Of a stretch of 64,000 nt of DNA, positions 1 through 64,000 are shown piece by piece. The notes beneath the pieces are model-generated. The model saw only the letters and a list, made by a program, of their open reading frames with translations, did not search any database and had not been told where the DNA came from. The stretch lies in IMG/VR virus record IMGVR_UViG_3300027834_000005, positions 62,001 through 126,000 of that record. One strand, given 5' to 3'. A program made the translations under genes and the position numbers. Numbering within the stretch: position 1 is the stretch's first letter; every line of letters begins with the position of its first letter.

Positions 1-2
1 TT

Positions 3-290
3 GATGGCTCCATTAAATTCAACCATAGCTACGTTAATGGGTTCAAATGCGGGGAACAAACAACATGGAGAAGTAACGGCGTAATCTTCAGAAGTGAAAT
101 GTGCTCTTCAATCTCTGTGTTGCATGGCGAAGCAGTTGAAAGAGATAGAAACGGGTACGTAAATAGCCACTGCATATATGCTAATGGCGTGGTAGTTGAA
201 CGCCTTGACGATAGCGAACTCACCGACGAAGATAAGTTTGAGCTTAGGCTTAAGTACGGAGACATTGGTTTCCTAAAGCACTTCAAGTAG
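3..290 (+). CDS. Tag-array protein, MORN-variant class (5' partial)
   Basis: Frame open from window start; ends LTDEDKFELRLKYG. Confidence 0.8.
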   Translation, partial: DGSIKFNHSYVNGFKCGEQTTWRSNGVIFRSEMCSSISVLHGEAVERDRNGYVNSHCIYANGVVVERLDDSELTDEDKFELRLKYGDIGFLKHFK

Positions 291-298
291 GAACGTAT

Positions 299-619
299 AT
301 GAGACAAGTTGATCGTGATGACATAGTTACAGGTACGAAGTTCTTATTGGTAGCTAAGCACACTAATGATATTGTCATTGGCGAGGTAATTTCAAAGTCT
401 AGAAGTAATTTTTACTACAAGATTGGAAACGGTAGAGTTTACGTGTTGGGTTTCACCACTACGGAGGTTTTGCCTGTGCCCGATTTGAGGGTCATACCAT
501 TAGACTATATGGATTGGTATGTGGAACAGGGCGAAATCAGAGACCAAGACGTTTTCCTCGCTAAGTTAAGTGGTGACTGGAACGACGTAGTAGATAAGAT
601 AACAGGAAGAAATCTATGA
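299..619 (+). CDS. Tag-array protein, LSGDW class
   Basis: DQDVFLAKLSGDW. Confidence 0.8.
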   Translation: MRQVDRDDIVTGTKFLLVAKHTNDIVIGEVISKSRSNFYYKIGNGRVYVLGFTTTEVLPVPDLRVIPLDYMDWYVEQGEIRDQDVFLAKLSGDWNDVVDKITGRNL

Positions 620-1002
620 CCATGCGTATTGTTACTTCTAGGGACCTAATCAATGAAGGAATGGAGCTTCTCCTTTTTTCATTCACTGATAAGGAGAAGC
701 ACTCACACGGCATATTCGTAGAGAAGTCTGTATCTATGTGGACTGAAGGCCCAGAGTATATAATAGATATCACCAGAAAAGACGGTAACACTACAAAGTT
801 TGGTGCTAAGAAACATGTATTAATGGGTGTCGTACCTTACTCAGAAAAAGATGGCATCAAGAAGTTCTTGGTTGCTATACCAGTTTCAAGTTTAGATGAG
901 AACGACCTGTTTCTGTTAAAACTAAGTAATAATGCTGATCATATAAGAGCTAAGACAAAAAAGCTTATCAACTCATATTCAATTGAACACTGGGTAGACT
1001 AA
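616..1002 (+). CDS. Tag-array protein, LSGDW class
   Basis: DENDLFLLKLSNN; ATGA overlap. Confidence 0.8.
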   Translation: MTMRIVTSRDLINEGMELLLFSFTDKEKHSHGIFVEKSVSMWTEGPEYIIDITRKDGNTTKFGAKKHVLMGVVPYSEKDGIKKFLVAIPVSSLDENDLFLLKLSNNADHIRAKTKKLINSYSIEHWVD

Positions 1003-1433
1003 TGTCGGAATTAAAACGCATAGTAGAAAGAAGTGGCGGAATCATAGAAACGTTCCAAGTTGATGAAACTGGCTCGAAACAGGGAGTCAGTGTTAGGACG
1101 TTCGAGAACGGAAAGCCATGGCTTATATCTTATTACCAAAATGGGTTCTTACATGGCGAATTCATAGAGCTGCACGAAGATGGGTACATACGTGAGCACT
1201 CTATGTACTCTAATGGTAAACAGTGCGGCGAGATGGTATTAAAAAGAGATGACAGGGTAGTACGCCATGAAATATGGTATAGTGCAGAATTGGTCCATAC
1301 ATTCATGTATCTTGGATCTATTTTCTGTGAACCAACAGAAGAAACCAAGTTTGAAATGACACTTAAATACGGCACCAAGTGGTTACCCAAGAGGACATAT
1401 GAAGAGTTATCAGCTGAATTTGAACAGTCCTAA
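1002..1433 (+). CDS. Tag-array protein, MORN-variant class
   Basis: YQNGFLHGEF repeats; PTEETKFEMTLKYG. Confidence 0.85.
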   Translation: MSELKRIVERSGGIIETFQVDETGSKQGVSVRTFENGKPWLISYYQNGFLHGEFIELHEDGYIREHSMYSNGKQCGEMVLKRDDRVVRHEIWYSAELVHTFMYLGSIFCEPTEETKFEMTLKYGTKWLPKRTYEELSAEFEQS

Positions 1434-1722
1434 TTATAGAACTATAAATAAAAAAACATTAGTTCAAGATCTACCTCATAACACAATGCTTATCGGCATA
1501 GATAAGCATAATAGTGGGGATGCGATACACATACAGATTGGCGAAGATGGACGTCATATGTGTAACGGTTCGGTATGCTCTAACCTGCATCTTGATAATG
1601 ATAGATACGCATATGTACCTGAATCTAGCCTAAGTGAAGAAGCCGTGTTCGAAGCTAAGTTGCGTGGTGATTGGAGTGAAGTGGCAATTGAAGCTGCTTC
1701 ACTATACTACCGTGTCTATTAA
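1399..1722 (+). CDS. Tag-array protein, LSGDW class
   Basis: SEEAVFEAKLRGDW; start uncertain. Confidence 0.75.
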   Translation: MKSYQLNLNSPNYRTINKKTLVQDLPHNTMLIGIDKHNSGDAIHIQIGEDGRHMCNGSVCSNLHLDNDRYAYVPESSLSEEAVFEAKLRGDWSEVAIEAASLYYRVY

Positions 1723-1729
1723 TCCGTAT

Positions 1730-2155
1730 ATGAATCTTCCATTCGACCATCTCATATTCACTACGGATATGGAAGTGGGGAAGGAAATATTAGTGTACCG
1801 TCATGATGATCACGCTGGTGACAGGTATTCTTTTAAGGCTAATATATTCAGAGTACATGATGAATGTGATAGTGATGGTGATTATGATATGCAGCGCATG
1901 ATTGCCTCCCCAGATAACGTGATGGATCAGAAATTCAGCTTTGTTAGACTAGATGAATATAATGGCAACAAACTATGGATGGATTGCATTACGTTATTAG
2001 GTATACCTATACGGTATATAACCGATGAAGATCAGTTTCATGCCAGACTCACTGGGGATTGGAGAGACGTTGCTGATAAAATACGTATAGCTAGAGATGC
2101 GTACGATGAGAATGTTTTGGCTAAAGACTTAGAGGACTTCTTTGATGACTTATAG
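1730..2155 (+). CDS. Tag-array protein, LSGDW class
   Basis: TDEDQFHARLTGDW; start uncertain (GTG 1712 possible). Confidence 0.75.
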   Translation: MNLPFDHLIFTTDMEVGKEILVYRHDDHAGDRYSFKANIFRVHDECDSDGDYDMQRMIASPDNVMDQKFSFVRLDEYNGNKLWMDCITLLGIPIRYITDEDQFHARLTGDWRDVADKIRIARDAYDENVLAKDLEDFFDDL

Positions 2156-2471
2156 TTACTACCCGATAACAAAGCTTACTGATATACAACCATCAGATAC
2201 AGTGTATTACGTGTCTTTAAATCTACGTCAAGGTGTCAATCCTTTGACAGTTAGTATTGATGATGAATCGTGTATAACTTTAACGGCGGCTATGCCTACT
2301 AAATCAGGTAATGACAGTATTGAGTTGAAACATTATCACCTCCCTGATCAATACTCTAGTGAATTCTTAGTAAGAGCTGACAATATAGACCCTAAAGACA
2401 TATTTTATGTTAAGATTTCAGGGGACTACAAAGACCTACACAGGAAAGTATTAGATGCGTTCGAAAGGTGA
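2145..2471 (+). CDS. Tag-array protein, LSGDW class
   Basis: DPKDIFYVKISGDY. Confidence 0.8.
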   Translation: MTYSYYPITKLTDIQPSDTVYYVSLNLRQGVNPLTVSIDDESCITLTAAMPTKSGNDSIELKHYHLPDQYSSEFLVRADNIDPKDIFYVKISGDYKDLHRKVLDAFER

Positions 2472-2790
2472 TATTAGTTGTGATTTTTACATGGAGTGTT
2501 TCGAATGTGCTGGTTTCTATTCATACGAAAAAGAACACGCACTAGGTGACATAATTAACGTGTTCGTTTATAGAGAATATGAACATGATTTCGTCATTAA
2601 AATAAGTTATCTAACTCCACTACATGAAACTAAATGGGGAATGATAACCGTAGAAGAAGACCACATCGTCATGGAGTTCGGTGTCAATGGTACATTCAAA
2701 TTCAAGCTTAGTATGACTGAAGATATAAAGTTTCAAAAATTACTTGATGGGTCTTTACCTACTATTTTTTTAGACGTGGATATAATATGA
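2455..2790 (+). CDS. Tag-array protein, LDGxLP class
   Basis: MTEDIKFQKLLDGSLP. Confidence 0.8.
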   Translation: MRSKGDISCDFYMECFECAGFYSYEKEHALGDIINVFVYREYEHDFVIKISYLTPLHETKWGMITVEEDHIVMEFGVNGTFKFKLSMTEDIKFQKLLDGSLPTIFLDVDII

Positions 2791-3149
2791 AAGATATTTA
2801 CACAGAATCAAACTTTGAATTGATATGCATTAAGACAGAACATACTCCTATGACGTACGGTCATGTCCTTGGTAAAGTCCAACATATTACGTACACTTGT
2901 ACCTCTAAAAACGGAATAGTCCACGGTATACGTACCAACAGGGATACATACCAAACCACTAACAGAACGGAGGGGTATGCTAGTCTATTGTACGGAGGCG
3001 GTAGTTTAGGAGAATATGCACTGTACGTATTTAATATGGACGAAGAAGAGAAGTTTAAAAAAATATTAGATGGTTCCATCCCAACCTATCTGTCACACGT
3101 GATCACTGAAGGAGAGCACAATGAAAGAAAGAAGCGTATGTTTAAGTGA
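2787..3149 (+). CDS. Tag-array protein, LDGxLP class
   Basis: MDEEEKFKKILDGSIP. Confidence 0.8.
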   Translation: MKDIYTESNFELICIKTEHTPMTYGHVLGKVQHITYTCTSKNGIVHGIRTNRDTYQTTNRTEGYASLLYGGGSLGEYALYVFNMDEEEKFKKILDGSIPTYLSHVITEGEHNERKKRMFK

Positions 3150-3447
3150 TGGCGGTGGCAGAACAAAGTATTTCACTGACGAGGCTGGAGATGCCCAAGG
3201 TCTTTTTCTAGGATTCAGTGAAGAAGGCTACCTATGTACTCGTTGTATATTCTTGGACGATAAATGGCATGGTGAGTACGTACGGTACGATAAAGAAGGT
3301 AGCGTTATTGAGCGAGAGTTTTATGAACATGGTGTCCGTATTGTATTACCACCACACATGAACACGTTAAACCTTACGGACGAAGATCTATTCGAATTGA
3401 GATTCACCCACCACGAAATACAATACTTGCCGGAGATGGGAGAATGA
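3121..3447 (+). CDS. Tag-array protein, MORN-variant class
   Basis: WHGEYVRY; LTDEDLFELRF. Confidence 0.8.
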   Translation: MKERSVCLSDGGGRTKYFTDEAGDAQGLFLGFSEEGYLCTRCIFLDDKWHGEYVRYDKEGSVIEREFYEHGVRIVLPPHMNTLNLTDEDLFELRFTHHEIQYLPEMGE

Positions 3448-3845
3448 TAATGCCGAGAAAGGAACAAATAATTGATTTCGAAGACAATGAGTTACCAATA
3501 TACTGCGTCCATGCTGACGAAATAGCTAAGCAGCAAGGCGGTCATTTTGTCGGACGCGAAGTCTACCTAACCAGATACTCAAAAACAGGTAGGTATATGG
3601 TATTGAAAGTTAAAGACAAAAGCAATGATACGTTTGAACATGTAACTTTCATATTATGTAAGGGGGTCCTAGTGGCTTCCTATTCAGAAAGCGACATCAC
3701 TATGTATATTCTTAACATGTCTGATATAGATTTGTTCCAAGCTAAACTGGAAGGCGCACACCCCACGTACTTACTTGACACCACCAGAGACAAAGACACG
3801 GATCTGCCTACGATAGAAGACATTCGTGAAACGATAAGGTCCTAA
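3444..3845 (+). CDS. Tag-array protein, LDGxLP class
   Basis: MSDIDLFQAKLEGAHP. Confidence 0.8.
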   Translation: MIMPRKEQIIDFEDNELPIYCVHADEIAKQQGGHFVGREVYLTRYSKTGRYMVLKVKDKSNDTFEHVTFILCKGVLVASYSESDITMYILNMSDIDLFQAKLEGAHPTYLLDTTRDKDTDLPTIEDIRETIRS

Positions 3846-3846
3846 C

Positions 3847-4191
3847 ATGGATTCATACTGTCTAATAGAAAACATAAATGACTTAGAGAAAGGCGAATGG
3901 TACTACAGTATATTACGAAATGAGGCACATAGATGCGCTAAGATTAGTAGATACGCCCATTACCGTTCGATAGCATATATGATCCTTAAGGGCTATGAAT
4001 ATTCGCAAGACGGTTGGCTAGACGACGATGACATAACAGTATTCAATAAGGACCCATACCTCTACATAAAATTAGATTTGATCTCTGATGAAGACATGTT
4101 CCTCAGTAAGATGAGCGGTGATGGCTCCCACATAAAAGAGAAGGCTTACGTAGTTTCACACGGTTGTTATTATACCGAACTAACACGTTGA
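3847..4191 (+). CDS. Tag-array protein, LSGDW class
   Basis: SDEDMFLSKMSGD. Confidence 0.8.
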   Translation: MDSYCLIENINDLEKGEWYYSILRNEAHRCAKISRYAHYRSIAYMILKGYEYSQDGWLDDDDITVFNKDPYLYIKLDLISDEDMFLSKMSGDGSHIKEKAYVVSHGCYYTELTR

Positions 4192-4216
4192 CAACGTCAT
4201 CATAATAAGGTAAAAT
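4188..4216 (+). promoter_or_regulatory. sigma70-type promoter inside array
   Basis: TTGACA-N17-TAAAAT; similar 17-bp-spacer promoters at 5790-5818 (TTGCCA/TATAAT) and 11395-11423 (TTGCAT/TACAAT). Confidence 0.7.
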
Positions 4217-4240
4217 GCTCGCTCAAGTAAGGGACTAAAC

Positions 4241-4624
4241 ATGACGCAGCAAACTGAAAGAAACCTAGACATCGTAGAAGAACTATCTGTGGGCGAAGTC
4301 TTCTTAGTAATGGATAAGGAGAAAGGCACTTCATGTTTATATGAGAAGATGCCAGATTCTGACGATTTGTTCGATTCGCCTAACTTCACTCGCATAGCTG
4401 GCGACCCAGAGATGAGAACATACGCCACAGTTTCCTATACCAATTTGGTCGTGTATAAACCATGCGAAACTAACTTCTTAGTTAAGGAAGAGAGTCTATT
4501 CCATGCCAAGCTATCAGGTGACTGGAGTCCGGTTCATCAAGATATCATGGCTCACCGTAAGAGATACTATGATGTGTACGTGCTGGACACCCATAATGCA
4601 TGGCAAGAGTCAAGAAAACAATAG
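4241..4624 (+). CDS. Tag-array protein, LSGDW class
   Basis: KEESLFHAKLSGDW. Confidence 0.8.
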   Translation: MTQQTERNLDIVEELSVGEVFLVMDKEKGTSCLYEKMPDSDDLFDSPNFTRIAGDPEMRTYATVSYTNLVVYKPCETNFLVKEESLFHAKLSGDWSPVHQDIMAHRKRYYDVYVLDTHNAWQESRKQ

Positions 4625-5025
4625 GACATTATAACATGCACATTCCACTACACTGTACACAAGGTAACGTACAAGGTTCGTATTACCATCTTGCTTACCA
4701 TGCAAATGACACGGCGTTAGTATCCTTTCCTGAAGAACAACGCATAAGCACAGCTGGGTGTATGTTTGAATTTGAACCATCAGATGAAGAAGACGGTGAT
4801 TATTATATATGCTACGTGATAGATGGCGTGTTAGTTGTACCTTTTAGTGACGCGATTGTATACGTATTCGTTCTTGACATGACCGAGGAATCCAAATTCC
4901 AATGTCTACTTGATGGATCATTACCGTCCGTAATGTCTACCGTAACCAATGACAAGAACGTAAAAGTAGATATCACCTTCGATAGAATAAGTGAGCATCT
5001 GGAAGAATATCGCAACGTCATATAA
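4600..5025 (+). CDS. Tag-array protein, LDGxLP class
   Basis: MTEESKFQCLLDGSLP. Confidence 0.8.
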   Translation: MARVKKTIGHYNMHIPLHCTQGNVQGSYYHLAYHANDTALVSFPEEQRISTAGCMFEFEPSDEEDGDYYICYVIDGVLVVPFSDAIVYVFVLDMTEESKFQCLLDGSLPSVMSTVTNDKNVKVDITFDRISEHLEEYRNVI

Positions 5026-5047
5026 TTACCATTCATTGGAGAATACG

Positions 5048-5500
5048 ATGATAAAATCAGAAAGTGGCAAAGACATAGTAGCCCACACTTTATACCATGA
5101 CAGTAAAGGTCTTGAGGTTGGCCTATGCGTTTTCATGCACGATTCCGTCACTATGCGCGAAACTTCAGAGTATTCCCGTGGGGACTATCACGGTGTTAGG
5201 AAGACTTGGTACACCAATGGACAACAATCTACTTACTCGGTGTACGAACACGGACGAAAAAACGGTATCTATCTCAGTTGGGACCTTGAGGGCAGACTAA
5301 ATTGCGTCATGTATTTCTGCAACGGTAAAAGACATGGGGAAATGAAGAGATATTCCTCTACAGGCGACTTATTTCATAAAATTCTCATCGATGATCACCC
5401 TCACTGTACCATGCCTATCACTGAAGAAGACAAGTTCGAACTGTGCCTTAGACACGAAGGATTATCTTTCATAGAGGACGACTATGATATACGACCATAA
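5048..5500 (+). CDS. Tag-array protein, MORN-variant class
   Basis: HGVRKTWYTNGQ; ITEEDKFELCLRH; RBS GGAG. Confidence 0.85.
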   Translation: MIKSESGKDIVAHTLYHDSKGLEVGLCVFMHDSVTMRETSEYSRGDYHGVRKTWYTNGQQSTYSVYEHGRKNGIYLSWDLEGRLNCVMYFCNGKRHGEMKRYSSTGDLFHKILIDDHPHCTMPITEEDKFELCLRHEGLSFIEDDYDIRP

Positions 5501-5798
5501 CAATGACGTTCCTAACGGAGAGATAGTCATAAACATGAACGAAGAGCTTATGGTTCCTTGGTCATGTAATCCTAGAATGAAACTTTCCTATGGAATTAAA
5601 CTTGACTTAGTAAATGGTAGACGTTTCTCTATACTTACTAACGTCCGTAAAGTTCATATGGTGTGTACGTTGGATGAGTTCAAATGCATAACTGAAGATA
5701 TGCTATTCCAAGCTCGCCTATCTGAAGACTGGAATGAGGTTGCCACTGCACTAAAGGATAATTCTCCATACCCATATATAAAACGTGACTTGCCATAA
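5484..5798 (+). CDS. Tag-array protein, LSGDW class
   Basis: TEDMLFQARLSEDW. Confidence 0.8.
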   Translation: MIYDHNNDVPNGEIVINMNEELMVPWSCNPRMKLSYGIKLDLVNGRRFSILTNVRKVHMVCTLDEFKCITEDMLFQARLSEDWNEVATALKDNSPYPYIKRDLP

Positions 5799-5850
5799 CG
5801 TCGAATATACTGTATAATTACGCTCACACCTGAAGAGTCCAAATAATACT

Positions 5851-6234
5851 ATGAATTTAAAACTTATCGAGACTGATAACGAGTTATACCATATTGATGC
5901 CACTGGTAAAATTCAAGGTGAATACCGCAGAAGATACCGTAGTGGCGCTCGTCAAGTGAGAAGCTTCTACGTAGATGATAAAGCGGAAGGAATGTTTCGT
6001 AGTTGGCATGAAAATGGCACGCCTTGTGTCAATTGCATGATGAAAAACAATGCACCGCATGGTGAATATTTGATGCTGCACGATTGTGGATCAGTCAACG
6101 AACACACCATCCACATTGATGGCGTTACGATAGTGACTCCAGAACACATAGACGTTACAGACATGTCAGAGACAGACATGTTTGAATTGAAACTTTTATA
6201 TGGAGACATAGGTTTCCTTCGTGACAATAAATGA
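5851..6234 (+). CDS. Tag-array protein, MORN-variant class
   Basis: EGMFRSWHENG; SETDMFELKLLYG. Confidence 0.85.
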   Translation: MNLKLIETDNELYHIDATGKIQGEYRRRYRSGARQVRSFYVDDKAEGMFRSWHENGTPCVNCMMKNNAPHGEYLMLHDCGSVNEHTIHIDGVTIVTPEHIDVTDMSETDMFELKLLYGDIGFLRDNK

Positions 6235-6542
6235 CTACCATAAAGAAAAAAACCACTAATGGGTCCTATTGGCATGAAAATGACAACGGCGACAAGCATG
6301 GATTTTTCTGTAAGATGTACAGTAATGGGCTGCCATGGTGTGTGGGTTTCTACAGGAACAACGTATTACACGGCGAATCAATACACTTCAATAAAGATGG
6401 TACTGCCATAGAACGAGTCATATACATAGATGACTGCGCAGTAGAACGTCACGTTAGTCTGATGACCCCAGAAGAGAAATTTGAATACTGCTTGCGCAAT
6501 GGCCAAGTTGAATTCTTAGGAGAAGAATATGACGCCTTTTAA
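6231..6542 (+). CDS. Tag-array protein, MORN-variant class
   Basis: LHGESIHF; TPEEKFEYCLRNG. Confidence 0.8.
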   Translation: MTTIKKKTTNGSYWHENDNGDKHGFFCKMYSNGLPWCVGFYRNNVLHGESIHFNKDGTAIERVIYIDDCAVERHVSLMTPEEKFEYCLRNGQVEFLGEEYDAF

Positions 6543-6867
6543 TATGATGTGCACCAATATAATGGGCGATCTTTCGTTCACTAACGCACATAAGATAGGC
6601 ATTGGCGTCACAGTCAATAGGGTGATAAAACACTCAGACCGTGATGTGTACACATTTGAACTAACCCATCATGTAGATGGTTCTCACTATGACAATGAAT
6701 ACTACGTCACGTTTGAAGAAGGCAAGTTTAGGATTGCATATGGCATCCATGAGGACTGTAGTTTTTCATACGCGGTTTACGACATAGAATTTTTGAGTGA
6801 CGAAGAGCAATTCCATTGCGTGTTATCTGGTGAATTGCCTAAATGGATAGAGGTAGAATTCGAATGA
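6529..6867 (+). CDS. Tag-array protein, LDGxLP class
   Basis: LSDEEQFHCVLSGELP. Confidence 0.8.
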   Translation: MTPFNMMCTNIMGDLSFTNAHKIGIGVTVNRVIKHSDRDVYTFELTHHVDGSHYDNEYYVTFEEGKFRIAYGIHEDCSFSYAVYDIEFLSDEEQFHCVLSGELPKWIEVEFE

Positions 6868-7175
6868 ACTATAAGATGATCAGACACTTACCTCTTAATG
6901 AGCCGGTATACCACACTAATTCGTTAACAGGAAACATAGCCGGTGCCGTAATTAGAATGACCAAGTATAAATTATTAGATTTAGAAACAATGGACATACG
7001 GCCATTAGGATTCTACGGCGGTTACCGTGACTTTAAGCCTCTAACTAATCTCACTGCGGTGCCTGATGATTCTATATTCAAAGCTATTCTATCTGACGAT
7101 TGGAAAGAGGTACAATCACTCATTCCTTTCTATGCATTCCCATACACAGACGAACATGAAGGTATCAAGTTTTGA
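6864..7175 (+). CDS. Tag-array protein, LSGDW class
   Basis: PDDSIFKAILSDDW. Confidence 0.8.
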   Translation: MNYKMIRHLPLNEPVYHTNSLTGNIAGAVIRMTKYKLLDLETMDIRPLGFYGGYRDFKPLTNLTAVPDDSIFKAILSDDWKEVQSLIPFYAFPYTDEHEGIKF

Positions 7176-7552
7176 GTAATAATCACATAGACGAACCAGA
7201 AGTGGCATTTAACCTTACGCTTATAGATAGACAAGGTCATATAAACGAAAGAGTGGACTGTCCAGAAACAATGGCAGTGGACACGTTCATCTTATTAAGC
7301 GATGACGACATAGATGGCCTACCCGCGTATAGGATGTGGTATGGGGATGGTCATAGCTTTTACGTCACTGTGGAAGAAGGTAATGTGCGAGTTGGGTTTA
7401 ATTGCCGTACACAAGAAGACTATGCATATTTATTATATAGCATAGATGGTTTGACCGAGGAAGATAAACTATACTACGCATTAAGCGGTGAGTTACCTGA
7501 GTGTTTAGCTACGTGCATTGAAAAACGCACCGCAAAGAGATATACATTTTGA
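7172..7552 (+). CDS. Tag-array protein, LDGxLP class
   Basis: LTEEDKLYYALSGELP; TTG start. Confidence 0.75.
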   Translation: MSNNHIDEPEVAFNLTLIDRQGHINERVDCPETMAVDTFILLSDDDIDGLPAYRMWYGDGHSFYVTVEEGNVRVGFNCRTQEDYAYLLYSIDGLTEEDKLYYALSGELPECLATCIEKRTAKRYTF

Positions 7553-7842
7553 TATACGATAATGTGTTTGCAGTGCCTGAAGGTACATGGGTAGTTTCGT
7601 ACAGGTTAATATGTGATAACGTTGAAGTACAAGACATGTTCAAGAGAAAGTGCAAAGATTCCACTAAGTACATCATATGGGATTGCCCACATGAAGAGAC
7701 TCATGGATACCTATTACATAGTGAAAGCCTAGACACACTTGTCGATCTTATAGACATGGATGGCATAACAGAAGAGATGGTTTTCCATGCTGAGCTTTCG
7801 GGCGACTGGCATGAAATATTCACCACGTTAAATTTGGAGTGA
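7549..7842 (+). CDS. Tag-array protein, LSGDW class
   Basis: TEEMVFHAELSGDW; TTG start. Confidence 0.75.
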   Translation: MIYDNVFAVPEGTWVVSYRLICDNVEVQDMFKRKCKDSTKYIIWDCPHEETHGYLLHSESLDTLVDLIDMDGITEEMVFHAELSGDWHEIFTTLNLE

Positions 7843-7845
7843 AAC

Positions 7846-8142
7846 ATGAAGCTAACGATACTATTCATTATTGCGTTACTATCTCTACCATTGCACTCTA
7901 AAGAGAAACATAGAGAGGTAGTAGTGTGCGTGTCAGAGACGGCATCTGTTAGGTTCCATAAGGACACTGCTAGAGATAAAAGATATCGTGGTAATGAGTT
8001 AGTTAGTGTGAGTATTAAGGACTTACGTAGCGGTAAACGATTACGATTACGTAGTCGTGACTTCATAGACATGTCTTGTTTTTCAGAGCCAGCACCTAGG
8101 CCTATAACCCATGCCGATATACCTTACTTGGCGGTACTATGA
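7846..8142 (+). CDS. Secreted hypothetical protein (untagged)
   Basis: Signal-peptide-like MKLTILFIIALLSLPLHS; lacks tag. Confidence 0.7.
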   Translation: MKLTILFIIALLSLPLHSKEKHREVVVCVSETASVRFHKDTARDKRYRGNELVSVSIKDLRSGKRLRLRSRDFIDMSCFSEPAPRPITHADIPYLAVL

Positions 8143-8558
8143 GACACGATATAGCTAATATACGTACCTTACGTGGATTGAAAGAAGGCGAACTGTACTT
8201 AATTATATACTCGGCGGTGGGTTATGAGATAGGTAGAAGGACTTCATATGGCGGCATTATTTTATATACTATAGACGGTAGGCACCATGGTAATGAAAAA
8301 TCATACGGTACATTAGAACTGACCGTTGATCTATTGAGTAGTCATCTATGCAATCAAGAGCACATAACCAATATAGTTGGTGAAGAGGCTTTATTCTTAG
8401 CTAATCTATCTGGTGATTGGGAACAAGTATCAAACACTATCAACGATAACATAGTGATCGGATTGGATTCATACAGATATTTACGTAAGGTCCCATGGTA
8501 CGTGGTCTTTGGTATGAAAATAAAGAAAGCATTTGGTAACATAAGGAATACACTATGA
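8139..8558 (+). CDS. Tag-array protein, LSGDW class
   Basis: GEEALFLANLSGDW. Confidence 0.8.
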   Translation: MRHDIANIRTLRGLKEGELYLIIYSAVGYEIGRRTSYGGIILYTIDGRHHGNEKSYGTLELTVDLLSSHLCNQEHITNIVGEEALFLANLSGDWEQVSNTINDNIVIGLDSYRYLRKVPWYVVFGMKIKKAFGNIRNTL

Positions 8559-8974
8559 ACACTAAAGACGTACACGTGATATGTATACAGAACGAATTCG
8601 CTAACAAAGAGAACAAAGATAGTGAGCACATAATAGGGACGAAGTCAACCTTATCTAACGTAAAAAGAGAATATAACGAATACACTTTAGAACTTAGACA
8701 TCAATGTAATAAATCATCATATGGGTACTTTGGTAATATCGTTAACGATGTGATATTATTACCCTACGGGGACGGCAAGCACGCATTATATGTTTTGGAT
8801 TTATCGGACGAAGATAAATTCCAAGCTTCCCTTGACGGAACATTACACTCAGACTTCACATGCGTAACCAATGACGTTGACGTAGATATTACTGAACACC
8901 GTAAAATGCCAATGTGTGATATAACTAGTCACATAATGCATGGTTACTCTTACGTTGATCACAACGATGTTTGA
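8555..8974 (+). CDS. Tag-array protein, LDGxLP class
   Basis: LSDEDKFQASLDGTL. Confidence 0.8.
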   Translation: MNTKDVHVICIQNEFANKENKDSEHIIGTKSTLSNVKREYNEYTLELRHQCNKSSYGYFGNIVNDVILLPYGDGKHALYVLDLSDEDKFQASLDGTLHSDFTCVTNDVDVDITEHRKMPMCDITSHIMHGYSYVDHNDV

Positions 8975-9311
8975 CCTAATAGGACCTAGACCTAGAGGCG
9001 AATTTACTATCACATTAGATAGTTCTGAACACCTACGTTTTATACCAGATCTATCTAAGCATATGGTGGTCCATAACTTTACTGAGTGTCCCTACACACG
9101 TAATGATGGTAGTCCTATGTATCGTATGTATTATACCACAGAATATAGCGGATGGTACTTGTTGTACGTCTACTTTAAGGACGGTAATATAATGGTGTCG
9201 TACCCTCAAGAAAGAATCTATATGTACACGGTGGACTTATTGACCGACGAGGATAGAATGTACCATACCATATCGGGCACATCACCTGATTTTTTCTTAT
9301 TTAGGAAATAG
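8967..9311 (+). CDS. Tag-array protein, LDGxLP class
   Basis: LTDEDRMYHTISGTSP. Confidence 0.75.
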   Translation: MFDLIGPRPRGEFTITLDSSEHLRFIPDLSKHMVVHNFTECPYTRNDGSPMYRMYYTTEYSGWYLLYVYFKDGNIMVSYPQERIYMYTVDLLTDEDRMYHTISGTSPDFFLFRK

Positions 9312-9312
9312 A

Positions 9313-9606
9313 ATGTACTATACACTAGAAGACATACCCATCGGCACATACGTTTGTAGTCTTAGAGGGGACGGAACTATAATAGAGGCATTCGTCAAAC
9401 TAAAAGAAGATTGGGTATATGACTTCGAGACAGAGTGCGACGATACTTATGGTCTTCTGTATAAGAGACCTCCGTATATACTTCTGGAAAACTTAGTAGA
9501 CGCTGAACTAATATTTCATGCCAAACTAACAGGGGATCACACCGAACTCCGAGAAGCGACTATGCAGTTGAAATGGGACAATTCATTTGGCGAAATAGAT
9601 GACTAA
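9313..9606 (+). CDS. Tag-array protein, LSGDW class
   Basis: AELIFHAKLTGD; paralog of 11033..11380 (YDFET). Confidence 0.8.
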   Translation: MYYTLEDIPIGTYVCSLRGDGTIIEAFVKLKEDWVYDFETECDDTYGLLYKRPPYILLENLVDAELIFHAKLTGDHTELREATMQLKWDNSFGEIDD

Positions 9607-9685
9607 GTCGTATTAAAATGTTACTCTTTCATTTCCAAATGACACGAATGTGTGCTATAATCCTACGAATACAAAGGTCAATACC

Positions 9686-10096
9686 ATGAAACATAATAAT
9701 CATTTGCCGAAAGATATCCAGATAGCAAGCCGTGACGTCGAAGTTGGAAAGACATACATCATGATCGGTGTGAATGAGTCGGTGGCTGAATATATAGTAG
9801 TTACTAAGATAACTGACTTTGAAGTCCCTATGTTCGGGGGAGTAACCGACACAATAAGCTACGTTGATCTAACCAACGATAGGCTATATACGTGCGATAT
9901 TAATATATTCATAGACCACTTTAAGGATGCATACGTCACTACATTAGACAGTATTAAGTCCACGTTGGACGGGGAATACTTATTCCAAATGGCTTTAACC
10001 AGTAACGACGTTAACCTAGTTAGACTGTGGGTCGAAGATCATAATCTCATCCACACATACTGTGACGACCTTAGTGGACGAGGAAAGGCATCATGA
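9686..10096 (+). CDS. Tag-array protein, LSGDW class (divergent)
   Basis: DGEYLFQMALTSND. Confidence 0.75.
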   Translation: MKHNNHLPKDIQIASRDVEVGKTYIMIGVNESVAEYIVVTKITDFEVPMFGGVTDTISYVDLTNDRLYTCDINIFIDHFKDAYVTTLDSIKSTLDGEYLFQMALTSNDVNLVRLWVEDHNLIHTYCDDLSGRGKAS

Positions 10097-10671
10097 GTCT
10101 CACGGAGTACAGAGATGACACATGTGTTTACTACACCGATGAATACGGTAGATACCAAGGTGAATACATATCATGGTACGGAACTGGCACTGTGTATCAA
10201 ACTCTCACATACGTTGATGATTTAGTTCACGGTGACATTATCACATGGCATCCGAACGGCAAGGTTAAATCTGTGAGGTCCTATGACATGGGCATAGTCA
10301 ACGGGGATTTTGCCTATTGGTGTGAATTTGGTACAATCGAATCATCGAAGTCTTATTCTGACGGTAAGTTACATGGTCTTTATCGTAGATGGTGGAGTAA
10401 CGGTCACCCACGATCTGAAACATTAATGGTTAACGATGACGCTCAAGGCGAATACAAAGAATGGCACTGTACCGGCGTTTTGAAATCTAGAACGTCATAT
10501 GTTAATGATCACATGCATGGCGAACTTATAAATTATTCTACTGACGGCACCGTATCAGGTAATTCATACATGGTAAACGATGTAGAGTTAATAGACTTAC
10601 TTCAGACCAACGTCACGGAGGAAGATAAGTTTGCATTAACACTGATTCACGGAGGTAAATGGCTGTCATGA
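10093..10671 (+). CDS. Tag-array protein, MORN-variant class
   Basis: Multiple HGxYxxWxxNG repeats; VTEEDKFALTLIHGG. Confidence 0.85.
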   Translation: MSLTEYRDDTCVYYTDEYGRYQGEYISWYGTGTVYQTLTYVDDLVHGDIITWHPNGKVKSVRSYDMGIVNGDFAYWCEFGTIESSKSYSDGKLHGLYRRWWSNGHPRSETLMVNDDAQGEYKEWHCTGVLKSRTSYVNDHMHGELINYSTDGTVSGNSYMVNDVELIDLLQTNVTEEDKFALTLIHGGKWLS

Positions 10672-11036
10672 ACGAAGAATTTACTGAACATAAATCTTCC
10701 AGAGTTCACTTTTTTACCGACGAAGAAGGACGAATGCATGGTAAATGTACTCGTTGGTTTGGCGATGGAAACTTAGATACTGAATCCTTCTATATCCATG
10801 GTGAACTAGACGGAGAATACAAAGAATGGTATCATAACGGTAACATTGCTGATCATGCCCAGATGAAAGATGGCTACACTAACGGCGAAAGTAAAGGCTG
10901 GAATAGTAACGGTAAACTTATAAATCACACGTATACTGTAGGCAATGTAATATCTGTGGATCTACTATCCAAAGACTTATCAGACGAAGATAAGTTCGAA
11001 ATAACATTGACCTATGGCGGGAAATGGTTACCATGA
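10668..11036 (+). CDS. Tag-array protein, MORN-variant class
   Basis: DGEYKEWYHNG; LSDEDKFEITLTYGG. Confidence 0.85.
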   Translation: MNEEFTEHKSSRVHFFTDEEGRMHGKCTRWFGDGNLDTESFYIHGELDGEYKEWYHNGNIADHAQMKDGYTNGESKGWNSNGKLINHTYTVGNVISVDLLSKDLSDEDKFEITLTYGGKWLP

Positions 11037-11380
11037 ATAATATCACGTACGATACATGGAAGGAAGTCCCCGTAGGCAAATATGTGTATGGCTTGACCGA
11101 AGATGGTAAGGTCAACGAAGTGTTTAGAATGCTTGAAGATGATTATGTCTATGACTTTGAGACTAACTCAGAGGAGCATAATAACATCCTATATAACAGA
11201 GCAGCAACCTTTCATCCCCTTGAAAATCTAGTGGACGAAAGAATCATATTCCTGTCCGCATTGACAGGTAGCATAGTCGAATTAAGGAATGCTGTTCGAA
11301 AAATTGATTGGGACCATGGGCCTGAATTTCTTGAGAACTATGACCGCAATACTAGACGTGTTGAAGACGAAGACGTTTAA
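11033..11380 (+). CDS. Tag-array protein, LSGDW class
   Basis: DERIIFLSALTG. Confidence 0.8.
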   Translation: MNNITYDTWKEVPVGKYVYGLTEDGKVNEVFRMLEDDYVYDFETNSEEHNNILYNRAATFHPLENLVDERIIFLSALTGSIVELRNAVRKIDWDHGPEFLENYDRNTRRVEDEDV

Positions 11381-11458
11381 GTATCTCCCTCCCCTTGCAT
11401 TCTTTTTGAAACTACTGTACAATTAACTTCACATTAACAACTCACATAAGATTATCAT

Positions 11459-11842
11459 ATGAATACGGAATCTGTAGGTATGACTGTGGAAACTATAGAG
11501 ATTGGTATAGTTCGCGCTGTGCCTACTGGAAGCATTTTTCTGAAATGGCCATTTAATGAACAAGACAGTAGAGTATTCTTCAAGATATCCGATGACGAAA
11601 TGTACATATTCAGCGTAGTGTATGATCGCCCATCAGAAAAACACATCGTGAGAAAACGTAAAAGAACTATTAATAAATGCGCATGGACTAAATTCACATG
11701 CGTTAGTGTGTCCGAAGAAGACATATTCCATGCCCAATTATCTGAAGATTGGGGTAGTATTTGTAGACAAGCTAATGAACATAGAAATAGAATCAACTGT
11801 AGACATGTTGATTCTATGGAAGTGGATAAGTTGGAAGTGTAG
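11459..11842 (+). CDS. Tag-array protein, LSGDW class
   Basis: SEEDIFHAQLSEDW. Confidence 0.8.
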   Translation: MNTESVGMTVETIEIGIVRAVPTGSIFLKWPFNEQDSRVFFKISDDEMYIFSVVYDRPSEKHIVRKRKRTINKCAWTKFTCVSVSEEDIFHAQLSEDWGSICRQANEHRNRINCRHVDSMEVDKLEV

Positions 11843-11843
11843 A

Positions 11844-12068
11844 ATGTCATACGAGGTGAGGTATTCAAAGGGAAATTATCATTACCGAATGAGTAATGAT
11901 TTCCTGTTCCAAGGAGAGTGTAAATTCTGGGATGAAAATGATATCATAAACATGCACGTGTATGTGATTGATAACGAGATACTACATGATTTCCTCAAGG
12001 ATGAACCTATCACCGAAGAACTCAAATTCGAAATCACTTTAAGATATGGGAATTTATGGCTACCATGA
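11844..12068 (+). CDS. Tag-array protein, minimal MORN-variant class
   Basis: QGECKFW; ITEELKFEITLRYG. Confidence 0.75.
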   Translation: MSYEVRYSKGNYHYRMSNDFLFQGECKFWDENDIINMHVYVIDNEILHDFLKDEPITEELKFEITLRYGNLWLP

Positions 12069-12433
12069 ACATACACGAATTAGCACTCAGTTTACACGTA
12101 GGTTCGTCATACGTATCATATTGTATAAATATCGACAATGAATTAGAGTCTATAGGTTTATTCAAAGTGGTTGACATGGACATTGACGAAGAGACGATAA
12201 CCACACACGACATGTTCAGGAATAAAGAAGACAAGAATTTTATCGAAGACCTAATTAGAATGCATGATAGCGAGGATGAGACTTTCATAATGCTTGATGT
12301 AGTCCATGCTGCACTACCAGCAGAATTCATATTCGAAGCAACCCTACGTGGTGATTTCAGAATCGTCCTTTCTGAATACTTCGGACTACAAGGCGTAGTG
12401 AATGCTAAAGGCATAATGGAGCTAAAAGTATGA
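12065..12433 (+). CDS. Tag-array protein, LSGDW class
   Basis: PAEFIFEATLRGDF. Confidence 0.8.
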   Translation: MNIHELALSLHVGSSYVSYCINIDNELESIGLFKVVDMDIDEETITTHDMFRNKEDKNFIEDLIRMHDSEDETFIMLDVVHAALPAEFIFEATLRGDFRIVLSEYFGLQGVVNAKGIMELKV

Positions 12434-12810
12434 GTACATTGAAAACACTATGCATACTAAAGAACCTCAAGGAAGGCGAAACTTACGTCATGTTCAGATG
12501 TGTAATGGACCAAGTGTCGTACATGCGTACCATACGTGTTGAAAAGGTAGAGACACGACCAAGTGAACTAGGATTAACCAAAGCCTGTACTTTCATCCAC
12601 TTCCATAACGTCACGATGGACACCCACGGCATCCAAACGTTAAGTTCGTTTACGTCTACGTTCAGGGATAAACGAATTGAGGTGCTCGATGACATACTAT
12701 CGTCATTGTCTGACGAAGAGAACCTTCAGGTCTTTGAAGAAACGCTCAAAGGTACAGTGAACTCTCACATGCGCATCTGGTTCAAGAAGGAGGGTTTGAT
12801 ATGGCGGTAG
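12430..12810 (+). CDS. Tag-array protein, LSGDW class
   Basis: DEENLQVFEETLKG. Confidence 0.75.
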   Translation: MSTLKTLCILKNLKEGETYVMFRCVMDQVSYMRTIRVEKVETRPSELGLTKACTFIHFHNVTMDTHGIQTLSSFTSTFRDKRIEVLDDILSSLSDEENLQVFEETLKGTVNSHMRIWFKKEGLIWR

Positions 12811-13136
12811 CATTCAGAGACGTAGTCGAAGGTGATGTTCTATATTTCATTAGTCGCGGTTTGAGCGAAATTGTCATATGGCATGTCATGGGGATCACAT
12901 CAGGTAACAAACAGCAGCACGTTCTCCATTTGGAGCAGAATGGTAACGTTATCACTCCAATGAACGAGAAAGAGTACAACTCGATAGTACGGAGTTCAAG
13001 ACTCATAGTGGAAAGAGACATAAAAGAGAATATACCTGAAGAAGATATATTCGAAGCTACACTATCTGGTAAACTATACGATCTATACAGTAACTATCTC
13101 AAAGAAGAGAATGACGATAGGGACATAAACACATGA
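12801..13136 (+). CDS. Tag-array protein (GD..Y subfamily)
   Basis: EGDVLYF; PEEDIFEATLSG. Confidence 0.8.
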   Translation: MAVAFRDVVEGDVLYFISRGLSEIVIWHVMGITSGNKQQHVLHLEQNGNVITPMNEKEYNSIVRSSRLIVERDIKENIPEEDIFEATLSGKLYDLYSNYLKEENDDRDINT

Positions 13137-13432
13137 AATACGAAGAGTTACTAGAAGGCGACGAGATACATATCATACACAGTCATGTCTTTGCTACTTG
13201 GACTTTAATCGATGTTAAGTTTGGATACAATGGCGTCCATATTGGGTACAATATTAAAATGAATGATGAGTCATATAAATATCTTTTGGAGAGAGACGAA
13301 TATGAAAGTCTTACTGAGCGGAATAGAATAGTCGTACAACGAGATCTGGAAGATAACGATCCTGAAGGATTGTTCAAGGCTACACTTTCTGGTGATATAT
13401 TATCTTTCCTACTGGAATACGCAGACAAATGA
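13133..13432 (+). CDS. Tag-array protein (GD..Y subfamily)
   Basis: PEGLFKATLSGD. Confidence 0.8.
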   Translation: MKYEELLEGDEIHIIHSHVFATWTLIDVKFGYNGVHIGYNIKMNDESYKYLLERDEYESLTERNRIVVQRDLEDNDPEGLFKATLSGDILSFLLEYADK

Positions 13433-13764
13433 GCATGCAATATACTAACCTTAGTATTGGTGACGTTTTTTACTACCCAATCAATATAGAATACAAACCC
13501 ATGCAGATTTGGACTATTACTGGTGCAGAATTCAAACGTAATATCCACACGTTTAAGGTTATGAGTGAAGATAGTCCGCCCGATACTAGGTTCTTCATGA
13601 ACAGAGAAGGATGGGAATCGATGGTTCATGGGAGATCCATCGTGACTCGTAATGAACTTGTCAAGTTGTACTCAGAAGAAGCTGTATTCCAAGCTCTACT
13701 ATCCGGTGATATGTCTGTTCTTATCGGACAGTACGACGAGGACAATAGCCATGACGATAATTAA
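13429..13764 (+). CDS. Tag-array protein (GD..Y subfamily)
   Basis: IGDVFYYP; SEEAVFQALLSGD. Confidence 0.8.
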   Translation: MSMQYTNLSIGDVFYYPINIEYKPMQIWTITGAEFKRNIHTFKVMSEDSPPDTRFFMNREGWESMVHGRSIVTRNELVKLYSEEAVFQALLSGDMSVLIGQYDEDNSHDDN

Positions 13765-13845
13765 GCTAGTAATACTATCCATACTTGCGAAGAAGATAAA
13801 TTTGAGATATACTTGATCTACGGTCATATGGAATTTATACCATGA
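13751..13845 (+). pseudogene. Deleted MORN-class array gene (orphan tag)
   Basis: TCEEDKFEIYLIYGHMEFIP* at 13783-13845 has no in-frame start; ATG 13751 is out of frame. Confidence 0.7.
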
Positions 13846-14285
13846 GTAAGCTAAAATTTATTGAAACGCCAACGTCACAGTACTTCGAAGATGAACTTGG
13901 AAGATTACAAGGTAAGCATATAGAATGGTATGAATTCGAGGACGGATATAAATGCATGAAATCTTTGAGTTTTTACAAAGACGATGAGATGCATGGTCCT
14001 TTCAAACGATGGTTCGAAAATGGTAAACCACAAAGATTCTGTACGTACGTGGAAGATAGACTCGATGGTGAGTACCAGAGATGGCATCGTAACAATAAAA
14101 GAAAGAGACATTGTTTCTATAAGAACACTGTGTTACATGGAGAGTACCAAAGATGGGATGAGGATGGAGAAGTAGAAATTAACAGACTCTATGTTGATGG
14201 TAAAAGATTATCGTGTCCTATACCTACATCCGAAGAAGATAAATTTGAGATATGCCTGAAATATGGACATATGGATTTCATATGA
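13842..14285 (+). CDS. Tag-array protein, MORN-variant class
   Basis: HGPFKRWFENG; TSEEDKFEICLKYG. Confidence 0.85.
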   Translation: MSKLKFIETPTSQYFEDELGRLQGKHIEWYEFEDGYKCMKSLSFYKDDEMHGPFKRWFENGKPQRFCTYVEDRLDGEYQRWHRNNKRKRHCFYKNTVLHGEYQRWDEDGEVEINRLYVDGKRLSCPIPTSEEDKFEICLKYGHMDFI

Positions 14286-14809
14286 AACTAGAAGAGGTCA
14301 GAACTAGAACACGACATTACTACGTTGATGAAGAAGACAATATTCAAGGCGAATATATACGTTACTACGACGATGCCCCATCGGTAATTCGATCCGCATG
14401 CACGTACATAGACGACAAAAAAGAAGGTTTATATGTACATTTCTACAGAAACGGGAAAGTGGATAGCGTAAGTGAGTACGTAAATAATGAAAAGGACGGC
14501 GAGTATGTGTCGTGGCATAAAAATGGCGGTGTTTGTACCAGAACTACGTTCAGGAAAGGCGTGGAGAATGGAGAGTACATGGACTGGCATGCGAACGGTC
14601 AGTTATGGGAACATCTATTCTTTAAGGATGGACGTGAACATGGTGAATCTATAATGATTAAAGAGAATGGCGAGGTAAGGTCACATGCCATATACCTTGA
14701 GGGTAGAGAAACTAAGATACCAATACCAACCACTGAGGAAGATCAATTTCTCCTCTGCCTAGAACACGGTCACATGGATTTCCTACCAATAGGACTGCAT
14801 GACGTATGA
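14282..14809 (+). CDS. Tag-array protein, MORN-variant class
   Basis: GEYMDWHANGQ; TEEDQFLLCLEHG. Confidence 0.85.
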   Translation: MKLEEVRTRTRHYYVDEEDNIQGEYIRYYDDAPSVIRSACTYIDDKKEGLYVHFYRNGKVDSVSEYVNNEKDGEYVSWHKNGGVCTRTTFRKGVENGEYMDWHANGQLWEHLFFKDGREHGESIMIKENGEVRSHAIYLEGRETKIPIPTTEEDQFLLCLEHGHMDFLPIGLHDV

Positions 14810-15348
14810 AACTTAAAGAGATAAAGACACGAACCATACACTACTTCGAAGATGAACTTGGACGAAGACAAGGTGAACTAATTCTTCGTTATGAGGAGAA
14901 ACCATCACAAATTAAATCCATTAATAATTACGTTGATGGTATTAAAGTTGGCACCAGTATAGATTGGTACATGAACGGTAAGATAAGAACCGTGGCCAAC
15001 TACGTGAATGAGCTTAAGGAAGGTAACCACGCTGAATGGCACGAAAGCGGCAATAAACGATCACGTACTTTTTACAAGGACGGTTCAGAGCATGGCGAGT
15101 ACATGGACTGGCATGCGAACGGTCAGTTATGGGAGCACGTATTTCTAATAGATAGTGCAGAAAACGGAGAGTCTATAATTTTCGACATATATGGTAATGT
15201 AACAGACCATGACATTTTTGTTAATGGTACGATAATTGATGTTCCAATCCCTACGTGTGAAGAAGAACAGTTTCTCTTGTGCCTTGAGTATGGACACATG
15301 GAATTCTTTCCTATAGGTATGTATGAACTTACAGCAAGTAAACACTAG
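14806..15348 (+). CDS. Tag-array protein, MORN-variant class
   Basis: Close paralog of previous gene; CEEEQFLLCLEYG. Confidence 0.85.
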   Translation: MKLKEIKTRTIHYFEDELGRRQGELILRYEEKPSQIKSINNYVDGIKVGTSIDWYMNGKIRTVANYVNELKEGNHAEWHESGNKRSRTFYKDGSEHGEYMDWHANGQLWEHVFLIDSAENGESIIFDIYGNVTDHDIFVNGTIIDVPIPTCEEEQFLLCLEYGHMEFFPIGMYELTASKH

Positions 15349-15613
15349 AGAAGAAACGTTCACCGTGGACAGAGATACCGGATGCATGGAAGGTGAATAT
15401 GTTAGCCGGTACAGTGACGGCTCAGTAAATATACACTGCTTCTATAAGAAGCATAAATTACATGGTGAGTTCAAAAGATGGGTGAATAGTATAAAACCAC
15501 TCGTCCATATTATATACATTGATGGGGTCCATTCCGATATCACTCCTCCAGTCACTGAGGAGGAAAGGTTCCTTTTCAAATTACAATACGATCTTCCATT
15601 ATTAGGAGAGTAA
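15323..15613 (+). CDS. Tag-array protein, MORN-variant class
   Basis: LHGEFKRW; VTEEERFLFKLQY. Confidence 0.8.
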   Translation: MNLQQVNTREETFTVDRDTGCMEGEYVSRYSDGSVNIHCFYKKHKLHGEFKRWVNSIKPLVHIIYIDGVHSDITPPVTEEERFLFKLQYDLPLLGE

Positions 15614-15615
15614 AC

Positions 15616-15954
15616 ATGACCCCATCAGAGAAATTAATACGGTCAGCATCCATTGGTGACACGATACTAATTGCCGAAAAGCGTGATTCCGTCACGTGGT
15701 CTGTAGATGAAACTAAGCTAGTGGTACAAGATGTGATTCTGTATGGTGAGAGAACCATAAAATATACGTTCAAGGATAATGACGAAACAGAGAGACTTAC
15801 CATGTCTATTTCTGACTGTGATCTTGAGCGTATATTCCGATCACACGAGCAAGTCATCTTATTAGTTAAGATCATCCCAGAAGACATCATGTTCCAATGT
15901 AAATTGTCAGGTGACTACTCAGACGCTGTGGCGTTCCAAGGCTTTGCTCCGTGA
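15616..15954 (+). CDS. Tag-array protein (PEDxLFQC subfamily)
   Basis: PEDIMFQCKLSGDY. Confidence 0.8.
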   Translation: MTPSEKLIRSASIGDTILIAEKRDSVTWSVDETKLVVQDVILYGERTIKYTFKDNDETERLTMSISDCDLERIFRSHEQVILLVKIIPEDIMFQCKLSGDYSDAVAFQGFAP

Positions 15955-16268
15955 ACAAATTCGAACGCCTAGTTAACAATTTTGAAGCTGGGGATAGATT
16001 ACTAATCCTACGTTCAAGGGAAGGCGTTTGGATTCTGTACGAAGAAGCTACGATAACCAGAGACCCTGATTTTGACTTTAAGTTTAACTTCAAGTATGAT
16101 GGCAATCCAACAATATACAACTCTGATGCATCAGAGCTAGAAGCCATAAACAATGCTGGGTCATTTGCTATGGTATTGAAAAGAGATGTGCCAGAAGAGT
16201 TATTATTTCAATGTGTACTATCTAATACATACGACGAAGTACTAAGGTACTTGGGATATATACAATGA
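15951..16268 (+). CDS. Tag-array protein (PEDxLFQC subfamily)
   Basis: PEELLFQCVLSNTY. Confidence 0.8.
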   Translation: MNKFERLVNNFEAGDRLLILRSREGVWILYEEATITRDPDFDFKFNFKYDGNPTIYNSDASELEAINNAGSFAMVLKRDVPEELLFQCVLSNTYDEVLRYLGYIQ

Positions 16269-16588
16269 ATATGTACATAGAGTTCATCGACATCTTGGTA
16301 GACACTGACACTGTTGTGATCGTACAGGAAAATCACGATAAAACGTGGACTAAAGCTAGTGAACTCATTGTGACATCTGTGAAACGACGTACCAAGCCAT
16401 CTTTTCTATATAGGCTAAATCATGACCATAATGTTTATGAGCTAACATGCAAAGATTTAGCTAGACTAAGTAACTCCAATGATTTTTCATTCGTACTCGA
16501 AAGAGTCATACCTGAAGATGTATTGTTCCAATGCAGACTGTCTGGCAACTACGCAGAAGCAATAAGACACCATGGGTTCACGTCATGA
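16265..16588 (+). CDS. Tag-array protein (PEDxLFQC subfamily)
   Basis: PEDVLFQCRLSGNY. Confidence 0.8.
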   Translation: MNMYIEFIDILVDTDTVVIVQENHDKTWTKASELIVTSVKRRTKPSFLYRLNHDHNVYELTCKDLARLSNSNDFSFVLERVIPEDVLFQCRLSGNYAEAIRHHGFTS

Positions 16589-16938
16589 AATCAGAACTAT
16601 TTTGCTACAGAGATTTCCTATACTCATTGAAAGTGGGAGACAGAATCATGCGTATTCGATACATTCCTGAGAAATTCGAACATGTAGATACGTTAACTAT
16701 TACGCATATATCAACGCCTATAGGTCACACTCCTATATGCTCCTACACCTCCAGTGCTACCGGAGATAAGAGAATCAGGTTGTCAATGGGAAGCTTGGAA
16801 TATATGGAGCGTCAAGAAGGCATATACACTAGGAAGGAAGAAGAAATATTGAAAGGCGTACCTGAAGATATTCTATTTCAATGTGTGTTATCTAATGACT
16901 ACACAGATGCTCTTAAGTATAGGGGGTTCAAGGTATGA
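16585..16938 (+). CDS. Tag-array protein (PEDxLFQC subfamily)
   Basis: PEDILFQCVLSNDY. Confidence 0.8.
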   Translation: MKSELFCYRDFLYSLKVGDRIMRIRYIPEKFEHVDTLTITHISTPIGHTPICSYTSSATGDKRIRLSMGSLEYMERQEGIYTRKEEEILKGVPEDILFQCVLSNDYTDALKYRGFKV

Positions 16939-17255
16939 ATCTATATGAACAGCTCACTCATGACGCAAACACCAATGACATCTTAATAGTCGTACAGAAG
17001 GACAAAGCCAGTGAAGCGTGGACATTAAACCTAGTCGTACGAGTAGTCGTCGCGTCTAAAATGGACTTCGTTAGATTCAAGGCAGACGAATGGACCATAG
17101 GCACAAACGTATCCATTAAGGAATTAGAACAGTACCACGTACATTCTAACCTATGTCTTCTTTTAGAGAAAAACATACCAGAGGACATTCTATTTCATGC
17201 TAGACTGTCTGAAGACTACACTGATGCCGCAAGACTCGCGGGGTATATAGAATGA
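16935..17255 (+). CDS. Tag-array protein (PEDxLFQC subfamily)
   Basis: PEDILFHARLSEDY. Confidence 0.8.
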   Translation: MNLYEQLTHDANTNDILIVVQKDKASEAWTLNLVVRVVVASKMDFVRFKADEWTIGTNVSIKELEQYHVHSNLCLLLEKNIPEDILFHARLSEDYTDAARLAGYIE

Positions 17256-17563
17256 CATATGCATATCATGACATGAAGAAAGGCGATAAGTTCTACTACC
17301 CTGTGGGGTTTGAAGATGTCCCTAAAGAATGGATAGTAACACGTGCATCTAATAGATCCCAACCTATGACTGTGTACCGTGGGGGGACAGGTTCACACCC
17401 CGTGTCTTTAGAAGAGGACACATGGAATAGAACCGTCACGGACGGCGTCATTGTTACGTATGGGCAGATCTTGACAGCAGTAGGAGAAGAGTGTATGTTT
17501 GAACATGAACTGGCTGGCACAGTAACCTCACTGCTCGCGGAGATGAAGAATGACAAGTTTTAA
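17252..17563 (+). CDS. Tag-array protein (GD..Y subfamily)
   Basis: KGDKFYYP; GEECMFEHELAG. Confidence 0.8.
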   Translation: MTYAYHDMKKGDKFYYPVGFEDVPKEWIVTRASNRSQPMTVYRGGTGSHPVSLEEDTWNRTVTDGVIVTYGQILTAVGEECMFEHELAGTVTSLLAEMKNDKF

Positions 17564-17651
17564 TGATGTGAAAGTAGGTGACATTTTGTACTACCCAGTA
17601 GCTGGATCATTAAGTGATCTATTACGGGACATGGGCAATTGGAATGTGTGA
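17550..17651 (+). pseudogene. Internally deleted array gene (33 aa)
   Basis: MTSFNDVKVGDILYYP fused directly to tag tail VAGSLSDLL. Confidence 0.65.
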
Positions 17652-17952
17652 GTATGATGATTTAGAAGTGGGTGATGTATTCTATCATCCCGCAGGCCAT
17701 CCAAGAAAGAAAGCGAATAAGTGGACAATAATCCAACAGAGACGTACAAAGAACCTTGTTGCTATACGTGATGGTAGCGAAGATAAACGCGGAACACAAA
17801 TAAGTAAAACGCAATGGCACATACTGAGTGCACGTAATAGGATTGTCTCACATAAGAAATTACTGAGTGATAACAGCGAAGAAACTATATTCTTACATAC
17901 GCTCGCTGGCACTCTATATGATTTACTGAGTGCATACGGCCCATCAGACTAA
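17644..17952 (+). CDS. Tag-array protein (GD..Y subfamily)
   Basis: VGDVFYHP; SEETIFLHTLAG. Confidence 0.8.
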   Translation: MCEYDDLEVGDVFYHPAGHPRKKANKWTIIQQRRTKNLVAIRDGSEDKRGTQISKTQWHILSARNRIVSHKKLLSDNSEETIFLHTLAGTLYDLLSAYGPSD

Positions 17953-17963
17953 GGTAGATAGTT

Positions 17964-18290
17964 ATGGAAGCATACGTAAAAGCACTACATGGTGCTAAAA
18001 AAGGCGACATTGTTACAGTAGTTGAATACGACGAGGATAACAGATCGTGGGATCTCTTCATAGAGATAAAAATCGTGAGTTTACATACATATCCCATGCG
18101 ATTAGAGTACACGCATGAAGGAATGAGCATCACCAACTACGTTAACCTTGATAATCTACTGAGCACCGGCATAAATGCCATTTTCTTAAGAAGAACTATA
18201 CCGGAAGACATTATATTCCAATGTTCGTTATCAGGCAACTATGTAGAGGCTGTAAAGTACCACGGATACGATACCTATGAAACTGCATAA
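17964..18290 (+). CDS. Tag-array protein (PEDxLFQC subfamily)
   Basis: PEDIIFQCSLSGNY. Confidence 0.8.
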   Translation: MEAYVKALHGAKKGDIVTVVEYDEDNRSWDLFIEIKIVSLHTYPMRLEYTHEGMSITNYVNLDNLLSTGINAIFLRRTIPEDIIFQCSLSGNYVEAVKYHGYDTYETA

Positions 18291-18570
18291 AATAGAGACA
18301 CCTTCATACATCATGTTCGTAGATGAGTATGGAAGGAAACAAGGTACATTTAAAGAATTCTATGAGGATGGACGATTAGAATACATATACAACTATGTAG
18401 ATGATCTTAAGCATGGCGATTATAAAGGATACACAAAGGACGGAGAAATTCTAGTCCATACACTATGTATTAATGGTGAGTTTGTGCATAGGTATCACAT
18501 TAACGGTCCTCTATCAGCCGAAGACAAGTTCGAGCTGTGCCTTAAGCACGGACATTTGGAGTTCCTATAA
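18277..18570 (+). CDS. Tag-array protein, MORN-variant class
   Basis: LSAEDKFELCLKHG. Confidence 0.85.
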   Translation: MKLHKIETPSYIMFVDEYGRKQGTFKEFYEDGRLEYIYNYVDDLKHGDYKGYTKDGEILVHTLCINGEFVHRYHINGPLSAEDKFELCLKHGHLEFL

Positions 18571-18860
18571 TGTTAACTGAACATACGTCTAGTTTTTATA
18601 ACTACTTCACTGATAACCTTGGAAGGAAACAAGGTTTATTCAATACGTACTACGATAATGGCCAAAAAGAACAACATGACTACTTCGTGAATGATAAAAG
18701 ACATGGCGATAGTAAAAGTTACTACACTGGCGGTCAACTACGTACCCACATACTATTCATAAATGGGTCTATGCACCATAGCTACCTATGCGATGGTCCT
18801 CTATCAGCCGAAGACAAGTTCGAGCTGTGCCTTAAGTACGGACATTTGGAGTTCCTATGA
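18570..18860 (+). CDS. Tag-array protein, MORN-variant class
   Basis: LSAEDKFELCLKYG. Confidence 0.85.
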   Translation: MLTEHTSSFYNYFTDNLGRKQGLFNTYYDNGQKEQHDYFVNDKRHGDSKSYYTGGQLRTHILFINGSMHHSYLCDGPLSAEDKFELCLKYGHLEFL

Positions 18861-19150
18861 AACATAAAGATATGCAAGTAGGCGATACCTTCTACCATTA
18901 CGGCATACGCGAGGTAGCTAAATGGAAGATAGACAGCATTAGCGTGATACACGTTATTGTTATAGGTGAAGGTGGTAACCCAGTAACTGTGAGCTTAGGT
19001 AGCTGGGGCGCACTAGTGAGAGAATGTACTATGGTGGCACATAAAGACTTAGTTGAAACCTACGGGGAAGAAGCAGTGTTTGAACATACTTTGTCCGGTA
19101 CAGTTAAAGACCTTTTATCCACATACAAAGAATTATCTAATAGACTATAA
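18857..19150 (+). CDS. Tag-array protein (GD..Y subfamily)
   Basis: VGDTFYHY; GEEAVFEHTLSG. Confidence 0.8.
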   Translation: MKHKDMQVGDTFYHYGIREVAKWKIDSISVIHVIVIGEGGNPVTVSLGSWGALVRECTMVAHKDLVETYGEEAVFEHTLSGTVKDLLSTYKELSNRL

Positions 19151-19206
19151 CATAAACTTATGGTATACTCTCTCATCACACACAGAACACCTACAAGGAT
19201 AGTAAT

Positions 19207-19869
19207 ATGAACGAAGAAACAACAGCCGTAGATACAGAAGCAGCAGAAGATCAAAATGTAACTATGGGACAAAGAGACATCACTACCCATGGCACACTGG
19301 ACAACAGTAAAGCAATGGAGTCTGCAGACGGCGATTGCATATGGATGGTGAGAGATGGCAAGCTAGAAATCATCAAGAAACATGAAGAATACTTCCTATG
19401 TATGTTATTCGATCACGTGAATAAAGCCTATGGCATAACCATTGAGAGAAACCCATGTGAGGGTGCCACTCATAGATTACCTTGCTTACAACAAACCATC
19501 GTTACGTATCCTGATGCCAAGCAAGATGACGGGAGCACAAAGGAAGTGGGATACATTCTGCAGCACTTTACACCGCCTGACACAATGACTGGCATACCTA
19601 ACTTAGAGAACACTGAGTCTCGTAGTAAGATGAAGATCACTATGGCTGATGGTAAAGTCGTTAAGAGCAAGAACCATATGCTCGTGCAACTAGACACAGG
19701 AAAGACTCTTCATGATAAGAAGAAAGCATTCACTAAGAAAGATAAAACCATGCACGTGAATAGACATGGCGTTACGCACTGGTTAGATGATAAACTTGTG
19801 AGACTGTCAGAGGACTTCTTCCGTCTGTACTCTGAAATCCCAGATAGCACAATCACTGAACTAACCTAG
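19207..19869 (+). CDS. Hypothetical protein (untagged, own promoter)
   Basis: 220 aa; RBS AAGGA; upstream TAGACT-N17-TATACT. Confidence 0.8.
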   Translation: MNEETTAVDTEAAEDQNVTMGQRDITTHGTLDNSKAMESADGDCIWMVRDGKLEIIKKHEEYFLCMLFDHVNKAYGITIERNPCEGATHRLPCLQQTIVTYPDAKQDDGSTKEVGYILQHFTPPDTMTGIPNLENTESRSKMKITMADGKVVKSKNHMLVQLDTGKTLHDKKKAFTKKDKTMHVNRHGVTHWLDDKLVRLSEDFFRLYSEIPDSTITELT

Positions 19870-19889
19870 TCCGTTTAAGGAATATTCCT

Positions 19890-20192
19890 GTGAGTACTCT
19901 AACTGAACATAGGTCTCTGACTTATCACTATTTCGGTGATGATGACGGGAATATACATGGTGAATATAAGGGCTGGTGTGATGACGGTACACAAACTGTG
20001 CATGCATTATACGTCCATGGAAAAAGACATGGTGAGTACAAGAGCTGGTATAATGATGGGGATTTAAGCACCCATTGCATATACGTTCATGGAAAAAGAC
20101 ATGATGTGCCTTACATCGATATCTTATCTGATGAAGACAAATTCGAGCTATGTCTCATACATGGACATATGGAGTTCTTACCCAATACATAA
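19890..20192 (+). CDS. Tag-array protein, MORN-variant class
   Basis: HGEYKSWY; LSDEDKFELCLIHG. Confidence 0.85.
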   Translation: MSTLTEHRSLTYHYFGDDDGNIHGEYKGWCDDGTQTVHALYVHGKRHGEYKSWYNDGDLSTHCIYVHGKRHDVPYIDILSDEDKFELCLIHGHMEFLPNT

Positions 20193-20550
20193 CCCACTCT
20201 TTCGTACTTTTTCGTACCTGATTTTATTATATACGGACATTATCTTTGCTAAAACAGGGGTAAAAAGTACGAAATGAGTTTATGTACGAAGACCCTGAGC
20301 GCTCTGTATTGCCATATAAGCCACCCAAATAACATACCAACCCAATGACACCTCTATCCCAGTAACGACGCCACACAGAGCTTATATAAGCATTCCCTTT
20401 GGTACATTAACTTATATATAAGTGCAACGCTTTTTTGCCCAAAACACACCCACTTTTTTTCTTACCCCTCGACGTGCGTGTCTCTCTTGTAAACAAATTG
20501 AAAATAATGTATACTCTCCTACATAAATTACCATTAGTGACGCATATCAA

Positions 20551-20862
20551 ATGAAGCTAACAGAACACATAACAGACACTTGCCACTTCTTTAAAGATGA
20601 AGAAGGAAGAACTCAAGGCGAATACATATCGTGGTATGATGAAGATAAACAGCAATGTAGTTGTCATTGTTTCTATAAGGATGGCAAAGCTCATGGAGAA
20701 TATTTATCCCTGTATTTTGATGGGAATATCGCATCACACCTTATCATCGTAAATGGCATCGGCACTTCTGAATGCCCTGACAATCTCACAGAAGAAGATA
20801 AGTTTGAGATATGTCTAAAGTATGGACATATGAAATTCCTCACTAACAACTGGAATACGTAA
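20551..20862 (+). CDS. Tag-array protein, MORN-variant class
   Basis: LTEEDKFEICLKYG. Confidence 0.85.
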   Translation: MKLTEHITDTCHFFKDEEGRTQGEYISWYDEDKQQCSCHCFYKDGKAHGEYLSLYFDGNIASHLIIVNGIGTSECPDNLTEEDKFEICLKYGHMKFLTNNWNT

Positions 20863-21230
20863 TGGATATCAAAGATATAAAAGTAGGCGATATCATCTAC
20901 TACCAACAACTACCTGGTCGCCCACTAGAAACACACAAGGTAGTAGAACTCCGCATGAACAAAAATAAACCCACTGTATGTGTACGTTACGCAGAAGATG
21001 GAGGACATCGCTCTCTCATCACAGAGAAAGAATATGATGAACTCAGAGAGAACGGTAGACTCATCACAGACAAAGAAGCACGAACTAATTTTTCCGATGA
21101 AGAACTATTCCAAGCTGAGCTAGCAGGAGACACACCACAACTCATTACCAAGTACTTGGAAAACAAAGCCAAAGCATTCGATGCACATCTCATACACAAG
21201 AGCACATTGCCATATGCCCCAGATGAATGA
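20862..21230 (+). CDS. Tag-array protein (GD..Y subfamily)
   Basis: VGDIIYY; SDEELFQAELAGD. Confidence 0.8.
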   Translation: MDIKDIKVGDIIYYQQLPGRPLETHKVVELRMNKNKPTVCVRYAEDGGHRSLITEKEYDELRENGRLITDKEARTNFSDEELFQAELAGDTPQLITKYLENKAKAFDAHLIHKSTLPYAPDE

Positions 21231-21576
21231 TTACTATAGCTTACAAGTGGGAGATGAGTACTACTACCCCATAGGACACCACCCACTAAAAATCAACACG
21301 TGGACCGTAGAACAGATACCAACGTCCCCACAAGGAGGCACTACATACGTGAGAAGAGATTTCGATAAGGTACGGTCTGCCATATCTCTACCCAACTGGA
21401 TGTCTCTAGTGGCAAAAGGAAACATCGTCACAAAGAAATACCTCATAGATATGGTGGGGGAAGAAGAACTCTTTCAACACATACTAGCCGACACTCTTAA
21501 AGACCTACTACTCATAGCGAAGATACAGATGATAGAGGAAGGCAAGGATACGATACGTAAAGGAATAATGAGATGA
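21223..21576 (+). CDS. Tag-array protein (GD..Y subfamily)
   Basis: VGDEYYYP; GEEELFQHILAD. Confidence 0.8.
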   Translation: MNDYYSLQVGDEYYYPIGHHPLKINTWTVEQIPTSPQGGTTYVRRDFDKVRSAISLPNWMSLVAKGNIVTKKYLIDMVGEEELFQHILADTLKDLLLIAKIQMIEEGKDTIRKGIMR

Positions 21577-21878
21577 CCAAGCACATACCCGATAAAGACT
21601 CATCTCTATATGGCGTGCAAGAGGGAGACAAATACTACTCCATAAGAGAACATGAAGCCAACCTATGGATTGTACACACCGTACGACAAAGACATATATG
21701 CATAACTAATGAAGGCGATGACAAACTAACCCTCACTAAAGATAGCTGGTATACGCTCATAGCAACACAAATCATGGTAGCACATGAAGACTTAATACAT
21801 GCGTACGGAGAAGAAGCACTCTTCCAACACCTACTAGCTGATACCCTATTAGAACTACTAACTCTATATACTGATTAA
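21573..21878 (+). CDS. Tag-array protein (GD..Y subfamily)
   Basis: EGDKYY; GEEALFQHLLAD. Confidence 0.8.
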   Translation: MTKHIPDKDSSLYGVQEGDKYYSIREHEANLWIVHTVRQRHICITNEGDDKLTLTKDSWYTLIATQIMVAHEDLIHAYGEEALFQHLLADTLLELLTLYTD

Positions 21879-21889
21879 TAGGCAAGAAG

Positions 21890-22186
21890 ATGAATCTAAC
21901 TGAACATAACACTCCAAGTAGAAGTCCATGCTTCCACGACGAGAATAGAAACAAACAAGGTCTGTATTCGCGTACTTTTTTCACAGGAAAGGAAGCCGCA
22001 CGAGTATTCTACCTTGATAACTATGAACATGGTGAAGTGAAGCGCTGGTGCGTTAACGGAGATGTACTTGAACATGCCATCTATGTACGTGGGCACGTAG
22101 TTAAAGACCTCATGAACGACATACTCACTGATGAAGATAAGTTCCTACTGTGCCTAGAACATGGACACATGGAATTCTTATCATAA
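21890..22186 (+). CDS. Tag-array protein, MORN-variant class
   Basis: LTDEDKFLLCLEHG. Confidence 0.85.
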   Translation: MNLTEHNTPSRSPCFHDENRNKQGLYSRTFFTGKEAARVFYLDNYEHGEVKRWCVNGDVLEHAIYVRGHVVKDLMNDILTDEDKFLLCLEHGHMEFLS

Positions 22187-22227
22187 ACATATACCCCATG
22201 TGTATACTCTACTAAAACGCCATAGGA

Positions 22228-22292
22228 GAATGGGAAATATGAATGGCATATTTGAGTGGCATATTTGAATCCCATTATTGAATCTCACCCGT
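22228..22292. repeat. 13-bp-period repeat array, copy 1
   Basis: gaatgggaaatat gaatggcatattt gagtggcatattt gaatcccattatt gaatctcacccgt. Confidence 0.75.
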
Positions 22293-22549
22293 AGAGAGAA
22301 ACCCATATGCATATACATACCCACACACGTATATGGAAACTAATCCTATTAAACATTATTGTTAATGATCCTTGACACTATAGGGAATAAGTTATATAAT
22401 AGATACACAATAAAGAAACGGGATCTCCTCACTTATTCTTATTGTATAGAGCATAGACACATCGCCAGTACCCTTGGATATAATGTCCCCGTAGTACGTG
22501 TCTATGCTCACCACCTATACTGGAATTCATCCCTATACATGTAAGTGGC

Positions 22550-22800
22550 CCTATATACGAAAAACATGGCTATAGCTGAAAATGTATCTATATGGGAAAA
22601 TCATGGCTATAGCTGAAAATGTGTGCTATACTGAAAAAACCATCTATATACGTAATTGTCCCTATAGGGGGAAATCATGGTCAAACTGGAAAGTTGCCCT
22701 ATAGTGGAAAAGTTACCTATAGTGCCCCTTAAGGGGAAATCATAGTCAAATTGGAAAAGTTGGTCAAAACTGAAAATTCCATTTTAGCTGGAAAATTTTT
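22550..22800. repeat. Degenerate ~18-19-bp repeats with phased GAAAA tracts (island left boundary)
   Basis: catggctatagctgaaaatgt at 22565 and 22602; GAAA(A) recurring about every 18-19 bp; non-coding. Confidence 0.7.
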
Positions 22801-22834
22801 ATTGAATGCTAAACGTAATGGTAATACGAATCGT

Positions 22835-22980
22835 AATACGAATCATTCTCATTTGCGCCTGTAAACCGTAATGCGAATCATTCTCATTCTCATCTATAAC
22901 TATCAGGCAGGAGTGGTGTTTATCTCCTCGGTTATCCCAAGCCATGTAAGTATTATACCTATCCTCACGTAGAGTGCAAG
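22835..22980 (-). ncRNA. Non-coding cassette A (promoter, ACACCACTCCTG core, 2 Fur-like boxes)
   Basis: -10 at 22952-22957(-); core 22908-22919; Fur-like boxes 22835-22853 and 22870-22888. Confidence 0.55.
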
Positions 22981-23004
22981 CATTTATTTGATATAATTTC
23001 AGAT

Positions 23005-23023
23005 AGTAATGATAATGATTATC
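23005..23023. promoter_or_regulatory. Fur box
   Basis: AGTAATGATAATGATTATC, 16/19 match to GATAATGATAATCATTATC. Confidence 0.55.
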
Positions 23024-23252
23024 CCTTAGTCTCTGCGATTACTCTAGTGTCGATATTATGCATAATATCGTGAGCGGTGGCAAGGGATATATACACTATT
23101 ACATGAGTACTTGTCCCCATAGTAGTTTTTATATAAGGAGATGATTCTGTATCTTTGGGTATTACCAGAATATTATTCTCATCATGCATACTGCCCGTCA
23201 TAGGTTTGTTGCTGTATACGCGCTCTGTTGATGATTCGTGTAATAGTTTCAT
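23019..23252 (-). CDS. Hypothetical early protein
   Basis: RBS AAGGAG; own promoter (duplicated at 23676-23730). Confidence 0.7.
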   Translation of the reverse strand: MKLLHESSTERVYSNKPMTGSMHDENNILVIPKDTESSPYIKTTMGTSTHVIVYISLATAHDIMHNIDTRVIAETKG

Positions 23253-23315
23253 GGTTATCTCCTTGTCTCTAAGTTGAATATGTAGTATAGTGTATCCATA
23301 TAAGAAGTCAAGGGT

Positions 23316-23501
23316 TTATTCTAAAGAATCATAGTTTAAATTACTGAGGTCGTTTATCACGACTAAGAGCAGAGATAGCTGCGCGTCTATTCTGTTATAG
23401 TTTTGACTACCAGCCCTACACTTACTCAGTCTTATCTCTAAGTTGCTAATTGTTTGGCGATAGTCGTTGATTAGGTCTTGTATAGACATAGACGATTTCA
23501 T
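23316..23501 (-). CDS. Hypothetical early protein
   Basis: ATGA-coupled to upstream gene. Confidence 0.65.
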   Translation of the reverse strand: MKSSMSIQDLINDYRQTISNLEIRLSKCRAGSQNYNRIDAQLSLLLVVINDLSNLNYDSLE

Positions 23502-23665
23502 GATTTAAACCCACTGAATGCTTCTAGTTCTTCTCTGAATGCTCTCTTAGAGTCGTCGTCGTGATACCCTTCATCCATGCCCATGCATATGCCATGATTG
23601 ATACATGCCCATACCATGTTCTTAAGGGCCTCTTGTGCTTCTTCTGATAGTTGGTCGTAGGTCAT
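23498..23665 (-). CDS. Hypothetical early protein
   Basis: Start MTYDQL after AAGGA RBS and promoter. Confidence 0.7.
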   Translation of the reverse strand: MTYDQLSEEAQEALKNMVWACINHGICMGMDEGYHDDDSKRAFREELEAFSGFKS

Positions 23666-23875
23666 GATAATGTCCTTGTCTCTAAGTTGAATATGTAGTA
23701 TAGTGTATCTATATAAGAAGTCAAGGGTTTTATTCAATGTATTTCATATTAGAGGCAATATCTATTATTGTCGTTATAGCATTAGTAACGGCTTTATTAT
23801 GTATTATATGGCTTTAGTTGTTGACACTGTAGTTATGGTGTGTATACTGGGTGTATATTAAATAAGGGGATAGCT

Positions 23876-24205
23876 ATGGCTATTGTAGTTAAGGCAGACC
23901 AGAAACTGTTAGATCGTCTTAAGGACGCTTCTGAACATGATGCTGTATTTGATGAGCTAACAGCTAAGAGTAACGCAATTGATCCTAGTGATAGCATTGT
24001 GGGTGCGTTCCTTGCGTTTTACATGGGTGATGGCTATGCCTATTACTTATGTACTAGCGAATCTCCATTAGAAGTACAGCATATCCCTTTATGGGATGAA
24101 TGGGAGATAAACGTTAAAGGGTTTGATAAGCAATACCTTACGCAGAAAATAGTTAATGAGCGTAGAATTAATGCTCTTAAGTCTAAACAAACCTTGACAT
24201 TGTAG
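23876..24205 (+). CDS. Hypothetical early protein
   Basis: Repeated leader tatactgggtgtatattaaataaggggatagctATG. Confidence 0.75.
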   Translation: MAIVVKADQKLLDRLKDASEHDAVFDELTAKSNAIDPSDSIVGAFLAFYMGDGYAYYLCTSESPLEVQHIPLWDEWEINVKGFDKQYLTQKIVNERRINALKSKQTLTL

Positions 24206-24248
24206 TTATACTCGCTATACTGGGTGTATATTAAATAAGGGGATAGCT

Positions 24249-24572
24249 ATGGCTACCGACATTAAAGTAATACATATGAGTAATACCTCTGGTGGGTATA
24301 ATAACACTACGGTAAAGTCTGCCACGGACAATGTAACGCCTTTAGTGGTTGCTACACGTAAGTATATCATTACCTCTACGTTATTAGAAGCATGTAACAG
24401 TGACTACTCCCCTGTAACGTTTAAGGCTGAAGTATGGAACGATAGGCTATCGGAGTGGAAAGATGTATATTACTTGCATATTACCCATGAGCGTGCTACT
24501 ATGTCTGTGGATGATTTTGTATCTAAGCATACTAAAGAAATAGAAGATATAATGCTTGCTATTTTGTTTTAG
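24249..24572 (+). CDS. Hypothetical early protein
   Basis: Same repeated leader. Confidence 0.75.
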   Translation: MATDIKVIHMSNTSGGYNNTTVKSATDNVTPLVVATRKYIITSTLLEACNSDYSPVTFKAEVWNDRLSEWKDVYYLHITHERATMSVDDFVSKHTKEIEDIMLAILF

Positions 24573-24612
24573 TGGGTTATACTGGGTGTATATTAATTAA
24601 GGGGAGAATCCC

Positions 24613-24801
24613 ATGCCACAGAAAATATCTTTTGGTACAGCCTTGATACTAGGTTTCCTAGGTCATCAGTTCGGTATGTCCGTATTACAGTTAGGTGCTA
24701 TCATTGTATTAGTTGCTGTTATAGCTACGGCTAGTTATGTACAGGGATTGCGTGAAGGTGATAAGATGGGTGCTGGTCGTATTAGACGTGGTGAAGGCTA
24801 A
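24613..24801 (+). CDS. Small membrane protein
   Basis: Two hydrophobic segments. Confidence 0.7.
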   Translation: MPQKISFGTALILGFLGHQFGMSVLQLGAIIVLVAVIATASYVQGLREGDKMGAGRIRRGEG

Positions 24802-24950
24802 TGTCTGATTGTGAACATAGTGATGATGGTGGAAAAACAACGTGTAGTGATATGTATAACTGCTGTAGTTGTGGCGGTAATGATTGTGGCTGTCGCTATT
24901 GTTTTGATTGTAATGCATGTGAAGAATGTTTAGGGGATGATGATGAGTAA
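24801..24950 (+). CDS. Cys-rich metallothionein-like peptide (49 aa)
   Basis: MSDCEHSDDGGKTTCSDMYNCCSCGGNDCGCRYCFDCNACEECLGDDDE; TAATG coupling; below ORF-track cutoff. Confidence 0.65.
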   Translation: MSDCEHSDDGGKTTCSDMYNCCSCGGNDCGCRYCFDCNACEECLGDDDE

Positions 24951-25233
24951 AAGAAAAATGTTATTAGCTGGTGTTATAGCTGCTAGTGTTATGTTAGTGG
25001 GTTGTAATGATGTTATTAGTATATCACCTGAAGCTATAGAACTAGTTGAGCCTGTATGTGATACGAATGATGGTGTGTTTAAATATACCATTGAAGAGAC
25101 TAGTACCTATAACTATGTGTCTGTTACGTGTCTTAACAATGCTAATTTTAATCGTGTGGCGTTTTATAACAGTTCTAATGAACCGGCTTATGCGCCAGTA
25201 TATAAATACTTAGCGGATAAAAAACAAGAATAA
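24937..25233 (+). CDS. Putative lipoprotein
   Basis: Lipobox LVGC after hydrophobic leader. Confidence 0.7.
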   Translation: MMMSKRKMLLAGVIAASVMLVGCNDVISISPEAIELVEPVCDTNDGVFKYTIEETSTYNYVSVTCLNNANFNRVAFYNSSNEPAYAPVYKYLADKKQE

Positions 25234-25246
25234 GGAAAGGGTAGTC

Positions 25247-25354
25247 ATGGAATGGCTTGATTCTATAAGGGATGTTGAATGGTTTATAGGTGCTATCTTA
25301 GTGGCATGTATAGTTGTGCTTGCGAATTACTTCGGGAGAAGTGATGATGATTGA
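25247..25354 (+). CDS. Small membrane peptide
   Basis: MEWLDSIRDVEWFIGAILVACIVVLANYF; paralog of next gene. Confidence 0.55.
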   Translation: MEWLDSIRDVEWFIGAILVACIVVLANYFGRSDDD

Positions 25355-25487
25355 TTGGCTAATGAGCTTGCAAGATGAGCATTGGTTCTTTATAATAATG
25401 GGAACTGTGCTGTTTGTGTTGTTACTTAGTGGCAGTGAGACATTATTTGGCTCTGAGGAGACGCATGACGAGTTTCCTGATGTATAG
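25347..25487 (+). CDS. Small membrane peptide
   Basis: MIDWLMSLQDEHWFFIIMGTVLFVLLL. Confidence 0.55.
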   Translation: MIDWLMSLQDEHWFFIIMGTVLFVLLLSGSETLFGSEETHDEFPDV

Positions 25488-25549
25488 AGGGTGATTGTAT
25501 GCCTGAACGCATAAAAGCCCTTACGGGCTATTGTGGGGCTTCTGAGAGG

Positions 25550-25750
25550 CTACACGACTACATTAGATAAGTCTCTCATGTTATCTAATACATCTTCAAG
25601 GGATTTATGTGGTAGGATGGTTCTATCATCTGCTTGATCTTTTAATCGCATTGATGCTTCTACGCATTCAGCATAGTCTTTACTTTTATGGATAGCAAGT
25701 CCATCATGCATTATCTTATACGCTATCTCTGGTTGTATTGAAGTAGCCAT
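25550..25750 (-). CDS. Hypothetical protein
   Basis: Coupled - strand trio. Confidence 0.65.
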   Translation of the reverse strand: MATSIQPEIAYKIMHDGLAIHKSKDYAECVEASMRLKDQADDRTILPHKSLEDVLDNMRDLSNVVV

Positions 25751-25956
25751 TATGCATTATCCTTGCGGTATTGTTTAAGAGCTTCACTATACATACGTGC
25801 ATAGGTATAGTCAACATTAATGTTAGCAGATTTTTGGAATAGCAGTTCACTTTCATCTTTAGTGCCATACTTCCATGCTTGCACTTGCCATGTGTTTGTG
25901 CTTTCCGCAATCTGTTCAAAGATAATACATACAAATCCAATTCTATAATAAAACAT
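25750..25956 (-). CDS. Hypothetical protein
   Basis: Start MFYYRIG, TAATG coupling. Confidence 0.6.
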   Translation of the reverse strand: MFYYRIGFVCIIFEQIAESTNTWQVQAWKYGTKDESELLFQKSANINVDYTYARMYSEALKQYRKDNA

Positions 25957-26168
25957 TATGCTTCGTCCCATTCTGATAAGTCTTGTGTAGTGCCATCTAA
26001 GAAACCCAATGCATCTTCCAACGTACACTGTACCGTGAGCTTACCATCAAAGCTATTCATGATACGCATTTGTTCTGTAGCTTCTTCTGCGTGCTGCTCA
26101 CCATGGTGCTGAGTTAAGCCAACACGGATAGACACTGCTGATTCTGTATGTTCTCTTGCCTTAGACAT
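25956..26168 (-). CDS. Hypothetical protein
   Basis: RBS AAGGAG, divergent promoter. Confidence 0.7.
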   Translation of the reverse strand: MSKAREHTESAVSIRVGLTQHHGEQHAEEATEQMRIMNSFDGKLTVQCTLEDALGFLDGTTQDLSEWDEA

Positions 26169-26299
26169 GATGTTCTCCTTAGTTATACCACCTATAATAC
26201 CTACTCCTCACTTGTTGTCAACAACTAAATTAAATTAATATATTACTTGACTATGTATAGGGTACGTATATAATGAGAATCAAATTAAAGGAGAACACC

Positions 26300-26527
26300 A
26301 TGAAGCACATATCCGATTTCAATATTACTGAGGGTGACTGTACATTCCCAGACGCCAAAGCTATCCTTGAATATGTAAATGTGCACGGGGTAAACTCTGT
26401 TAGTACTGAAGCATACGAACTTATCTCTTGTGCTGACTGTGGCGCAGAGATGGACGGTGGCTACCCTAACGATTGTTTCGGTACTACTCATGGTTGGTGC
26501 GGTGAATGCGAACAAGAGGAAGACTAA
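26300..26527 (+). CDS. Zn-ribbon-like small protein
   Basis: CADC...CGEC. Confidence 0.7.
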   Translation: MKHISDFNITEGDCTFPDAKAILEYVNVHGVNSVSTEAYELISCADCGAEMDGGYPNDCFGTTHGWCGECEQEED

Positions 26528-26697
26528 TGGACGATCACACAGAACTAAAATGTAACACTTGTAATGATAATACAGGTGTGTATTATCAAGACTGCGGTGC
26601 GCCATTCTATCAAATATTCGTATGTTACTCTTGTAAAGAGAAAGAAGTACGCGAAGAAGAAGAACGCCTTGAAGAGGAAGATGAAGATGAAGAATAA
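26527..26697 (+). CDS. Zn-finger protein with acidic tail
   Basis: CNTC..CYSC; EEEERLEEEDEDEE. Confidence 0.65.
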   Translation: MDDHTELKCNTCNDNTGVYYQDCGAPFYQIFVCYSCKEKEVREEEERLEEEDEDEE

Positions 26698-27007
26698 GAA
26701 ACCAATCGTAGGTATAGTGGGCACAAGTAGCATTGGGCATAGTAGTCTAGTCCGCCACATAGGTCAATCTGTCCCTGTAGTAGTGATAGACGATATCGAT
26801 AAGGCTGACTTCTCTAATGAAGGTCTAGCTAGAAAAACTATCGAAGAGTTCTATACACAATCAGGCGATTGCATAAAGCACACGGTTAATAATTGCCAGC
26901 CATGTAAGGTTAAAGCCGTAGATAGATTATCTCAGCGTATAGACTTACATAGTGTAACGCCTAAAGATATGATGAATGCTTTAGAAAAATATAAACATAA
27001 ACGTTGA
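26687..27007 (+). CDS. Hypothetical protein
   Basis: ORF; start uncertain. Confidence 0.6.
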   Translation: MKNKKPIVGIVGTSSIGHSSLVRHIGQSVPVVVIDDIDKADFSNEGLARKTIEEFYTQSGDCIKHTVNNCQPCKVKAVDRLSQRIDLHSVTPKDMMNALEKYKHKR

Positions 27008-27057
27008 CTTTGTATATGTGCCCTGTATAGTGGGGCATAACTTCTGAGGAGAAGAAC

Positions 27058-27456
27058 ATGTATCTATCCAAAAACGTACAATCAGTTACTATTAGTGTTG
27101 ATCCAGAAGACCTGTACATGTTGACGTTGTTTGCTCGTCACTACTGTTTAGCTAAGCATTACGCGAGATCTAGTGGTAAGCGTAAGAATAAAGTTGAGCG
27201 TTTAATTAACAAGAACAAAAAAGTTATCCAGCGTATTATTGGTGAAACACTGGGGGATAGACTGGTGTTAGATACATTCGCTTGGGAATTTAAGAACAGA
27301 GAAGGATATAAGGGCATATTCAATAAGAGAAGTGTTCATGATGCGTATGACACTGTGTGTCGTTATGAATGGTACATTGTAATCACGTCTGATTTAGCGA
27401 AGCATGGCTATGGTAAACCAAAAAAAGACTTGACTCCTAGCGACACTACTGTATAG
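27058..27456 (+). CDS. Hypothetical early protein
   Basis: Promoter plus GAGGAG RBS. Confidence 0.75.
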   Translation: MYLSKNVQSVTISVDPEDLYMLTLFARHYCLAKHYARSSGKRKNKVERLINKNKKVIQRIIGETLGDRLVLDTFAWEFKNREGYKGIFNKRSVHDAYDTVCRYEWYIVITSDLAKHGYGKPKKDLTPSDTTV

Positions 27457-27481
27457 TGGACTCATCACTAAGGGGAATAGC

Positions 27482-27769
27482 ATGTTATTTAACAATAGAC
27501 GCGGACGTATCCGTGACCATGTAGAAAGTAAAGCTAAGATTATCTCTAAGGCTATTGCTCCTATCAAGGGCGCTAGTGCTATGGAAACGTCTAGTTCTAA
27601 CATTAATGCCTCATCATTCCGCATTTACTGTAAGACTGAAGAGGTAGTTGATCGCGTAGAGAATACATTACGTGGTTTAGCTATTCAGCGTTTGCACACT
27701 AATACCATTCAAGGTACTGGACGTGGCATTGTAGTGTGTGTTACTATTATTACTGATCTTATTCGATAG
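27482..27769 (+). CDS. Hypothetical early protein
   Basis: AAGGGGAA RBS. Confidence 0.7.
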   Translation: MLFNNRRGRIRDHVESKAKIISKAIAPIKGASAMETSSSNINASSFRIYCKTEEVVDRVENTLRGLAIQRLHTNTIQGTGRGIVVCVTIITDLIR

Positions 27770-27777
27770 GTGTAGTT

Positions 27778-28266
27778 ATGCTCAAAGTCATGAAGATGGT
27801 TAAGGTATTGGGGAAAGTACGTGTTCCTTATACTACATACCGTGTACCTTTACTTAAAGGAATCATTGAGGGCACTGTCACTATTGTCAGTGCTGAGTGG
27901 TGTGACCCGTGGAAAACAAAACATTCTGATTTATACGCCAAGCCGAATCTATGTGTTAGCTTTGATGAAAATGGCGAACGTGGTTCATTTAATAATTGGT
28001 GTGCGGTTCAGGATGGCTTTGACTATAAAGTATACCCTGACGGTAAGATAGAAGTAACCAAGTATGAAAGTGGCGGATATCATGGTGGACGTGGTGATAA
28101 GCATTGGGTAGCAGTATTACAGGCTGACCCTAAGATTGTCAAGGAATCATTCGGCTCTAGTATTACCCGTGCATGGCAAAGACATGTAGATGATAAGCTT
28201 TGTGCTATTGAAGAAAAGGAACGTTTGGAACGGCTTAATTCCTTATCTAAACTTTTATTGAAATAG
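27778..28266 (+). CDS. Hypothetical protein
   Basis: 162-aa ORF. Confidence 0.7.
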   Translation: MLKVMKMVKVLGKVRVPYTTYRVPLLKGIIEGTVTIVSAEWCDPWKTKHSDLYAKPNLCVSFDENGERGSFNNWCAVQDGFDYKVYPDGKIEVTKYESGGYHGGRGDKHWVAVLQADPKIVKESFGSSITRAWQRHVDDKLCAIEEKERLERLNSLSKLLLK

Positions 28267-28319
28267 GTTGACACTGCATTCCTCTTAGGTATAATGGATA
28301 CATAACTAAGGGGAACACC

Positions 28320-28742
28320 ATGAAACATATCACTACTCTAGCACCTACTTGCTTCGCAGACATTAGACTGCCTACTACCATTACTTGTTTAGATCAAGAC
28401 TTGGCTACGTTAAAAGCGCAAAAGGATGCTAAGGTAAACAGCTATATGCACCACTGCTTCTATTCATTAGCAGCACGTTTCCCTAAGCGCGACTTCTATG
28501 TTGATCATGGTATGGGTTGTCTCACTGTTGAGATTGTGCCTAAAGGCGCAAAGAAGAGCGAATCCCAAACTATCCTATGTGAGATGCATAGTCAATTTTC
28601 TATAGTAAGGGTTGACGGAACTAAACATTACATGTATGGTAGTAGTCCTCTATTCATTGAACTTAATGATATACTAACACAGTTCGATATGTATGATACA
28701 CATATCAAACCTTTCACTACAGCCGCAGAGCTAAAGGATTAA
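28320..28742 (+). CDS. Hypothetical early protein
   Basis: TTGACA-N16-TATAAT at 28268. Confidence 0.75.
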   Translation: MKHITTLAPTCFADIRLPTTITCLDQDLATLKAQKDAKVNSYMHHCFYSLAARFPKRDFYVDHGMGCLTVEIVPKGAKKSESQTILCEMHSQFSIVRVDGTKHYMYGSSPLFIELNDILTQFDMYDTHIKPFTTAAELKD

Positions 28743-28744
28743 CC

Positions 28745-29152
28745 ATGTCAGAATTCACACAAGAACAGTTAGATATGGCTGTGGCCATGCAAAAACGTGC
28801 AGTATTCATTGGCGACCAGATAATGGTTTTACGCAAGGGCGAAATCTATACAAGGCATGGTCAGTGCTCGGAAGTTGATTTTGAAGATGATTACATTGAA
28901 CTATCCTATGAGTACAGTGATGGTGACCATTTGGGCAGTGTATCGTTAACCATTGAAGACCTCAATGATCCTGACGGTACTGTAGAGAAAGAGCGTGCTA
29001 GTATTGCACGTGAGATTATGCGTAAGGAAGCTGAAGAAGTAGCACTTACGGTTGCTGTTGAATCCGAAGAGCGTGAAAAACGTAAAGCTGAGTATGAGAA
29101 ATTAAAAGCAGAATTTGAGCCGAAATCACTTGACAGCGGTGATGGCCAATAG
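28745..29152 (+). CDS. Hypothetical protein, C-terminal coiled coil
   Basis: ERKAEYEKLKAEF-type tail. Confidence 0.75.
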   Translation: MSEFTQEQLDMAVAMQKRAVFIGDQIMVLRKGEIYTRHGQCSEVDFEDDYIELSYEYSDGDHLGSVSLTIEDLNDPDGTVEKERASIAREIMRKEAEEVALTVAVESEEREKRKAEYEKLKAEFEPKSLDSGDGQ

Positions 29153-29184
29153 TAATATAGTACTCATCAGCTAAGGGGAATGTC

Positions 29185-29511
29185 ATGCATTTAGAAGAAT
29201 CGCACAAGTCACTACACGTATCATACATTGAGTCGTTATCTGAAACGCGCTTGATGTTCCAATTAAGTGGCCACCCTTATTGGGGTAATGATGCTATCTT
29301 TTGTGCATGGCCTGAAGATGGCCTGAAGAATCGCATTAAGCTTGGCGTCGATTATATTGACGAGAGTAGCGTATTCTGTAAGTGGGTTGTGACTGCTGTT
29401 GGCTTTGAGCCACGTGACGGACACAATGACATACGTGTTTGGGTAAAAGATGCAGATGATCACTTGACATTACTTACAAGTGAGAATATGATTATGGTGA
29501 GTGGCACATGA
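29185..29511 (+). CDS. Hypothetical early protein
   Basis: Promoter and RBS. Confidence 0.7.
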   Translation: MHLEESHKSLHVSYIESLSETRLMFQLSGHPYWGNDAIFCAWPEDGLKNRIKLGVDYIDESSVFCKWVVTAVGFEPRDGHNDIRVWVKDADDHLTLLTSENMIMVSGT

Positions 29512-29693
29512 TGCGCTCATCGACTAGAACAAGACTTCGCATTTTAGGGATATCAGTTGCTATGTGGCCAGTAGAAAAATGTTATTACGAACCGATTGTT
29601 GTTAAGAATCCAAGCGAACCTGTAAATCGTGACGGTAAGCAACGTGGTAAGAAGAAGCTACGCGACTGGAATATACATGGTCGTGGTCGGTAG
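29508..29693 (+). CDS. Small basic protein
   Basis: ATGA coupling. Confidence 0.55.
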   Translation: MMRSSTRTRLRILGISVAMWPVEKCYYEPIVVKNPSEPVNRDGKQRGKKKLRDWNIHGRGR

Positions 29694-29747
29694 TTGACTA
29701 TTATTTGAACATGTGTTATAATGTATTGCATATACAAGGAACAATAT

Positions 29748-29957
29748 ATGCGATGCATAGAATTATGTAATGCTATCTCAGCTCAAGACGGTTGGCGAGC
29801 TGAATTCACCTATTGCGGAAGCACTGGCGAGTACGTGGGTAGAGTATACACTCATGAAGATGGAATTGGATGGATATGTGATAAGATCGCGGTAAGTGCA
29901 AACATACACGTAGTTGAAGATATACTCGTGGAAGCATTGCACAGTTTGTTATTTTAA
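29748..29957 (+). CDS. Hypothetical protein
   Basis: Promoter at 29694, AAGGA RBS. Confidence 0.65.
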   Translation: MRCIELCNAISAQDGWRAEFTYCGSTGEYVGRVYTHEDGIGWICDKIAVSANIHVVEDILVEALHSLLF

Positions 29958-29986
29958 TACATGTTCGTATGACAAGGAGTCATAGC

Positions 29987-30190
29987 ATGAAAACAGCTCT
30001 ATTTGTAATCGCATTAAGTATGTGCTTATGTGCCCGTGCGCATATTCCTAATAATGCCCCTGTGCCATCTAACCATGTACTTAAGTGTGACATTGTAGAA
30101 AAGGTATGCATCCTATCTAACGTGAAGACGTCTACTTGTACAGCCAAGAAAGAACGTTGTTTAAGTAAAATAATTGATAAAAAGACTTGA
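29987..30190 (+). CDS. Small secreted Cys-containing protein
   Basis: Signal-peptide-like N-terminus. Confidence 0.6.
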   Translation: MKTALFVIALSMCLCARAHIPNNAPVPSNHVLKCDIVEKVCILSNVKTSTCTAKKERCLSKIIDKKT

Positions 30191-30246
30191 CCTTTAATTC
30201 CCCTATGCTATTATGGTTACACATTAAACGTTCTGAGGGGAACATC

Positions 30247-30819
30247 ATGGGTTGGACTTGCACACATAAACCAGACAATATCAAAGATCACTTAGACCAA
30301 GGAATGACTTGGGACACTGATACGCATTCTATGTGCGTACTTGAAAGTGCTTTGAAGAACTTCACTGAATACTACGCCGCCGTAGAACGTACCGATAAGG
30401 CTACTGGTGAGACAATGGTATTCGCCGCAATCACTTTAGTTACGTATCATAACAAAGGTTCTGAAGTATGCTTTAAGGACATGGACGAATCTGCAGGCCC
30501 GAACGCAGTTAAATGCCCACTATCTATCCTTAAGCTATTGACTCCCTTACCAGAAGATGATACATCTTATGCTGCTAAGTGGCGCGAGTCGTGCTACGCT
30601 TCGATTGAGGCTAGTAAGAAGATCACCAAACTAAAGCATGGCCAATTGGTTAAGTTCAAAAATGCTATTAGTTTTGGTATGAACGACAAATATACAGAAA
30701 TGTATGTGTATAAGCAAGGCAGAAAGCTACGCTTTGCCCCATACCCAACTATTAACATGAACTCTGCGCCACCGTATCAAATACGCCGCTCTTCATTACT
30801 GAACAACTTGGAGTCATAA
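30247..30819 (+). CDS. DUF6927-like protein
   Basis: MGW start; FKDMDESAGP..CPLSIL.LLTP..AAKWRE motif. Confidence 0.65.
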   Translation: MGWTCTHKPDNIKDHLDQGMTWDTDTHSMCVLESALKNFTEYYAAVERTDKATGETMVFAAITLVTYHNKGSEVCFKDMDESAGPNAVKCPLSILKLLTPLPEDDTSYAAKWRESCYASIEASKKITKLKHGQLVKFKNAISFGMNDKYTEMYVYKQGRKLRFAPYPTINMNSAPPYQIRRSSLLNNLES

Positions 30820-31031
30820 TGGAACAATTCGACACGGTATTACTAGCATACATTGTATTCTGTGTGCTATACTTACCAGCACACTACTTGGCATACAAGT
30901 TATGCCTGAATGCAGCTAAAAATGTATACATCGAACGCTTGACAACTGTGTTACGTCGTGCTATGTATGGGGATATAGCTGTAGTTGTTATTGGATTGAT
31001 CTATTTAATAGTTAAATATTTTATAATTTAA
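30819..31031 (+). CDS. Small membrane protein
   Basis: Two TM-like segments. Confidence 0.65.
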   Translation: MEQFDTVLLAYIVFCVLYLPAHYLAYKLCLNAAKNVYIERLTTVLRRAMYGDIAVVVIGLIYLIVKYFII

Positions 31032-31094
31032 TGCTTGACTCTATGTGTAACCCTGTTATTATGGTTACACATTAAACGTTCTGAGGGGAACATC

Positions 31095-31574
31095 ATGCAA
31101 AACAAATCACACTTGACCGCTATATCGCGCAGTAAGCTAAGCGCACCTATGCAATACTTACTTGACAATGGCGCATTGAACACAACAGTTGGCCTTGACT
31201 ATGGTAGTGGACGTGGGCATGATGCCGACTATATAGGCATGGATAAGTTTGACCCTTACTACACCAGCGGTAAGATCATGGAATGGGATAGGGACATACA
31301 CCATGATATGTTGGATATGTCCAGTGGCTATCAAGTTATCACTTGCAATTATGTGCTTAATGTGATTGAGGATCAAGCAGAGCGTGATATGGTGCTGCTA
31401 AATATCAAAATGTTACTGTGTGACACTGGAAAAGCATACATCACCGTGCGCCGCGACTCTCATGTGCAAGAAGGTTATACCAGTAAAGGTACATACCAAG
31501 CAACTATAGAACTAGATCTCCCTGTATATCATCATGCTAAAGGCAAATACATTACTTATTTGCTCGAAAAGTAG
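31095..31574 (+). CDS. Class I SAM-dependent methyltransferase
   Basis: TAISRSKLSAP, LDYGSGRG, FDPYY, ITCNYVLNVIED. Confidence 0.8.
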   Translation: MQNKSHLTAISRSKLSAPMQYLLDNGALNTTVGLDYGSGRGHDADYIGMDKFDPYYTSGKIMEWDRDIHHDMLDMSSGYQVITCNYVLNVIEDQAERDMVLLNIKMLLCDTGKAYITVRRDSHVQEGYTSKGTYQATIELDLPVYHHAKGKYITYLLEK

Positions 31575-31636
31575 TTGACTTCAGCGGTGACCATGGTATC
31601 ATGGTTACATATTAAATAGTTCTGAGGGGAACGATC

Positions 31637-31987
31637 ATGGCAGCTAAACACTATGTGTATCTAAACACTGTTAAGAAAAGTATGTCTATCAAGCTACGTG
31701 GTATTGTCATTGAACATACCAAGAGCAAGAAATTAATCAATGTTTTGTTTGACACTGTCAATGATGGTGCTATTATTAAAGCCGGTGATATTGCTGATAG
31801 AAACATTAGCGACTCACATGATCAAGACATCGTGGAAATTGTTGACTTCCCCAATGGTAAGTGGTATGTTCTTAGTACTAGAGAACAAGTACTAGGCGCT
31901 AAAGAAGCTGTTATTGTAGGCACGAAGATATTTTGCCATGAAGCTGACCTTAGTTACCCTGAAAAACAATTGACGTTGGAGGTATAG
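31637..31987 (+). CDS. Hypothetical early protein
   Basis: Family-1 leader. Confidence 0.7.
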   Translation: MAAKHYVYLNTVKKSMSIKLRGIVIEHTKSKKLINVLFDTVNDGAIIKAGDIADRNISDSHDQDIVEIVDFPNGKWYVLSTREQVLGAKEAVIVGTKIFCHEADLSYPEKQLTLEV

Positions 31988-31988
31988 C

Positions 31989-32468
31989 ATGTTACAGTTA
32001 CGCAAGAAGAATACCGCTCTGACTACTGGAGAACAAAAGACAGTAGACCGTGCGATGGAGGTACTCGATAGAGCAGCCAAGCGACAAGGTTCTGTGTTCA
32101 GTAGTATCTCTATGGTAAAGAAGTACTTTAAGACCAGACTATCGGGCTTAAGTAAAGAGAAATTTGAAGTTGCTTTCCTAGACACTGGACTGCGATTGAT
32201 TGAATGTGAAACTATGTTCGATGGATCTGCCGATTATGTCCATGTAGACGTAACAGAAATTACACGAAAGGCATTGACATTAAATGCCACACGTGTTATA
32301 CTGGCACACAATCACCCTAGCGGTAACGCTAATGCCAGTGACGGAGATAAACTCCTAACTAAAGAAATAAAGGGTGTACTTTCTCAATTTGATATAGTAC
32401 TATGTGACCATATCATAGTGGCGGACGGCAAGACACCGTTCTCTATGAGCGAAGCTAACTTATTATAG
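31989..32468 (+). CDS. radC: RadC-like JAB/MPN domain protein
   Basis: KEKFEVAFLD, HNHPSGNANASDGD, LCDHII. Confidence 0.85.
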   Translation: MLQLRKKNTALTTGEQKTVDRAMEVLDRAAKRQGSVFSSISMVKKYFKTRLSGLSKEKFEVAFLDTGLRLIECETMFDGSADYVHVDVTEITRKALTLNATRVILAHNHPSGNANASDGDKLLTKEIKGVLSQFDIVLCDHIIVADGKTPFSMSEANLL

Positions 32469-32477
32469 TGACGAACG

Positions 32478-32813
32478 ATGGATAGAATAGGTCCCAATTT
32501 AAACATAGAACGAGCCTTGGACATGATCCAGTTCGAGGATGCAGTACCAGTAACAGAATGGCGTGGGGCAGTGTATCACATTGATCCTACAGGCCGTGCA
32601 CTAGGTAACCTATATTACACTAGGTTCACACTAGACATGGCCACAGCTGTACACTCAGTGGAAATGCCTTATTCTAAGATGCATACCCTAGGTGAACTGC
32701 TTGACCGTGGCGAGAACATGCAAAACAAAGTACCGCCAAAGATAGAAGAATTGCCGCCACTAGCCTATGCAGTGGTAGTATGTAAGACTGAGCCTATTAT
32801 CACTAAGAAGTAA
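32478..32813 (+). CDS. Hypothetical protein
   Basis: ORF in operon. Confidence 0.65.
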   Translation: MDRIGPNLNIERALDMIQFEDAVPVTEWRGAVYHIDPTGRALGNLYYTRFTLDMATAVHSVEMPYSKMHTLGELLDRGENMQNKVPPKIEELPPLAYAVVVCKTEPIITKK

Positions 32814-32830
32814 CAGACTGGAGAGTAAAC

Positions 32831-33217
32831 ATGTTATCAGCTATTTCCTTATCATTCTTAATGGGCTTTATCAATAACATCACTGACGACCCTATTGACA
32901 CGTACGCCAAGACTGTGTTTATGGAAGCATACAACATAGAGGTAAGTCAAGAAGATATGCAAGGTTTCTTGTTCGACACTGATGTAGTAGTGACGGAGCA
33001 TACACTAGGCACGGAGAACGGAGACTACTGGTGTACTACTACGACCAATGGTAACCAAACTCTACATACAGCCGCCTATATACATAATGGCGAGTTCGGG
33101 CACATACCCAAAGGTGTTACATTCTACGCCGGACTATGTGAGCCTGACACTGAAGAAGGCAGGACAGAAAAGACTTTCATGCAGATTATGAGTTCATTTG
33201 GCTCCATGTTCAAGTAA
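32831..33217 (+). CDS. Hypothetical protein
   Basis: GGAGAG RBS. Confidence 0.65.
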   Translation: MLSAISLSFLMGFINNITDDPIDTYAKTVFMEAYNIEVSQEDMQGFLFDTDVVVTEHTLGTENGDYWCTTTTNGNQTLHTAAYIHNGEFGHIPKGVTFYAGLCEPDTEEGRTEKTFMQIMSSFGSMFK

Positions 33218-33346
33218 CTCTTCACTAGGTTCAACCCCTCAAAGTGCTCACCCATAATACTCCCCTCAGTTGGGGTGGGCACTTTTCCCCGCATATATCT
33301 TATCACTCATTTCCGATAAATACTAGTAACAACATGGAAATGGACA

Positions 33347-33679
33347 ATGTCATCATTCAACTTAAACATCAAACACATAAATAAGTGGCTTATTGCCCCA
33401 TATTTTCTATGTTTTGCTACTATCGCATACGTGCAAATCTCTATAACTAACATGCATACTCTGTATGATACCAACATACAAGACACAATCACGGTACAAA
33501 CCGCACAGAATCGTCTGATTTCATACGAGAATTCTCAAAAGATAGATGAATTACACGCAGAAGTAGTAAAAGAAACCATTAATAGGTTCAGAGCTGAAGA
33601 TATGCAGTCATGGATCACTACGTTCAAGAGAGACAACCCAGAGTTACACATACCTGAACTAAAACTAGATCGTCAGTAA
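33347..33679 (+). CDS. Single-TM coiled-coil protein
   Basis: TM helix; C-term WITTFKRDNPELHIP; gaTAAATA at 33315. Confidence 0.7.
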   Translation: MSSFNLNIKHINKWLIAPYFLCFATIAYVQISITNMHTLYDTNIQDTITVQTAQNRLISYENSQKIDELHAEVVKETINRFRAEDMQSWITTFKRDNPELHIPELKLDRQ

Positions 33680-33696
33680 TCAAGGAGAATAGATGT

Positions 33697-34056
33697 ATGG
33701 CTACTGATAACGAAGAAAGAAAGCACTTTAGTGAAGATAAAAAAGCTCATTGGGCACTAGGTATATCCGCAATACCAACTTTTATGTTATTACTCACGTT
33801 AGTATGGCAACAATCGGCGTTCCAGACTACATTAACAGAAAAATTGAACCATTACGGAGCCAAGCAAGAGCAAATCTTAGAGTCTGTTGACGAAAACGGC
33901 AAGCTTATCAAGTTAAATACTATAAGATTGTCTGAAGTAGAGAACATATTAGCGGACAGTGTGACACGTGAGGACTTATTTCACTGGTTACTGGAGCTAA
34001 AGACAAATAACCCAGACATAAAAGTGCCCTTGCCCCCAAAGAAGAGCGACAAATAA
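33697..34056 (+). CDS. Single-TM coiled-coil protein (paralog)
   Basis: TM helix; C-term WLLELKTNNPDIKVP. Confidence 0.7.
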   Translation: MATDNEERKHFSEDKKAHWALGISAIPTFMLLLTLVWQQSAFQTTLTEKLNHYGAKQEQILESVDENGKLIKLNTIRLSEVENILADSVTREDLFHWLLELKTNNPDIKVPLPPKKSDK

Positions 34057-34068
34057 CACTTTCAAATC

Positions 34069-34092
34069 AGCAACTTAGGTTGCTTTTTTTTA
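34069..34092 (+). terminator. Rho-independent terminator
   Basis: agcaac-ttag-gttgct followed by T8. Confidence 0.75.
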
Positions 34093-34186
34093 TTCTCAAT
34101 TTTAATTCACAAAAACGCTTGACATCTAATCACCCCACACATATTATAGATCACATATTCAAACACACCAGCGCGGGAGCGACACC

Positions 34187-34726
34187 ATGAACACTAATAC
34201 TTCTAACTATACAATTGAACGCACTAAATCTGACAAAGAACGTACTTGGTTCTTAACCATCGATGGCATTAAGTTTGGTCAGGCCGAAGTGGTACACCTT
34301 ACTGATACCTTACGCTCTGTAGTAGCAACGTTTGAAGCATTCACAGCTGACGGATTCAAGCCTATCACAGTATCATATGATTGCAACAAGGTCAAGGCGC
34401 GTGTAGCTTACTCTATCAACAACTTCATTGACGATATTATGGAAGCAATCGGCGATAAAGAAATCTTTATCCCTCGCGTATTAGACGACAATGTTATGGG
34501 GCAGGTTATCGTACCTGAAGACGTTACTCTACAGAACACCCGCGAAGCTGCCGAAGTACTTAAGCTTGATGTTGATGCTGACTTAGATGTGGCTCGTGTG
34601 CAAGTTATCAATCACCTAGCAGATAACAAAGCCAAGCATTTAGATATGCCTATGTTTGACCTAGTACAAAAGTCTAAGCTTGGTCGTACACGTGCGACTG
34701 CTGTACACCATCACATGGCTTGGTAA
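34187..34726 (+). CDS. Hypothetical early protein
   Basis: Promoter at 34119. Confidence 0.75.
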   Translation: MNTNTSNYTIERTKSDKERTWFLTIDGIKFGQAEVVHLTDTLRSVVATFEAFTADGFKPITVSYDCNKVKARVAYSINNFIDDIMEAIGDKEIFIPRVLDDNVMGQVIVPEDVTLQNTREAAEVLKLDVDADLDVARVQVINHLADNKAKHLDMPMFDLVQKSKLGRTRATAVHHHMAW

Positions 34727-34805
34727 TTAATTGAAATAAAGTGTTGACACTATGTGTGATCATGCTATTATGGTCACACATTAAAGAGTTCTGAGGGGAA
34801 CCACC

Positions 34806-35585
34806 ATGTATCAAGTAACTAAAGCGCTAAAATCAATCGTAGCTCAATCTGACCTTTACATTCCTGTATCTATGTTATCAGTTAATGCTGATGCAAAGAC
34901 AGTAAAGGGCACTAAAAAAGGTTTTCTAACTGGTATCATGTACCTTGCGCCTAACGCTACTTTATGCCCTAGCGCAAAAGCTGCTGATTGTCTAAGCCCT
35001 TGTCTTTATACTGCTGGTCGCGGCAAGTTTACTAGTGTTCAACTAGGTCGTATTAACAAGACTAAATTATTAGATAAGCACCCAGAAATAGCAATGGTTG
35101 CTTTATGGAAAAGCATAAACGGTTTAGTCAATAAAGCTGCTAAGCAAGGTTTACAGCCTGTAGTGCGCCTTAATGGCACTAGCGATATTGACTGGACTAC
35201 TCGCATGTTAGATGGTAAAACATTGTTTCAGCATTTCCCTGATGTGCAATTTTACGACTACACCAAACGCCCTAATATCTCACGCAAGGCAAGCTTTATT
35301 AGCAACTATGATGTTACTGTAAGCTATAGCTCTGCTGCTGCTTATACTCCTGTTATGTCTAAGCTTATGAAAGGCAATGATAATATCGCGGTAGTGTTTG
35401 ACGGTGGCCTGCCTGATACATTCCTAGGCTTGCCAGTGATTGACGGTGACGATAGTGATTTGCGTTTCTTAGATAAAGAAGAACACAAAGAGCGTGTTGT
35501 TGTTGGCCTTAAGGCTAAAGGCGATGCAAGGGGCAGCGACTCTGCCCTAGTCGTTAACACTAACATCATAGCAGTGGCGGCCTAA
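34806..35585 (+). CDS. Gp88-like (DUF7227-type) protein
   Basis: C..A.ADC...CL...GRG, VRLNGTSDI, QFYDYTK, VIDGDDSDLRFLD, VVGLKAKG. Confidence 0.7.
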   Translation: MYQVTKALKSIVAQSDLYIPVSMLSVNADAKTVKGTKKGFLTGIMYLAPNATLCPSAKAADCLSPCLYTAGRGKFTSVQLGRINKTKLLDKHPEIAMVALWKSINGLVNKAAKQGLQPVVRLNGTSDIDWTTRMLDGKTLFQHFPDVQFYDYTKRPNISRKASFISNYDVTVSYSSAAAYTPVMSKLMKGNDNIAVVFDGGLPDTFLGLPVIDGDDSDLRFLDKEEHKERVVVGLKAKGDARGSDSALVVNTNIIAVAA

Positions 35586-35801
35586 TGGTCGCTCTAGACC
35601 TAAGCCGATACACTGTGCTTAGGTCGTACTATGTAGGCAGCATCAAAATGGCTACTATCACTAATCATGGTAATAGCCATTATCTACAAGTCAACTATTC
35701 TCGCATAATAGAATTTTATGAAAAACAATTTTATAAAGCATTGACAAAGTAACCGTCTATGCTATTATAGGTACACATTAACAAGTTCTGAGGGGAATAG
35801 C

Positions 35802-36122
35802 ATGGGCATTATCAAAGTAGCGGTATGGAATAAAGATGATTTTGAAGATCATGACTATAGAGATATTCTAAACCAAGAAACCCATGACGGTAAAAAGTAT
35901 TCCACTTTGATGGGAGTACCAACGGGCACCGCCGATAAAACTATCAAAGAGATAATTATGGCCTCTGGTGAAGCAGCCGAAACTAATCTTGCATTCGAGA
36001 TACTTAGGCCAAAATGTATCTCTCAGTTCTGTATAGCCACTGGCTTATCTGGCGGCACTGCAACCAATGAAGCTCATGCAGCATACATAAAAGCTTACAA
36101 TGAAGTAAATAATATACTTTGA
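35802..36122 (+). CDS. Hypothetical early protein
   Basis: N-term KVAVWN resembles 46758 gene. Confidence 0.7.
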   Translation: MGIIKVAVWNKDDFEDHDYRDILNQETHDGKKYSTLMGVPTGTADKTIKEIIMASGEAAETNLAFEILRPKCISQFCIATGLSGGTATNEAHAAYIKAYNEVNNIL

Positions 36123-36179
36123 CATTGAGCGTAGCCATGCTATTATAGGCACACATTAACAAGTTCTGAGGGGAACACC

Positions 36180-36653
36180 ATGACAGTATCATTCGAAGAC
36201 TTAGCAGTAAAAAAATTAGCGATGGTTCGCGGCTGTTTTGGCACTGAGAAAGCAAAAGAAGTATTCATCACAGAAGTAGATGAAGATATAAAAAACGGCG
36301 AAGCCGGTATCTGCTACTCTACCCCTGACGGCGCGTCTGGTTGGGCATATATCGATCAAATAGATAGTGTATATTCCGCAGAGTCTATGCCGAATATTCG
36401 TAGAAAATTTATAGAACATGCCTCATCTTGTGGCGCGGTAGAAGTTGACGGTAAGCTATACGCTAACCCTCCGCTATCCGCCGATAACGATTTTAGACTT
36501 GACACGACAGGTCTCATTGTATCTGTACGTGCGTTAGACTTCTTCAATGACGATGTGGCATGGTGCGACGACAAACTATGTTTTGTTATCACAGAACTAG
36601 ACGATTCCAAGTACACCATTAAATTTTACAACCTTGTACCATACGGAGAGTAG
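36180..36653 (+). CDS. Hypothetical early protein
   Basis: Family-1 leader. Confidence 0.75.
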   Translation: MTVSFEDLAVKKLAMVRGCFGTEKAKEVFITEVDEDIKNGEAGICYSTPDGASGWAYIDQIDSVYSAESMPNIRRKFIEHASSCGAVEVDGKLYANPPLSADNDFRLDTTGLIVSVRALDFFNDDVAWCDDKLCFVITELDDSKYTIKFYNLVPYGE

Positions 36654-36655
36654 CA

Positions 36656-36835
36656 ATGCAACGTTTTGATGATAAAGTCCATACTGGACAGACAGCGCTA
36701 TTCAATAAAAAGGTCGTTATACCACGTGCCCAAGTTATTGTCAAGCCAAACAAATCGAAAGAAGTTGTTGCTTCTGGTAAGAACTTCAACTATAATGCTT
36801 CTCATTGTGTACCTGTATACATTGACGAAGTATAA
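36656..36835 (+). CDS. Small hypothetical protein (59 aa)
   Basis: GGAGAG RBS; MQRFDDKVHT...YIDEV*; stop abuts the ribozyme. Confidence 0.55.
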   Translation: MQRFDDKVHTGQTALFNKKVVIPRAQVIVKPNKSKEVVASGKNFNYNASHCVPVYIDEV

Positions 36836-36900
36836 CCGTTCTGATGAGCTTGCGAAATACAAGCGAAACATGGAATCATACGATTCTATGTCAACGGACT
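36829..36900 (+). ncRNA. Hammerhead ribozyme (type I)
   Basis: ccgtt CTGATGA gcttg-cgaaata-caagc GAAA catggaatc-atac-gattctatGTC|aacgg; all three stems pair; cleavage 3' of 36892. Confidence 0.9.
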
Positions 36901-37210
36901 GCGAGACGGGCTGGAAAACTGTCTCGTAAACAAGTGAGGTGGAAAATGCTACCACTAATGCTAGGCCTGCCAGCGGCTATTGGACACTTGACTATGGTTT
37001 TGCAGACTGCTATTGATCTATCGCCTCACGTGATATAGTATAATAGAAATTAAAACTGTCCTAATATAGAAGGTCTCTATATAAGAGACACAACTGGGGA
37101 AACCGTGCCAATGCAGATTTAACTATATGTAAGATTGTGATCTATTACAAGCCACAGAAAGTGGGTACTAAGTCACATTATAAAAGCATATGGTTCTGTG
37201 ATTGGCGCGT
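36893..37210 (+). ncRNA. Candidate structured ncRNA released by the hammerhead
   Basis: Non-coding; stems gcgagacgg/ctgtctcgt, gtgaggtg/cgcctcac, cgtgccaat/attggcgcg. Confidence 0.45.
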
Positions 37211-37275
37211 AGCTAATTCTTGCATTCCATGCTCTACTATGTTATACTCCTCAAAAATTACACAGGAGTTATAGC

Positions 37276-37839
37276 ATGGATGCTATCACAGCACAACAAG
37301 CACAGCAATATATTGACGCAGTAAGCGTATCTACAGAACAAGTGGCGGACACCATTGAAGATGAGCAATCATACGAGATCGTTTCTGTTACTAAAGTGAA
37401 GACAGCGGCCAAGCACAAAGAAGAAACAATCAATAAGGTATCGCGTTCAATCGCCATACTGCCATTATCTGGCAACACTTACCGTGATATGGTTATAGAA
37501 TCAGCCAAGTCCATGGGGACAGATGCTGAGGTGGCGGATAGCTTCACAGTATCAGACACGTTCTATGAGCATACAGACCTATACCCACTATGTAAAGCTA
37601 AGAGAAACGACACCATGTATTTGTATGGTATCTATGAGCGCTCCTCTAAGCCCGTTTACGTGCATAATGGCGTAGAGCTAAGCAAAGAGCAAGTGGCGGA
37701 GTTCCTGACGCCTGCAGAGGCTAAGAAGCTGCTTGGTGACACTGTAACAGTCACAGAGAACAAAGCCAATAGCTTGACACATAAAGTCAATGCGCGTACA
37801 GTGAAACTTGATAACGTTAAATCTATTAAAAAGATTTGA
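37276..37839 (+). CDS. Hypothetical early protein (paralog of 49482..50102)
   Basis: Shared QVAE..T...AKKLLGDT...RT.K..NV. Confidence 0.8.
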   Translation: MDAITAQQAQQYIDAVSVSTEQVADTIEDEQSYEIVSVTKVKTAAKHKEETINKVSRSIAILPLSGNTYRDMVIESAKSMGTDAEVADSFTVSDTFYEHTDLYPLCKAKRNDTMYLYGIYERSSKPVYVHNGVELSKEQVAEFLTPAEAKKLLGDTVTVTENKANSLTHKVNARTVKLDNVKSIKKI

Positions 37840-37888
37840 CACTACCCATAAGTTGCGGTATCATTAGTTAAATTATTGAGGACACACC

Positions 37889-38275
37889 ATGGCCATTAAA
37901 TCTAACGTTTCAATCGGTGACACAGTTGACTGGTACGATAGCGGTGATAATACATGCTTCGCACTCAACGTAACAGTTACGTCTATTAATGGTTCACGCT
38001 ATAACTTACGTGCTCCTGATGGCGGTGTTATAGTCGCACGTGATCATGAACTATATGAAGTAGGGACTACTCCCTATGTACCTCATGACCATTCTGTTGA
38101 GAACGTTATTGAAGAAGTGGCCACAGAATGGTTTGATGACAACTTCGATGAAGTCGCTCTTGAAATCTTGGAATCGTCTGGCGTTATATCTCAAGCTGAA
38201 GGATTCCGTATGTCTTGCTTGGCAACGCTACAGATAGAGCTAGCCAGTAAGTTAGAAACTATTTCGCATAAATAG
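37889..38275 (+). CDS. Hypothetical early protein
   Basis: Promoter and GAGGA RBS. Confidence 0.75.
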   Translation: MAIKSNVSIGDTVDWYDSGDNTCFALNVTVTSINGSRYNLRAPDGGVIVARDHELYEVGTTPYVPHDHSVENVIEEVATEWFDDNFDEVALEILESSGVISQAEGFRMSCLATLQIELASKLETISHK

Positions 38276-38328
38276 TTGACTATCACCTCAGTTACTGTAT
38301 TATGTACTTACTGACTGAGGAGATTACC

Positions 38329-38715
38329 ATGCAACATAACAATGTGTTTAATAGAAACTTATTAGCTAAACTTATCATTGAAGCTGGTAATGGTACTGCT
38401 ACTCGCGCTACTAATAGCAGGGGCACCTACATAACGACAGTGTATAGCACTGAAGATATAAAGTCCGTCCGCCGTGTAGTTCGCATGGCCAATAAGATGA
38501 TTAAGCGAGCTGGCGTGTCCAGCGGTTATAAGATTGATATTAAAGGCCGATTAGGTAAGAAAAACCCTAACGCCCATAAGTATGTCACGCGTGACAAGTG
38601 GGGTAAAGGGATAGATCAATGGGATGGCAGAATTCGCATAGAAGATGCCACAAGATTCGATGTATATGTTTATTTCAAATCTAGGCAAGAAAGTCTTGAC
38701 TGGCTAAAGAATTAA
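38329..38715 (+). CDS. Hypothetical basic early protein
   Basis: Promoter at 38276, GAGGAG RBS. Confidence 0.75.
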   Translation: MQHNNVFNRNLLAKLIIEAGNGTATRATNSRGTYITTVYSTEDIKSVRRVVRMANKMIKRAGVSSGYKIDIKGRLGKKNPNAHKYVTRDKWGKGIDQWDGRIRIEDATRFDVYVYFKSRQESLDWLKN

Positions 38716-38729
38716 AGATATAATGTACA

Positions 38730-38977
38730 ACATGAACTGAAGGGAGAATACCCTACACTACAATCGTTTGATTGGTTCATGGCAGGTAAGTGTCCGGTTC
38801 GATTCCGGTTGACGTATGATATCATATCCTATGATGTTACGTGCTTTTAGGAACTGCAAGCCATCGGTGGTGACTCAAAAGGTCGATGATCCCGCTAGCA
38901 ACGTACTGCTTCAGAAGTGATACTGTTATGTGCTTTGTAGCCTTCGGGCGGTAAAGAGTACATAGCGATTATCATTA
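38730..38977 (+). ncRNA. Candidate structured ncRNA upstream of tRNAs
   Basis: Promoter 38696-38724; several hairpins, a T-loop-like ccggttcgattccgg and a cUUCGg-capped long stem. Confidence 0.45.
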
Positions 38978-38978
38978 C

Positions 38979-39055
38979 GCGCTTGTAGCTCAGCTGGATA
39001 GAGCATCCGCCTTCTAAGCGGAGGGTCATTGGTTCGAATCCAATCAGGCGCACCA
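38979..39055 (+). tRNA. tRNA-Arg(UCU)
   Basis: Cloverleaf GCGCTTG/CAGGCGC, anticodon loop CT-TCT-AA, GGTTCGAATCC, encoded CCA. Confidence 0.95.
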
Positions 39056-39077
39056 CATTAACACACGGATAAATACA

Positions 39078-39236
39078 ATGCAAGTACTAACAGCAATAGC
39101 TTTTACAATAGCAATATTAGTTGTGGCATTGATATCCATCTCGTTATGTAATACTTCTCTATACTTCATGAATAGAAGACGCGCTACTAAAGCGGGTAAG
39201 AAAGTAAGAGAGAAACTTTTAGGGCCTATAGCATAG
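39078..39236 (+). CDS. Small membrane peptide between tRNAs
   Basis: 52 aa, TM plus basic tail; overlaps the 5' end of the second tRNA. Confidence 0.4.
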   Translation: MQVLTAIAFTIAILVVALISISLCNTSLYFMNRRRATKAGKKVREKLLGPIA

Positions 39237-39298
39237 TCGGTTAATGCGTTCGACTCATAATCGAGGGAGGTGCGGTTCGAATCCGCGTAGGCCCACCA
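39222..39298 (+). tRNA. tRNA with CAU anticodon, probably Ile2 (lysidine)
   Basis: GGGCCTA/TAGGCCC, loop CT-CAT-AA, C4/C5 acceptor pairs typical of TilS substrates, CCA. Confidence 0.85.
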
Positions 39299-39358
39299 AA
39301 CAGTCCAGTTAGCTATCTGGTCATGACAAAAATAGCATCCATCCTCTACTCAAGGGGC

Positions 39359-39393
39359 AAAAGGGCATTAAGTTAATCTTTCTGCCCTTTTTT
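39359..39393 (+). terminator. Terminator after tRNAs
   Basis: aaaagggca...tgccc followed by a T-run. Confidence 0.6.
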
Positions 39394-39465
39394 ATTGCCT
39401 GCCTATTGACAACACATCTCACAATGCTATTATGGTTACACATTAAACGTTCTGAGGGGAACACG

Positions 39466-39834
39466 ATGGATAATACATTTATCACTAGCGCAGATTACAA
39501 CGGCCTCACATTAGCCACTCACCGCGAAGAGACGATACATGACCTGTCTTATCGCGTAAAGAATTCTAGGGGTAACACTCTGTACAAGGTGAGAGATAAC
39601 TTCGAGGCAGCGATTAAGTGGATAGACAAGAACGCCGCCCGTGTACGTGTAGCTGACGAATATTTTATCAAGAAAGATTCCCCCGAAATACTTTATACCT
39701 GCTCTGTGCTCCCGAATGACGATTGTGTCATCGAGTGGTATGATAGCAACAACTCATTACATACAGAGAGTATGAGCGGAATTGAGTTTGACCGAGTTTA
39801 CTACAAAAACAAAGACTATGAAGTTTTATCATAA
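39466..39834 (+). CDS. Hypothetical early protein
   Basis: Family-1 leader. Confidence 0.75.
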   Translation: MDNTFITSADYNGLTLATHREETIHDLSYRVKNSRGNTLYKVRDNFEAAIKWIDKNAARVRVADEYFIKKDSPEILYTCSVLPNDDCVIEWYDSNNSLHTESMSGIEFDRVYYKNKDYEVLS

Positions 39835-39892
39835 GTCCTTGACAATACATCTCACAATGCTATTATGGTTACACATTAACGGAGCGCATACC

Positions 39893-40219
39893 ATGAAGAC
39901 CGGAACTAAACTATTCGCAGTAACAGACCAACATGTAATTATCCCTCTAGTGGTAACATCGTTAGCGACAAGAGAGGACTACACTAAGGCCGTGACTGAG
40001 ATCGTTGGTGAGTCCACTAGCCATGCCCAATGCCATCACGAAACATACTTCATGTCTATGTGGTTAGAAGAAGACGGAAGCATAGACAAGGCTAACGTAT
40101 TCACGGACGTAGAGCAAGCCAAAGTGTATGCTATCGAGAGAGTGGATATGGCATTAGCTACTATCAACAGACAAATCTGCTCATTGGGCAATCAAAGAAA
40201 TAAGTTAGAAAACACTTGA
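39893..40219 (+). CDS. Hypothetical early protein
   Basis: Family-1 leader. Confidence 0.75.
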   Translation: MKTGTKLFAVTDQHVIIPLVVTSLATREDYTKAVTEIVGESTSHAQCHHETYFMSMWLEEDGSIDKANVFTDVEQAKVYAIERVDMALATINRQICSLGNQRNKLENT

Positions 40220-40276
40220 CTCCAAACGTAACCATGCTATTATGGTTACACATTAACAAGTTCTGAGGAGAACACT

Positions 40277-40609
40277 ATGAACACTGCAACTTTATTACAT
40301 GGTTCATTTCGCGTTGGTCGTTTCAAGCACACTACATCTAAGCGTGCTGTTAACGTAGCATGTCACGTAGGTAACATCAACGGTGAGTCTAGTTTCTTCT
40401 TCACCCGTGATGGTGCGCCCGTGTTCATTCCTAGCAATGAGCTATTGAATGACTGGGAGCAGATCGAAGAGCACAAAGGTATGTGGTCTACTATCCGTCC
40501 GTGTAGCAAGCGTACTTTCTCACAAGTGAAGACGTTAGGTCAAGTCATGGAATCGTCCGCACCTGTAAAGCGTGAGAAGTTAAGCTTAAAGAAAAAAGAA
40601 TTAGTATAA
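40277..40609 (+). CDS. Hypothetical early protein
   Basis: Family-1 leader. Confidence 0.75.
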   Translation: MNTATLLHGSFRVGRFKHTTSKRAVNVACHVGNINGESSFFFTRDGAPVFIPSNELLNDWEQIEEHKGMWSTIRPCSKRTFSQVKTLGQVMESSAPVKREKLSLKKKELV

Positions 40610-40673
40610 ACACTTGACATTGTGTGTAGCCATGCTATTATGGTTACACATTAAACGTTCTAAGGGGAACAGT

Positions 40674-40784
40674 ATGAAATTTTTAGCCGGTATCGCAGTA
40701 GGTGTATTCTTGTCACCAATCTTATTACCTCTGTTCTTCTTTGCCATTGGTACAATCAGTACAGCAGGCAGAATCATTTTTTAA
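40674..40784 (+). CDS. 36-aa hydrophobic peptide
   Basis: MKFLAGIAVGVFLSPILLPLFFFAIGTISTAGRIIF behind family-1 promoter and RBS. Confidence 0.65.
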   Translation: MKFLAGIAVGVFLSPILLPLFFFAIGTISTAGRIIF

Positions 40785-40835
40785 GATAGCACATCTAAAT
40801 GCCATTTTTAAGTCACATTTTTAAATGGCATTATT
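40784..40835. repeat. 13-bp-period repeat array, copy 2
   Basis: agatagcacatct aaatgccattttt aagtcacattttt aaatggcattatt. Confidence 0.7.
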
Positions 40836-40889
40836 GACTTTCAATCCTGAATGACATACCATGTATATATTACATACGAGGATACACCC

Positions 40890-41135
40890 ATGGCCACACA
40901 AGTATTAAGCGTTAGGCAGATAGATGATGCGCTATGCGACCCAATCATGGTAGCGTCTTATCGTAAAGAACGCCACTTCGTTAGACTATCTTTTGATCCA
41001 CGTGATTGTAAGTTTGCTCTGGCCTATGGTATCACTCGCCTCAAGCAAGACTTTAAGTCATTCAAGCATGACGAGAAAGAAGCAGCCGTCACCATGTACA
41101 ATGATTTAGTGGAGAAATACAATGCCAGCATTTAA
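40890..41135 (+). CDS. Hypothetical early protein
   Basis: GAGGA RBS. Confidence 0.7.
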   Translation: MATQVLSVRQIDDALCDPIMVASYRKERHFVRLSFDPRDCKFALAYGITRLKQDFKSFKHDEKEAAVTMYNDLVEKYNASI

Positions 41136-41379
41136 AGCGAAAGATACCAAAGTACTTGAGCTAGCCAATCAAGCAATCAGTCAGTTCTGTAAAGAGACTG
41201 GAGTCATGGAGCCAACCGCTGGCTACGCTAATATATTGAGACGTGAATTAATTCATATCTTACTACAACAAGATGCCGCTACAAAAGCAGCTATCCTTGC
41301 TGACGCCACGGGCGGTGATGCAGACAGTTACCCAACCCTAACACAAACAATCAATAATTGTCAAGGCGGACTCGTTTGA
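41122..41379 (+). CDS. Hypothetical protein
   Basis: GGAG RBS. Confidence 0.65.
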   Translation: MPAFKAKDTKVLELANQAISQFCKETGVMEPTAGYANILRRELIHILLQQDAATKAAILADATGGDADSYPTLTQTINNCQGGLV

Positions 41380-41386
41380 GTTCGTT

Positions 41387-41402
41387 TGTTTCACGTGAAA
41401 CA
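41387..41402. promoter_or_regulatory. parS site (ParB binding)
   Basis: TGTTTCACGTGAAACA, perfect consensus. Confidence 0.85.
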
Positions 41403-41407
41403 TTGTA

Positions 41408-41516
41408 AACGATAATCATTCTCATTAGGGGATAGCGGACAGGAGTAGTGTTTATCTTCGCCTCCTCCAGCGCCTCTATCTGTAACCATTATACATCTCC
41501 CCCATTACATAGCAAG
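41408..41516 (-). ncRNA. Non-coding cassette B
   Basis: -10 at 41488-41493(-); core 41440-41451; Fur-like box 41408-41426; parS follows. Confidence 0.55.
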
Positions 41517-41611
41517 CATTTTATTCATTTAATTTAATTCATTATTCGCTTGACTTCACATGAGCTTAGAGTAGAATGGGAACCATATTAAATAGTTCTG
41601 AGGGGAACAAC

Positions 41612-42364
41612 ATGATAAACCAAGACACCATGAAAGCAATGATCAATCTATTCGGTAGACTACGTCCATTCGATTTACGTGATGCACGTGAAGATAGAGT
41701 TAACGCAGTCATGTGGTCAATCATTGAAGCATTCAACTGGAACGCCAATGGTAACGAAAACATTACGCAAATCCAACGTGCCATGATTAGCCACTTCGAC
41801 AACGACCTAATGTTACGCGCCTGTAAGTTTGCACGTGAGCGTATCTCCGAACTACACACTCATGCGTTCGATGCGTGTACGGTTGGCGGTGATGACTCAT
41901 ACAACGACTGCGTATCTCATGCTGTAGGTATGGGCGAAGACTATTTCAATAAAGCAATGGCAAATCCAGCCATTCTTAACAGCCTAGATTATAAAGAATC
42001 GTTTAGTTATGTATTATTCAGTGAGGCGAGCGATTTTGAAAAGTTTGATACACACTATCACAAACAACAAGCGTATATGCTTTGGGGTCAACTAAACTTC
42101 CACCACGACAGCTACAAGTCGGATAATGCTGGATTATGGGCAAAACTAGCAGTGCGCTTTGATGACGTGCTGGGTGCAATTGGTGAACAAAACGACACAC
42201 CAGATATGGACGCACTATGGTTAGCCGTTGGTGACTTGCAGAATAGAGAAGTATACAGTGAGCTATCTGGTTTCTGCTATAGCTATCCTAACATTCTTAA
42301 GGATATGGCCGAGTACTTGTTTGACTGGGACAAGCAAAAGAATACACAAAAAGAATTGTTTTAG
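41612..42364 (+). CDS. DUF4240-like protein
   Basis: GGDDSYNDCVSHAVGMGEDYFNKAMANP resembles the DUF4240 motif. Confidence 0.55.
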   Translation: MINQDTMKAMINLFGRLRPFDLRDAREDRVNAVMWSIIEAFNWNANGNENITQIQRAMISHFDNDLMLRACKFARERISELHTHAFDACTVGGDDSYNDCVSHAVGMGEDYFNKAMANPAILNSLDYKESFSYVLFSEASDFEKFDTHYHKQQAYMLWGQLNFHHDSYKSDNAGLWAKLAVRFDDVLGAIGEQNDTPDMDALWLAVGDLQNREVYSELSGFCYSYPNILKDMAEYLFDWDKQKNTQKELF

Positions 42365-42427
42365 TAGTTGACAACGAGTGTGACCGTGCTATGATGGTCA
42401 CACATTAAACGTTCTGAGGGGAACAAC

Positions 42428-42892
42428 ATGGCAGACCAAACGAATACATTAGTTATCAATCTTGGCGGCGACGAGCTTAATGATGAAGATAAGCGCATGT
42501 TATGCAACAACGTTGATTTTGCATTGGAACAGCAACGCTCTGAGGGTATGTTATCTACCAACCTAAGCCATGATGCTAATGGCGATCAGAAAGCGATTGA
42601 CTGGATAGACGTTGACTTCTTTACTCCAGCTCCTCCTAAGTCTAACACACTAACGGACGATAGCAAGTTCAAAGTATTCCAAAAAACATCTGGTCACTTT
42701 TTGACCGAATGTGTACCTGATAACTGGAATGATCTTGATGATACAGAATCGGATGATTTCTTAACTTCTCACTTAACCAGCGACTTAGAACATCACACAG
42801 CTAGCGATGTTTATAGCTTGATTGAAGACGCCGCCACTGTTACAATAGAGCTTATTGAAAGCAACACATTAACCTTTACTGAGGAGAAGTAA
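42428..42892 (+). CDS. Acidic hypothetical protein
   Basis: Family-1 leader; D/E-rich. Confidence 0.75.
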   Translation: MADQTNTLVINLGGDELNDEDKRMLCNNVDFALEQQRSEGMLSTNLSHDANGDQKAIDWIDVDFFTPAPPKSNTLTDDSKFKVFQKTSGHFLTECVPDNWNDLDDTESDDFLTSHLTSDLEHHTASDVYSLIEDAATVTIELIESNTLTFTEEK

Positions 42893-42893
42893 G

Positions 42894-43139
42894 ATGGGCG
42901 ATAAAAACTATGCAGTATTCGACATGTCCCGTGAGAACCAATTTGACGATGGTAATGGCAACGGCGTATCTCTTGAAGATCACGTCAGGTATGTAGACAA
43001 TTACATGGGGACGCCAGACTGCGGTATCTTCTGTGATACCTTAGCAGAAGCTTTTGAAGAAGCCAAGATGTTTAAGGAAGGCGCTGGCATTGTTGACCTT
43101 GAAGAAGGTAGCATTGTAGAAGTAACAGAAGCACAATAA
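42894..43139 (+). CDS. Acidic small protein
   Basis: GAGGAG RBS. Confidence 0.7.
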   Translation: MGDKNYAVFDMSRENQFDDGNGNGVSLEDHVRYVDNYMGTPDCGIFCDTLAEAFEEAKMFKEGAGIVDLEEGSIVEVTEAQ

Positions 43140-43207
43140 AACACTTGACGCCACTGTTATCCTATGCGATGATGGTGGTCTATTCAATAATAACTCTGGG
43201 AAGCAAC

Positions 43208-43894
43208 ATGAAAAAGCCATACGGATTCAAGCGAGCCTTTGCCTCGTTATCACTCTTACTCGTGCTAGTCATGCCATCTATTGCAATGGCAACCAACTGC
43301 GCATCACAAATCAATAACATCTCCGACCTACCCGACATTGCCAAGCAACAAATGATCGTAGAGTGCGAACAGAACAAGCTTAACGATGTGCGCAGTATCG
43401 TAGAGCCTGATATGTCCGCTGATGAAGCTGCTGACATGGCACAGAAGTGGGCGGGTGTAGCTAATGCGTTCCTCGGTGCAATCAATACGGTGGCCAAAGA
43501 CTTAGGCGTAACCATTAACGAATTCTTACCCACGCCAGCCGGTATACTTACCGCTGTCCTTATCACATGGGAAGTTATGGGCGATGACATAGGCGAGGTG
43601 GTTTCGTCAGTGGTTGGATGTAGTGCTTTCGTTATCCTCGGTTTCATTGTACTTAACATGGGCAGACGTTACTGTAAACGTCAACTTGTAACCAAAACAG
43701 AAACAGTACTCATTAAGGGCTGGTTTGGTAGAGAGAAACATGTACAGAAGGACACTTATTGTTCAATTAATGAACTAGACAGACACGGTGGCGGCAGTGA
43801 TTCTCCCTCGGATCACTCATGGTACTACATTACCGTACTGGTTACAACCGGAATAGGTCTGTCGTGTATCGCTATCGGTATTTTACAGTTATAG
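43208..43894 (+). CDS. Membrane protein
   Basis: Signal peptide plus about 3 TM segments. Confidence 0.75.
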   Translation: MKKPYGFKRAFASLSLLLVLVMPSIAMATNCASQINNISDLPDIAKQQMIVECEQNKLNDVRSIVEPDMSADEAADMAQKWAGVANAFLGAINTVAKDLGVTINEFLPTPAGILTAVLITWEVMGDDIGEVVSSVVGCSAFVILGFIVLNMGRRYCKRQLVTKTETVLIKGWFGREKHVQKDTYCSINELDRHGGGSDSPSDHSWYYITVLVTTGIGLSCIAIGILQL

Positions 43895-43917
43895 AATAGT
43901 CCGATTACATACCAAAC

Positions 43918-43942
43918 AAAAGCCACTCTTTAGTGGCTTTTT
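43918..43942 (+). terminator. Terminator
   Basis: aaaagccact-cttt-agtggcttttt. Confidence 0.7.
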
Positions 43943-43997
43943 CTGTTGACAGCGATTATACATTGTGTATAATGATACTCATCAACTGGAGAAGACC

Positions 43998-44651
43998 ATG
44001 CCAAACATAACAGCAATAGCAAAAGACATAGCATCAGTGATGATCACAGCAGAGACTGCAATGGGCAGTAGTGATTTAGGCGACTACTTACATGAGTGCG
44101 TAACTGACGAGTATTGGGGTATCAAGCTAAAGGCAGCAGCCAAGCCATGCCAAGACCTCATTGATAAGTGTTTAGCCATAGGTGCTATCAGTAACGACTC
44201 TAGTGTATGGATTGGGGACGCTGACGCCTATATCTGGGTAGAAGAGATTAAACCAACTAAGAGCTACCATACATTACGCCATGCACTAATCATCAAGAAC
44301 GTAGTGACGTGCGCAGAGAACAATGTATTCATCTATGATCTTGACAGTATGGATGATGATTTCTCAGCTACGTTCCATTGTGTGGCGGTAGAAGACTCCG
44401 AAGAAGTAATGCGCTATAATCCGCGCCAGTTCAATGATAACCGTGATTGGGAAAAAGCCACGCTCAAGACTTACCGCGACCATAACTTTACTTTTGGCTA
44501 TCGTGACTGCCGTGATAGAGGACATAGCTTCTTACTAAAGCATGGTTCATGTGAGAAGGCAACACCTCATGAAGTAAGATTTGCCTTACGTGAACTTATG
44601 TGGGCGTATAATTCCATAGTAGAGGCAGAAGATTACACGAAAAAGAACTAA
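43998..44651 (+). CDS. Hypothetical early protein
   Basis: Promoter and GGAGA RBS. Confidence 0.75.
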   Translation: MPNITAIAKDIASVMITAETAMGSSDLGDYLHECVTDEYWGIKLKAAAKPCQDLIDKCLAIGAISNDSSVWIGDADAYIWVEEIKPTKSYHTLRHALIIKNVVTCAENNVFIYDLDSMDDDFSATFHCVAVEDSEEVMRYNPRQFNDNRDWEKATLKTYRDHNFTFGYRDCRDRGHSFLLKHGSCEKATPHEVRFALRELMWAYNSIVEAEDYTKKN

Positions 44652-44678
44652 AAATAGCTTGACTTTTGAATCGTATCA

Positions 44679-44709
44679 TGTTATTATAACAGCTTCTGTT
44701 ATAATAACA
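44679..44709. repeat. Perfect 14-bp inverted repeat over the -10 box of the mom-like promoter
   Basis: tgttattataacag-ctt-ctgttataataaca. Confidence 0.7.
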
Positions 44710-44756
44710 GTTTATAAATTAGTTTACAGCATAGTCTAGGTGTGTTATAATAGCGC

Positions 44757-45380
44757 ATGATTAAATATACTGTAGAACAAATAGAAAGAAAAGATTGCGA
44801 ACCATACATAATAGGTATACACTACGCCAAACGATGGCCAAGTATCTCCTATGCGTATGGTTTATTTGCTGATGGCGACCTATGCGGGATTGTATCATAC
44901 GGCACACCACCTAGCGCACCACTCAAGCGCGGCATAGCAGGAGACGATTATAAGGATAAAATCCTTGAACTCAATCGATTATGCTTACTCCACAACAGAA
45001 AGAACGAAGCCAGTATACTTGTAGGCCAAAGCCTCAAGATGCTACCAAGGAATCGTATCATTGTATCTTTTGCCGACATAAGCCAAGGTCACACAGGCAC
45101 AGTATACCAAGCAACCAATTTTACATACTGCGGACTAAGCGCCAAGCGTACTGACTGGAAGGTGAAAGGCAAGGAACACTTACACGGCCAAACCATAGCA
45201 GACGAGTTCAGAGGCGTAAAGAACAGAGCACAGGCAATGCGCGACAAGTACGGTGATGACTTCTATCTGGCACCACGCCCACGTAAACATAGATACATCT
45301 ATTTCTGTGGTGGGAAGAACTTTAGAAAACATGCCATACGCGCACTAAAATATAAAGTAGAAGATTATCCCAAAAAGTAG
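44757..45380 (+). CDS. Mom-like (GNAT-fold) DNA adenine modification protein
   Basis: HYAKRWPS, LELNRL, IVSFAD..QGHTGTVYQATNF.YCG, RKHRYIYF. Confidence 0.75.
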   Translation: MIKYTVEQIERKDCEPYIIGIHYAKRWPSISYAYGLFADGDLCGIVSYGTPPSAPLKRGIAGDDYKDKILELNRLCLLHNRKNEASILVGQSLKMLPRNRIIVSFADISQGHTGTVYQATNFTYCGLSAKRTDWKVKGKEHLHGQTIADEFRGVKNRAQAMRDKYGDDFYLAPRPRKHRYIYFCGGKNFRKHAIRALKYKVEDYPKK

Positions 45381-45449
45381 TTGACATTAAATGTGACCAT
45401 GCTATTATGGTCACACATCAAACGAAACAAGTTCTGAGGGGAACACATC

Positions 45450-46019
45450 ATGGGCTATACAACTGAATTTACCGGCAAAATCGAAATCGTACCAGCTCTT
45501 AATGAGACTGAAATTAAGTACATCCAGCAATTCAATGACACACGTCGTATGGAACGTACCAACGGTGCATACTTTGTTGGCGGCACTGGCATGTGTGGTC
45601 AAGGTCAAGACGATGATATCATCAATTACAATCAGCCACCACAAGGCCAACCATCACTGTGGTGTCAGGTAACATGTTCAGACGATGGTAAGTATTTAGA
45701 ATGGGACGGCGGCGAGAAAGCATATAGCATGGAAATCTGGATGCTTTATATCATTAAACACTTCTTAGGTAAAGACCCAATTGCTAGACAGGTAAACAAA
45801 TCTTTTGGCTTCCTTAAAGGTCACATGCTTAATGGTACGCTAGCAGCCGAAGGCGAGAGCCACGATGATAACTGGCAGATCAGCGTTATTGATAACGTAG
45901 TGTACAAGCAAGAGCACGACGAAAGCAAGCTAGGTTTAGGCGAACTGGTACAGGTTGAACTTGAAGTAGGGCAACTGGCACTATCTAACTCACCCACCGG
46001 ATTATTAGAACACAGTTAA
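45450..46019 (+). CDS. Conserved phage hypothetical protein
   Basis: MGYTTEFTG..PSLWCQ..WDGGEK motif familiar from phage hypotheticals. Confidence 0.75.
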   Translation: MGYTTEFTGKIEIVPALNETEIKYIQQFNDTRRMERTNGAYFVGGTGMCGQGQDDDIINYNQPPQGQPSLWCQVTCSDDGKYLEWDGGEKAYSMEIWMLYIIKHFLGKDPIARQVNKSFGFLKGHMLNGTLAAEGESHDDNWQISVIDNVVYKQEHDESKLGLGELVQVELEVGQLALSNSPTGLLEHS

Positions 46020-46069
46020 GGCGGCGATTAAGTAGCGCCTTATATACTCAGACGAATTCATAAGCCTTT

Positions 46070-46098
46070 GCCCATCCCTAAAAAAGATGGGCTTTTTT
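46070..46098 (+). terminator. Terminator
   Basis: gcccatc...gatgggc followed by T6. Confidence 0.65.
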
Positions 46099-46162
46099 GT
46101 GTCTTACCTATTGACATTGTGTGTGTAGCACGTATAATTATCACATAACTAAGGGGCACGCC

Positions 46163-46699
46163 ATGAACATTCCATTATTTGATAAATTCCAAGCGCTAGT
46201 AGTAGAACATTACAATCCCAAACACATGCCCCTTACTAATTACCCTCGCGGTGATTGGGTAGACGACGAAACATTCATCTCCATAGCAGAAGGTTACTTG
46301 ACGTGGTTAGACAAAAACCTAGAGCGTTTAGTGGACAATGTAACCGCCATATATGAAGCAACTGGCTACGAGTCTGGATATTCCGCGCTAACCGAGAACT
46401 TATTATGGAAGCGTGAGATTATAATAGATCACCCTGAAAGAGCATACAGCCGTGAGAGTATAAAAGGCAACATATTAGAGAAGTCATTATCGCCATTATA
46501 TCACTTGTATCAGAATAAAGCATGGGGTAAGCGTGAGAAGTCAGAGAGGTTCGGGTTCACTGGCTCACTAGTAACATCTTCACTGAACGTAGAAGTAGAA
46601 GAAAGCGTCAGGCGAGGTAAGATGGACGTGTCTTATTCTTTCCATATTAGCATGAGTATTGGCAGTACTCACAGAGGCGTTATAGAAATAGCAGAATAA
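46163..46699 (+). CDS. Hypothetical early protein
   Basis: Promoter duplicated at 46703. Confidence 0.75.
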   Translation: MNIPLFDKFQALVVEHYNPKHMPLTNYPRGDWVDDETFISIAEGYLTWLDKNLERLVDNVTAIYEATGYESGYSALTENLLWKREIIIDHPERAYSRESIKGNILEKSLSPLYHLYQNKAWGKREKSERFGFTGSLVTSSLNVEVEESVRRGKMDVSYSFHISMSIGSTHRGVIEIAE

Positions 46700-46757
46700 A
46701 CCTTGACTTTGTGTGTGTGTAGCACGTATAATGATTACATCAACTAAGGGGAACACC

Positions 46758-47288
46758 ATGCAAGTAGCCATTTGGAACAACGATAAAGTCGAAGGCGAAA
46801 CATACGCTGAAGTACAAGAGAACGAAAAGGAAGAGAAAGGCACAGTGTCCTCTGTCCTTACACTACCAACAAATTCGATGTATGTCTTAAAGGATATACT
46901 GGAAGCTGTCTATAACGAAACTGACATTAGTCTGAAATGGGAAATCGTTGGTGATGTTGCGCCAGTAACACTACCAAAAGTTACCGATTTGCCAGTGCCC
47001 AACTTCATCAATGTTGAGCGTAATAACCGCAACGCTGCCATCGAGTTCATTAACGGTAGCTTAGCAAGAGCCATACTCAGTAAGATGAATAGCACTAACG
47101 TACGTCCTAAAGACGGCAAGTTCCACACTAGCATGAAAGATCCTGACGTGTCAAAAGAAGTTCTAGTCATCGTTAAGGAAATGGCTAAGGTGCTAGGCTA
47201 CACACTATCAGATAGCCACGATGGTGGCGGCATGTTCTACGTATTAGCCATTCAATGGCAAATAGATCTTGACACGCTAGAAGACTAG
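46758..47288 (+). CDS. Hypothetical early protein
   Basis: AAGGGGAAC RBS. Confidence 0.75.
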   Translation: MQVAIWNNDKVEGETYAEVQENEKEEKGTVSSVLTLPTNSMYVLKDILEAVYNETDISLKWEIVGDVAPVTLPKVTDLPVPNFINVERNNRNAAIEFINGSLARAILSKMNSTNVRPKDGKFHTSMKDPDVSKEVLVIVKEMAKVLGYTLSDSHDGGGMFYVLAIQWQIDLDTLED

Positions 47289-47325
47289 CGGTATTATAAC
47301 CACACACTCACATAGGGATACAATC

Positions 47326-47631
47326 ATGGCTAAGATGCAGATAATTACATGTTTATGTGGGTGTGGCGGTAAGAAAGCAGTACGCCAAGCTGATATTGAT
47401 CGCGGCTGGGGATTGTACTACAGTAAGCGCTGTAAGGCTAAGCACCAAGCCCAAGGGTTTAAGTCTCCAACCGCCAACAAGAAACGTTCTGTTAAGCACG
47501 ATAAGTATGACAGACAGTATACCAAGGGCGGTGTAGCAACTACATGGTATTTTGGTTCTGATCAAGAACACGACGACCTGATGGATGAAGCCGAAATGGG
47601 CTGGGATGCACACAAGGATATCACGTTATGA
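47326..47631 (+). CDS. Zn-finger-like phage protein
   Basis: CLCGCG..ADIDRGWG.YYSKRCKA. Confidence 0.7.
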   Translation: MAKMQIITCLCGCGGKKAVRQADIDRGWGLYYSKRCKAKHQAQGFKSPTANKKRSVKHDKYDRQYTKGGVATTWYFGSDQEHDDLMDEAEMGWDAHKDITL

Positions 47632-48125
47632 CTATCAATGCAACTATAAATTTTAAGCTTGATCTGTATGGCGATAATACGCATAGTTTCCTATCTAGGA
47701 TAGATATTTTATCTTACCCTCAAAACAAAGATATATGCGACATAATACGCGAGTATATCAGAGATGGCTTGACAGTAGAGTGCGAATACGTTAATGACAT
47801 TGACGGTCTATATGAGTACTACGTCCCTATATACTTTGAAGACGTGAAGCCAGAAGAGCTAAGCGATATAGCTATGAAAGCAGCTGATTCTATAGCTGAA
47901 GCGGTAGCAAGTTTTAAGAGCGAGTACCACGTTGATGAGTACTACAAAATATACGAACGCTTCGAGAAAGTATACACCGACTACATGATAGATGGCGAAA
48001 CTGTAATGTATGAGCGTTTGGCTGGCAAGGGGTATCGTCTGAGAAACTGGCAGAATGCAGAGAGCTATCTATATACACGTTTATTTTGCAAAAAGACCTT
48101 GACGCCACGTTCAGAGCTGGTATAG
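47628..48125 (+). CDS. Hypothetical protein
   Basis: ATGA coupling. Confidence 0.7.
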   Translation: MTINATINFKLDLYGDNTHSFLSRIDILSYPQNKDICDIIREYIRDGLTVECEYVNDIDGLYEYYVPIYFEDVKPEELSDIAMKAADSIAEAVASFKSEYHVDEYYKIYERFEKVYTDYMIDGETVMYERLAGKGYRLRNWQNAESYLYTRLFCKKTLTPRSELV

Positions 48126-48150
48126 TAGACACATAACTAAGGGGAACACT

Positions 48151-48315
48151 ATGAACATTGAACACTTCGTAAACGGCAAGAGCACAGGCACTATCACTCC
48201 AGACACCAAAGCATGGCGTGATCATTCCATCAACTTCCAAGCACGTAGTGATGCTCACTACCAACCATCGCGCCCGTCTAAAGTGACGTTTGTTGAGGTG
48301 CCGCGCAATGCCTAA
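48151..48315 (+). CDS. Small hypothetical protein (54 aa)
   Basis: AAGGGGAAC RBS; MNIEHFVNG. Confidence 0.6.
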   Translation: MNIEHFVNGKSTGTITPDTKAWRDHSINFQARSDAHYQPSRPSKVTFVEVPRNA

Positions 48316-48508
48316 TCTAATCGCATGTGTCGTGATGGCACTCTGTTTATTATTCAATCTAGTGCGCTGGTTAATGCTACCAGAGGACATACGCCTAGCT
48401 ATTGACATATTCATGCTGTTTGTTTTCGTGGAACTTTTTTTGACTTTCTGCTTCTTAATGAATTTTGATAAAGCTAAGAAATATATCTCGAAGTACTGCC
48501 GATCATAA
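48308..48508 (+). CDS. Small membrane protein
   Basis: Two hydrophobic segments. Confidence 0.55.
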   Translation: MPNLIACVVMALCLLFNLVRWLMLPEDIRLAIDIFMLFVFVELFLTFCFLMNFDKAKKYISKYCRS

Positions 48509-48514
48509 CAGTCT

Positions 48515-48579
48515 GAATAGCAAATGTAAATGCCATTTTTGAACCACATTTTTGAATGGCATTTTTGAATCTCATACCC
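48515..48579. repeat. 13-bp-period repeat array, copy 3
   Basis: gaatagcaaatgt aaatgccattttt gaaccacattttt gaatggcattttt gaatctcataccc. Confidence 0.75.
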
Positions 48580-48744
48580 GCGCCACACTCCCGCGCCACA
48601 CACGACACGTCAGTCACACGCGAACATATACTCGCACGAATACATACGTGCATATAATATCACACATTATATACATATAGCGCTTGACAACGTGTGTACC
48701 TATGCTATTATAGGCACACATTAACAAGTTCTGAGGGGAACACC

Positions 48745-49047
48745 ATGAGTACAACATCTACTAAGTCATTGCGCATTAGAACCTACACTGGTTATATTAA
48801 CACACAAGCCATCGTCATTGGCGAGCACGTAGCTACTAACACCTACATTGCCGCGAAAGGCATCATAGGCGGTCTGTGGGACGTAGACCATACCGAGGCA
48901 CAAGAGATTATCATGGGCGCTATCGTAGGCACTGAAGCGATACACAGAACTAGATTATGTAGTGATGGTGATGTAACAATGAGATTGATAGTGGATGTCA
49001 TAGAAACAGACGCCACTGAGATCAAAGATGAGTATGCATACGCATAG
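48745..49047 (+). CDS. Hypothetical early protein
   Basis: Family-1 leader. Confidence 0.75.
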   Translation: MSTTSTKSLRIRTYTGYINTQAIVIGEHVATNTYIAAKGIIGGLWDVDHTEAQEIIMGAIVGTEAIHRTRLCSDGDVTMRLIVDVIETDATEIKDEYAYA

Positions 49048-49106
49048 TCACACAGTCCACCATCATACCACACATGTAGTTATCCGCAACATGTTTATTC
49101 ATACAG

Positions 49107-49180
49107 TACTGGTTGGATATACAGTACTGGTTGGATATACAGTACTGGTTGGATATACAGTACTGGTTGGATATACAGTG
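49107..49180. repeat. Four tandem LexA SOS boxes (18-bp repeat)
   Basis: CTG-GTTGGATATA-CAG at 49109, 49127, 49145, 49163; reverse strand reads TACTGTATATCCAACCAGTA. Confidence 0.8.
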
Positions 49181-49189
49181 GATTTGGTA

Positions 49190-49283
49190 AACGCGAATCA
49201 TTCGCATTCGCATTCTCATTACCCAAATAGCAGGCAGGAGTGGTGTAGCTCTATTATACTAGCATTCACAACAACAACACAAG
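49190..49283 (-). ncRNA. Non-coding cassette C
   Basis: TTGTGT..TATAAT(-); core starts at predicted +1 (49246); Fur-like hexamers 49190-49220. Confidence 0.55.
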
Positions 49284-49481
49284 CTTTATTTCATCTAATT
49301 AAATATAAAATGAATGAATAAAAAGCTTTACATATACAGCCAGTTCTATAATATAGGTGGCACTTGTTTAGAACAACAAACAAAAAGAAAGACAAATAAA
49401 AGCTTGCAATACTCTTTCACTTGTCTATAATGAGAATCATCAAAACAAAAAAACAAAAACTTTTATATAACGGGCTTACTT

Positions 49482-50102
49482 ATGAACATTATCTCTTCTT
49501 TGAAAAAAGCAACATTGGCTAAAATCGAATCAGCACAGGCGAATGCAGCCATTACTAAACGCGCAAACGGCGCACGTATCACAGCGGGACAAGTGGCGGC
49601 AATCGCGGCAACTAAGCCAGCACTGGTTAAACTAACACAAGTCACGCCTGTAGCACTAGCAGCAGCCAACAAACAGCGCAACATTGTTAAGGTAGCACAA
49701 ACAGTGTGTATCTTGCCTAATGATTCGGACGTATACACAAGCGCCATTAAGCACACGGCAAAAGGTAGCGCCGAAGATATCGCAGCATATACGCCACGCG
49801 AAAGCAAGTATAATCATTGCGGTAGTGCTTATGCAGCGCTAACACTTAAATCAGATGATAGCAAGGAATATTTATATACAATTCAAGACAATTGTACAAA
49901 ATCTGTACTAGTTGACGCCGACACTGGCACAGTTTTAGAAAAAGCGCAAGTTGCTGAATTAATGACCAAATCAGCAGCCAAAAAATTGCTAGGTGATACC
50001 AGCGCAGAAAAAACCAACAAAACCTTTGACATTGAGCACGATGTATGCGTACGCACAATCAAGATGGAAAATGTTATTAAGATGGAAGAAGTATCCATCT
50101 AA
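49482..50102 (+). CDS. Hypothetical early protein (paralog of 37276..37839)
   Basis: Tandem promoters upstream; shared C-terminal motifs. Confidence 0.8.
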   Translation: MNIISSLKKATLAKIESAQANAAITKRANGARITAGQVAAIAATKPALVKLTQVTPVALAAANKQRNIVKVAQTVCILPNDSDVYTSAIKHTAKGSAEDIAAYTPRESKYNHCGSAYAALTLKSDDSKEYLYTIQDNCTKSVLVDADTGTVLEKAQVAELMTKSAAKKLLGDTSAEKTNKTFDIEHDVCVRTIKMENVIKMEEVSI

Positions 50103-50116
50103 TAGAACGCTAACAC

Positions 50117-50145
50117 AAAAGACTGGCATTGTCCAGTCTTTTTTT
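50117..50145. terminator. Bidirectional terminator
   Basis: aaaagactgg-cattgt-ccagtc followed by T-run; near-copy at 55192-55218. Confidence 0.75.
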
Positions 50146-50147
50146 AT

Positions 50148-50251
50148 ATACGAATGATTCTCAATTGCAAATGATTATCATTCTCATTACCCAAATACCA
50201 TGCAGGAGTGGTGTAAGGTCATTATACTACCAACCACAACAACAACACAAG
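50148..50251 (-). ncRNA. Non-coding cassette D
   Basis: -10 at 50221-50226(-); core 50203-50214; Fur box 50170-50188; runs into the bidirectional terminator. Confidence 0.6.
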
Positions 50252-50374
50252 CTTTATTTCATCTAAATTAAATATAAAAAGAATGAATAAAAAGCTTTAC
50301 ATACTCAGCTCGTTCTATATAATGATTACATCAGCTAAGGGATTACCTCTTAGCACCCTTTGAGAGTATTTGCT

Positions 50375-50926
50375 ATGTCTTCACGTAGAATTAATGTATC
50401 AGTTGAACAGTTAGCCACAGAAGCGAAACAGAACGAATTAGCCCGTGTGGACGCAATTAATGCAACTCGTAACATGCTCAATAAGTTACAGCCCTTAATT
50501 GCTGCGCGTATAGCCAAAGGTATTAAGTTTAAAAACGACGGTAGCCCATACGCTAAAGACGCCAAAGATATTGCCGCTATCGTAGCCAATGCGGTTGGTG
50601 GTGAAAAAATACATGTTATGGTAATGTATAAAGAAATCCCTAACCCAATTAGACCTATTCCTTCGACTATACGCATACAGGCAAGGGCGCACTATAGCAA
50701 AATTAGCTCAATATATAACGACTTGAACGGAAAACCGGACGTAAGCGGCCAGAGCTGCGAGGAAAATGCCTATGTGGGTGTTGCTGAGTCTTTCGAGTAC
50801 AAAGATAAACCGCTTTTATCAGTGGATCAAGTAGTAAAGGCTAAAGCCAGAATCACAGAAATAGACGACCTGATAAGTGCATTAAATGGCGAGCGTTCCG
50901 CACTTGCGCACTCTATTGATCTTTAA
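50375..50926 (+). CDS. Hypothetical early protein
   Basis: Family-2 promoter. Confidence 0.75.
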   Translation: MSSRRINVSVEQLATEAKQNELARVDAINATRNMLNKLQPLIAARIAKGIKFKNDGSPYAKDAKDIAAIVANAVGGEKIHVMVMYKEIPNPIRPIPSTIRIQARAHYSKISSIYNDLNGKPDVSGQSCEENAYVGVAESFEYKDKPLLSVDQVVKAKARITEIDDLISALNGERSALAHSIDL

Positions 50927-51018
50927 TACACATTAATACTTTACATACTCAGCTAGTTCTGTATAATGATTACATCAGCTAGGGGATTGTCCCCTAGCAC
51001 CTTTTAAGAGTATTTGCC

Positions 51019-51312
51019 ATGACTACTGTCGCTGCTATTGCCACCGCTACGCCTAAAGATATGATGATAAAACATGTTAACTTTTGTTTCCCTGTCGCTT
51101 GTGCCCGTGATGGACAAGATTTCTTTAAGCACGCATCAGACACTATACACTTAAACTCTAAAAATGTCATCTTGAAGTTTACGCCGTTGTATGATAGCAA
51201 GACGCGCACTGTCGAGAAAGTATTCGATAACTTTCTAAAAAGCCACGGGTGGTACTTAGAAGCGTACACGGTAACAGAACTAATCTTAAGAAAACGCATA
51301 ACACACAATTAA
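51019..51312 (+). CDS. Hypothetical early protein
   Basis: Family-2 promoter. Confidence 0.7.
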   Translation: MTTVAAIATATPKDMMIKHVNFCFPVACARDGQDFFKHASDTIHLNSKNVILKFTPLYDSKTRTVEKVFDNFLKSHGWYLEAYTVTELILRKRITHN

Positions 51313-51321
51313 ACCGTTCTA

Positions 51322-51337
51322 TGTTTCACGTGAAACA
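51322..51337. promoter_or_regulatory. parS site
   Basis: TGTTTCACGTGAAACA, perfect consensus. Confidence 0.85.
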
Positions 51338-51357
51338 TTACCCACTATATGTGGGTA

Positions 51358-51439
51358 AATGCGTATCATTCTCATTAAGTAAATAGCGGACAGGAGTGGT
51401 GTAAGGTCATTATACTACCAACCGCAACAACAACACAAG
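51358..51439 (-). ncRNA. Non-coding cassette E
   Basis: -10 at 51409-51414(-); core 51391-51402; Fur-like box 51358-51376; parS follows. Confidence 0.6.
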
Positions 51440-51528
51440 CTTTTTCTTTATTATCTTTTTGCACAATAAAGCTTTACATACTCAGCTAGATCTGTATAAT
51501 TCAGTAATGTTTATAAGGTTCTATGTGT

Positions 51529-51939
51529 ATGAAAACTACAGACAAGCAAACAAATATATCAGGTTTTTGGCGTATGTGCGCGAGCATCATATTTGACGTT
51601 GTTGCGCACGACGGTGGCGGCTTATCATACTCTTATTACCACGGCAGACAGTTAAGGTCTGGATGTATGCATGATCCTAAGCTATTCACGCAGAATTACA
51701 CACAGTTTAACGTAGATAGCGCAGAAAAAGACCTTGAAGCATTTATTAATGTATTCAATACTTTACATGCTGCCAATGACGCGCTAACAGAGGAAAAACA
51801 ATTTATATTTGATAAAGTTGACACACTAATAACTTTACTGTATAGGGCAGGCGTGGATTATGATGGTGTTACACTAGACATTGACTATAGAAAAGACCAC
51901 CCAACGTATAGCAGAAATAGTAAGTTTTCTTTTCAATAA
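51529..51939 (+). CDS. Hypothetical early protein
   Basis: Family-2 promoter. Confidence 0.7.
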   Translation: MKTTDKQTNISGFWRMCASIIFDVVAHDGGGLSYSYYHGRQLRSGCMHDPKLFTQNYTQFNVDSAEKDLEAFINVFNTLHAANDALTEEKQFIFDKVDTLITLLYRAGVDYDGVTLDIDYRKDHPTYSRNSKFSFQ

Positions 51940-52021
51940 AGCTTTACATACTCAGCTAGATCTGTATAATTGTTAACAAGTCGGGGGCATACAGCAACCG
52001 ACACAGTTTAGAGTATTTGTT

Positions 52022-52399
52022 ATGACTTTTTCTATCGTTAGTTCTACTGCAAAAACCATCTTCACCCCTAGTGCATCTACTCCGCGCCATGAACACGACT
52101 GCGACTGTTGTACATTTACTGGTACTTACGGCGACTATGATCTTTATCATTGCCCTAAGAGCGATGAGGGCACGATCATAGCACGTTTCGGCATTGATGG
52201 CGATTACTATAGCCGCCCGTTATCCTTATGTAAAAGTTCAATGAGCTGTGATCATCCATTGTCTGCCGCCCTTGCTGCATATAAGGAGCACACAGAACAA
52301 CCCGTAACAATTGGCGATCTTATCAAGCGACAAATGGACGAGTCAACCTTTAAAGAAGAACATCTAGCGCATTTTAATAAATGTCTTAATAGGGAATAA
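52022..52399 (+). CDS. His/Cys-motif hypothetical protein
   Basis: PRHEHDCDCC..DLYHC. Confidence 0.75.
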   Translation: MTFSIVSSTAKTIFTPSASTPRHEHDCDCCTFTGTYGDYDLYHCPKSDEGTIIARFGIDGDYYSRPLSLCKSSMSCDHPLSAALAAYKEHTEQPVTIGDLIKRQMDESTFKEEHLAHFNKCLNRE

Positions 52400-52486
52400 A
52401 AACCCTTTACATACTCAGCTAGTTCTGTATAATTGTTAACAAGTCGGGGGCATACAGCAACCGACACCTTTTTGAGAGTATTTACC

Positions 52487-52663
52487 ATGGCTACATTAGT
52501 TGCTGCGAAACAAGTTAAAGCTGGCGATCTTATCATGGACAAGGGCACAAAGCGACAAGTGTCTATGGTTCGCGTATCAGGTGGCGGCGTCGATATCTAT
52601 TGTGTATGTGGCGAGCATTTAGACAAGATAGCCGATCAACAAGTATCATTGGTGGAGGTGTAA
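52487..52663 (+). CDS. Small hypothetical protein
   Basis: Family-2 leader. Confidence 0.65.
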   Translation: MATLVAAKQVKAGDLIMDKGTKRQVSMVRVSGGGVDIYCVCGEHLDKIADQQVSLVEV

Positions 52664-52665
52664 TC

Positions 52666-52857
52666 ATGGCTAGTGTATACGGTGTTAATAGTCCTCGTAG
52701 TGGTCACATAGATGTAAGCAATACGGAACGTGGTGCAAAGAACTACGCAACGCGCAACGGCTACACAGAAGTAACAGAGCGCAACACAAATCACATGACG
52801 GCTATTATCATAGCTGAAAAACATGATGGTATGTGGTGCAAACCTTATTCATTATAG
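52666..52857 (+). CDS. Small hypothetical protein
   Basis: GGAGG RBS. Confidence 0.65.
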   Translation: MASVYGVNSPRSGHIDVSNTERGAKNYATRNGYTEVTERNTNHMTAIIIAEKHDGMWCKPYSL

Positions 52858-52943
52858 TAGTTGACATACTCAGTCAGTTCTATATAATTGTTAACAAGTC
52901 GGGGGCATACAGCAACCGACACAAATCAAAAACGGGATTTATC

Positions 52944-53198
52944 ATGGCTTCATACAAACTTTCTACTATTGCCGCTATCTACGCACTACAACAAGCCATC
53001 GTTGCCGATAAAGCACCTTGCACCCTAACGCAACATTACTTTGCCAAGCAAGTGGTACAGATTGCCGAGCAAGTAGATAACGAGTTTATCATTGATACGC
53101 CTTTAGAGGAAGTCAAAGCAAGCGTTCAATGCGCGTATGATTTTGCTAAGGTTGTGGCGGATAGTGGCGGCCTTGTATACACTCAGGCGAGTGTATAA
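52944..53198 (+). CDS. Small hypothetical protein
   Basis: Family-2 leader. Confidence 0.65.
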   Translation: MASYKLSTIAAIYALQQAIVADKAPCTLTQHYFAKQVVQIAEQVDNEFIIDTPLEEVKASVQCAYDFAKVVADSGGLVYTQASV

Positions 53199-53269
53199 CT
53201 ATGGCTATCACGTTATCAGTTATCATGGTTCTTTCTTTTCCTTTAGTCTTTAGCCTGTAGGGGTTTATT

Positions 53270-53614
53270 ATGCTATTAGTCATTAATGCACTAGAACAAG
53301 TCAAAAGCGGCACTGATGGCGCGGCCACTATAATCTCTCATATTAACGCGCACCCACTCAAAGCGCTTATTGCTGAAGGGCTTTATGAAAAGGTACGGGA
53401 ACGCGATAACATAGCAGATAAACGCTATTCATTACAGGCACGCCGTAAAAAGGCCGACAAGTACACAAACACCGACGCTATGGATAAAGACATAGAAGCG
53501 TTAGGGTTGCAAGAAGATGCCCTAGATGGCGATATAGAGGCCATAGTGCATGAATCTAAGAAAATGCTAAACTTTGAAATTGCATTGATTGTAAACGAAT
53601 TCTCAAAATATTAA
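53270..53614 (+). CDS. Hypothetical coiled-coil protein
   Basis: 114-aa ORF. Confidence 0.65.
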   Translation: MLLVINALEQVKSGTDGAATIISHINAHPLKALIAEGLYEKVRERDNIADKRYSLQARRKKADKYTNTDAMDKDIEALGLQEDALDGDIEAIVHESKKMLNFEIALIVNEFSKY

Positions 53615-53632
53615 ATAAGCCTTTGGGGGGAC

Positions 53633-53711
53633 TTGTGTCCCCTCTTTTTTTGTGTATAATAGAACCACACCACTCCTGCCTGCTATTCCACTAATGAGAA
53701 TGATTATCATT
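53633..53711 (+). ncRNA. Non-coding cassette F
   Basis: TTGTGT-N16-TATAAT; core 53667-53678 at predicted +1; Fur box AATGAGAATGATTATCATT at 53693-53711. Confidence 0.6.
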
Positions 53712-53716
53712 CACAC

Positions 53717-53732
53717 TGTTCCACGTGAAACA
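53717..53732. promoter_or_regulatory. parS site
   Basis: TGTTCCACGTGAAACA fits TGTTNCACGTGAAACA. Confidence 0.8.
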
Positions 53733-53756
53733 TAAACTAACACGCAATCAACTCTA

Positions 53757-53878
53757 AATGAGAATGATTCCCAACAACTGATAGCAGACAGGAGTAGTGT
53801 TTGCCTCCTAGCTCCGCAGCTAGCCCCAATCCCTTATCTCTTAATACCTATTATAATGATCTGAATACATAACGCAAG
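53757..53878 (-). ncRNA. Non-coding cassette G (converges on F)
   Basis: -10 at 53850-53855(-); core 53789-53800; partial Fur-like box at 53757. Confidence 0.55.
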
Positions 53879-54116
53879 CATTATTTCACCTAAATTAAAT
53901 ACAAAATTAGATGATTATATAGTTGACACTAACAGCAGAATGATTAATAATAGCTTCACTGTTTAGGCAAGCCCTAACAGCGCTAAAACAGATATGAAAT
54001 TATCTGAAAATAAAACAAGTAATCGCTTGACTCTATAATCACTAAGCGATACTATATAACAACTGAAACCAATAACGAGTTTCGGACAAAGCCCCAAAGG
54101 GGCAAAGGCTATTATT

Positions 54117-55172
54117 ATGAATACTTCTACTCCTTCAAACGTTGTTTCTCTTTTCTCTAAAACTTCTGCCGCTGTAGCTGTTACTACTGCCGCCGTGGAC
54201 TATGCGCCTGTACGTCAAGAGGCACGCGAGAACGGTCTGTCTACGCCTAACTGGAACGTTCCTACATGTAAGCGTGAAGATATCGGCCTAACGTTACATG
54301 CTCAGCTAGACGCTAAAGGCGTGTTCTATACTGTTGATGGCCGTGATAACTTCGTACAGAATAATGCGGGTGAATTTGTAAGCACTGGCTCGAAAACTAT
54401 CTACAATGAAACGAATGAAAAAACTCTTGGCGTTATGTCTAAAGGTTATGAGATTGTCCAGAATGAAAACATCTTCACTTCTCTTTTTGCAGAGATTGAA
54501 CGTGCTGGCCTAGACGTCTCTAATGCCTTCACACGCGTTAGAATGGATAACGACGGTCAAAGAGTAATGGCGGAAATCATCTTTCCAGAAACATCGTTCG
54601 ACGTCGCTGTAGGTGATACCGTCGCCTTGTCTATCACTGCAATCAATAGCTTTGATGGTAGTGGCGCTTTTCACCTTAAAATGGGCGCGTTTCGTTTCAT
54701 CTGTGCTAACGGTATGGTATCAGCTAACGGTATCATTGAGTATAAGCACCAACACAGCAAAGGCTTAAGCGCTTCAAGTGCTGCTAAGCATATCGCTAAC
54801 GGCATGACTCAATATAATGAAGACAAAGAGTCTTTATTAGAACAAGCCAACACACAAGTAAACGCGCAAGATGTTTATGAAGCGTTAGCAATCATGAACA
54901 AAATTGATACTAAACTAGCGCCAACCTATGAGCAATACCAGCTTGTTATTCGCCCAACACTTAAACGTGAGCCAGCTATAGAGCGTCATATGGGCTTATG
55001 GAATAAGTACAAGGCAGAGCTAGGCAATACCCAATGGGCACTTAACAACGTGCTAACGCATATCAGCACACATGGCGACAAGCCAGAGTATACAGCAGAT
55101 CAAAACATTACTACCCGCTCAGGCAAAGAGAAGTTAGTAGGTGTTGCACTACGTAACATGTTAGCGGCATAA
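54117..55172 (+). CDS. DUF932/DUF945-family protein
   Basis: LGVMSKGYEIVQNE, NSFDGS, GAFRFICANG, TQWALNNVLTH. Confidence 0.8.
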   Translation: MNTSTPSNVVSLFSKTSAAVAVTTAAVDYAPVRQEARENGLSTPNWNVPTCKREDIGLTLHAQLDAKGVFYTVDGRDNFVQNNAGEFVSTGSKTIYNETNEKTLGVMSKGYEIVQNENIFTSLFAEIERAGLDVSNAFTRVRMDNDGQRVMAEIIFPETSFDVAVGDTVALSITAINSFDGSGAFHLKMGAFRFICANGMVSANGIIEYKHQHSKGLSASSAAKHIANGMTQYNEDKESLLEQANTQVNAQDVYEALAIMNKIDTKLAPTYEQYQLVIRPTLKREPAIERHMGLWNKYKAELGNTQWALNNVLTHISTHGDKPEYTADQNITTRSGKEKLVGVALRNMLAA

Positions 55173-55234
55173 GCCCTAACACCTAACACGATAAGGCTGG
55201 CATTGTCCAGCCTTTTTTACGTCTATTGTAATAG

Positions 55235-55554
55235 TTATCCACACCCTGTGCATAACCTGTTAGTAATACTTATCCCCTACCTTATCCACAATCCTATAGT
55301 TATCCACAACCACTGCGCTATTATAGTGCACGACCATGCACCATAGGGGGGCACCCCCCTACCCCTGCCCCTATGCACACGGGTGGCGGCATGTCAAGGG
55401 ATAACTTATGCACAATTGTACACAGAGTTACACACAATATAGCGGTTTTAGCGAAAGTCAAGGGATAACTAGCACTATTTCTGTGCATAAGCCTGTGGAT
55501 AAGAAAAAATAGTTATCACCAGGGGTCCTGTGTATATGTATAACCTGTGGATAA
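55235..55554. promoter_or_regulatory. Cluster of DnaA boxes
   Basis: TTATCCACA at 55235, 55282, 55300, 55494(-), 55546(-); TTATGCACA at 55247(-), 55406, 55482(-); further 1-mismatch boxes. Confidence 0.85.
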
Positions 55555-55652
55555 CTTAGGGGCGACCTAGCCAGCGGCCCAATTTTTTTGCCCCCAGACC
55601 CCCCCCATGGTAAAAATTTTTCCCAGAAAATTTTCCGACCCTCCTACCCCCC

Positions 55653-55725
55653 AACCCTCGGTAAACCCTTGGTGAACCCTTGGTAAACCCTTGGGCGACG
55701 TAGTCGCTACCCTCGGTAAACCTTG
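55653..55725. repeat. 11-bp direct repeats (island right boundary)
   Basis: aaccctcggta aacccttggtg aacccttggta aacccttgggc, preceded by C-runs and A/T tracts. Confidence 0.7.
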
Positions 55726-56387
55726 TACATGATCCTGTGCTTATGTTCTATCCACTCACACAACTCTTCTGCCGACACATTAGGGGGTGGGAGTGACCAC
55801 GCTTTCCGTGTTCCTGACGTCGCAGCCCCAAAGGGCAGCTCTGTTAGTGGTGGGGCAAGCGTTCCGACTCCTCGACTCGACACTCCTAGCGGCACTTTAG
55901 TGGATACTTTAGTGGATACTTTAGTGGATACTTTAGTGGATACACTAGAGGAAAAGTCACCACTATGATTAGTTATGGTGGGAATGTAGGGTGCATAGTA
56001 GAACCCACTGTCAGAATCACGTTGGGGGATATACTTCCGATCCATGTAGACCCCCAGATATAGCCCTGTGAAGGCCCTGACGCGATCTTTTGGATCATAG
56101 AGTATATCGGTTAGGATTTCATCCTCTTCGCCTCCTAGCTCGTGCTGGAACTGTGTGGGGCCATCTACTATCCCTGTGACGGAACTATAGAAGTCACCCA
56201 CAACAGAACCCCATAAATTTACTTGTATGTCTATGTCGTGGAGTTTAGATGTATTGAGGAAATGATAGAACATGTCTCCGGCAGCATTTCTAAAGCATAT
56301 GTGACGGTTGTAGTAGACTTTATGCAGTTCCATGCCTATTGAATGAATCATGTTTTTTGATCGCATCATGTTTTTTGATTGCATCAT
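55707..56387 (-). CDS. Hypothetical protein with repeat expansions
   Basis: STKV x4 (12-bp repeat 55894-55941); DSGFYYAPYIP motif. Confidence 0.55.
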   Translation of the reverse strand: MMQSKNMMRSKNMIHSIGMELHKVYYNRHICFRNAAGDMFYHFLNTSKLHDIDIQVNLWGSVVGDFYSSVTGIVDGPTQFQHELGGEEDEILTDILYDPKDRVRAFTGLYLGVYMDRKYIPQRDSDSGFYYAPYIPTITNHSGDFSSSVSTKVSTKVSTKVSTKVPLGVSSRGVGTLAPPLTELPFGAATSGTRKAWSLPPPNVSAEELCEWIEHKHRIMYKVYRG

Positions 56388-56830
56388 GTTTTTATGTTCT
56401 CGCGTAATAGTCTTTCCACTGTTCGAGTGTCTACTAGCGCACCGTATACTGCGATGCAGGATGGTGGCATACTGCATGCAGTGGCGTAGTTTCTAGTGTC
56501 TTCGTATTTATGAAGGAAGTGGTAGAATGCCACTCCCTGTCTTTCACTCTTGAGTTCATCGAATTCATAATCGTCAAATGCGTCCAATCCTTCTCCGCTC
56601 AGTTCGTAGTTGAATTGATCTTCACGGCTAAACTCTACCATACGGACGGTATAAAATTCTTCGCCGATATTAATTCCGAAAGTAGAATTCTTTTTCTTCT
56701 TTTCGGAATGCATATAGGCAAGTGAGAATGAATGCGCATAGTGGATGAATTTTTCTCCATCCTGTCTTGCAATAGAAAAATGATTTCTATATCCAAATGG
56801 GTATACTTTATGAAATGAATAATTATGCAC
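56384..56830 (-). CDS. Tag-bearing protein
   Basis: SREDQFNYELSG. Confidence 0.7.
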   Translation of the reverse strand: MHNYSFHKVYPFGYRNHFSIARQDGEKFIHYAHSFSLAYMHSEKKKKNSTFGINIGEEFYTVRMVEFSREDQFNYELSGEGLDAFDDYEFDELKSERQGVAFYHFLHKYEDTRNYATACSMPPSCIAVYGALVDTRTVERLLRENIKT

Positions 56831-57215
56831 GGATACTGTATCCTCTATCTAAAAACCTTGGTGGTTTAATGCCAAAAAATGTGCTTTCTCTTCCGTATTT
56901 GAAATAGTACCGTGGTTTAGCTTCTGGGTGTTTTTTCTTTATTTGTTGTATCATGGACCAGAACCCATGGCCATAATATACAAAACCATCGCACCCTACC
57001 GGCGTACCTGATAATTTTCTTTCGAACTCTTCTTCTACGGAGAGCACCATGAGATCCACTACCCATACTTCTTTACCGATGCATTGTCCAAAATAGGTTG
57101 GTTGAGTACCGCTAGGCTTGGGTCTAATATGAGTGATGCCTTGTATGTGATAGAAATTACCATCGTCGTCTGTGACAATTATATATGCTTCTGTAACTAT
57201 TGATTGCAGTTTCAT
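56823..57215 (-). CDS. Tag-bearing protein
   Basis: SVEEEFERKLSG. Confidence 0.7.
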   Translation of the reverse strand: MKLQSIVTEAYIIVTDDDGNFYHIQGITHIRPKPSGTQPTYFGQCIGKEVWVVDLMVLSVEEEFERKLSGTPVGCDGFVYYGHGFWSMIQQIKKKHPEAKPRYYFKYGRESTFFGIKPPRFLDRGYSIRA

Positions 57216-57709
57216 ACTGATTGTTCCTGAAAATATTCTGATGCGAATGGGTTTGCCCCAAATACTCCGCGAATAGTGCGTGTTACAGTATTATCTTCTC
57301 CGTATTCAGAATGTATAAATTTTCTGAATACTTCAATACTATGCCATACGACTATGCCTTCTCCGTCCTGACTATGGTCCCAGTATTCATCGTCTCGGTA
57401 TGCCTCAGTGAGCCGGTCTAGGAAAAATTCTTCCACGGTAACTACTTTCAATATGAATGCGTGTCCGTGTTCCTTAGTAATTAAGGTATGTAGTGGGCAA
57501 CCGTATACGACTTCTGTGGTTGTTGGGTTACTAGTTTCTGGATAGACTATTCTACAGTGTTTGATATCTAGGTTGATACTCCACTGATAGAGATATACAA
57601 TTTCTGGGCGTGTAGAGTCCATGACGGCGTAAAAGCTTTTTCTTTCGAATATACTTTTACCTGCTAACCTTTGGGCGTTCTGGCTCTGTAGCGTGGTGTA
57701 TTTTAGCAT
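57212..57709 (-). CDS. Tag-bearing protein (weak)
   Basis: TVEEFFLDRLT. Confidence 0.65.
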   Translation of the reverse strand: MLKYTTLQSQNAQRLAGKSIFERKSFYAVMDSTRPEIVYLYQWSINLDIKHCRIVYPETSNPTTTEVVYGCPLHTLITKEHGHAFILKVVTVEEFFLDRLTEAYRDDEYWDHSQDGEGIVVWHSIEVFRKFIHSEYGEDNTVTRTIRGVFGANPFASEYFQEQSV

Positions 57710-57783
57710 GTGTATGCCCTATATTAATAGTATTATATACTATTATTTTGAAGTTTACTATAGTCTTATAGGATTTTTCGGCT

Positions 57784-58083
57784 TTATAGTTTCAGATTTT
57801 GAGGTTGCCACTTCAGGCTCATGCACCGGATCTGCAGCGCGGCTCTTATGATTCGATACGGCCAACCTAACAGGATTGTCAACGGAAAGAACATTATATG
57901 GTCGTCTAGGTGTTCGCTTCCGTGTGTGATTTCCATTATGAGTTCGGTTATGCAATACGCCATAACGAAGGTGAAGTACGCTAAAAGCGCAATAAAAAGA
58001 ATAGCCCCTAGGTGTGAACTTCCGTTAACAGTCACAGTACATGCTTCTATAGTACATCTTGCAGTAGATTCAATGCCGAGCAT
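57784..58083 (-). CDS. Small 2-TM protein
   Basis: Tandem paralog family; start uncertain. Confidence 0.55.
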   Translation of the reverse strand: MLGIESTARCTIEACTVTVNGSSHLGAILFIALLAYFTFVMAYCITELIMEITHGSEHLDDHIMFFPLTILLGWPYRIIRAALQIRCMSLKWQPQNLKL

Positions 58084-58268
58084 GAGGTTCTCCTTCTAAA
58101 TAATATCCCAATGAATAGGTATAGTGGACAAATAAACTTCTCAGTGAACCCTCTGAAGTTATCATAGTTCCACCCAAAATGCTCATATATGACTATGGCC
58201 CACGTTATGTTAGCTACTAAGTACATTCCTACCATATAGACGAATGTCACATATAATAAAGTGTTCAT
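58047..58268 (-). CDS. Small 2-TM protein
   Basis: HFGWNY motif. Confidence 0.65.
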   Translation of the reverse strand: MNTLLYVTFVYMVGMYLVANITWAIVIYEHFGWNYDNFRGFTEKFICPLYLFIGILFRRRTSCSALNLLQDVL

Positions 58269-58471
58269 AGCACATTACTCCATATATTGGGCACATTCTT
58301 TTCCCTAAGTACGAATCGTATAACACGGAAAGGTAACAGTGTGATCTTATCGAATATTCCGTCAGGCTCGTAGTTCCACCCATATGCATACACAGCAATC
58401 AATGAACATATAATTGCCATGAACGAGTAGGAAGTGCCCAATATAATTACAGAAAGTATAATACCCATCAT
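58265..58471 (-). CDS. Small 2-TM protein
   Basis: AYGWNY..LPFRVI. Confidence 0.65.
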   Translation of the reverse strand: MMGIILSVIILGTSYSFMAIICSLIAVYAYGWNYEPDGIFDKITLLPFRVIRFVLREKNVPNIWSNVL

Positions 58472-58689
58472 CTCTCACACCGATTCCATCGCACGGGCAT
58501 TGTCCTCTTACGAAAAACAACAGCCAGAATTCTATAAGGGATAAGGAACGCAGAATCCCATATATCTTCATTCTGGAAATCCCATCCGTACACCTCTACT
58601 GTGGAGACGGTATACGCGAACGAAAAAATTACATACACCCCAATAGAGATGAACATCCAGAACTGCGTGGCACTTATAGGGTCTATCAT
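58468..58689 (-). CDS. Small 2-TM protein
   Basis: VYGWDF..IPYRIL. Confidence 0.65.
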   Translation of the reverse strand: MIDPISATQFWMFISIGVYVIFSFAYTVSTVEVYGWDFQNEDIWDSAFLIPYRILAVVFRKRTMPVRWNRCER

Positions 58690-58729
58690 GTTTATATTCC
58701 TATATCAATAAGACTATACTACCATAAAT

Positions 58730-59269
58730 TCAAGATTTCATATAGTACTTAGCATGGATATCTGTCCACGTATTTCTATTTGCGTTTAACTTATTATGGG
58801 CCGCAACTATATTAGCGTATGGATTATGGGGAACAGGATAGTAATCGCCTGCCATAGAGAAGTATACGAGTGAACTTTTAAACGTTCTGTTACTTCCTCC
58901 AAATAAAGGTAGATGGTATACCCCTACATTTTCAGACTCCACTTCAGCTAGTAATAAGAATATATCTTCGTGGAGAGTACCCATCAATGAAGACATGAAA
59001 TATTCAGTCGTTTCCATGGTCACTTTCTTCCCCTCGCATATGGTTCCGGTGAGAGAGCCGAAACACGGGGTGATATTTTCTTCAGTTGTTTTCACTAAGT
59101 ATGACGGTAGCTTAACGACACAGACGTACTCAACTGAGTCCTCTTCATAGAAATGAAGATATAAGTCTTCTGTTATTAGGCCGATAAACGAACCCACGCC
59201 ACGTTTATTGACAGGATTAGTTTTAATTCGATTTTCATACTTACTTATTTTTTGATACTGGAATGTCAT
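58730..59269 (-). CDS. Tag-bearing protein (weak)
   Basis: ETTEYFMSSLMG; paralog of next gene (FGS..G). Confidence 0.7.
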   Translation of the reverse strand: MTFQYQKISKYENRIKTNPVNKRGVGSFIGLITEDLYLHFYEEDSVEYVCVVKLPSYLVKTTEENITPCFGSLTGTICEGKKVTMETTEYFMSSLMGTLHEDIFLLLAEVESENVGVYHLPLFGGSNRTFKSSLVYFSMAGDYYPVPHNPYANIVAAHNKLNANRNTWTDIHAKYYMKS

Positions 59270-59697
59270 GTGTAGTGCCTACCGAATCCGTATTCTCTTG
59301 CTGCGCTATCATAGTTACAGAAATCTATATAACTTTGGTATGAACATGGTGATTTATATTCGTATGGTCCATCATTCATATATAAGTACATTTCATAATA
59401 CGCGCCTACCTTAGCACGCGACGTTTTACTTCTGTATTGATTTACAGTTCCTCTAAGCTTAGCCTCGAAAAATTCATCCTCCGGTACTTCTGCGCTATGA
59501 ACTGCAATAACGGGTCCAACAAAAGAACCAAACACGGTGATATTACTTTCTTTCTCCTTTCTATCGAGTATAGTATCTAGCATTCGTCCTAGGTCATAAC
59601 CACCGCAGAAATATAATATATAACTATCCCTACTAGTGGGTATCTCAATCACGTATCTATCGTCTTTATCGAGGACAACTTTATTCTTTATAGTCAT
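59266..59697 (-). CDS. Tag-bearing protein
   Basis: PEDEFFEAKLRG. Confidence 0.75.
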   Translation of the reverse strand: MTIKNKVVLDKDDRYVIEIPTSRDSYILYFCGGYDLGRMLDTILDRKEKESNITVFGSFVGPVIAVHSAEVPEDEFFEAKLRGTVNQYRSKTSRAKVGAYYEMYLYMNDGPYEYKSPCSYQSYIDFCNYDSAAREYGFGRHYT

Positions 59698-59700
59698 ATA

Positions 59701-59853
59701 TCACCATATAAGCGCACGAAAAACTACATTAACCATGAACACAGCGAAACCCACAATGACAAGAAGCACAGGGGAACTATCTAAACGCATGGGCACCTCT
59801 TCAAGGGTCACAATAGTAAGAATTATGACTACAAAACTCACGAAAATTCCCAT
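59701..59853 (-). CDS. 50-aa 2-TM peptide
   Basis: MGIFVSFVVIILTIV...VFRALIW. Confidence 0.5.
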   Translation of the reverse strand: MGIFVSFVVIILTIVTLEEVPMRLDSSPVLLVIVGFAVFMVNVVFRALIW

Positions 59854-59861
59854 ACCAATGC

Positions 59862-60071
59862 CTATGTGTCTTTTTTTGACATCATATCACGAATGCCAAA
59901 TGGATCGAATACCTTCATAACGTTGGATTTTATTTCAGTCACCAGTCTGTCACGCAGCACGGTGTCATCCCCGACTATTTTATCCCACATGGGATTCAAG
60001 TCTGGTAACCCAACCAACTCTCTGGCCTCTTTGGGCGTGAGGTCAACGTTCATATTAATATCGATCTTCAT
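59862..60071 (-). CDS. DUF6489-like protein
   Basis: MKIDINMNVDLTPKEARELVGLPDLNPM. Confidence 0.65.
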   Translation of the reverse strand: MKIDINMNVDLTPKEARELVGLPDLNPMWDKIVGDDTVLRDRLVTEIKSNVMKVFDPFGIRDMMSKKDT

Positions 60072-60415
60072 TATAATCTCATTTTCACAAGTTTTACCAT
60101 CGGATCACCCTCAACGGCACCCAACGTATATGCAAAATAATCTCTCTCCTTTATAAAGCGGAAACAAATATATTTGTCATCTTCTTTACCCATTACCATA
60201 TGGACGTTAAACTTCACAAACGTGAATATCTTCAGGCACGCGCCCATCTTAACAGCCATCACTTGGTCGCCAGACTCTAATGCGCCCACACTTTCATCCA
60301 GAGCATCAGGGTCCACCGGATCGAACATGGCAAAAAACAACATATACGGATAATATAAGAACCACATGTATGCTCTGTAAAATATATTCACTTTATTTCC
60401 CTCTTTCAAACCCAT
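60071..60415 (-). CDS. Hypothetical protein
   Basis: Coupled ORF. Confidence 0.65.
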   Translation of the reverse strand: MGLKEGNKVNIFYRAYMWFLYYPYMLFFAMFDPVDPDALDESVGALESGDQVMAVKMGACLKIFTFVKFNVHMVMGKEDDKYICFRFIKERDYFAYTLGAVEGDPMVKLVKMRL

Positions 60416-60974
60416 AGGTAAGTAGACGCTCGTCTGTCATCTGCTTTCTGACGTCTTTACCAACGCCCTGCATATAGCATAGGAAATCATTATAGGTGTA
60501 TTTCTCACTCCTGTCAACCCTATCATCTATTCTATCAAAGCAATAGTTAATGAGCATCATGGCATTACACTCATCCATGTAGAATGCTGTCTCGCCCATC
60601 TTACCTACCGTCACTGTATTAGACGAGTTAGGAGTCAGAGCAAGTTCATCAGGGATAGTTGGCCATCTCACGTTGAAGAAAGGTTCTATGACTGAGCCGT
60701 TGAAGGCTGTGCACACTTTATGTGTAGGTAAAAGACTGGCTCTCACACCGACTGCCTTAAACAAACGATGGGTCGCTATCTTCTGTCTTCCGAAGAATCC
60801 GTCATTGTATAATGATAAGATATAGATGTCCGAACCAAGACCGTTAAGGAACTTAGCTTCGTCCGTGGATAGGATACCAAGGGTTAGGGATCTTAATTTT
60901 ATCTCAGATTCTGTGATCTTTAACGCGCCAGACTTGGTGTCTTTGCGTATTTGATAGGGTTTGTTGACTGACAT
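60393..60974 (-). CDS. Hypothetical protein
   Basis: 193-aa ORF. Confidence 0.7.
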   Translation of the reverse strand: MSVNKPYQIRKDTKSGALKITESEIKLRSLTLGILSTDEAKFLNGLGSDIYILSLYNDGFFGRQKIATHRLFKAVGVRASLLPTHKVCTAFNGSVIEPFFNVRWPTIPDELALTPNSSNTVTVGKMGETAFYMDECNAMMLINYCFDRIDDRVDRSEKYTYNDFLCYMQGVGKDVRKQMTDERLLTYGFERGK

Positions 60975-61026
60975 ATGGCACCATAATGTTTTATATTCCG
61001 CATTATAGCACCATTTGTAGTTAGTG

Positions 61027-62664
61027 TCAAATTACTTTGGTTATGAAAACCATAGCGTAATTGTTCAGATCGTCAATGCCGATGGTATGACTGTGGGTAT
61101 GAGTTACGTTATGCGTATGCGTGCCATCTGAACTTATACCATGGTCATGTGATGATCCACTACCTGTAGATCCAGAAGTAGAACTTGCTCCGGTCTGACC
61201 CTCATAAGGTTCAGATATTGTCCCGCCGCCCACACCACTATATGCACCAACTGCATGTGTATGTGCTGGCATTTCGCTAATAGATAATACATGTCCCGCT
61301 GTGTCACCACCATGGGAATGATTACCGGCGCTAGTAGAGGTCATAGTGTCAGTGGAACTTAACGTGATTGATGGTGAGCCATTTGCTCCCACATCGCCGT
61401 CGTCATCTACGCCCTTAATGAATCGATTAACTAGGTTAGGGGTCTTAATGTCTCCGGTGCCATTGGCAACTAAAATACCATTAGTGTAGGTGTCACCATT
61501 GCATAACTTCCAACCGCTAGGGATAGTAACGATATTACCATTCCACATCATTGTCATGCCCACAGGGAAGAAATCCATGTACGATGCTTTTTCTATAGCG
61601 CCATCATCCTTAACAATTACCACTTTGTCAGTGGCTGGTGTCAATGAACCATTAGGTAAATTATCAACGCCACTTTCGAACACAGTTGTGCCTATAGTGT
61701 CGGATACCGTAAATGTTTGGTTTGGACTTTCATTAAGACTAGTAACATATAATTGGTTTACATGTACACTTGCTAATCTTTTGGTCGTAGATCCTATACC
61801 TGTTCCACTATCTGACTCAGGTACAATATAAGTTCCGCCGATAAGATTAATGTCGTTGTTTCCGTCTCCGCCTAAATTAGATACGTTTGCCGTTTCCACA
61901 GTGATTGCGTTGAATGGCGTAGCCGCGTTACCAAGATTTACTTGGTTGCCGCTTTCACTAATAGGAACGATAGAGGATACATTATTCTCTACGATTTCCT
62001 TAAGGATTACATTTCTACCTTCGCCAAATCTCAACTCTTCGGCAAATACAGATTTAATAGGGTTGTCATATTCACCTAAGTCAATAAAACTTCCGCTCTC
62101 AGCTGTTATTTTAGAAACGTTACCAGTAGATGATTTGGAGTTTGACAGTACCGTGTTACCGTCTATAGACAAAGCAGGGATACCATCTGGATCAGATACG
62201 CCTACTTGACCGGCATATCTGTTCGTGTTCAATGTTAAATGAGTAACGAAAGCTTCATGCCAGTACAATGAATCAGTGCCGATATTCTGTTCTGAATCTC
62301 TCGCAGGAACCAGCGACTGCGTAGTTGATTCTTGCGCAACTAAAGTCCATCCGTAAGTAGGACTAGAGACCTCTGAATTATACACTTTAAGTCTTTCTAC
62401 GGATGTATCAAACCATAGCTGTCCGGTAACTGGTGTTACTGGTGCCGGTGATGTATCGTCATTGTTATTAAAGTTTACAAAAGGATTACTTTCTGGAGGA
62501 AGATCAGACGCGTAATTTTCTGATAACTGAAATAAAGATTGCGCCACAGAGGACCCATAATCTTCGACGTCACGACCTAATAGACTAGTACTATAGATTC
62601 TGTTTATTTCAGAATCTTGCACCGGAACAGAAAGTCCGTTAGATTTCTTAAATGTAAGAGACAT
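61027..62664 (-). CDS. Tail fibre/baseplate protein with tail-collar domain
   Basis: N-term LSENYA..PVTGQLWFDT; FPVGMTMMWNG..IPSGWKLCNG..TPNLVNRFIKG; His-repeat tip. Confidence 0.8.
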   Translation of the reverse strand: MSLTFKKSNGLSVPVQDSEINRIYSTSLLGRDVEDYGSSVAQSLFQLSENYASDLPPESNPFVNFNNNDDTSPAPVTPVTGQLWFDTSVERLKVYNSEVSSPTYGWTLVAQESTTQSLVPARDSEQNIGTDSLYWHEAFVTHLTLNTNRYAGQVGVSDPDGIPALSIDGNTVLSNSKSSTGNVSKITAESGSFIDLGEYDNPIKSVFAEELRFGEGRNVILKEIVENNVSSIVPISESGNQVNLGNAATPFNAITVETANVSNLGGDGNNDINLIGGTYIVPESDSGTGIGSTTKRLASVHVNQLYVTSLNESPNQTFTVSDTIGTTVFESGVDNLPNGSLTPATDKVVIVKDDGAIEKASYMDFFPVGMTMMWNGNIVTIPSGWKLCNGDTYTNGILVANGTGDIKTPNLVNRFIKGVDDDGDVGANGSPSITLSSTDTMTSTSAGNHSHGGDTAGHVLSISEMPAHTHAVGAYSGVGGGTISEPYEGQTGASSTSGSTGSGSSHDHGISSDGTHTHNVTHTHSHTIGIDDLNNYAMVFITKVI

Positions 62665-62665
62665 A

Positions 62666-63298
62666 TTACACTGCCTCCAAATAGATTCTTATAGTGTAGT
62701 CAATCTCAAGAATACGATTGTTAGACTTTTGGATAGGATGAAAAATAACATGAGAAATCATCAACGCATCATTAGTGTTGGCCAATGTAGTTGATAGAGG
62801 AATATTTGACTCACCTGTATACAAAGCTATCTCATCAAACACCGTGGCGTCATCTAAGTTATTTGCTCTATCAATCGGGTCCTGTAGACTACCAGTATCA
62901 TTGAAATCTAAAGTACACGTGATTTTTACATCGGCATACTGCGCATTACTTTGGATAGGAATAACTGTGTTACCAGAATCGGCTCCGGTATTCGTTGAAC
63001 CATTCTCTCCTACTTCTTGGTGGTAAATTTCCGAGTATAATGATGAACTAGGATCTTTTATATTAGTCACATCCGGTTTTCTATATGTAATTTCTCCGTT
63101 TGCAGAGATAGACGTACCGCCATTACCAAATGCCATATATCTAATATGTCCGGTTCCTAGACCAGACAATGCATCAACTACGGACGCCGCGAGGTTACCA
63201 TAATGTATAGCGTTCATTTCGTCACGTATTACTTCTCTAGTAACTTTGTCACGAATGATGACATGCCCTTCAGCACGCATACCAATTCCTTCAATCAT
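62666..63298 (-). CDS. Virion structural (baseplate-type) protein
   Basis: GHVIIRD..NAIHYGN, MAFGNGG, FDEIAL, HVIFHPIQKS motifs typical of large myophages. Confidence 0.7.
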   Translation of the reverse strand: MIEGIGMRAEGHVIIRDKVTREVIRDEMNAIHYGNLAASVVDALSGLGTGHIRYMAFGNGGTSISANGEITYRKPDVTNIKDPSSSLYSEIYHQEVGENGSTNTGADSGNTVIPIQSNAQYADVKITCTLDFNDTGSLQDPIDRANNLDDATVFDEIALYTGESNIPLSTTLANTNDALMISHVIFHPIQKSNNRILEIDYTIRIYLEAV

Positions 63299-63299
63299 T

Positions 63300-63428
63300 T
63301 TATCCTCTCTTATCAAGCAAAGTCTTGCCTGATTCTTTGTCAATTATCTTGATGTGATCTTCTGCACTGAGGATGATGCCATCTCTGACACCATCATCTT
63401 TATCTTTTACTTCGTCTGTTTCTTTCAT
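63300..63428 (-). CDS. Small virion-associated protein (42 aa)
   Basis: HIKIIDKESGKTLLDKRG resembles the N-terminus of the next gene. Confidence 0.55.
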   Translation of the reverse strand: MKETDEVKDKDDGVRDGIILSAEDHIKIIDKESGKTLLDKRG

Positions 63429-63432
63429 ATCA

Positions 63433-63442
63433 CTATTTATCA
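63433..63442 (-). promoter_or_regulatory. T4-like late promoter motif
   Basis: gaTAAATA on - strand just upstream of structural genes. Confidence 0.5.
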
Positions 63443-63460
63443 CTAAATATTATATCCGTA

Positions 63461-64000
63461 TTAATTGTGCGGTGGCGTAGGTGTTACCGCCACTGGTAAG
63501 AATGGCACCTCTGAGTTAGAGTACACATACGTCCCTAATGGATAGTCTTCCAATAGGTTACCGTTAACAGATCCTTCAACATCTAATGTAGTACCGGCAG
63601 ACATTCTGGTCACGCCAGTCAATGTATTACCAACCTTGCCCGTGTAGATAACTCTCTCCGCGCCAACCCAAATAATACTTGGATTATCAACAGTCGCATC
63701 AACGAATAAAGATCCGTCTGTAACGTTCACATTAGAATCACCGTAAGCAAAGATACTAGAAAGTGTAGTTCTCGAAGTTAAGCTATGTAGCGTCTGGATG
63801 TTCTTCTCACTAACGAAGATTCTACAATCGTCGGAACTAACACCAGAACTTTTATCCGTGTAGCTAATAACTACCGCATCAGAAGATTTATACAAAGCCA
63901 TTTCGTCAGTTACGCCAGCATCAACATTGGAAGGTAAGAACGCTCCGCCGTCAATTGTTTGCTTACTGATATCATTACTGAATACATCGTCTCTCTTAGT
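63461..64000 (-). CDS. C-terminus of large virion structural protein (5' partial)
   Basis: Frame open to window edge; IWVGAERVIYTGKVGNTLTGVTR. Confidence 0.7.
   Translation of the reverse strand, partial: TKRDDVFSNDISKQTIDGGAFLPSNVDAGVTDEMALYKSSDAVVISYTDKSSGVSSDDCRIFVSEKNIQTLHSLTSRTTLSSIFAYGDSNVNVTDGSLFVDATVDNPSIIWVGAERVIYTGKVGNTLTGVTRMSAGTTLDVEGSVNGNLLEDYPLGTYVYSNSEVPFLPVAVTPTPPHN

Follow-up and report, generated by a model that had tools for sequence, protein, structure and literature searches.

In a giant marine phage, a sequence with the look of a hammerhead ribozyme adjoins the stop codon of a small gene and is followed by a long gene-free stretch. This raises the question of whether a self-cleaving RNA frees the front end of a structured non-coding RNA from a polycistronic transcript, as proposed in an earlier note made from the sequence alone. 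The DNA examined, referred to here as the window, is a 64,000-nt stretch comprising bases 62001-126000 of a 347,232-bp IMG/VR phage record (IMGVR_UViG_3300027834_000005) with 40% G+C. The same sequence lies on a 410,284-bp metagenome contig; near-identical DNA occurs in a marine metagenome run, and relatives of about 95% identity occur in marine sediment runs. The first 55 kb of the window consist of small + strand genes, and around the locus most genes are preceded by a near-consensus sigma-70-like promoter. Neither a BLASTN search (distant mode) with the locus nor a TBLASTN search with the product of the downstream gene, P0002, found a match among 50,697 phage records; a tail-fibre-like protein gave only weak hits to PA5oct-like Pseudomonas phages. 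Coordinates of the features discussed below are collected in Table 1.

A type I hammerhead motif and its occurrence in the genome

The sequence reads CCGUU-CUGAUGA-[GCUUG CGAAAUA CAAGC]-GAA-[A CAUGGAAUC AUAC GAUUCUAUG U]-C/AACGG, where the slash marks the predicted cut. This is a complete hammerhead of type I topology, with stem I open, stems II and III capped, and all core nucleotides in place; the stems have 5, 5 and 10 bp. The position of the cut is that given in the earlier note, and the motif begins one base after the stop codon. The note had also described a bulged extension of stem I. This exists behind a 4-nt bulge, but it is only 3 bp long, we did not find it conserved in relatives, and it overlaps the alternative helix P0 described below.

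To estimate how often such a motif would arise by chance, the genome was scanned with a descriptor requiring stems of at least 5, 5 and 6 bp. Three motifs were found, all on the + strand, whereas one hundred dinucleotide shuffles of the genome gave 0.09 loose hits per genome and no strict hit. A search for other hammerhead topologies (types II and III, or a 1-nt insertion) yielded only one weak extra type I candidate, at genome 221378-221561, which we take as chance. It should be noted that the Rfam models Hammerhead_1 (RF00163) and Hammerhead_3 (RF00008) do not reach their gathering thresholds (34 and 48.5 bits, respectively). At a permissive threshold only a partial RF00008 match appeared in the window (17.3 bits, E 1.1), and one of the other two motifs (hammerhead 2) matched RF00163 at 20.8 bits. 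The long stem III and short stem I are unlike the seed sequences, and we regard this as a limit of those models and not of the core features.

Table 1. Features of the hammerhead locus and of the tRNA-linked hammerheads. Positions are those of the window unless stated otherwise; all are on the + strand.
Feature	Position	Description	Basis
Upstream promoter	36119..36146	Sigma-70-like, TTGACA-16-TATTAT with TG; would transcribe the two upstream genes, the hammerhead and the RNA	Consensus scan, 11 of 12 matches; no other + strand promoter-like site between it and the hammerhead
P0003	36180..36653	Gene for a 157-aa protein of unknown function	ORF; no Pfam or PHROG hit; no homologue other than itself
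P0001	36656..36835	Gene for a 59-aa protein; TAA stop at 36833-35	Conserved at 51-60% identity in all five relatives that keep the RNA
Stem I extension	36829-31 with 36898-900	AGU with ACU	Read from the sequence
Hammerhead	36836..36897	Type I; C17 = 36892, predicted cut between 36892 and 36893	Sequence, descriptor scan, shuffles, covariation
Stem I	36836-36840 with 36893-36897	CCGUU with AACGG
Core, first part	36841-36847	CUGAUGA
Stem-loop II	36848-36852 with 36860-36864	GCUUG/CAAGC; 7-nt loop CGAAAUA
Core, second part	36865-36867	GAA
Stem-loop III	36868-36891	10 bp, from A36868-U36891 to C36877-G36882; loop AUAC
Structured non-coding RNA	36893..37219	327 nt if it runs to the next promoter; 3' end not defined	Six lineages with the same conserved blocks and helices
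P0, 5' strand	36896..36899	GGAC; overlaps the stem I 3' strand and pairs with 37058-37061	In-register covariation at three positions; weak shuffle support per sequence
P1 hairpin	36901..36927	GCGAGAC/GUCUCGU; loop carries CUGG at 36911-36914	All 10 model pairs change on both sides
P2 three-way junction	36931..36990	P2 36931-36/36985-90; P2a 36938-42/36952-56 with the conserved loop AAAAUGCUA (GAAAUGCAG in relatives); P2b 36964-67/36975-78 with a loop carrying CCAG at 36970-36973	Strand tables; covariance model
Most conserved stretch	36997..37028	GUUU (helix A, 5' strand, 36997-37000); GCAGAC 37002-07; variable bulge or hairpin; CCUCA (helix B, 5' strand, 37024-28)	Helix B covaries; helix A only weakly supported
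P0, 3' strand and motif	37058..37069	GUCC (37058-61), then the conserved single-stranded motif UAAUAUAG	Strand tables and shuffles
Junction block	37095..37111	UGGGG-AAAC-CGUGCCAA; 3' strands of helices B and A, then 5' strand of helix C	Conserved blocks; strand tables
Helix C, 3' strand and tail	37202..37215	UUGGCGCG (37202-09), then palindromic tail UAGCUA (37210-15)	Strand tables
Downstream promoter	37220..37248	TTGCAT-17-TATACT, weak here; TTGACT or TTGACA-17-TATAAT in relatives	Read from the sequences; below the threshold of the consensus scan
P0002	37276..37839	Gene for a 187-aa protein	Homologues used to fetch the related loci
Second hammerhead motif	genome 205025-205076	2526-2577 of L002, the genome stretch carrying the tRNA array	Ends exactly at position +1 of a tRNA-Tyr(GUA) gene
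Third hammerhead motif	genome 205175-205225	2676-2726 of L002	Ends exactly at position +1 of a tRNA-Tyr(GUA) gene

Conservation of the hammerhead in related lineages

The product of P0002 has nine metagenomic homologue clusters at 51-64% identity. The contigs carrying these homologues keep a common order: a gene for a 58-59 aa protein, a gap of 426-535 nt, a DUF5983 gene, sometimes a gene for a protein of about 80 aa, and then the P0002 homologue. Each complete gap has a hammerhead at its start. After duplicates and near-duplicates were set aside (L006/7, L009, L012 and L027-31), six lineages remained, the window and five metagenome contigs designated L003, L005, L008, L011 and L013, of which L003 and L008 are close. 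One relative, L015, lacks the small gene, the gap and the ribozyme. The core nucleotides (C3 U4 G5 A6 N7 G8 A9, G12 A13 A14, the A15.1-U16.1 pair and an H17 that is not G) are present in all six lineages and in the two other motifs of the genome. N7 is U or C, L011 and L013 carrying CUGACGA, and L011 has one extra U after A9. Loop II is semi-conserved (CGAAAUA, CGAGAUU, UGAGAUU, CUAAACA), but we found no convincing covarying partner for it in these sequences.

RNAalifold recovered the three stems and left the core unpaired. A covariance model built from the six orthologues found all six, and also the two other hammerheads of the genome, which were not in the training set, at E about 1e-5 and with no false hit in 112 kb. 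On that alignment 99.3% of cells pair and 17 of 20 pairs show changes on both sides; none of 500 shuffles reached any of these measures, and slid controls paired at 30-38%. Such model-made alignments lean towards the structure. The only pairs that never vary are G10.1-C11.1, A15.1-U16.1 and C15.2-G16.2, as expected for this ribozyme class. In the sediment strains of about 95% identity, the three substitutions inside the hammerhead all fall in loops II and III.

A conserved structured RNA downstream of the predicted cut

The gene-free stretch noted earlier is real: it runs 440 nt to the next ATG and folds with z = -3.4. From the cut site to the -35 box of the next promoter the six lineages measure 303-327 nt, and they share a hairpin loop GAAAUGCAG and the blocks GUUUCGCAGAC, UCGCCUC, GUACC-ACAAUAUAG, GRGGAAAYCGUGCC and GCGUAGCUAAUU. 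No open frame is shared among the lineages. Folding by domains, together with tables of the paired strands, gave one architecture: hairpin P1, a three-way junction P2 with arms P2a and P2b, a short helix A (GUUU/AAAC, weak support), helix B (CCUCN/N'GRGG), a small variable hairpin, a long variable hairpin C closed by CGUGCC/GGCGCG, and a short tail. G-U pairs, for example the invariant U-G in helix C, place the structure on the + strand.

Since MAFFT alignment followed by RNAalifold misaligned the helices of the 5' domain, a seeded covariance model was employed instead. A model seeded only on L003 and L008 recovered L013 (E 8e-16), L005 (2e-8), L011 (2e-5) and the window copy (E 0.002), the last at 36893-37010, starting exactly at the cut site. 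On the resulting alignment 95.6% of cells pair, 22 of 25 pairs change on both sides, and 0 of 500 shuffles reach this, although the alignment is fitted to the model and the window row is misplaced in P2b.

Helices B and C covary in register, and two apparent tertiary features do so as well, each resting on few independent changes. The P1 loop carries CUGG and the P2b loop CCAG in five lineages, but in L011 they are CCCC and GGGG; this is one evolutionary event, but it changes three positions on each side. In helix P0, the first bases of the cut RNA pair with the conserved internal motif, the pairs being GGAC/GUCC (window), GGUAC/GUACC, GGUAAA/UUUACC, GGUACA/UGUACC, GGUACAC/GUGUACC and AUAGGA/UCCUAU. 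Anchored on the invariant GG/CC, three positions change on both sides. Taken one sequence at a time, such short helices are not rare in shuffles (p from 0.03 to 0.9), and the case for P0 therefore rests on register and covariation. P0 overlaps the 3' strand of hammerhead stem I by 2-5 bases, so the two pairings exclude each other, and it crosses helices A and B, which makes it a pseudoknot. Pairing of the cut 5' end with the GGAAACCGUG block, and of the 3' tail with junction strands, was inconsistent between lineages. The tail directly after helix C is a palindrome in every lineage, UAGCUA in four, GCGC plus GAAUUC in L005, and GGCC in L011, but this likewise rests on few independent changes.

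The RNA matches no Rfam 15 family, including GOLLD and ROOL; nothing relevant was found at E up to 10 in the window stretch or in four relatives. It lies between a stop codon and a promoter and is thus not an intron; its likeness to group I introns is only a loose one in topology. It has no tmRNA or tRNA module: ARAGORN found only the two ordinary tRNAs in the window, and the 5' end of the RNA pairs with an internal segment and not with the 3' end. GRGGAAA resembles CR-I of RNase P RNA only superficially. 6S RNA and riboswitch classes were also considered and rejected. The RNA is single copy in the genome. Exact and degenerate DNA patterns found nothing in IMG/VR, only the phage's own 410-kb contig plus 7 chance hits in JGI metagenomes, and 13 hits in 185,579 prokaryote genomes, about what chance predicts and none confirmed by nhmmer.

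Hammerheads adjoining tRNA genes

The two other hammerheads lie in a tRNA array. Each adjoins an 83-nt class II tRNA-Tyr(GUA) gene with an encoded CCA, and the acceptor 5' strand of the tRNA is the 3' strand of stem I. With the Rfam tRNA model one of these tRNAs scores 33.6 bits, and the other is detected only as tRNA-Sec, at 27.8 bits, against 39-69 bits for the other tRNAs of the stretch. They may therefore be poor RNase P substrates, although this is inference. The arrangement is that of the engineered hammerhead-tRNA fusions termed transzymes, in which a type I hammerhead liberates a 5'-OH tRNA that is active in translation (PMC3675464). Those are man-made; hammerheads 2 and 3 of this genome look like the natural counterpart, and the window's hammerhead applies the design to an RNA of about 320 nt.

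A proposed pathway and its alternatives

These comparisons support the core of the earlier reading, that a hammerhead releases a structured non-coding RNA from a polycistronic transcript, although in the absence of RNA reads the cleavage itself, the order of events and the stability and abundance of the products are inferred. That the operon is early, as the note had suggested, is likewise an inference; the promoter upstream is sigma-70-like. We consider the following pathway likely. Host-type RNA polymerase would start at the upstream promoter and transcribe two small genes and then the hammerhead. The ribozyme would fold first, using the first five bases of the downstream RNA as the 3' strand of its stem I, and cut after C36892. 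By known hammerhead chemistry, the upstream mRNA would be left ending in the compact ribozyme body with a 2',3'-cyclic phosphate, and the downstream RNA would start with a 5'-OH. The 5-bp stem I would then melt, and the freed 5' end would be captured in P0, completing and locking the mature fold and preventing re-ligation. The product would be an RNA of about 300-330 nt, its 5' end made without RNase P. Our best guess is that it is a trans-acting, protein-binding or self-associating phage RNA made from host-polymerase promoters, and probably not a leader of the next gene.

The alternative that the hammerhead processes or insulates an mRNA, with the structured stretch serving as a riboswitch-like or stability element in the 5' leader of the downstream gene, appears unlikely but is kept alive by several observations. 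No terminator-like site or second ribozyme follows the RNA, so read-through transcripts would carry it as a leader, the next promoter is weak in this phage, and polycistron processing has been proposed as the role of bacterial hammerheads (PMC6765202). However, all relatives have a near-consensus promoter between the RNA and the next gene, and the RNA is conserved although that gene differs, being DUF5983 in relatives and P0002 in the window; DUF5983 is absent from this genome. In addition, the 5' end of the RNA is built into its own fold, and the two sister hammerheads adjoin tRNAs, not mRNAs. A chance motif or inactive relic is very improbable, despite the Rfam scores, given the shuffled genomes, the invariant core and compensating stems in six lineages, and the restriction of changes to loops in near-identical strains. 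Least likely of all is that the region encodes a small protein: a 64-aa ORF (36844-37038) has its ATG inside CUGAUGA, but it has no Shine-Dalgarno sequence, no family hit and no relatives, open frames in the other lineages differ in frame and position, and the substitutions are compensatory for RNA helices.

A dedicated ribonucleoprotein with the co-transcribed 59-aa protein would be compatible with the proposed pathway, but is doubtful. The 58-59 aa gene lies directly upstream in all six lineages, L015 lacks both the gene and the RNA, and the AF2 model of the protein is a small SH3-like beta barrel (pLDDT 77) of the SH3, Tudor or Sm kind. However, no significant PDB match was found (best E 0.4), and more distant homologues of the protein have no gap and no hammerhead downstream. 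More speculatively, the RNA might found a new class of large, tertiary-structured phage RNA that self-assembles or is itself catalytic or ligand-binding. Self-assembly would use the palindromic tail stacked on helix C and the CUGG/CCAG loops acting between molecules, as in ROOL and GOLLD, but the palindrome could equally be a DNA-level site upstream of the -35 box. On this rather unlikely view, hammerheads in this phage clade take over the RNase P step for chosen RNAs, producing 5'-OH ends that a phage ligase could join or circularise. The genome encodes RtcB (434 bits), the ligase for exactly the ends that hammerheads make. No Archease, Rnl2 or reverse transcriptase was found; the Rnl1 search also found nothing, but its control stayed silent as well, so that this blank proves little.

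Relation to known systems and significance

Hammerheads in phage and bacterial intergenic regions are known, for example in PaP3 and Bcep176 and as a triple hammerhead around ardA in Agrobacterium (Perreault et al. 2011, PMC3088659). These have the same catalytic core and three-stem fold and lie between genes of a polycistronic phage transcript; here, the 3' product is a conserved structured RNA or a tRNA whose first bases double as stem I. Theta (HDV-like) ribozymes next to tRNAs in gut phages have similarly been proposed to replace a host RNase in the maturation of a structured RNA (Kienbeck et al. 2024, PMC10879173), but they are a different ribozyme class and act on the tRNA 3' trailer, whereas here a hammerhead appears to make the 5' end, for a non-tRNA RNA as well. 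RNase P substrates such as pre-tRNA, tmRNA and 4.5S RNA are structured RNAs whose 5' end lies in a terminal helix and must be trimmed exactly; in the present case the trimming would be done in cis by a ribozyme and leave a 5'-OH, not a 5'-phosphate. GOLLD and ROOL are large, pseudoknotted, protein-free-looking phage and prophage RNAs of unknown function, often found near tRNA genes, in which covarying kissing loops turned out to be intermolecular (bioRxiv 10.1101/2024.12.08.627333). Two tRNAs lie 1.8 kb downstream of the present locus, but the RNA is smaller (about 320 nt against 580-800 nt), a 5' hammerhead is not part of the description of GOLLD and ROOL, and multimerisation here is only a guess from a palindromic tail. 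In the literature searched we found no report of natural hammerheads fused to the 5' end of tRNAs or of a large non-coding RNA.

The biological purpose of the thousands of hammerheads in bacteria and phages is an acknowledged open question (PMC6765202), and this genome offers an unusually readable case. Three hammerheads each abut a structured RNA, two tRNA-Tyr genes and one undescribed RNA of about 320 nt, and in each case the first bases of that RNA are the ribozyme's own stem I. This points to a defined job, RNase-P-independent 5' maturation with a built-in strand swap. The locus also yields a candidate new family of large, pseudoknotted phage RNA and what looks like a natural counterpart of the engineered transzyme, and the RtcB ligase of the same genome could tie ribozyme-made ends to RNA repair or joining in a phage.

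Sequence elements near the structured RNA

Near-consensus sigma-70-like promoters (TTGACA-16/17-TATTAT or TATAAT, often with TG) stand in front of most of the small genes in this part of the window, with no + strand terminators between them. Two tRNA genes, for tRNA-Arg(UCU) and tRNA-Met(CAU), lie 1.8-2 kb downstream of the RNA, and relatives keep two tRNAs at the matching place, as judged by Rfam hits in the related metagenome lineages L003, L005, L011 and L013. The bases right after helix C of the RNA form a palindrome in every lineage (UAGCUA, GCGC+GAAUUC, GGCC); this could be an RNA dimerisation site or, alternatively, a protein-binding DNA site upstream of the -35 box. Coordinates of these and the other features are collected in the table.

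Relatives carry a conserved UCCUCAG(U) in an enlarged loop of hammerhead stem III, and in four of them this sequence is complementary to the ribosome-binding site, ACUGAGG, of the DUF5983 gene behind the RNA. The window has neither that loop nor that gene. In one sub-group only, an extra long hairpin of ~100 nt (GGGUAGUAG...CUACUACCC) lies between the 58-aa gene and the hammerhead; it was seen in L003 and L008, and the start of it in L026.

Features observed in the window, in its relatives and elsewhere in the genome (G000:C1, the phage genome record; L002 and L032, stretches of that genome; L003, L005, L008, L011, L013 and L026, relatives)
Feature	Window or genome position	Position in L-numbered sequence
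Near-consensus sigma-70-like promoters	window 35741-39433 (35741, 36119, 37836, 38276, 38696, 39406)	
Palindrome right after helix C	window 37210-37215	same place in L003, L005, L008, L011, L013
tRNA-Arg(UCU) and tRNA-Met(CAU)	window 38979-39055 and 39222-39298	
Loop of hammerhead stem III with conserved UCCUCAG(U)		L003 3025-3040; L005 2650-2660; L008; L011; L013
Extra long hairpin		L003 2887-2985; L008 2506-2603; L026 1126-1189 (start)
Two strongly folded elements	genome about 204885-205024	L002 2386-2525
Two further type I hammerheads	G000:C1:205025-205076 and 205175-205225	L002 2526-2577 and 2676-2726
Two tRNA-Tyr(GUA)		L002 2573-2655 and 2722-2804
Loose hammerhead-like hit	G000:C1:221378-221561	
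RtcB RNA ligase gene	G000:C1:28574-29701	L032

Hammerheads and an RNA ligase elsewhere in the genome

The 347-kb IMG/VR record is part of a 410,284-bp metagenome contig (JGI24723J26617_10000007), so the phage genome may be larger than the record. Outside the window, two further type I hammerheads were found in a tRNA array. Each would cut exactly at position +1 of an 83-nt tRNA-Tyr(GUA), with the acceptor strand serving as stem I. Both are preceded by the same AAACUAAUCAG, and both tRNAs score low with Rfam's tRNA model. Between tRNA-Phe and the first of these tRNA-linked hammerheads lie two strongly folded elements (z = -5.1), a ~55-nt hairpin and a ~70-nt cloverleaf-like four-way junction, neither of which is called by either tRNA tool. 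One more loose hammerhead-like hit, 184 nt long and with stems of 4, 2 and 5 bp, is taken to be a chance occurrence.

The genome also contains a full-length gene for an RtcB RNA ligase (434 bits). Archease, Rnl2 and reverse transcriptase were not found; the search for Rnl1 was uninformative, because its control found nothing. RtcB joins 2',3'-cyclic phosphate or 3'-P ends to 5'-OH ends, which are the products of hammerhead cleavage.

What the first reader, a model, noticed from the sequence alone, without database searches (positions are those of the whole stretch)
41387..53732. Three canonical chromosomal parS sites in a lytic phage
Seen: TGTTTCACGTGAAACA at 41387 and 51322, and TGTTCCACGTGAAACA at 53717. 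Each is intergenic and 5-20 bp from a Fur-like box. Three 16-mers are not plausibly chance. Known: this is the universal ParB/Spo0J site, and ParB spreads from it and loads SMC. Enterobacteria lack it, so the host is more likely Vibrio/Alteromonadales/Pseudomonas-like. Inference: hijack of host ParABS/SMC for positioning, for shielding DNA, or for disrupting host segregation.
Basis: partly seen in the sequence, partly recalled or inferred. Interest (0 to 1): 0.8.

Follow-up and report, generated by a model that had tools for sequence, protein, structure and literature searches.

The report
Host-type parS sites in jumbo phage
A 347-kb marine jumbo phage carries three exact copies of the bacterial chromosome "centromere" (parS) beside a cluster of DnaA boxes, with no ParB gene found in the 102 kb examined, so it most likely borrows the host's own segregation protein, as the small Bacillus phage phi29 is known to do.

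Summary
Two perfect TGTTTCACGTGAAACA (41387, 51322) and one TGTTCCACGTGAAACA (53717) are intergenic and far beyond chance. No other site within 2 mismatches exists in the window or in about 38 kb of extra flank. The window is part of a 347-kb marine metagenomic jumbo phage, a distant relative of PA5oct and RaK2. Each parS lies 5-24 bp from a 19-bp palindromic operator. That operator belongs to a cassette repeated seven times: a sigma70-like promoter, a conserved 20-mer, then the operator. 1.5 kb right of parS3 is a cluster of eight DnaA boxes, five of them perfect. No ParB or ParA domain was found in about 102 kb around the sites; about 245 kb of the genome was not seen. Relatives keep the cassette but lack parS and the DnaA-box cluster. 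The operator resembles a Fur box, but PA5oct has a related one, so a phage-encoded repressor is equally possible. Host-type parS in a virulent phage is already known: phi29 has five, bound by host Spo0J, plus Spo0A boxes. My best reading is that host ParB, and probably DnaA, are recruited to an origin-like region for positioning or carriage of the unintegrated genome. This is a new variant of a known kind. Function is untested.

The parts
41387..41402 (.). parS1, perfect palindrome TGTTTCACGTGAAACA, 8 nt after the stop of the upstream gene
51322..51337 (.). parS2, perfect palindrome, 10 nt after the stop of the upstream gene; followed by an 8-bp-stem hairpin and then the operator
53717..53732 (.). 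parS3, TGTTCCACGTGAAACA (the permitted T/C variant at position 5), between two convergent cassettes
41408..41426 (.). 19-bp palindromic operator (Fur-box-like) of cassette m41432
51358..51376 (.). operator of cassette m51383
53693..53711 (.). operator of the rightward cassette m53667; overlaps a 16/19 match to the Fur consensus at 53696-53714
53757..53775 (.). degenerate operator of the leftward cassette m53781
41432..41516 (-). cassette m41432: -35 CTTGCT (41516-41511), -10 TATAAT (41493-41488), ~35-nt insert, conserved 20-mer (41451-41432); fires towards operator and parS1
51383..51439 (-). cassette m51383: -35 CTTGTG (51439-51434), -10 TATAAT (51414-51409), 20-mer (51402-51383); fires towards operator and parS2
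53632..53686 (+). cassette m53667: -35 CTTGTG (53632-53637, inside a terminator stem), -10 TATAAT (53655-53660), 20-mer (53667-53686); fires rightward into operator and parS3
53781..53878 (-). cassette m53781: -35 CTTGCG (53878-53873), -10 TATAAT (53855-53850), insert, 20-mer (53800-53781); fires leftward into operator and parS3
55173..55706 (.). non-coding convergent intergenic region with eight DnaA boxes: TTATCCACA at 55235+, 55282+, 55300+, 55494-, 55546-; TTATGCACA at 55247-, 55406+, 55482-. Origin-like or a DnaA sink
49185..49283 (-). cassette m49227 without parS; the parS position is taken by a second operator and an 18-bp x4.4 tandem repeat (49101-49179)
50150..50251 (-). cassette m50195 without parS (two operators; a 16/19 Fur-consensus match at 50167-50185)
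22835..22980 (-). cassette m22900 without parS (two operators), facing a repeat-rich non-coding stretch 22190-22830

Best explanation
The three 16-mers are working loading sites for the host's chromosomal ParB. With the DnaA-box cluster 1.5 kb to the right, they make the boundary between the early genes and the structural genes look like a bacterial origin region (DnaA boxes plus origin-proximal parS). After injection, host ParB already present in the cell would bind parS and spread as CTP-dependent clamps over roughly 41-56 kb. This gives the unintegrated phage genome a partition complex that host ParA can position and segregate. That matters when lytic development is slowed or held back (carrier state or pseudolysogeny), presumably through the operator-bound repressor of the neighbouring cassettes. 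This is the strategy shown for phi29, where host Spo0J-parS acts together with host Spo0A boxes at early promoters. Shown here: exact sites, their clustering, their regulatory context, the adjacent DnaA boxes, and the absence of a nearby ParB gene. Inferred: binding by host ParB, spreading, and the biological purpose.
For: (1) The sites are exact canonical parS and the only variation is at the degenerate position 5; chance is negligible. (2) The C at position 5 of parS3 would break a hairpin pair, so conservation follows the ParB consensus rather than an RNA structure. (3) No ParB or ParA Pfam domain occurs in any called gene or in any ORF of 179 aa or more from window -19 kb to +65 kb, nor in the ORFs of L131 that were scanned, which reach 83 kb. 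A ParB that reads the canonical site would be a canonical, Pfam-detectable ParB. (4) The sites are confined to 12.3 kb; none within 2 mismatches occurs elsewhere in the ~102 kb examined. (5) Five perfect and three TTATGCACA DnaA boxes lie in a 535-bp non-coding region 1.5 kb from parS3, against 0.85 perfect boxes expected in the whole window. This is a second host chromosome-maintenance protein targeted in the same place. (6) Precedent: phi29 has five parS sites used by host Spo0J to segregate the phage genome, plus host Spo0A boxes at early promoters (PMC2731898). (7) In IMG/VR, canonical parS occurs in more than 119 viral contigs. Position 5 is T 115, C 38, G 3, A 2, which is biological and not random. 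About 20 of these contigs are phi29-like, others are different tailed phages, and none of the 119 loci (1.07 Mb) encodes a protein with the ParB GERRxRA motif. (8) The retrievable relative L133 keeps the cassettes and L132 only operator-like sites; both lack parS, which suggests a recent host-specific acquisition rather than a conserved phage ParB/parS pair. (9) The nearest cultured relative, PA5oct, persists in 21 of 30 resistant clones as a presumed episome or carrier state (PMC6950013). (10) The marine origin fits hosts that have ParABS (presence of ParABS in such hosts is general knowledge).
Against: No binding data exist and the host is unknown. About 245 kb of the genome was not examined, so a phage ParB/ParA pair may exist. 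The three sites are probably copies of one cassette (I4), so only one origination event needs explaining. PA5oct infects a ParB-bearing host yet has no parS or DnaA-box cluster in its syntenic 50 kb, so the trait is not needed by the lineage. The DnaA-box region has no clear AT-rich unwinding element, so it may not be an origin. The position of the sites 50-125 nt downstream of cassette promoters suggests a transcriptional role instead. A Mom-like modification enzyme is encoded between the sites; if it modifies the CACGT core it could block ParB (the Mom target specificity is from memory).
Confidence: 0.45

Rival explanations
1. Regulatory use: ParB (host or phage) loaded at parS acts as a roadblock or silencer for the cassette promoters that fire into it and for neighbouring early promoters, perhaps together with the operator-bound repressor. 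This would resemble KorB clamps cooperating with KorA on plasmid RK2, or ParB silencing around P1 parS.
For: Every parS lies 50-125 nt downstream of a cassette promoter and 5-24 bp from its operator, and two cassettes converge on parS3. In other cassettes the same position holds a second operator or tandem repeats, and in relative L133 three copies of ACCGTTCGTCGG. The slot therefore looks like a plug-in place for DNA-binding proteins. The KorB/KorA and P1 silencing analogies are from general knowledge.
Against: Chromosomal ParB is not generally a strong transcriptional repressor. No transcript data exist (no RNA run was listed). This reading does not explain the adjacent DnaA-box cluster.
Confidence: 0.2
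2. The phage encodes its own ParB, and perhaps ParA, elsewhere in the unseen 245 kb, and is a phage-plasmid with dispersed centromeres like N15. The sites would then serve a phage partition system.
For: Only about 30% of the genome was examined. Phage-plasmids with dispersed centromere sites exist (N15; general knowledge). The DnaA-box cluster is reminiscent of P1 oriR. The PA5oct lineage shows persistence.
Against: There is no ParB or ParA within 40-60 kb on either side, whereas partition operons normally adjoin their centromere. Mobile-element ParBs normally use a private parS to avoid cross-talk with the chromosome, and these sites are exactly the chromosomal consensus. Relatives lack parS. 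No integrase, repressor or Rep gene was seen in the window.
Confidence: 0.15
3. Sabotage by titration: as the phage DNA replicates, hundreds of parS and DnaA-box copies soak up host ParB and DnaA. This would stop host origin segregation and new rounds of host replication during a purely lytic cycle.
For: Sites for two host origin proteins lie together, and each site would be multiplied by phage copy number. The DnaA-box region lacks a clear unwinding element, like the datA sink (the datA analogy is general knowledge).
Against: Three sites are few for a sink. Host segregation matters little within one lytic cycle. No precedent was found in the papers searched.
Confidence: 0.12
4. The palindrome is bound by some other protein, or has no function, and merely coincides with parS, having been copied with the cassette.
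For: The copies are related by duplication. The cassette works without it in four of seven cases.
Against: A 16/16 match to a specific consensus has a chance of about 1e-5 per window. It is kept at 15-16 of 16 while the flanking spacer diverged, and the only change is at the degenerate position. In any ParB-bearing host the site would be bound whatever its 'purpose'.
Confidence: 0.06

Closest known systems
phi29-family parS sites used by host Spo0J (Meijer et al. 2005, as described in PMC2731898)
   Same: The phage is presumed virulent and no own ParB was found in the part examined. It has several canonical chromosomal parS sites. Binding sites resembling those of a host global regulator sit next to early promoters. 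The proposed outcome is the same: deferred lysis plus host-driven segregation of the phage genome.
   Different: phi29 is a 19-kb protein-primed podovirus of a spore-former, and segregation is into the prespore. Here the phage is a 347-kb jumbo myovirus-type phage from marine samples with Gram-negative-type relatives and no link to sporulation. The partner regulator box is Fur-like, not Spo0A. The sites sit inside a promoter cassette and beside a DnaA-box cluster.
Bacterial chromosomal ParABS (origin-proximal parS clusters)
   Same: Identical 16-bp sequence; a few sites clustered within about 15 kb of a DnaA-box cluster.
   Different: No parAB genes were found alongside. The replicon is a virus. 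The DnaA-box region lacks an obvious unwinding element.
Phage-plasmid partition (P1 parABS beside oriR; N15 dispersed sopC-like centromeres near lytic promoters)
   Same: Centromere-like palindromes lie in intergenic regulatory regions of a phage genome. In P1, DnaA boxes lie near the partition locus.
   Different: Those elements encode their own ParA/ParB and use private centromere sequences. Here no par genes were found in 102 kb and the sequence is the host chromosomal consensus.
RK2 KorB-OB / KorA-OA network
   Same: A ParB-family site is paired at short distance with a second palindromic operator near promoters.
   Different: OB is a different sequence. KorB and KorA are plasmid-encoded. 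There is no evidence here of a KorA-like partner.
Host transcription-factor sites in virulent phages for 'lytic deferment' (CtrA boxes in alphaproteobacterial phages, PMC9437464)
   Same: A virulent phage reads host state through host DNA-binding proteins.
   Different: A different factor is involved, and no segregation component was described there.

Membership tests
Chromosomal-type parS (ParB/Spo0J site) | 16-bp palindrome matching TGTTNCACGTGAAACA | tested here: met
   Two 16/16 perfect palindromes and one T-to-C variant at the degenerate position.
Chromosomal-type parS (ParB/Spo0J site) | Bound by a canonical ParB, which then spreads with CTP | not testable with these tools
   Needs EMSA, ChIP or a clamp-loading assay.
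Chromosomal-type parS (ParB/Spo0J site) | Clustered near a DnaA-dependent origin | tested here: inconclusive
   Eight DnaA boxes lie at 55235-55554, 1.5-14 kb from the sites, but no clear AT-rich unwinding element was found.
Self-encoded type I partition locus (P1/N15/plasmid-like) | parA-parB operon on the same replicon, normally adjacent to the centromere | tested here: not met
   No ParB or ParA domain from window -19 kb to +65 kb, nor in the scanned ORFs reaching 83 kb. The remaining ~245 kb was not examined, so absence from the whole replicon is not proven.
phi29-type exploitation of host ParB | Virulent phage with several host-type parS and no ParB of its own | tested here: inconclusive
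   The sites are present and no ParB was found in 30% of the genome. Lifestyle is inferred only from distant relatives.
phi29-type exploitation of host ParB | Host global-regulator boxes at early promoters that suppress the lytic cycle | tested here: inconclusive
   Fur-box-like operators sit beside each parS. However, PA5oct has a diverged version, so the binder may be phage-encoded.
phi29-type exploitation of host ParB | Segregation into a spore of a sporulating host | not testable with these tools
   The host is unknown. Relatives infect Gram-negative bacteria, so this feature is probably not shared.
Fur box | 19-bp AT-rich palindrome close to GATAATGATAATCATTATC, overlapping a promoter | tested here: inconclusive
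   16/19 matches at 23005, 50167 and 53696. The operator lies at about +25 to +45 of the cassette promoter, not over its -35/-10.
KorB/OB-type regulatory ParB network | ParB-family repressor and partner repressor encoded by the element | tested here: not met
   No such genes in the region examined (same calls as above).
oriC-type origin | DnaA-box cluster plus an AT-rich DUE or DnaA-trios | tested here: inconclusive
   The box cluster is present; AT content is 25-65% with no long AT-rich block.

The most novel reading that the evidence does not exclude
This jumbo phage carries a miniature mimic of a bacterial chromosome origin region, made of a DnaA-box cluster plus three origin-proximal parS, with no Rep or Par genes of its own. 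It can therefore replicate at low copy and be partitioned entirely by host DnaA and ParABS as a silent episome. That would be a genetically encoded pseudolysogeny module for a 'virulent' giant phage. The many orphan parS clusters in other IMG/VR phages would then mean that hitch-hiking on host ParB is widespread beyond phi29.
Probability: 0.25. Interest if true: 0.85.

Novelty: new variant of a known kind. Interest (0 to 1): 0.62.

Why it matters
Pseudolysogeny and carrier states of virulent, especially jumbo, phages are observed often (for example PA5oct) but have no known inheritance mechanism. So far the only worked-out case of a virulent phage using host ParB is phi29 in sporulating Bacillus. 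Here is a giant marine phage with exact host centromeres beside host-initiator boxes and regulated promoter cassettes. It would extend that principle to non-sporulating hosts and to a very different phage type, and it gives three precise sites to mutate. The capped IMG/VR scan also suggests that orphan host-type parS clusters are common in viral contigs, a pattern I did not find described in the papers searched.

Tried and rejected
(1) Near-identity search of 41000-54200 against INPHARED phages found no match, so no annotated genome could be used. (2) My first cassette pattern had the wrong spacer and found nothing, wasting one IMG/VR scan. The corrected 20-mer scan found only this phage plus one coding chance hit, L002. 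(3) The cassette pattern found nothing in genome contigs, so there is no isolate, prophage or plasmid form and no host clue. In JGI metagenomes it found only this phage plus chance hits. (5) Walking the genome in 10-kb steps reached window -19 kb and +83 kb. I stopped because upstream is an array of small genes without annotation and downstream is the structural module with a 3999-aa gene. (6) No RNA run was listed, so promoter direction and transcripts are untested. (7) read laying on four marine-sediment and viral runs showed ~90% relatives only as 150-1000-nt fragments. Conservation of parS in them could not be read: one X4 contig diverges right after the operator at 53714, and another matches through parS2 to 51344. 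(8) I rejected an RNA-hairpin or terminator reading of the palindrome, because there is no U-run and the parS3 variant breaks a pair. (9) The CRP, TyrR, PurR and Cra operator consensus sequences (from memory) do not fit. (10) I rejected SlmA-site identity for the 18-bp tandem repeat, since only the AGTACT core is shared. (11) My 'ParB candidates' in IMG/VR loci (L050, L062) have no Pfam ParB domain. (12) Pfam and PHROGs scans of the small genes flanking the sites found nothing informative.


Full report
1. The observation. A search for TGTTNCACGTGAAACA with up to two mismatches finds exactly three sites in the 64-kb window. They are 41387-41402 and 51322-51337 (perfect palindromes) and 53717-53732 (TGTTCCACGTGAAACA). 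Shuffles give 0.23 matches, and none of 100 shuffles reaches the observed number. At 40% G+C the chance of one perfect palindrome in the window is about 2e-5 (my arithmetic). All three sites are intergenic by ORF listing and by independent gene calls on public assemblies of the same phage. It is a 19-bp palindrome, AATGAGAAT-N-ATTCTCATT, present eight times at up to 3 mismatches against 0.02 expected. It lies 5, 20, 5 and 24 bp from the parS sites. The E. coli Fur consensus at up to 3 mismatches hits three times against 0.05 expected, twice on these operators.

2. What the DNA is. The window is 100% identical to positions 62001-126000 of IMGVR_UViG_3300027834_000005, a 347,232-bp contig. The same phage was assembled independently in ENA (347,153 bp), JGI (410 kb) and Logan data. 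The runs holding it are marine or marine-sediment metagenomes. There is no near match among 50,697 deposited phage genomes. A 225-aa structural protein is 42% identical to that of Pseudomonas jumbo phage PA5oct and 37% identical to RaK2-like phages. The layout matches PA5oct: a long run of small early genes on the + strand, then, on the - strand, a tail fibre, the 225-aa protein and a giant virion protein of about 3900-4000 aa. The parS sites lie in the last 14 kb of the early block.

3. Anatomy around the sites. Each parS is attached to a repeated cassette, of which the window has seven copies: 22900, 41432, 49227, 50195, 51383, 53667 (inverted) and 53781. An alignment of the seven (A1) shows four parts. 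First, an invariant CTTG within a -35-like hexamer. Second, 16-18 bp further on, an invariant TATAAT. Third, after either 0 or about 45 nt, a conserved 20-mer ACACYACTCCTGYCYGCTAT. Fourth, 5-6 nt later, the operator. One of these promoters is also picked up by the consensus scan (TTGCTA-16-TATAAT). In relative L133 the same cassette has a perfect TTGACA and TATAAT. The cassette is therefore a sigma70-type promoter firing towards the operator. Beyond the operator comes a variable slot. It holds parS in four cassettes (two of them share parS3 and converge on it), a second operator in two, and a second operator plus a perfect 18-bp x4.4 tandem repeat in one. Six cassettes point against the flanking + strand genes. 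The parS sites sit at about +50 to +125 from the predicted starts. [parS + 5 bp + operator] at site 1 is an 89% inverted copy of the same unit at site 3, so the sites spread with the cassette. Within these copies parS stayed at 15-16 of 16 while the 5-bp spacer changed. The one change is at the consensus's degenerate position and would break an RNA hairpin pair. The conservation therefore follows the ParB consensus and not an RNA fold.

4. A second host-type signal. A scan for the DnaA box TTATCCACA gave six perfect matches against 0.85 expected. Five of them lie within 320 bp at 55235-55554, on both strands. With TTATGCACA included, there are eight boxes in the 535-bp non-coding gap between the last early gene (DUF932, ending at 55172) and the first - strand gene (ending at 55707). 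This is 1.5 kb from parS3. The region has G/C-rich palindromes and an 11-bp repeat but no long AT-rich block, so whether it is an origin or a DnaA sink is open. Only 1 of 119 parS-bearing IMG/VR loci has four or more DnaA boxes within 500 bp.

5. Is there a phage ParB? No ParB or ParA domain appears in the precomputed Pfam hits of all called genes from window -19 kb to +65 kb. None appears in my own scans of every window ORF of 179 aa or more and of the larger ORFs in the flanks. The only recognisable early genes are Mom-like, RadC, DUF932, GP88, DUF6927, a methyltransferase-like protein and MORN-repeat paralogues. The flanks contain no further parS, operator, 20-mer or DnaA box. About 245 kb of the genome could not be reached with the tools, so a distant phage ParB is not excluded.

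6. Relatives. Three comparisons were possible.
- L133 is a 10.4-kb ENA contig whose DUF932 protein is 68% identical. It has four cassettes with perfect operators but no parS within two mismatches. Upstream of its DUF932 gene, where this phage has parS3, it has three copies of ACCGTTCGTCGG.
- L132 is an 80-kb MAG contig (55% identical DUF932). It has operator-like sites next to 37-bp repeats, no parS and no DnaA-box cluster.
- The syntenic first 50 kb of PA5oct has no parS, no DnaA-box cluster and no Fur-consensus match. It does have a related palindrome, AATAAGAAT-N-ATTCTTATT, in its early intergenic gaps.
Two conclusions follow. The operator is a trait of the phage lineage that varies between phages, which fits a phage-encoded repressor at least as well as host Fur. 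The parS sites and the DnaA boxes are recent additions in this phage, which fits adaptation to host proteins better than an old phage ParB/parS pair.

7. What is known. phi29, a virulent Bacillus phage, carries five parS sites. Host Spo0J uses them to segregate the infecting genome into the prespore, while host Spo0A boxes at early promoters suppress the lytic cycle (PMC2731898, citing Meijer et al. 2005, which is not held). I met this precedent from the data. About 20 of the first 119 IMG/VR loci carrying canonical parS are phi29-like by capsid, connector and packaging-ATPase homology. In those 119 loci the degenerate position is T 115, C 38, G 3, A 2, which is far from random. Twenty-four loci have two to five sites. 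Some belong to other tailed phages, such as L035 with five sites between the terminase genes. No ORF in the 1.07 Mb has the ParB GERRxRA motif. Orphan host-type parS therefore seems common in viral contigs. Host transcription-factor boxes that defer lysis are also described for CtrA in alphaproteobacterial phages (PMC9437464). PA5oct itself persists in 21 of 30 resistant clones as a presumed episome or carrier state (PMC6950013).

8. Mechanism. The best-supported reading (0.45) is that host ParB loads at the three sites and, with DnaA at the neighbouring boxes, makes this part of the phage genome behave like a chromosomal origin region. This would allow positioning and inheritance of the unintegrated genome when lysis is deferred. 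The site identity, clustering, context and lack of a nearby ParB gene are shown. Binding, spreading and purpose are inferred. The rivals are:
- a KorB-like regulatory or roadblock role at the cassette promoters (0.2);
- a phage-encoded ParB elsewhere in the genome, making this a phage-plasmid (0.15);
- titration of host ParB and DnaA as host sabotage (0.12);
- coincidence or binding by some other protein (0.06).
It would not apply if the host uses MukBEF (general knowledge).

9. Verdict. The novelty class is a new variant of a known kind: the phi29 principle appears in a giant marine phage, combined with a DnaA-box cluster and a promoter cassette. Interest is 0.62. The case is well defined and directly testable, has a real precedent, and carries a more novel possible reading (an origin-mimic episome module) at about 0.25.

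Noticed in passing
window 55173-55706: Cluster of eight host-type DnaA boxes (five perfect TTATCCACA) in the non-coding gap between the early and structural gene blocks. It also holds GTCAAGGGATAAC x2, a GGGGGGCACCCCCC palindrome and an 11-bp x3.8 repeat. It may be an origin or a DnaA sink.
   Followed up: partly
window 22835-22980, 41408-41516, 49185-49283, 50150-50251, 51358-51439, 53632-53711, 53757-53878: Seven copies of a regulatory cassette: sigma70-like promoter, conserved 20-mer ACACYACTCCTGYCYGCTAT (contains an anti-SD-like CUCCU if transcribed), then a palindromic operator. Six fire antisense to the neighbouring genes. The role of the 20-mer is unknown.
   Followed up: partly
window 49101-49179: Perfect 18-bp x4.4 tandem repeat ATACAGTACTGGTTGGAT (contains the palindrome CAGTACTG) in the slot where other cassettes carry parS. 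A 12-nt gap in the ENA assembly (L126) relative to the window falls at this repeat.
   Followed up: no
window 22190-23000: About 800 bp of non-coding, repeat-rich DNA (37-bp x2.4, 13-bp x3.3, 12-bp x2.3) at the end of the paralogue array, followed by short - strand genes with duplicated upstream regions (23260, 23670). It could be another origin or a regulatory hub.
   Followed up: no
window 1-22186 and at least 19 kb upstream (L129, L145): A very long array of more than 90 small (about 100-150 aa) + strand genes forming several paralogous families, with conserved motifs including MORN_2 repeats and an EEDKFELCLKHGHMEF-like motif. None has an assigned function.
   Followed up: no
window 30167-48748: Highly stereotyped early promoters with a palindrome between -35 and +1 and a fixed leader and RBS (…GGTTACACATTAA…GTTCTGAGGGGAAC…ATG), 8-12 copies. 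A second promoter family (TTTACATACTCAGCTAGNTCTGTATAAT) drives tiny transcription units at 49.3-53 kb. They resemble mobile promoter cassettes.
   Followed up: no
window 44757-45380: Mom-like DNA modification gene (Pfam 2e-40) between parS1 and parS2. The Mu Mom target S-A-S-N-Y (from memory) would include the CACGT core of parS, so modification might gate ParB binding.
   Followed up: no
window 31989-32468, 54117-55172, 31035-31574: RadC, DUF932 and a methyltransferase-like gene sit in the early block, a set typical of plasmid leading regions and anti-defence islands.
   Followed up: no
window 38979-39055 and 39222-39298: Two phage tRNA genes, Arg(TCT) and Met(CAT).
   Followed up: no
window 22228-22270, 40796-40832, 48529-48570: 13-bp tandem repeats (AATGGCATTTTTG-like, about 3 copies) just upstream of promoters at three places. 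They are probably sites for yet another regulator.
   Followed up: no
There is a strong T/C preference at position 5, clusters of 2-5 sites occur in phi29-like and other tailed phages (for example L035 between the terminase genes), and no ORF in the flanks has the ParB GERRxRA motif.
   Followed up: partly
L133 4943, 8481-8565: The relative phage has ACCGTTCGTCGG repeats (x3 upstream of its DUF932 gene) where this phage has parS3. The binder is unknown.
   Followed up: no
L146 (PA5oct) 27470-33800: PA5oct early intergenic gaps carry a related operator (half-site AATTCTTATTTGCA; palindrome AATAAGAAT-N-ATTCTTATT), so the operator is a trait of this jumbo-phage lineage.
   Followed up: partly
window 63461 onward (L130, L131): A 3999-aa - strand gene and a neighbouring 1342-aa gene, with a baseplate-spike (Phage_base_V) protein beyond. 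The 3999-aa gene is the counterpart of PA5oct's giant virion protein.
   Followed up: no

What the first reader, a model, noticed from the sequence alone, without database searches (positions are those of the whole stretch)
49091..49180. The 18-bp tandem repeat is a head-to-tail array of four LexA SOS boxes
Seen: (TACTGGTTGGATATACAG)x4 gives CTG-N10-CAG four times, with flanks matching TACTG...CAGTA, plus a degenerate fifth copy upstream (ATG-N10-CAG). It does not overlap an obvious gene promoter. Known: this is the gammaproteobacterial LexA operator. Inference: a LexA decoy to derepress recA and repair genes, or an SOS-sensitive roadblock for the cassette-C transcript.
Basis: partly seen in the sequence, partly recalled or inferred. 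Interest (0 to 1): 0.75.

Follow-up and report, generated by a model that had tools for sequence, protein, structure and literature searches.

The report
Tandem LexA operator array in phage
A marine jumbo phage carries, between two early genes, two to four perfect head-to-tail copies of a sequence that scores as a strong binding site for LexA, the bacterial DNA-damage repressor; this suggests the phage reads or manipulates its host's SOS state, but binding has not been tested.

Summary
Window 49101-49179 is a perfect 18-bp x 4.4 tandem repeat, the top-scoring repeat in the 347-kb phage genome. It makes four CTG-N10-CAG boxes that share a TA.

The resemblance to LexA boxes is not chance. Scored with a matrix from 18 E. 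coli LexA boxes, each box has heterology index 2.25 (last box 3.35). That is better than the recA and sulA boxes. About 0.001 such sites are expected in the genome, and the rest of the genome is at background.

The same 18-bp phasing of two strong LexA boxes occurs in 14 other viral contigs. It occurs in none at 20- or 21-bp phasing.

The array lies in a 434-bp gap, overlaps no recognisable promoter, and is not coding. It sits at the 5' edge of a repeated intergenic module that contains a Fur-box-like motif.

An otherwise identical assembly has two units instead of four. Relatives at about 94% identity keep the unit. Relatives at about 60% lack the array, though one carries a single strong box in the same position.

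Most likely it is a real LexA operator array acting as an SOS-sensitive barrier. LexA titration remains a live rival. The host is unknown and binding is untested.

The parts
48684..48711 (+). sigma-70-like promoter (TTGACA-16-TATTAT) of the upstream 100-aa gene
   Evidence: 11 of 12 matches. The promoter and 5' leader are repeated elsewhere in the genome, seen as multi-mapping contigs.
48745..49047 (+). upstream gene, 100 aa, orphan. No intrinsic terminator lies between its stop codon and the array.
   Evidence: no homologues; codon score 0.316, typical of a gene; no strong terminator
49089..49108 (.). degenerate upstream box ACATGTTTATTCATACAGTA (ATG instead of CTG), HI 9.7; probably not a binding site. 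Its last 7 bases (ATACAGT) are the microhomology at which the unit repeats.
49101..49179 (.). perfect tandem repeat, 18 bp x 4.4 (unit TACTGGTTGGATATACAG)
   Evidence: Two units instead of four in assembly L034.
49107..49126 (.). LexA-type box 1; reads TACTGTATATCCAACCAGTA on the minus strand; HI 2.25
49125..49144 (.). LexA-type box 2, HI 2.25; shares TA with box 1
49143..49162 (.). LexA-type box 3, HI 2.25
49161..49180 (.). LexA-type box 4 (ends CAGTG), HI 3.35; unchanged in the ~94% relative L038
49190..49222 (+). Fur-box-like element, expanded here by a CATTCG x3.7 hexamer repeat. It is the first part of the repeated intergenic module.
49231..49245 (+). 15-mer CAGGCAGGAGTGGTG ('box C') of the repeated module. 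It is invariant in L038 and present in L032.
49252..49257 (+). -10-like TATTAT of the module. No -35 hexamer lies upstream, so if this is a promoter it needs a factor other than plain sigma-70.
   Evidence: inference from the sequence
49327..49431 (+). two sigma-70-like promoters (49327-49354 and 49404-49431) in front of the 206-aa gene
49482..50102 (+). downstream gene, 206 aa, function unknown. It is conserved in relatives at 57-96% identity and is followed by a strong terminator at 50117-50142.
49028..49321 (+). ORF97, which spans the array (TVLVGY x4); judged not to be a gene
   Evidence: codon score -0.03 against 0.19 +/- 0.08; no homologues; not called in L034; indel near its 3' end in L038

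Best explanation
The repeat is a head-to-tail array of two to four high-affinity operators for the host's LexA repressor. They are laid out in the same overlapping 18-bp register (…CAG-TA-CTG…) that other phages use for double LexA boxes. The array arose by slippage at a 7-bp microhomology (ATACAGT) around a single box.

It overlaps no recognisable promoter. It lies in the transcribed spacer after a 100-aa early gene that has no terminator, directly upstream of a repeated regulatory module and the 206-aa gene. The most likely mode of action is therefore in cis. In an undamaged host, LexA dimers fill the array and form a protein barrier or insulator between the two cassettes. When free LexA falls, through SOS induction or dilution over many replicated phage genomes, the barrier opens and read-through into the module and the 206-aa gene rises.

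Shown: the sequence, its statistics, its recurrence in other viruses, its position, and the copy-number difference. Inferred: that LexA binds, that the host is a gammaproteobacterium, and the barrier mechanism.

My confidence that LexA binds is about 0.75. My confidence in the whole statement including the cis-barrier mechanism is 0.4.
For: 1. Box quality. HI is 2.25 for three boxes and 3.35 for the fourth, using a matrix built from the 18 E. coli LexA boxes in Table 4 of PMC3009722. That is better than recA (5.24) and sulA (4.22) and ranks 6th of 18. P = 1.35e-9 per position, or 0.0009 expected in the genome.
2. The rest of the genome is at background: 4 sites with HI <= 10 against 4.7 expected. 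Generic AT-richness therefore does not explain the array.
3. Eighteen-bp tandem arrays that merely share the CAGTACTG junction in bacterial genomes have HI 10-22. The junction alone does not produce a good box.
4. Two strong boxes in exactly this phasing occur in 14 viral contigs, against 0 at 20-bp and 0 at 21-bp phasing. One of them (L064) is itself a perfect 2 x 18-bp repeat, and L060/L070 carry four boxes.
5. A relative (L026) has a single strong box (HI 4.9) 10 nt after the stop codon of an unrelated gene and about 90 nt upstream of another copy of the same module.
6. In paralogous cassettes the same slot holds a terminator (50117-50142) or an 18-bp palindrome.
7. The unit is unchanged in a ~94% relative whose flanks have substitutions.
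8. The nearest cultured phages infect Pseudomonas and Vibrio. The phage uses TTGACA/TATAAT promoters.
9. The phage has no LexA-like DNA-binding domain of its own.
Against: No binding data exist and the host is unknown. LexA has no well-established role as an elongation roadblock. The 206-aa gene has its own sigma-70-like promoters downstream of the array, so a barrier would control little unless those promoters are weak. The array is absent from relatives at ~60% protein identity and from distant TerL relatives. Copy number differs (2 against 4) between otherwise identical assemblies. Both facts are also what a young, unconstrained repeat would show. Weak promoter-like hexamers inside the units (TGGATA-18-TACAGT, 8 of 12 matches, read directly from the sequence) cannot be excluded as an embedded LexA-repressed promoter.
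Confidence: 0.4

Rival explanations
1. LexA sponge. The boxes are real LexA sites but act in trans. As the phage genome replicates to tens or hundreds of copies, 2-4 very strong boxes per copy soak up free LexA. This derepresses the host SOS regulon without DNA damage. The many Fur-box-like sites in the same region could do the same for Fur.
For: The array overlaps no promoter. Box affinity is predicted to be higher than for most chromosomal operators. Copies are perfect and their number varies. SOS induction works through a fall in the pool of unbound LexA, and operator-bound LexA is not cleaved (PMC3159453). LexA is present at about 1,300 molecules per E. coli cell (PMC2994835), so a few hundred extra strong sites are of the right order of magnitude. 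About ten Fur-box-like sites lie in the same 31-kb region, three of them within 3 mismatches of the 19-bp consensus against 0.05 expected.
Against: There are only 2-4 sites per genome. lexA is autoregulated, which buffers titration. Titration would matter only late in infection, when host transcription is usually already displaced. The phage has its own RecA/UvsX-like recombinase. The relative L026 has a single box. I found no natural precedent in the literature searched.
Confidence: 0.22
2. Neutral repeat. A single LexA-like box, functional or a relic, was expanded by replication slippage. The extra copies do nothing.
For: The units are 100% identical. A 7-bp microhomology flanks the unit. 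Otherwise identical assemblies have 2 or 4 units. The array is absent at ~60% divergence. The genome holds other perfect short arrays, including a CATTCG x3.7 repeat 20 bp downstream.
Against: The seed box itself is too good to be chance. Doublets in exactly this register are selected for in other phages. The ~94% relatives keep at least two units.
Confidence: 0.17
3. Iterons for another protein. A phage-encoded or other host dimeric DNA-binding protein recognises the CAGTACTG palindrome (or the 18-bp unit), and the LexA likeness is convergent.
For: The slot upstream of the module holds other palindromes in paralogous cassettes (ATGTTTCACGTGAAACAT), which suggests a set of operator sites for several factors. 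The neighbouring genes are of unknown function.
Against: All 20 positions fit the LexA matrix, not only the 8-bp junction. The phage has no LexA-like DNA-binding domain. No DNA-binding fold was found in the flanking proteins.
Confidence: 0.1
4. Structural nucleic-acid element. The array of palindromes folds into a long RNA hairpin in the 3' UTR of the 100-aa gene (stabiliser, RNase III site or pause site), or extrudes as a DNA cruciform.
For: The RNA fold of 49048-49230 gives -54.8 kcal/mol, z = -4.5.
Against: Any array of palindromic operators folds this way. No U-tract follows the hairpin. There is no Rfam match. The two-unit version forms only one 8-bp stem.
Confidence: 0.06
5. Coding repeat. 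The array encodes four TVLVGY hexapeptides within a 97-aa protein (ORF97, 49028-49321).
For: The frame is open and the period is a multiple of 3. JGI gene calls list the ORF.
Against: The codon score is -0.03 against 0.19 +/- 0.08 for 31 small genes. No homologue exists among 5.8 billion proteins. The ORF is not called in L034. Its His-rich parts come from the Fur-like DNA motif that recurs in non-coding spacers. The ~94% relative has an indel that truncates it.
Confidence: 0.03

Closest known systems
Chromosomal SOS boxes of E. coli and other Gammaproteobacteria (recA, sulA, umuDC, recN, dinI and others)
   Same: 20-bp TACTG-N10-CAGTA palindrome. Every base of the phage box occurs in at least one validated E. 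coli box. HI 2.25 lies in the range of the strongest operators.
   Different: Chromosomal genes have one to three boxes (PMC3159453), and these overlap the promoter. Here there are two to four identical boxes in strict 18-bp register with no promoter over them.
Overlapping double SOS boxes of colicin operons (cka, cea and others), which bind two LexA dimers
   Same: Adjacent, overlapping LexA boxes occupied by more than one dimer give very tight repression (PMC2994835; PMC3159453).
   Different: Colicin boxes sit on the promoter of a lethal gene. From memory their phasing is about 15-16 bp rather than 18; I did not verify this here. There are two of them, and they are not a perfect tandem repeat.
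18-bp-phased double LexA boxes in 14 uncultivated tailed-phage contigs
   Same: Identical architecture: …CAG-TA-CTG… with both boxes strong (HI 0.3-9.6). L064 is a perfect 2 x 18-bp repeat. L060/L070 have four boxes in 98 bp. L062 has a Fur-box-like site 60 bp away.
   Different: Most are doublets whose two boxes differ in the spacer, and they lie next to AT-rich promoter-like sequence. The host genomes are smaller phages (terminase, GP88, ArdC genes). No array of three or more identical units was found among them.
LexA-controlled phage switches (CTXphi rstA promoter, coliphage 186 tum, GIL01 P1 with gp7)
   Same: A phage uses the host's LexA directly as its sensor of DNA damage (GIL01: PMC4551915; CTXphi and 186 from my own knowledge).
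   Different: Those are temperate or carrier-state phages whose boxes lie at a lysogeny or lysis promoter. This is a 347-kb PA5oct-like myovirus with no tyrosine integrase detected and no promoter at the boxes.
Natural and laboratory titration sites for regulators (datA for DnaA; the Fur titration assay, FURTA)
   Same: A cluster of high-affinity sites that is not tied to a promoter and whose effect scales with copy number (own knowledge).
   Different: No titration effect has been shown here. No natural LexA-titrating array is known to me or was found in the papers searched.
CtrA boxes in lytic phages of Alphaproteobacteria
   Same: Virulent phages carry operators of a host global regulator to time their own expression (PMC9437464, listed; abstract only).
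   Different: A different regulator and host class, and single sites at promoters rather than a tandem array.

Membership tests
Gammaproteobacterial LexA operator (SOS box) | CTG-N10-CAG core with TACTG/CAGTA arms | tested here: met
   Four cores; three with full arms and the fourth ending CAGTG. One half-site is CTGG rather than CTGT, as in the ruvA, cho and dinG boxes of PMC3009722 Table 4.
Gammaproteobacterial LexA operator (SOS box) | Low heterology index against validated sites (the usual working limit is about 12-15) | tested here: met
   HI 2.25 x3 and 3.35 (symmetrised matrix: 4.68 and 6.29). Rank 6 of 18. P = 1.35e-9.
Gammaproteobacterial LexA operator (SOS box) | Bound by LexA in vitro or in vivo | not testable with these tools
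   The complex prediction of LexA x4 with 46 bp of the array was not folded by the tool and gives no evidence either way.
Gammaproteobacterial LexA operator (SOS box) | Host encodes a LexA of this specificity | tested here: inconclusive
   The host is unknown (metagenomic phage). The nearest cultured phages infect Pseudomonas (TerL 59%, sheath 51%) and Vibrio (RNR 56%). The sample is marine.
Gammaproteobacterial LexA operator (SOS box) | Overlaps the promoter or start site of the gene it represses | tested here: not met
   No sigma-70-like site reaching 9 of 12 matches lies within 49048-49326 on either strand. Only 8-of-12 hexamer pairs occur inside the units (read from the sequence).
Overlapping / tandem LexA operators | Two or more boxes in a fixed register that allows neighbouring dimers | tested here: met
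   The 18-bp register with shared TA recurs in 14 viral contigs, against 0 at 20 bp and 0 at 21 bp. Simultaneous occupancy itself was not tested.
Regulator-titrating (decoy) site cluster | Several high-affinity sites away from any promoter, on a replicon that reaches high copy number | tested here: met
   High copy number during infection is inferred, not measured.
Regulator-titrating (decoy) site cluster | Measurable derepression of the regulon when the cluster is present | not testable with these tools
   Needs a reporter assay.
Protein-coding hexapeptide repeat (ORF97) | Coding signal, homologues, conservation of the frame | tested here: not met
   Codon score about 3 sd below the small genes. 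No homologue. Truncating indel in L038.
Replication-origin iterons | Iterons next to an initiator gene, or at a strand-switch or AT-rich unwinding element | tested here: not met
   The array lies inside a co-directional block of small early genes. The flanking proteins have no Pfam or PHROG replication domain. GC skew was not analysed.

The most novel reading that the evidence does not exclude
The phage carries operator 'sponges' for host global repressors: a tandem array of very strong LexA boxes plus about ten Fur-box-like sites in the same 31-kb early region. Once amplified by genome replication, these titrate LexA and Fur. That would switch on the SOS and iron-uptake regulons of the infected cell without DNA damage or iron starvation. 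The same titration would act as a copy-number timer that opens LexA-blocked read-through in the phage's own cassettes. The gokushovirus L025, with nine LexA-like boxes in 4.7 kb, would be a second, independent case.
Probability: 0.13. Interest if true: 0.85.

Novelty: new variant of a known kind. Interest (0 to 1): 0.6.

Why it matters
LexA boxes in phages are known almost only from temperate phages, as single or double operators at a switch promoter. Here a large, apparently virulent phage has a perfect, copy-number-variable array of operators stronger than those of recA or sulA, with no promoter over them. It lies next to Fur-box-like sites in a family of repeated regulatory modules. If LexA binds, it would show that jumbo phages wire early-gene cassettes to the host's stress regulators, or titrate those regulators. 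It would also supply a natural, easily testable example of tandem LexA occupancy at 18-bp spacing. The session also found that 18-bp phasing is the preferred layout of double LexA boxes in viral contigs (14 loci against 0 and 0). That is a general rule which can be checked in the many LexA-controlled mobile elements.

Tried and rejected
- DNA searches of the locus against GenBank phages, near and distant: no match.
- Searches for relatives of the two flanking proteins in viral contigs and phages: nothing.
- The 100-aa protein is an orphan.
- A metagenome scan with the exact unit returned only the sister assembly.
- Relatives cannot be drawn for a virus record, so the host could not be approached through genome kinship.
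- Rfam on 48000-54500: no family.
- The genome has no LexA DNA-binding domain. A Peptidase_S24 match at E = 0.05 was dismissed.
- PHROG and Pfam on ten neighbouring proteins: only unknown-function families.
- The AlphaFold2 model of the 206-aa protein was unstable (one of five models at pLDDT 74). It had no PDB match and only uncharacterised phage proteins in BFVD, and the ESM Atlas gave nothing.
- Complex prediction (LexA x4 plus 46 bp of the array) was not folded by the tool. It is evidence neither for nor against binding.
- Five large TerL relatives (52% identity) show LexA-like boxes at control level.
- The ORF97 coding hypothesis was rejected.
- Read laying could not settle copy number, because Logan contigs break inside the repeat in all four runs.
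- PMC2729051 (SOS boxes of bacteriocins) is not held, so the colicin box phasing quoted in the report is from memory.

Full report
**What the window is**

The window is bases 62001-126000 of a 347,232-bp IMG/VR virus record. The record was recovered from marine metagenomes, and close relatives occur in marine sediments.
- The large terminase and tail sheath are closest to Pseudomonas phage PA5oct (59% and 51% identity). More distant matches are Atu_ph07 and the Rak2-like jumbo phages.
- The ribonucleotide reductase is closest to Vibrio phages, at 56% identity.
- GC content is 40%.
- No tyrosine integrase is detected, and the phage has its own RecA/UvsX-like gene.

I infer a virulent jumbo myovirus of a marine gammaproteobacterium. 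The host itself is not known.

**Checking the observation**

- Tandem Repeats Finder reports 49101-49179, period 18, 4.4 copies, 100% identity, score 158. That is the best of 53 arrays in the whole genome.
- The unit TACTGGTTGGATATACAG gives CTG-N10-CAG at 49109, 49127, 49145 and 49163.
- The full TACTG-N10-CAGTA occurs three times. The fourth box ends CAGTG.
- The upstream 'fifth copy' (49089-49108) has ATG instead of CTG.
- The bare pattern CTG-N10-CAG is not enriched in the window: 11 seen against 12.6 expected. The bare pattern therefore proves nothing, and I scored the full box.

**Is the LexA likeness more than chance?**

I built a count matrix from the 18 E. coli LexA boxes printed in Table 4 of PMC3009722. 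I tallied it by hand and then verified the tally by script. From it I computed the Berg-von Hippel heterology index (HI).
- Read on the minus strand, the box is TACTGTATATCCAACCAGTA. Its left half is the perfect consensus. Every base of its right half occurs in validated boxes such as dinI, recN, cho, sulA and ftsK.
- HI is 2.25 for three boxes and 3.35 for the last. Under the same matrix recA scores 5.24 and sulA 4.22, so the phage box ranks 6th of 18.
- With a symmetrised matrix the value is 4.68, which again places it sixth.
- The probability that a random 20-mer of this base composition scores 2.3 or lower is 1.35e-9, so 0.0009 such sites are expected in the genome.
- Outside the array the genome has four sites with HI of 10 or lower, against 4.7 expected.
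- As a control for repeats that merely share the palindromic junction, I looked at 16 tandem arrays with CAGTACTG at 18-bp spacing in bacterial genomes. They have HI 10-22.

The match is therefore a property of the whole 20-mer, not of the junction or of AT-richness.

**Is the 18-bp head-to-tail layout natural?**

- A scan of 2.9 million viral contigs for two strong boxes sharing their TA (TACTGTAT-N7-CAGTACTGTAT-N7-CAGTA) found 14 loci. Fewer than 0.001 are expected by chance.
- In all 14 loci both boxes score well (HI 0.3-9.6), and the next phases on either side mostly do not.
- The same two boxes placed at 20-bp or 21-bp phasing gave 0 and 0 loci.
- These contigs are tailed phages of 38-45% GC with terminase, GP88 and ArdC genes.
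- L064 carries a perfect 2 x 18-bp repeat. L060/L070 carry two doublets, that is four boxes, in 98 bp. L062 has a Fur-box-like site 60 bp after the doublet.

The array in this window is thus the recurrent viral 'overlapping double box' iterated. Arrays with three or more CAGTACTG junctions are rare. Apart from this phage, only L025 was found.

**Anatomy of the locus**

The array lies in a 434-bp gap between two plus-strand genes.
- The upstream gene is a 100-aa orphan (48745-49047) with a sigma-70-like promoter at 48684-48711.
- The downstream gene is a 206-aa gene of unknown function (49482-50102). It has two sigma-70-like promoters at 49327-49431 and a strong terminator at 50117-50142.
- No promoter-like site overlaps the array, and no convincing terminator lies between the 100-aa stop codon and the array.

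ORF97 (49028-49321) spans the array and would encode TVLVGY x4. I judge it not to be a gene, for five reasons.
- Its codon score is -0.03, against 0.19 +/- 0.08 for 31 small genes and about 0.3 for both neighbouring genes.
- It has no homologue.
- One of three gene-calling runs omits it.
- Its His-rich stretches are produced by a DNA motif that recurs in non-coding spacers.
- A ~94% relative carries an indel that truncates it.

**The surrounding module**

Thirteen bases after the array begins a composite element that occurs at least seven times, all between window positions 22.8 and 53.8 kb. The 15-mer anchors are at 22904, 41436, 49231, 50199, 51387, 53668 (minus strand) and 53785. The element has four parts.
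- A Fur-box-like sequence with core AATCATTCTCATTA. Three copies are within 3 mismatches of GATAATGATAATCATTATC, against 0.05 expected.
- About 10 nt later, the 15-mer CAGGCAGGAGTGGTG.
- A -10-like (T/C)ATTATAC.
- A conserved CAAGC(T/A)TTATTT.

The 15-mer and the -10-like element are invariant over 41 nt in the ~94% relative, while the Fur-like part has seven changes. The ~57% relative L032 keeps both the Fur-like palindrome and the 15-mer.

The slot just upstream of the Fur-like box is variable. It holds a terminator in the 50199 copy. It holds an 18-bp palindrome, perfect at 51321 (ATGTTTCACGTGAAACAT) and with 1-2 mismatches in the others, in the 41436, 51387 and 53668/53785 copies. It holds the LexA array in the 49231 copy.

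What the module does is not established. It has no -35 hexamer, so if it is a promoter it needs another factor (inference).

**Evolution of the array**

- Three assemblies of the same phage are 100% identical over 6.6 kb, except that the ENA assembly has two units and the two JGI assemblies have four.
- This is either real length variation or assembly collapse. Logan contigs break inside the repeat in every run, so I could not decide between them.
- Relatives at about 92-95% identity in three sediment runs have contigs that break at the same points. The one contig I could read (L038) has the unit unchanged.
- Relatives with 57-64% identity in the 206-aa protein have no array upstream of that gene.
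- One of those relatives, L026, has a single strong LexA-like box (CACTGTTTACTTATACAGTA, HI 4.9). It lies 10 nt after the stop codon of an unrelated 98-aa gene and about 90 nt upstream of another copy of the module. About 0.004 such boxes are expected in all the relatives' loci scanned.
- Five large TerL relatives at 52% identity show no enrichment.
- The unit is flanked by a 7-bp direct repeat (ATACAGT). This is the signature of slippage around a single original box (read).

**Interpretation**

I am fairly confident, about 0.75, that these are real LexA operators. The box quality, the recurrence of the register in other viruses and the second box in a relative all point that way. The phage has no LexA-like DNA-binding protein of its own that could explain them.

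How the array is used is much less certain.
- Classical promoter occlusion is not supported, because no promoter lies over the boxes.
- Two mechanisms fit the geometry. One is a cis-acting LexA barrier or insulator in the slot where neighbouring cassettes have a terminator or a palindrome. It would open when free LexA falls. The other is a trans-acting sink for LexA once the genome is amplified.
- The literature read here supports the premise of both. Induction works by depleting unbound LexA, and bound LexA is protected from cleavage (PMC3159453). LexA is present at roughly 1,300 molecules per E. coli cell (PMC2994835).
- I rank the cis reading first (0.4 for the whole statement) because cis control is what phage LexA boxes normally do, and because a barrier acts from the first minute of infection.
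- I rank the sponge second (0.22).
- A neutral expansion of one box (0.17), a site for another protein (0.1), an RNA or DNA hairpin (0.06; fold z = -4.5) and a coding repeat (0.03) follow.

**Comparison with what is known, and novelty**

- By sequence the element meets the definition of a gammaproteobacterial SOS box.
- It fails the positional criterion, because it does not overlap a promoter.
- The biochemical and host criteria could not be tested.
- It resembles the overlapping double boxes of colicin operons and the LexA-controlled switches of CTXphi, 186 and GIL01.
- It differs from all of these in three ways: it is a perfect array of two to four units, it lies in an apparently virulent jumbo phage, and it is away from any promoter.
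- I found no description of such an array, or of a natural LexA sponge, in the papers searched.

I therefore class it as a new variant of a known kind.

Noticed in passing
window 22835-22918, 41386-41450, 49190-49260, 50147-50230, 51321-51400, 53668-53800: A composite intergenic module occurs at least 7 times, and only in this 31-kb stretch. It consists of a Fur-box-like motif, the 15-mer CAGGCAGGAGTGGTG, a -10-like ATTATAC and CAAGCTTTATTT. Three Fur-like sites are within 3 mismatches of the 19-bp Fur consensus, against 0.05 expected. The module is conserved in relatives L032, L026 and L038. It could be a phage-specific promoter or a set of host-regulator operators.
   Followed up: partly
window 51321-51338 (perfect), 41386-41403, 53716-53733: An 18-bp palindrome, ATGTTTCACGTGAAACAT, lies just upstream of the Fur-like box in three or four modules. 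This is the same slot that holds the LexA array at 49107-49180. The binding factor is unknown.
   Followed up: partly
L025 (IMGVR_UViG_3300026519_000250), 555-660 and whole contig: A 4.7-kb gokushovirus (Phage_F capsid, Chlamy_scaf scaffold) has nine LexA-like boxes with HI below 9.5, against about 0.05 expected. They include a TACTGTATACACGTACAGTA box followed in phase by an 18-bp repeat (unit TACTGGTTGTATTATCAG, 14 of 18 identical to this phage's unit). The repeat lies in the leader of the scaffold gene.
   Followed up: partly
L057-L070 (14 viral contigs): Double LexA boxes that share TA (18-bp phasing) are a recurrent layout in tailed-phage contigs. The same boxes at 20- or 21-bp phasing were found in none. 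L062 also has a Fur-box-like TAATGATAATGATTCTCATT 60 bp after the doublet.
   Followed up: partly
L026:1334-1353: A relative at 63% identity in the 206-aa protein has a single strong LexA-like box (HI 4.9). It lies 10 nt after the stop codon of an unrelated 98-aa gene, just after a CCCCTT/AAGGGG hairpin, and about 90 nt upstream of another copy of the module.
   Followed up: partly
window 49199-49220: The Fur-like motif next to the array is itself expanded by a CATTCG x3.7 hexamer repeat. This produces the 'HSHSHSH' stretch in ORF97. It is a second sign of slippage in this spacer.
   Followed up: no
window 55653-55694, 55894-55943, 56339-56393: Three more short tandem arrays (periods 11, 12 and 18; one perfect, x4.2) cluster where the plus-strand gene block meets the minus-strand tail-fibre block. 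Two of them lie inside the minus-strand ORF 55707-56477.
   Followed up: no
window 48684-48748 and 50206-50310: Promoter-plus-leader sequences are repeated across the genome. Contigs from other places in the genome lie on these stretches (depth jumps and loose ends). This fits early-gene cassettes that share regulatory ends.
   Followed up: no
L035 (JGI24723J26617_10000007): The same phage is assembled as a 410,284-bp contig in another JGI sample, against 347,232 and 347,153 bp elsewhere. The extra 63 kb was not examined. It could be terminal redundancy, a concatemer or real extra sequence.
   Followed up: no
G000 23032-24966, 39994-41961, 265164-266270, 337398-339620: The phage encodes an FtsH-like AAA/M41 protease, an NAD-dependent DNA ligase, a RecA/UvsX-like recombinase and a ClpB-like chaperone.
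   Followed up: no
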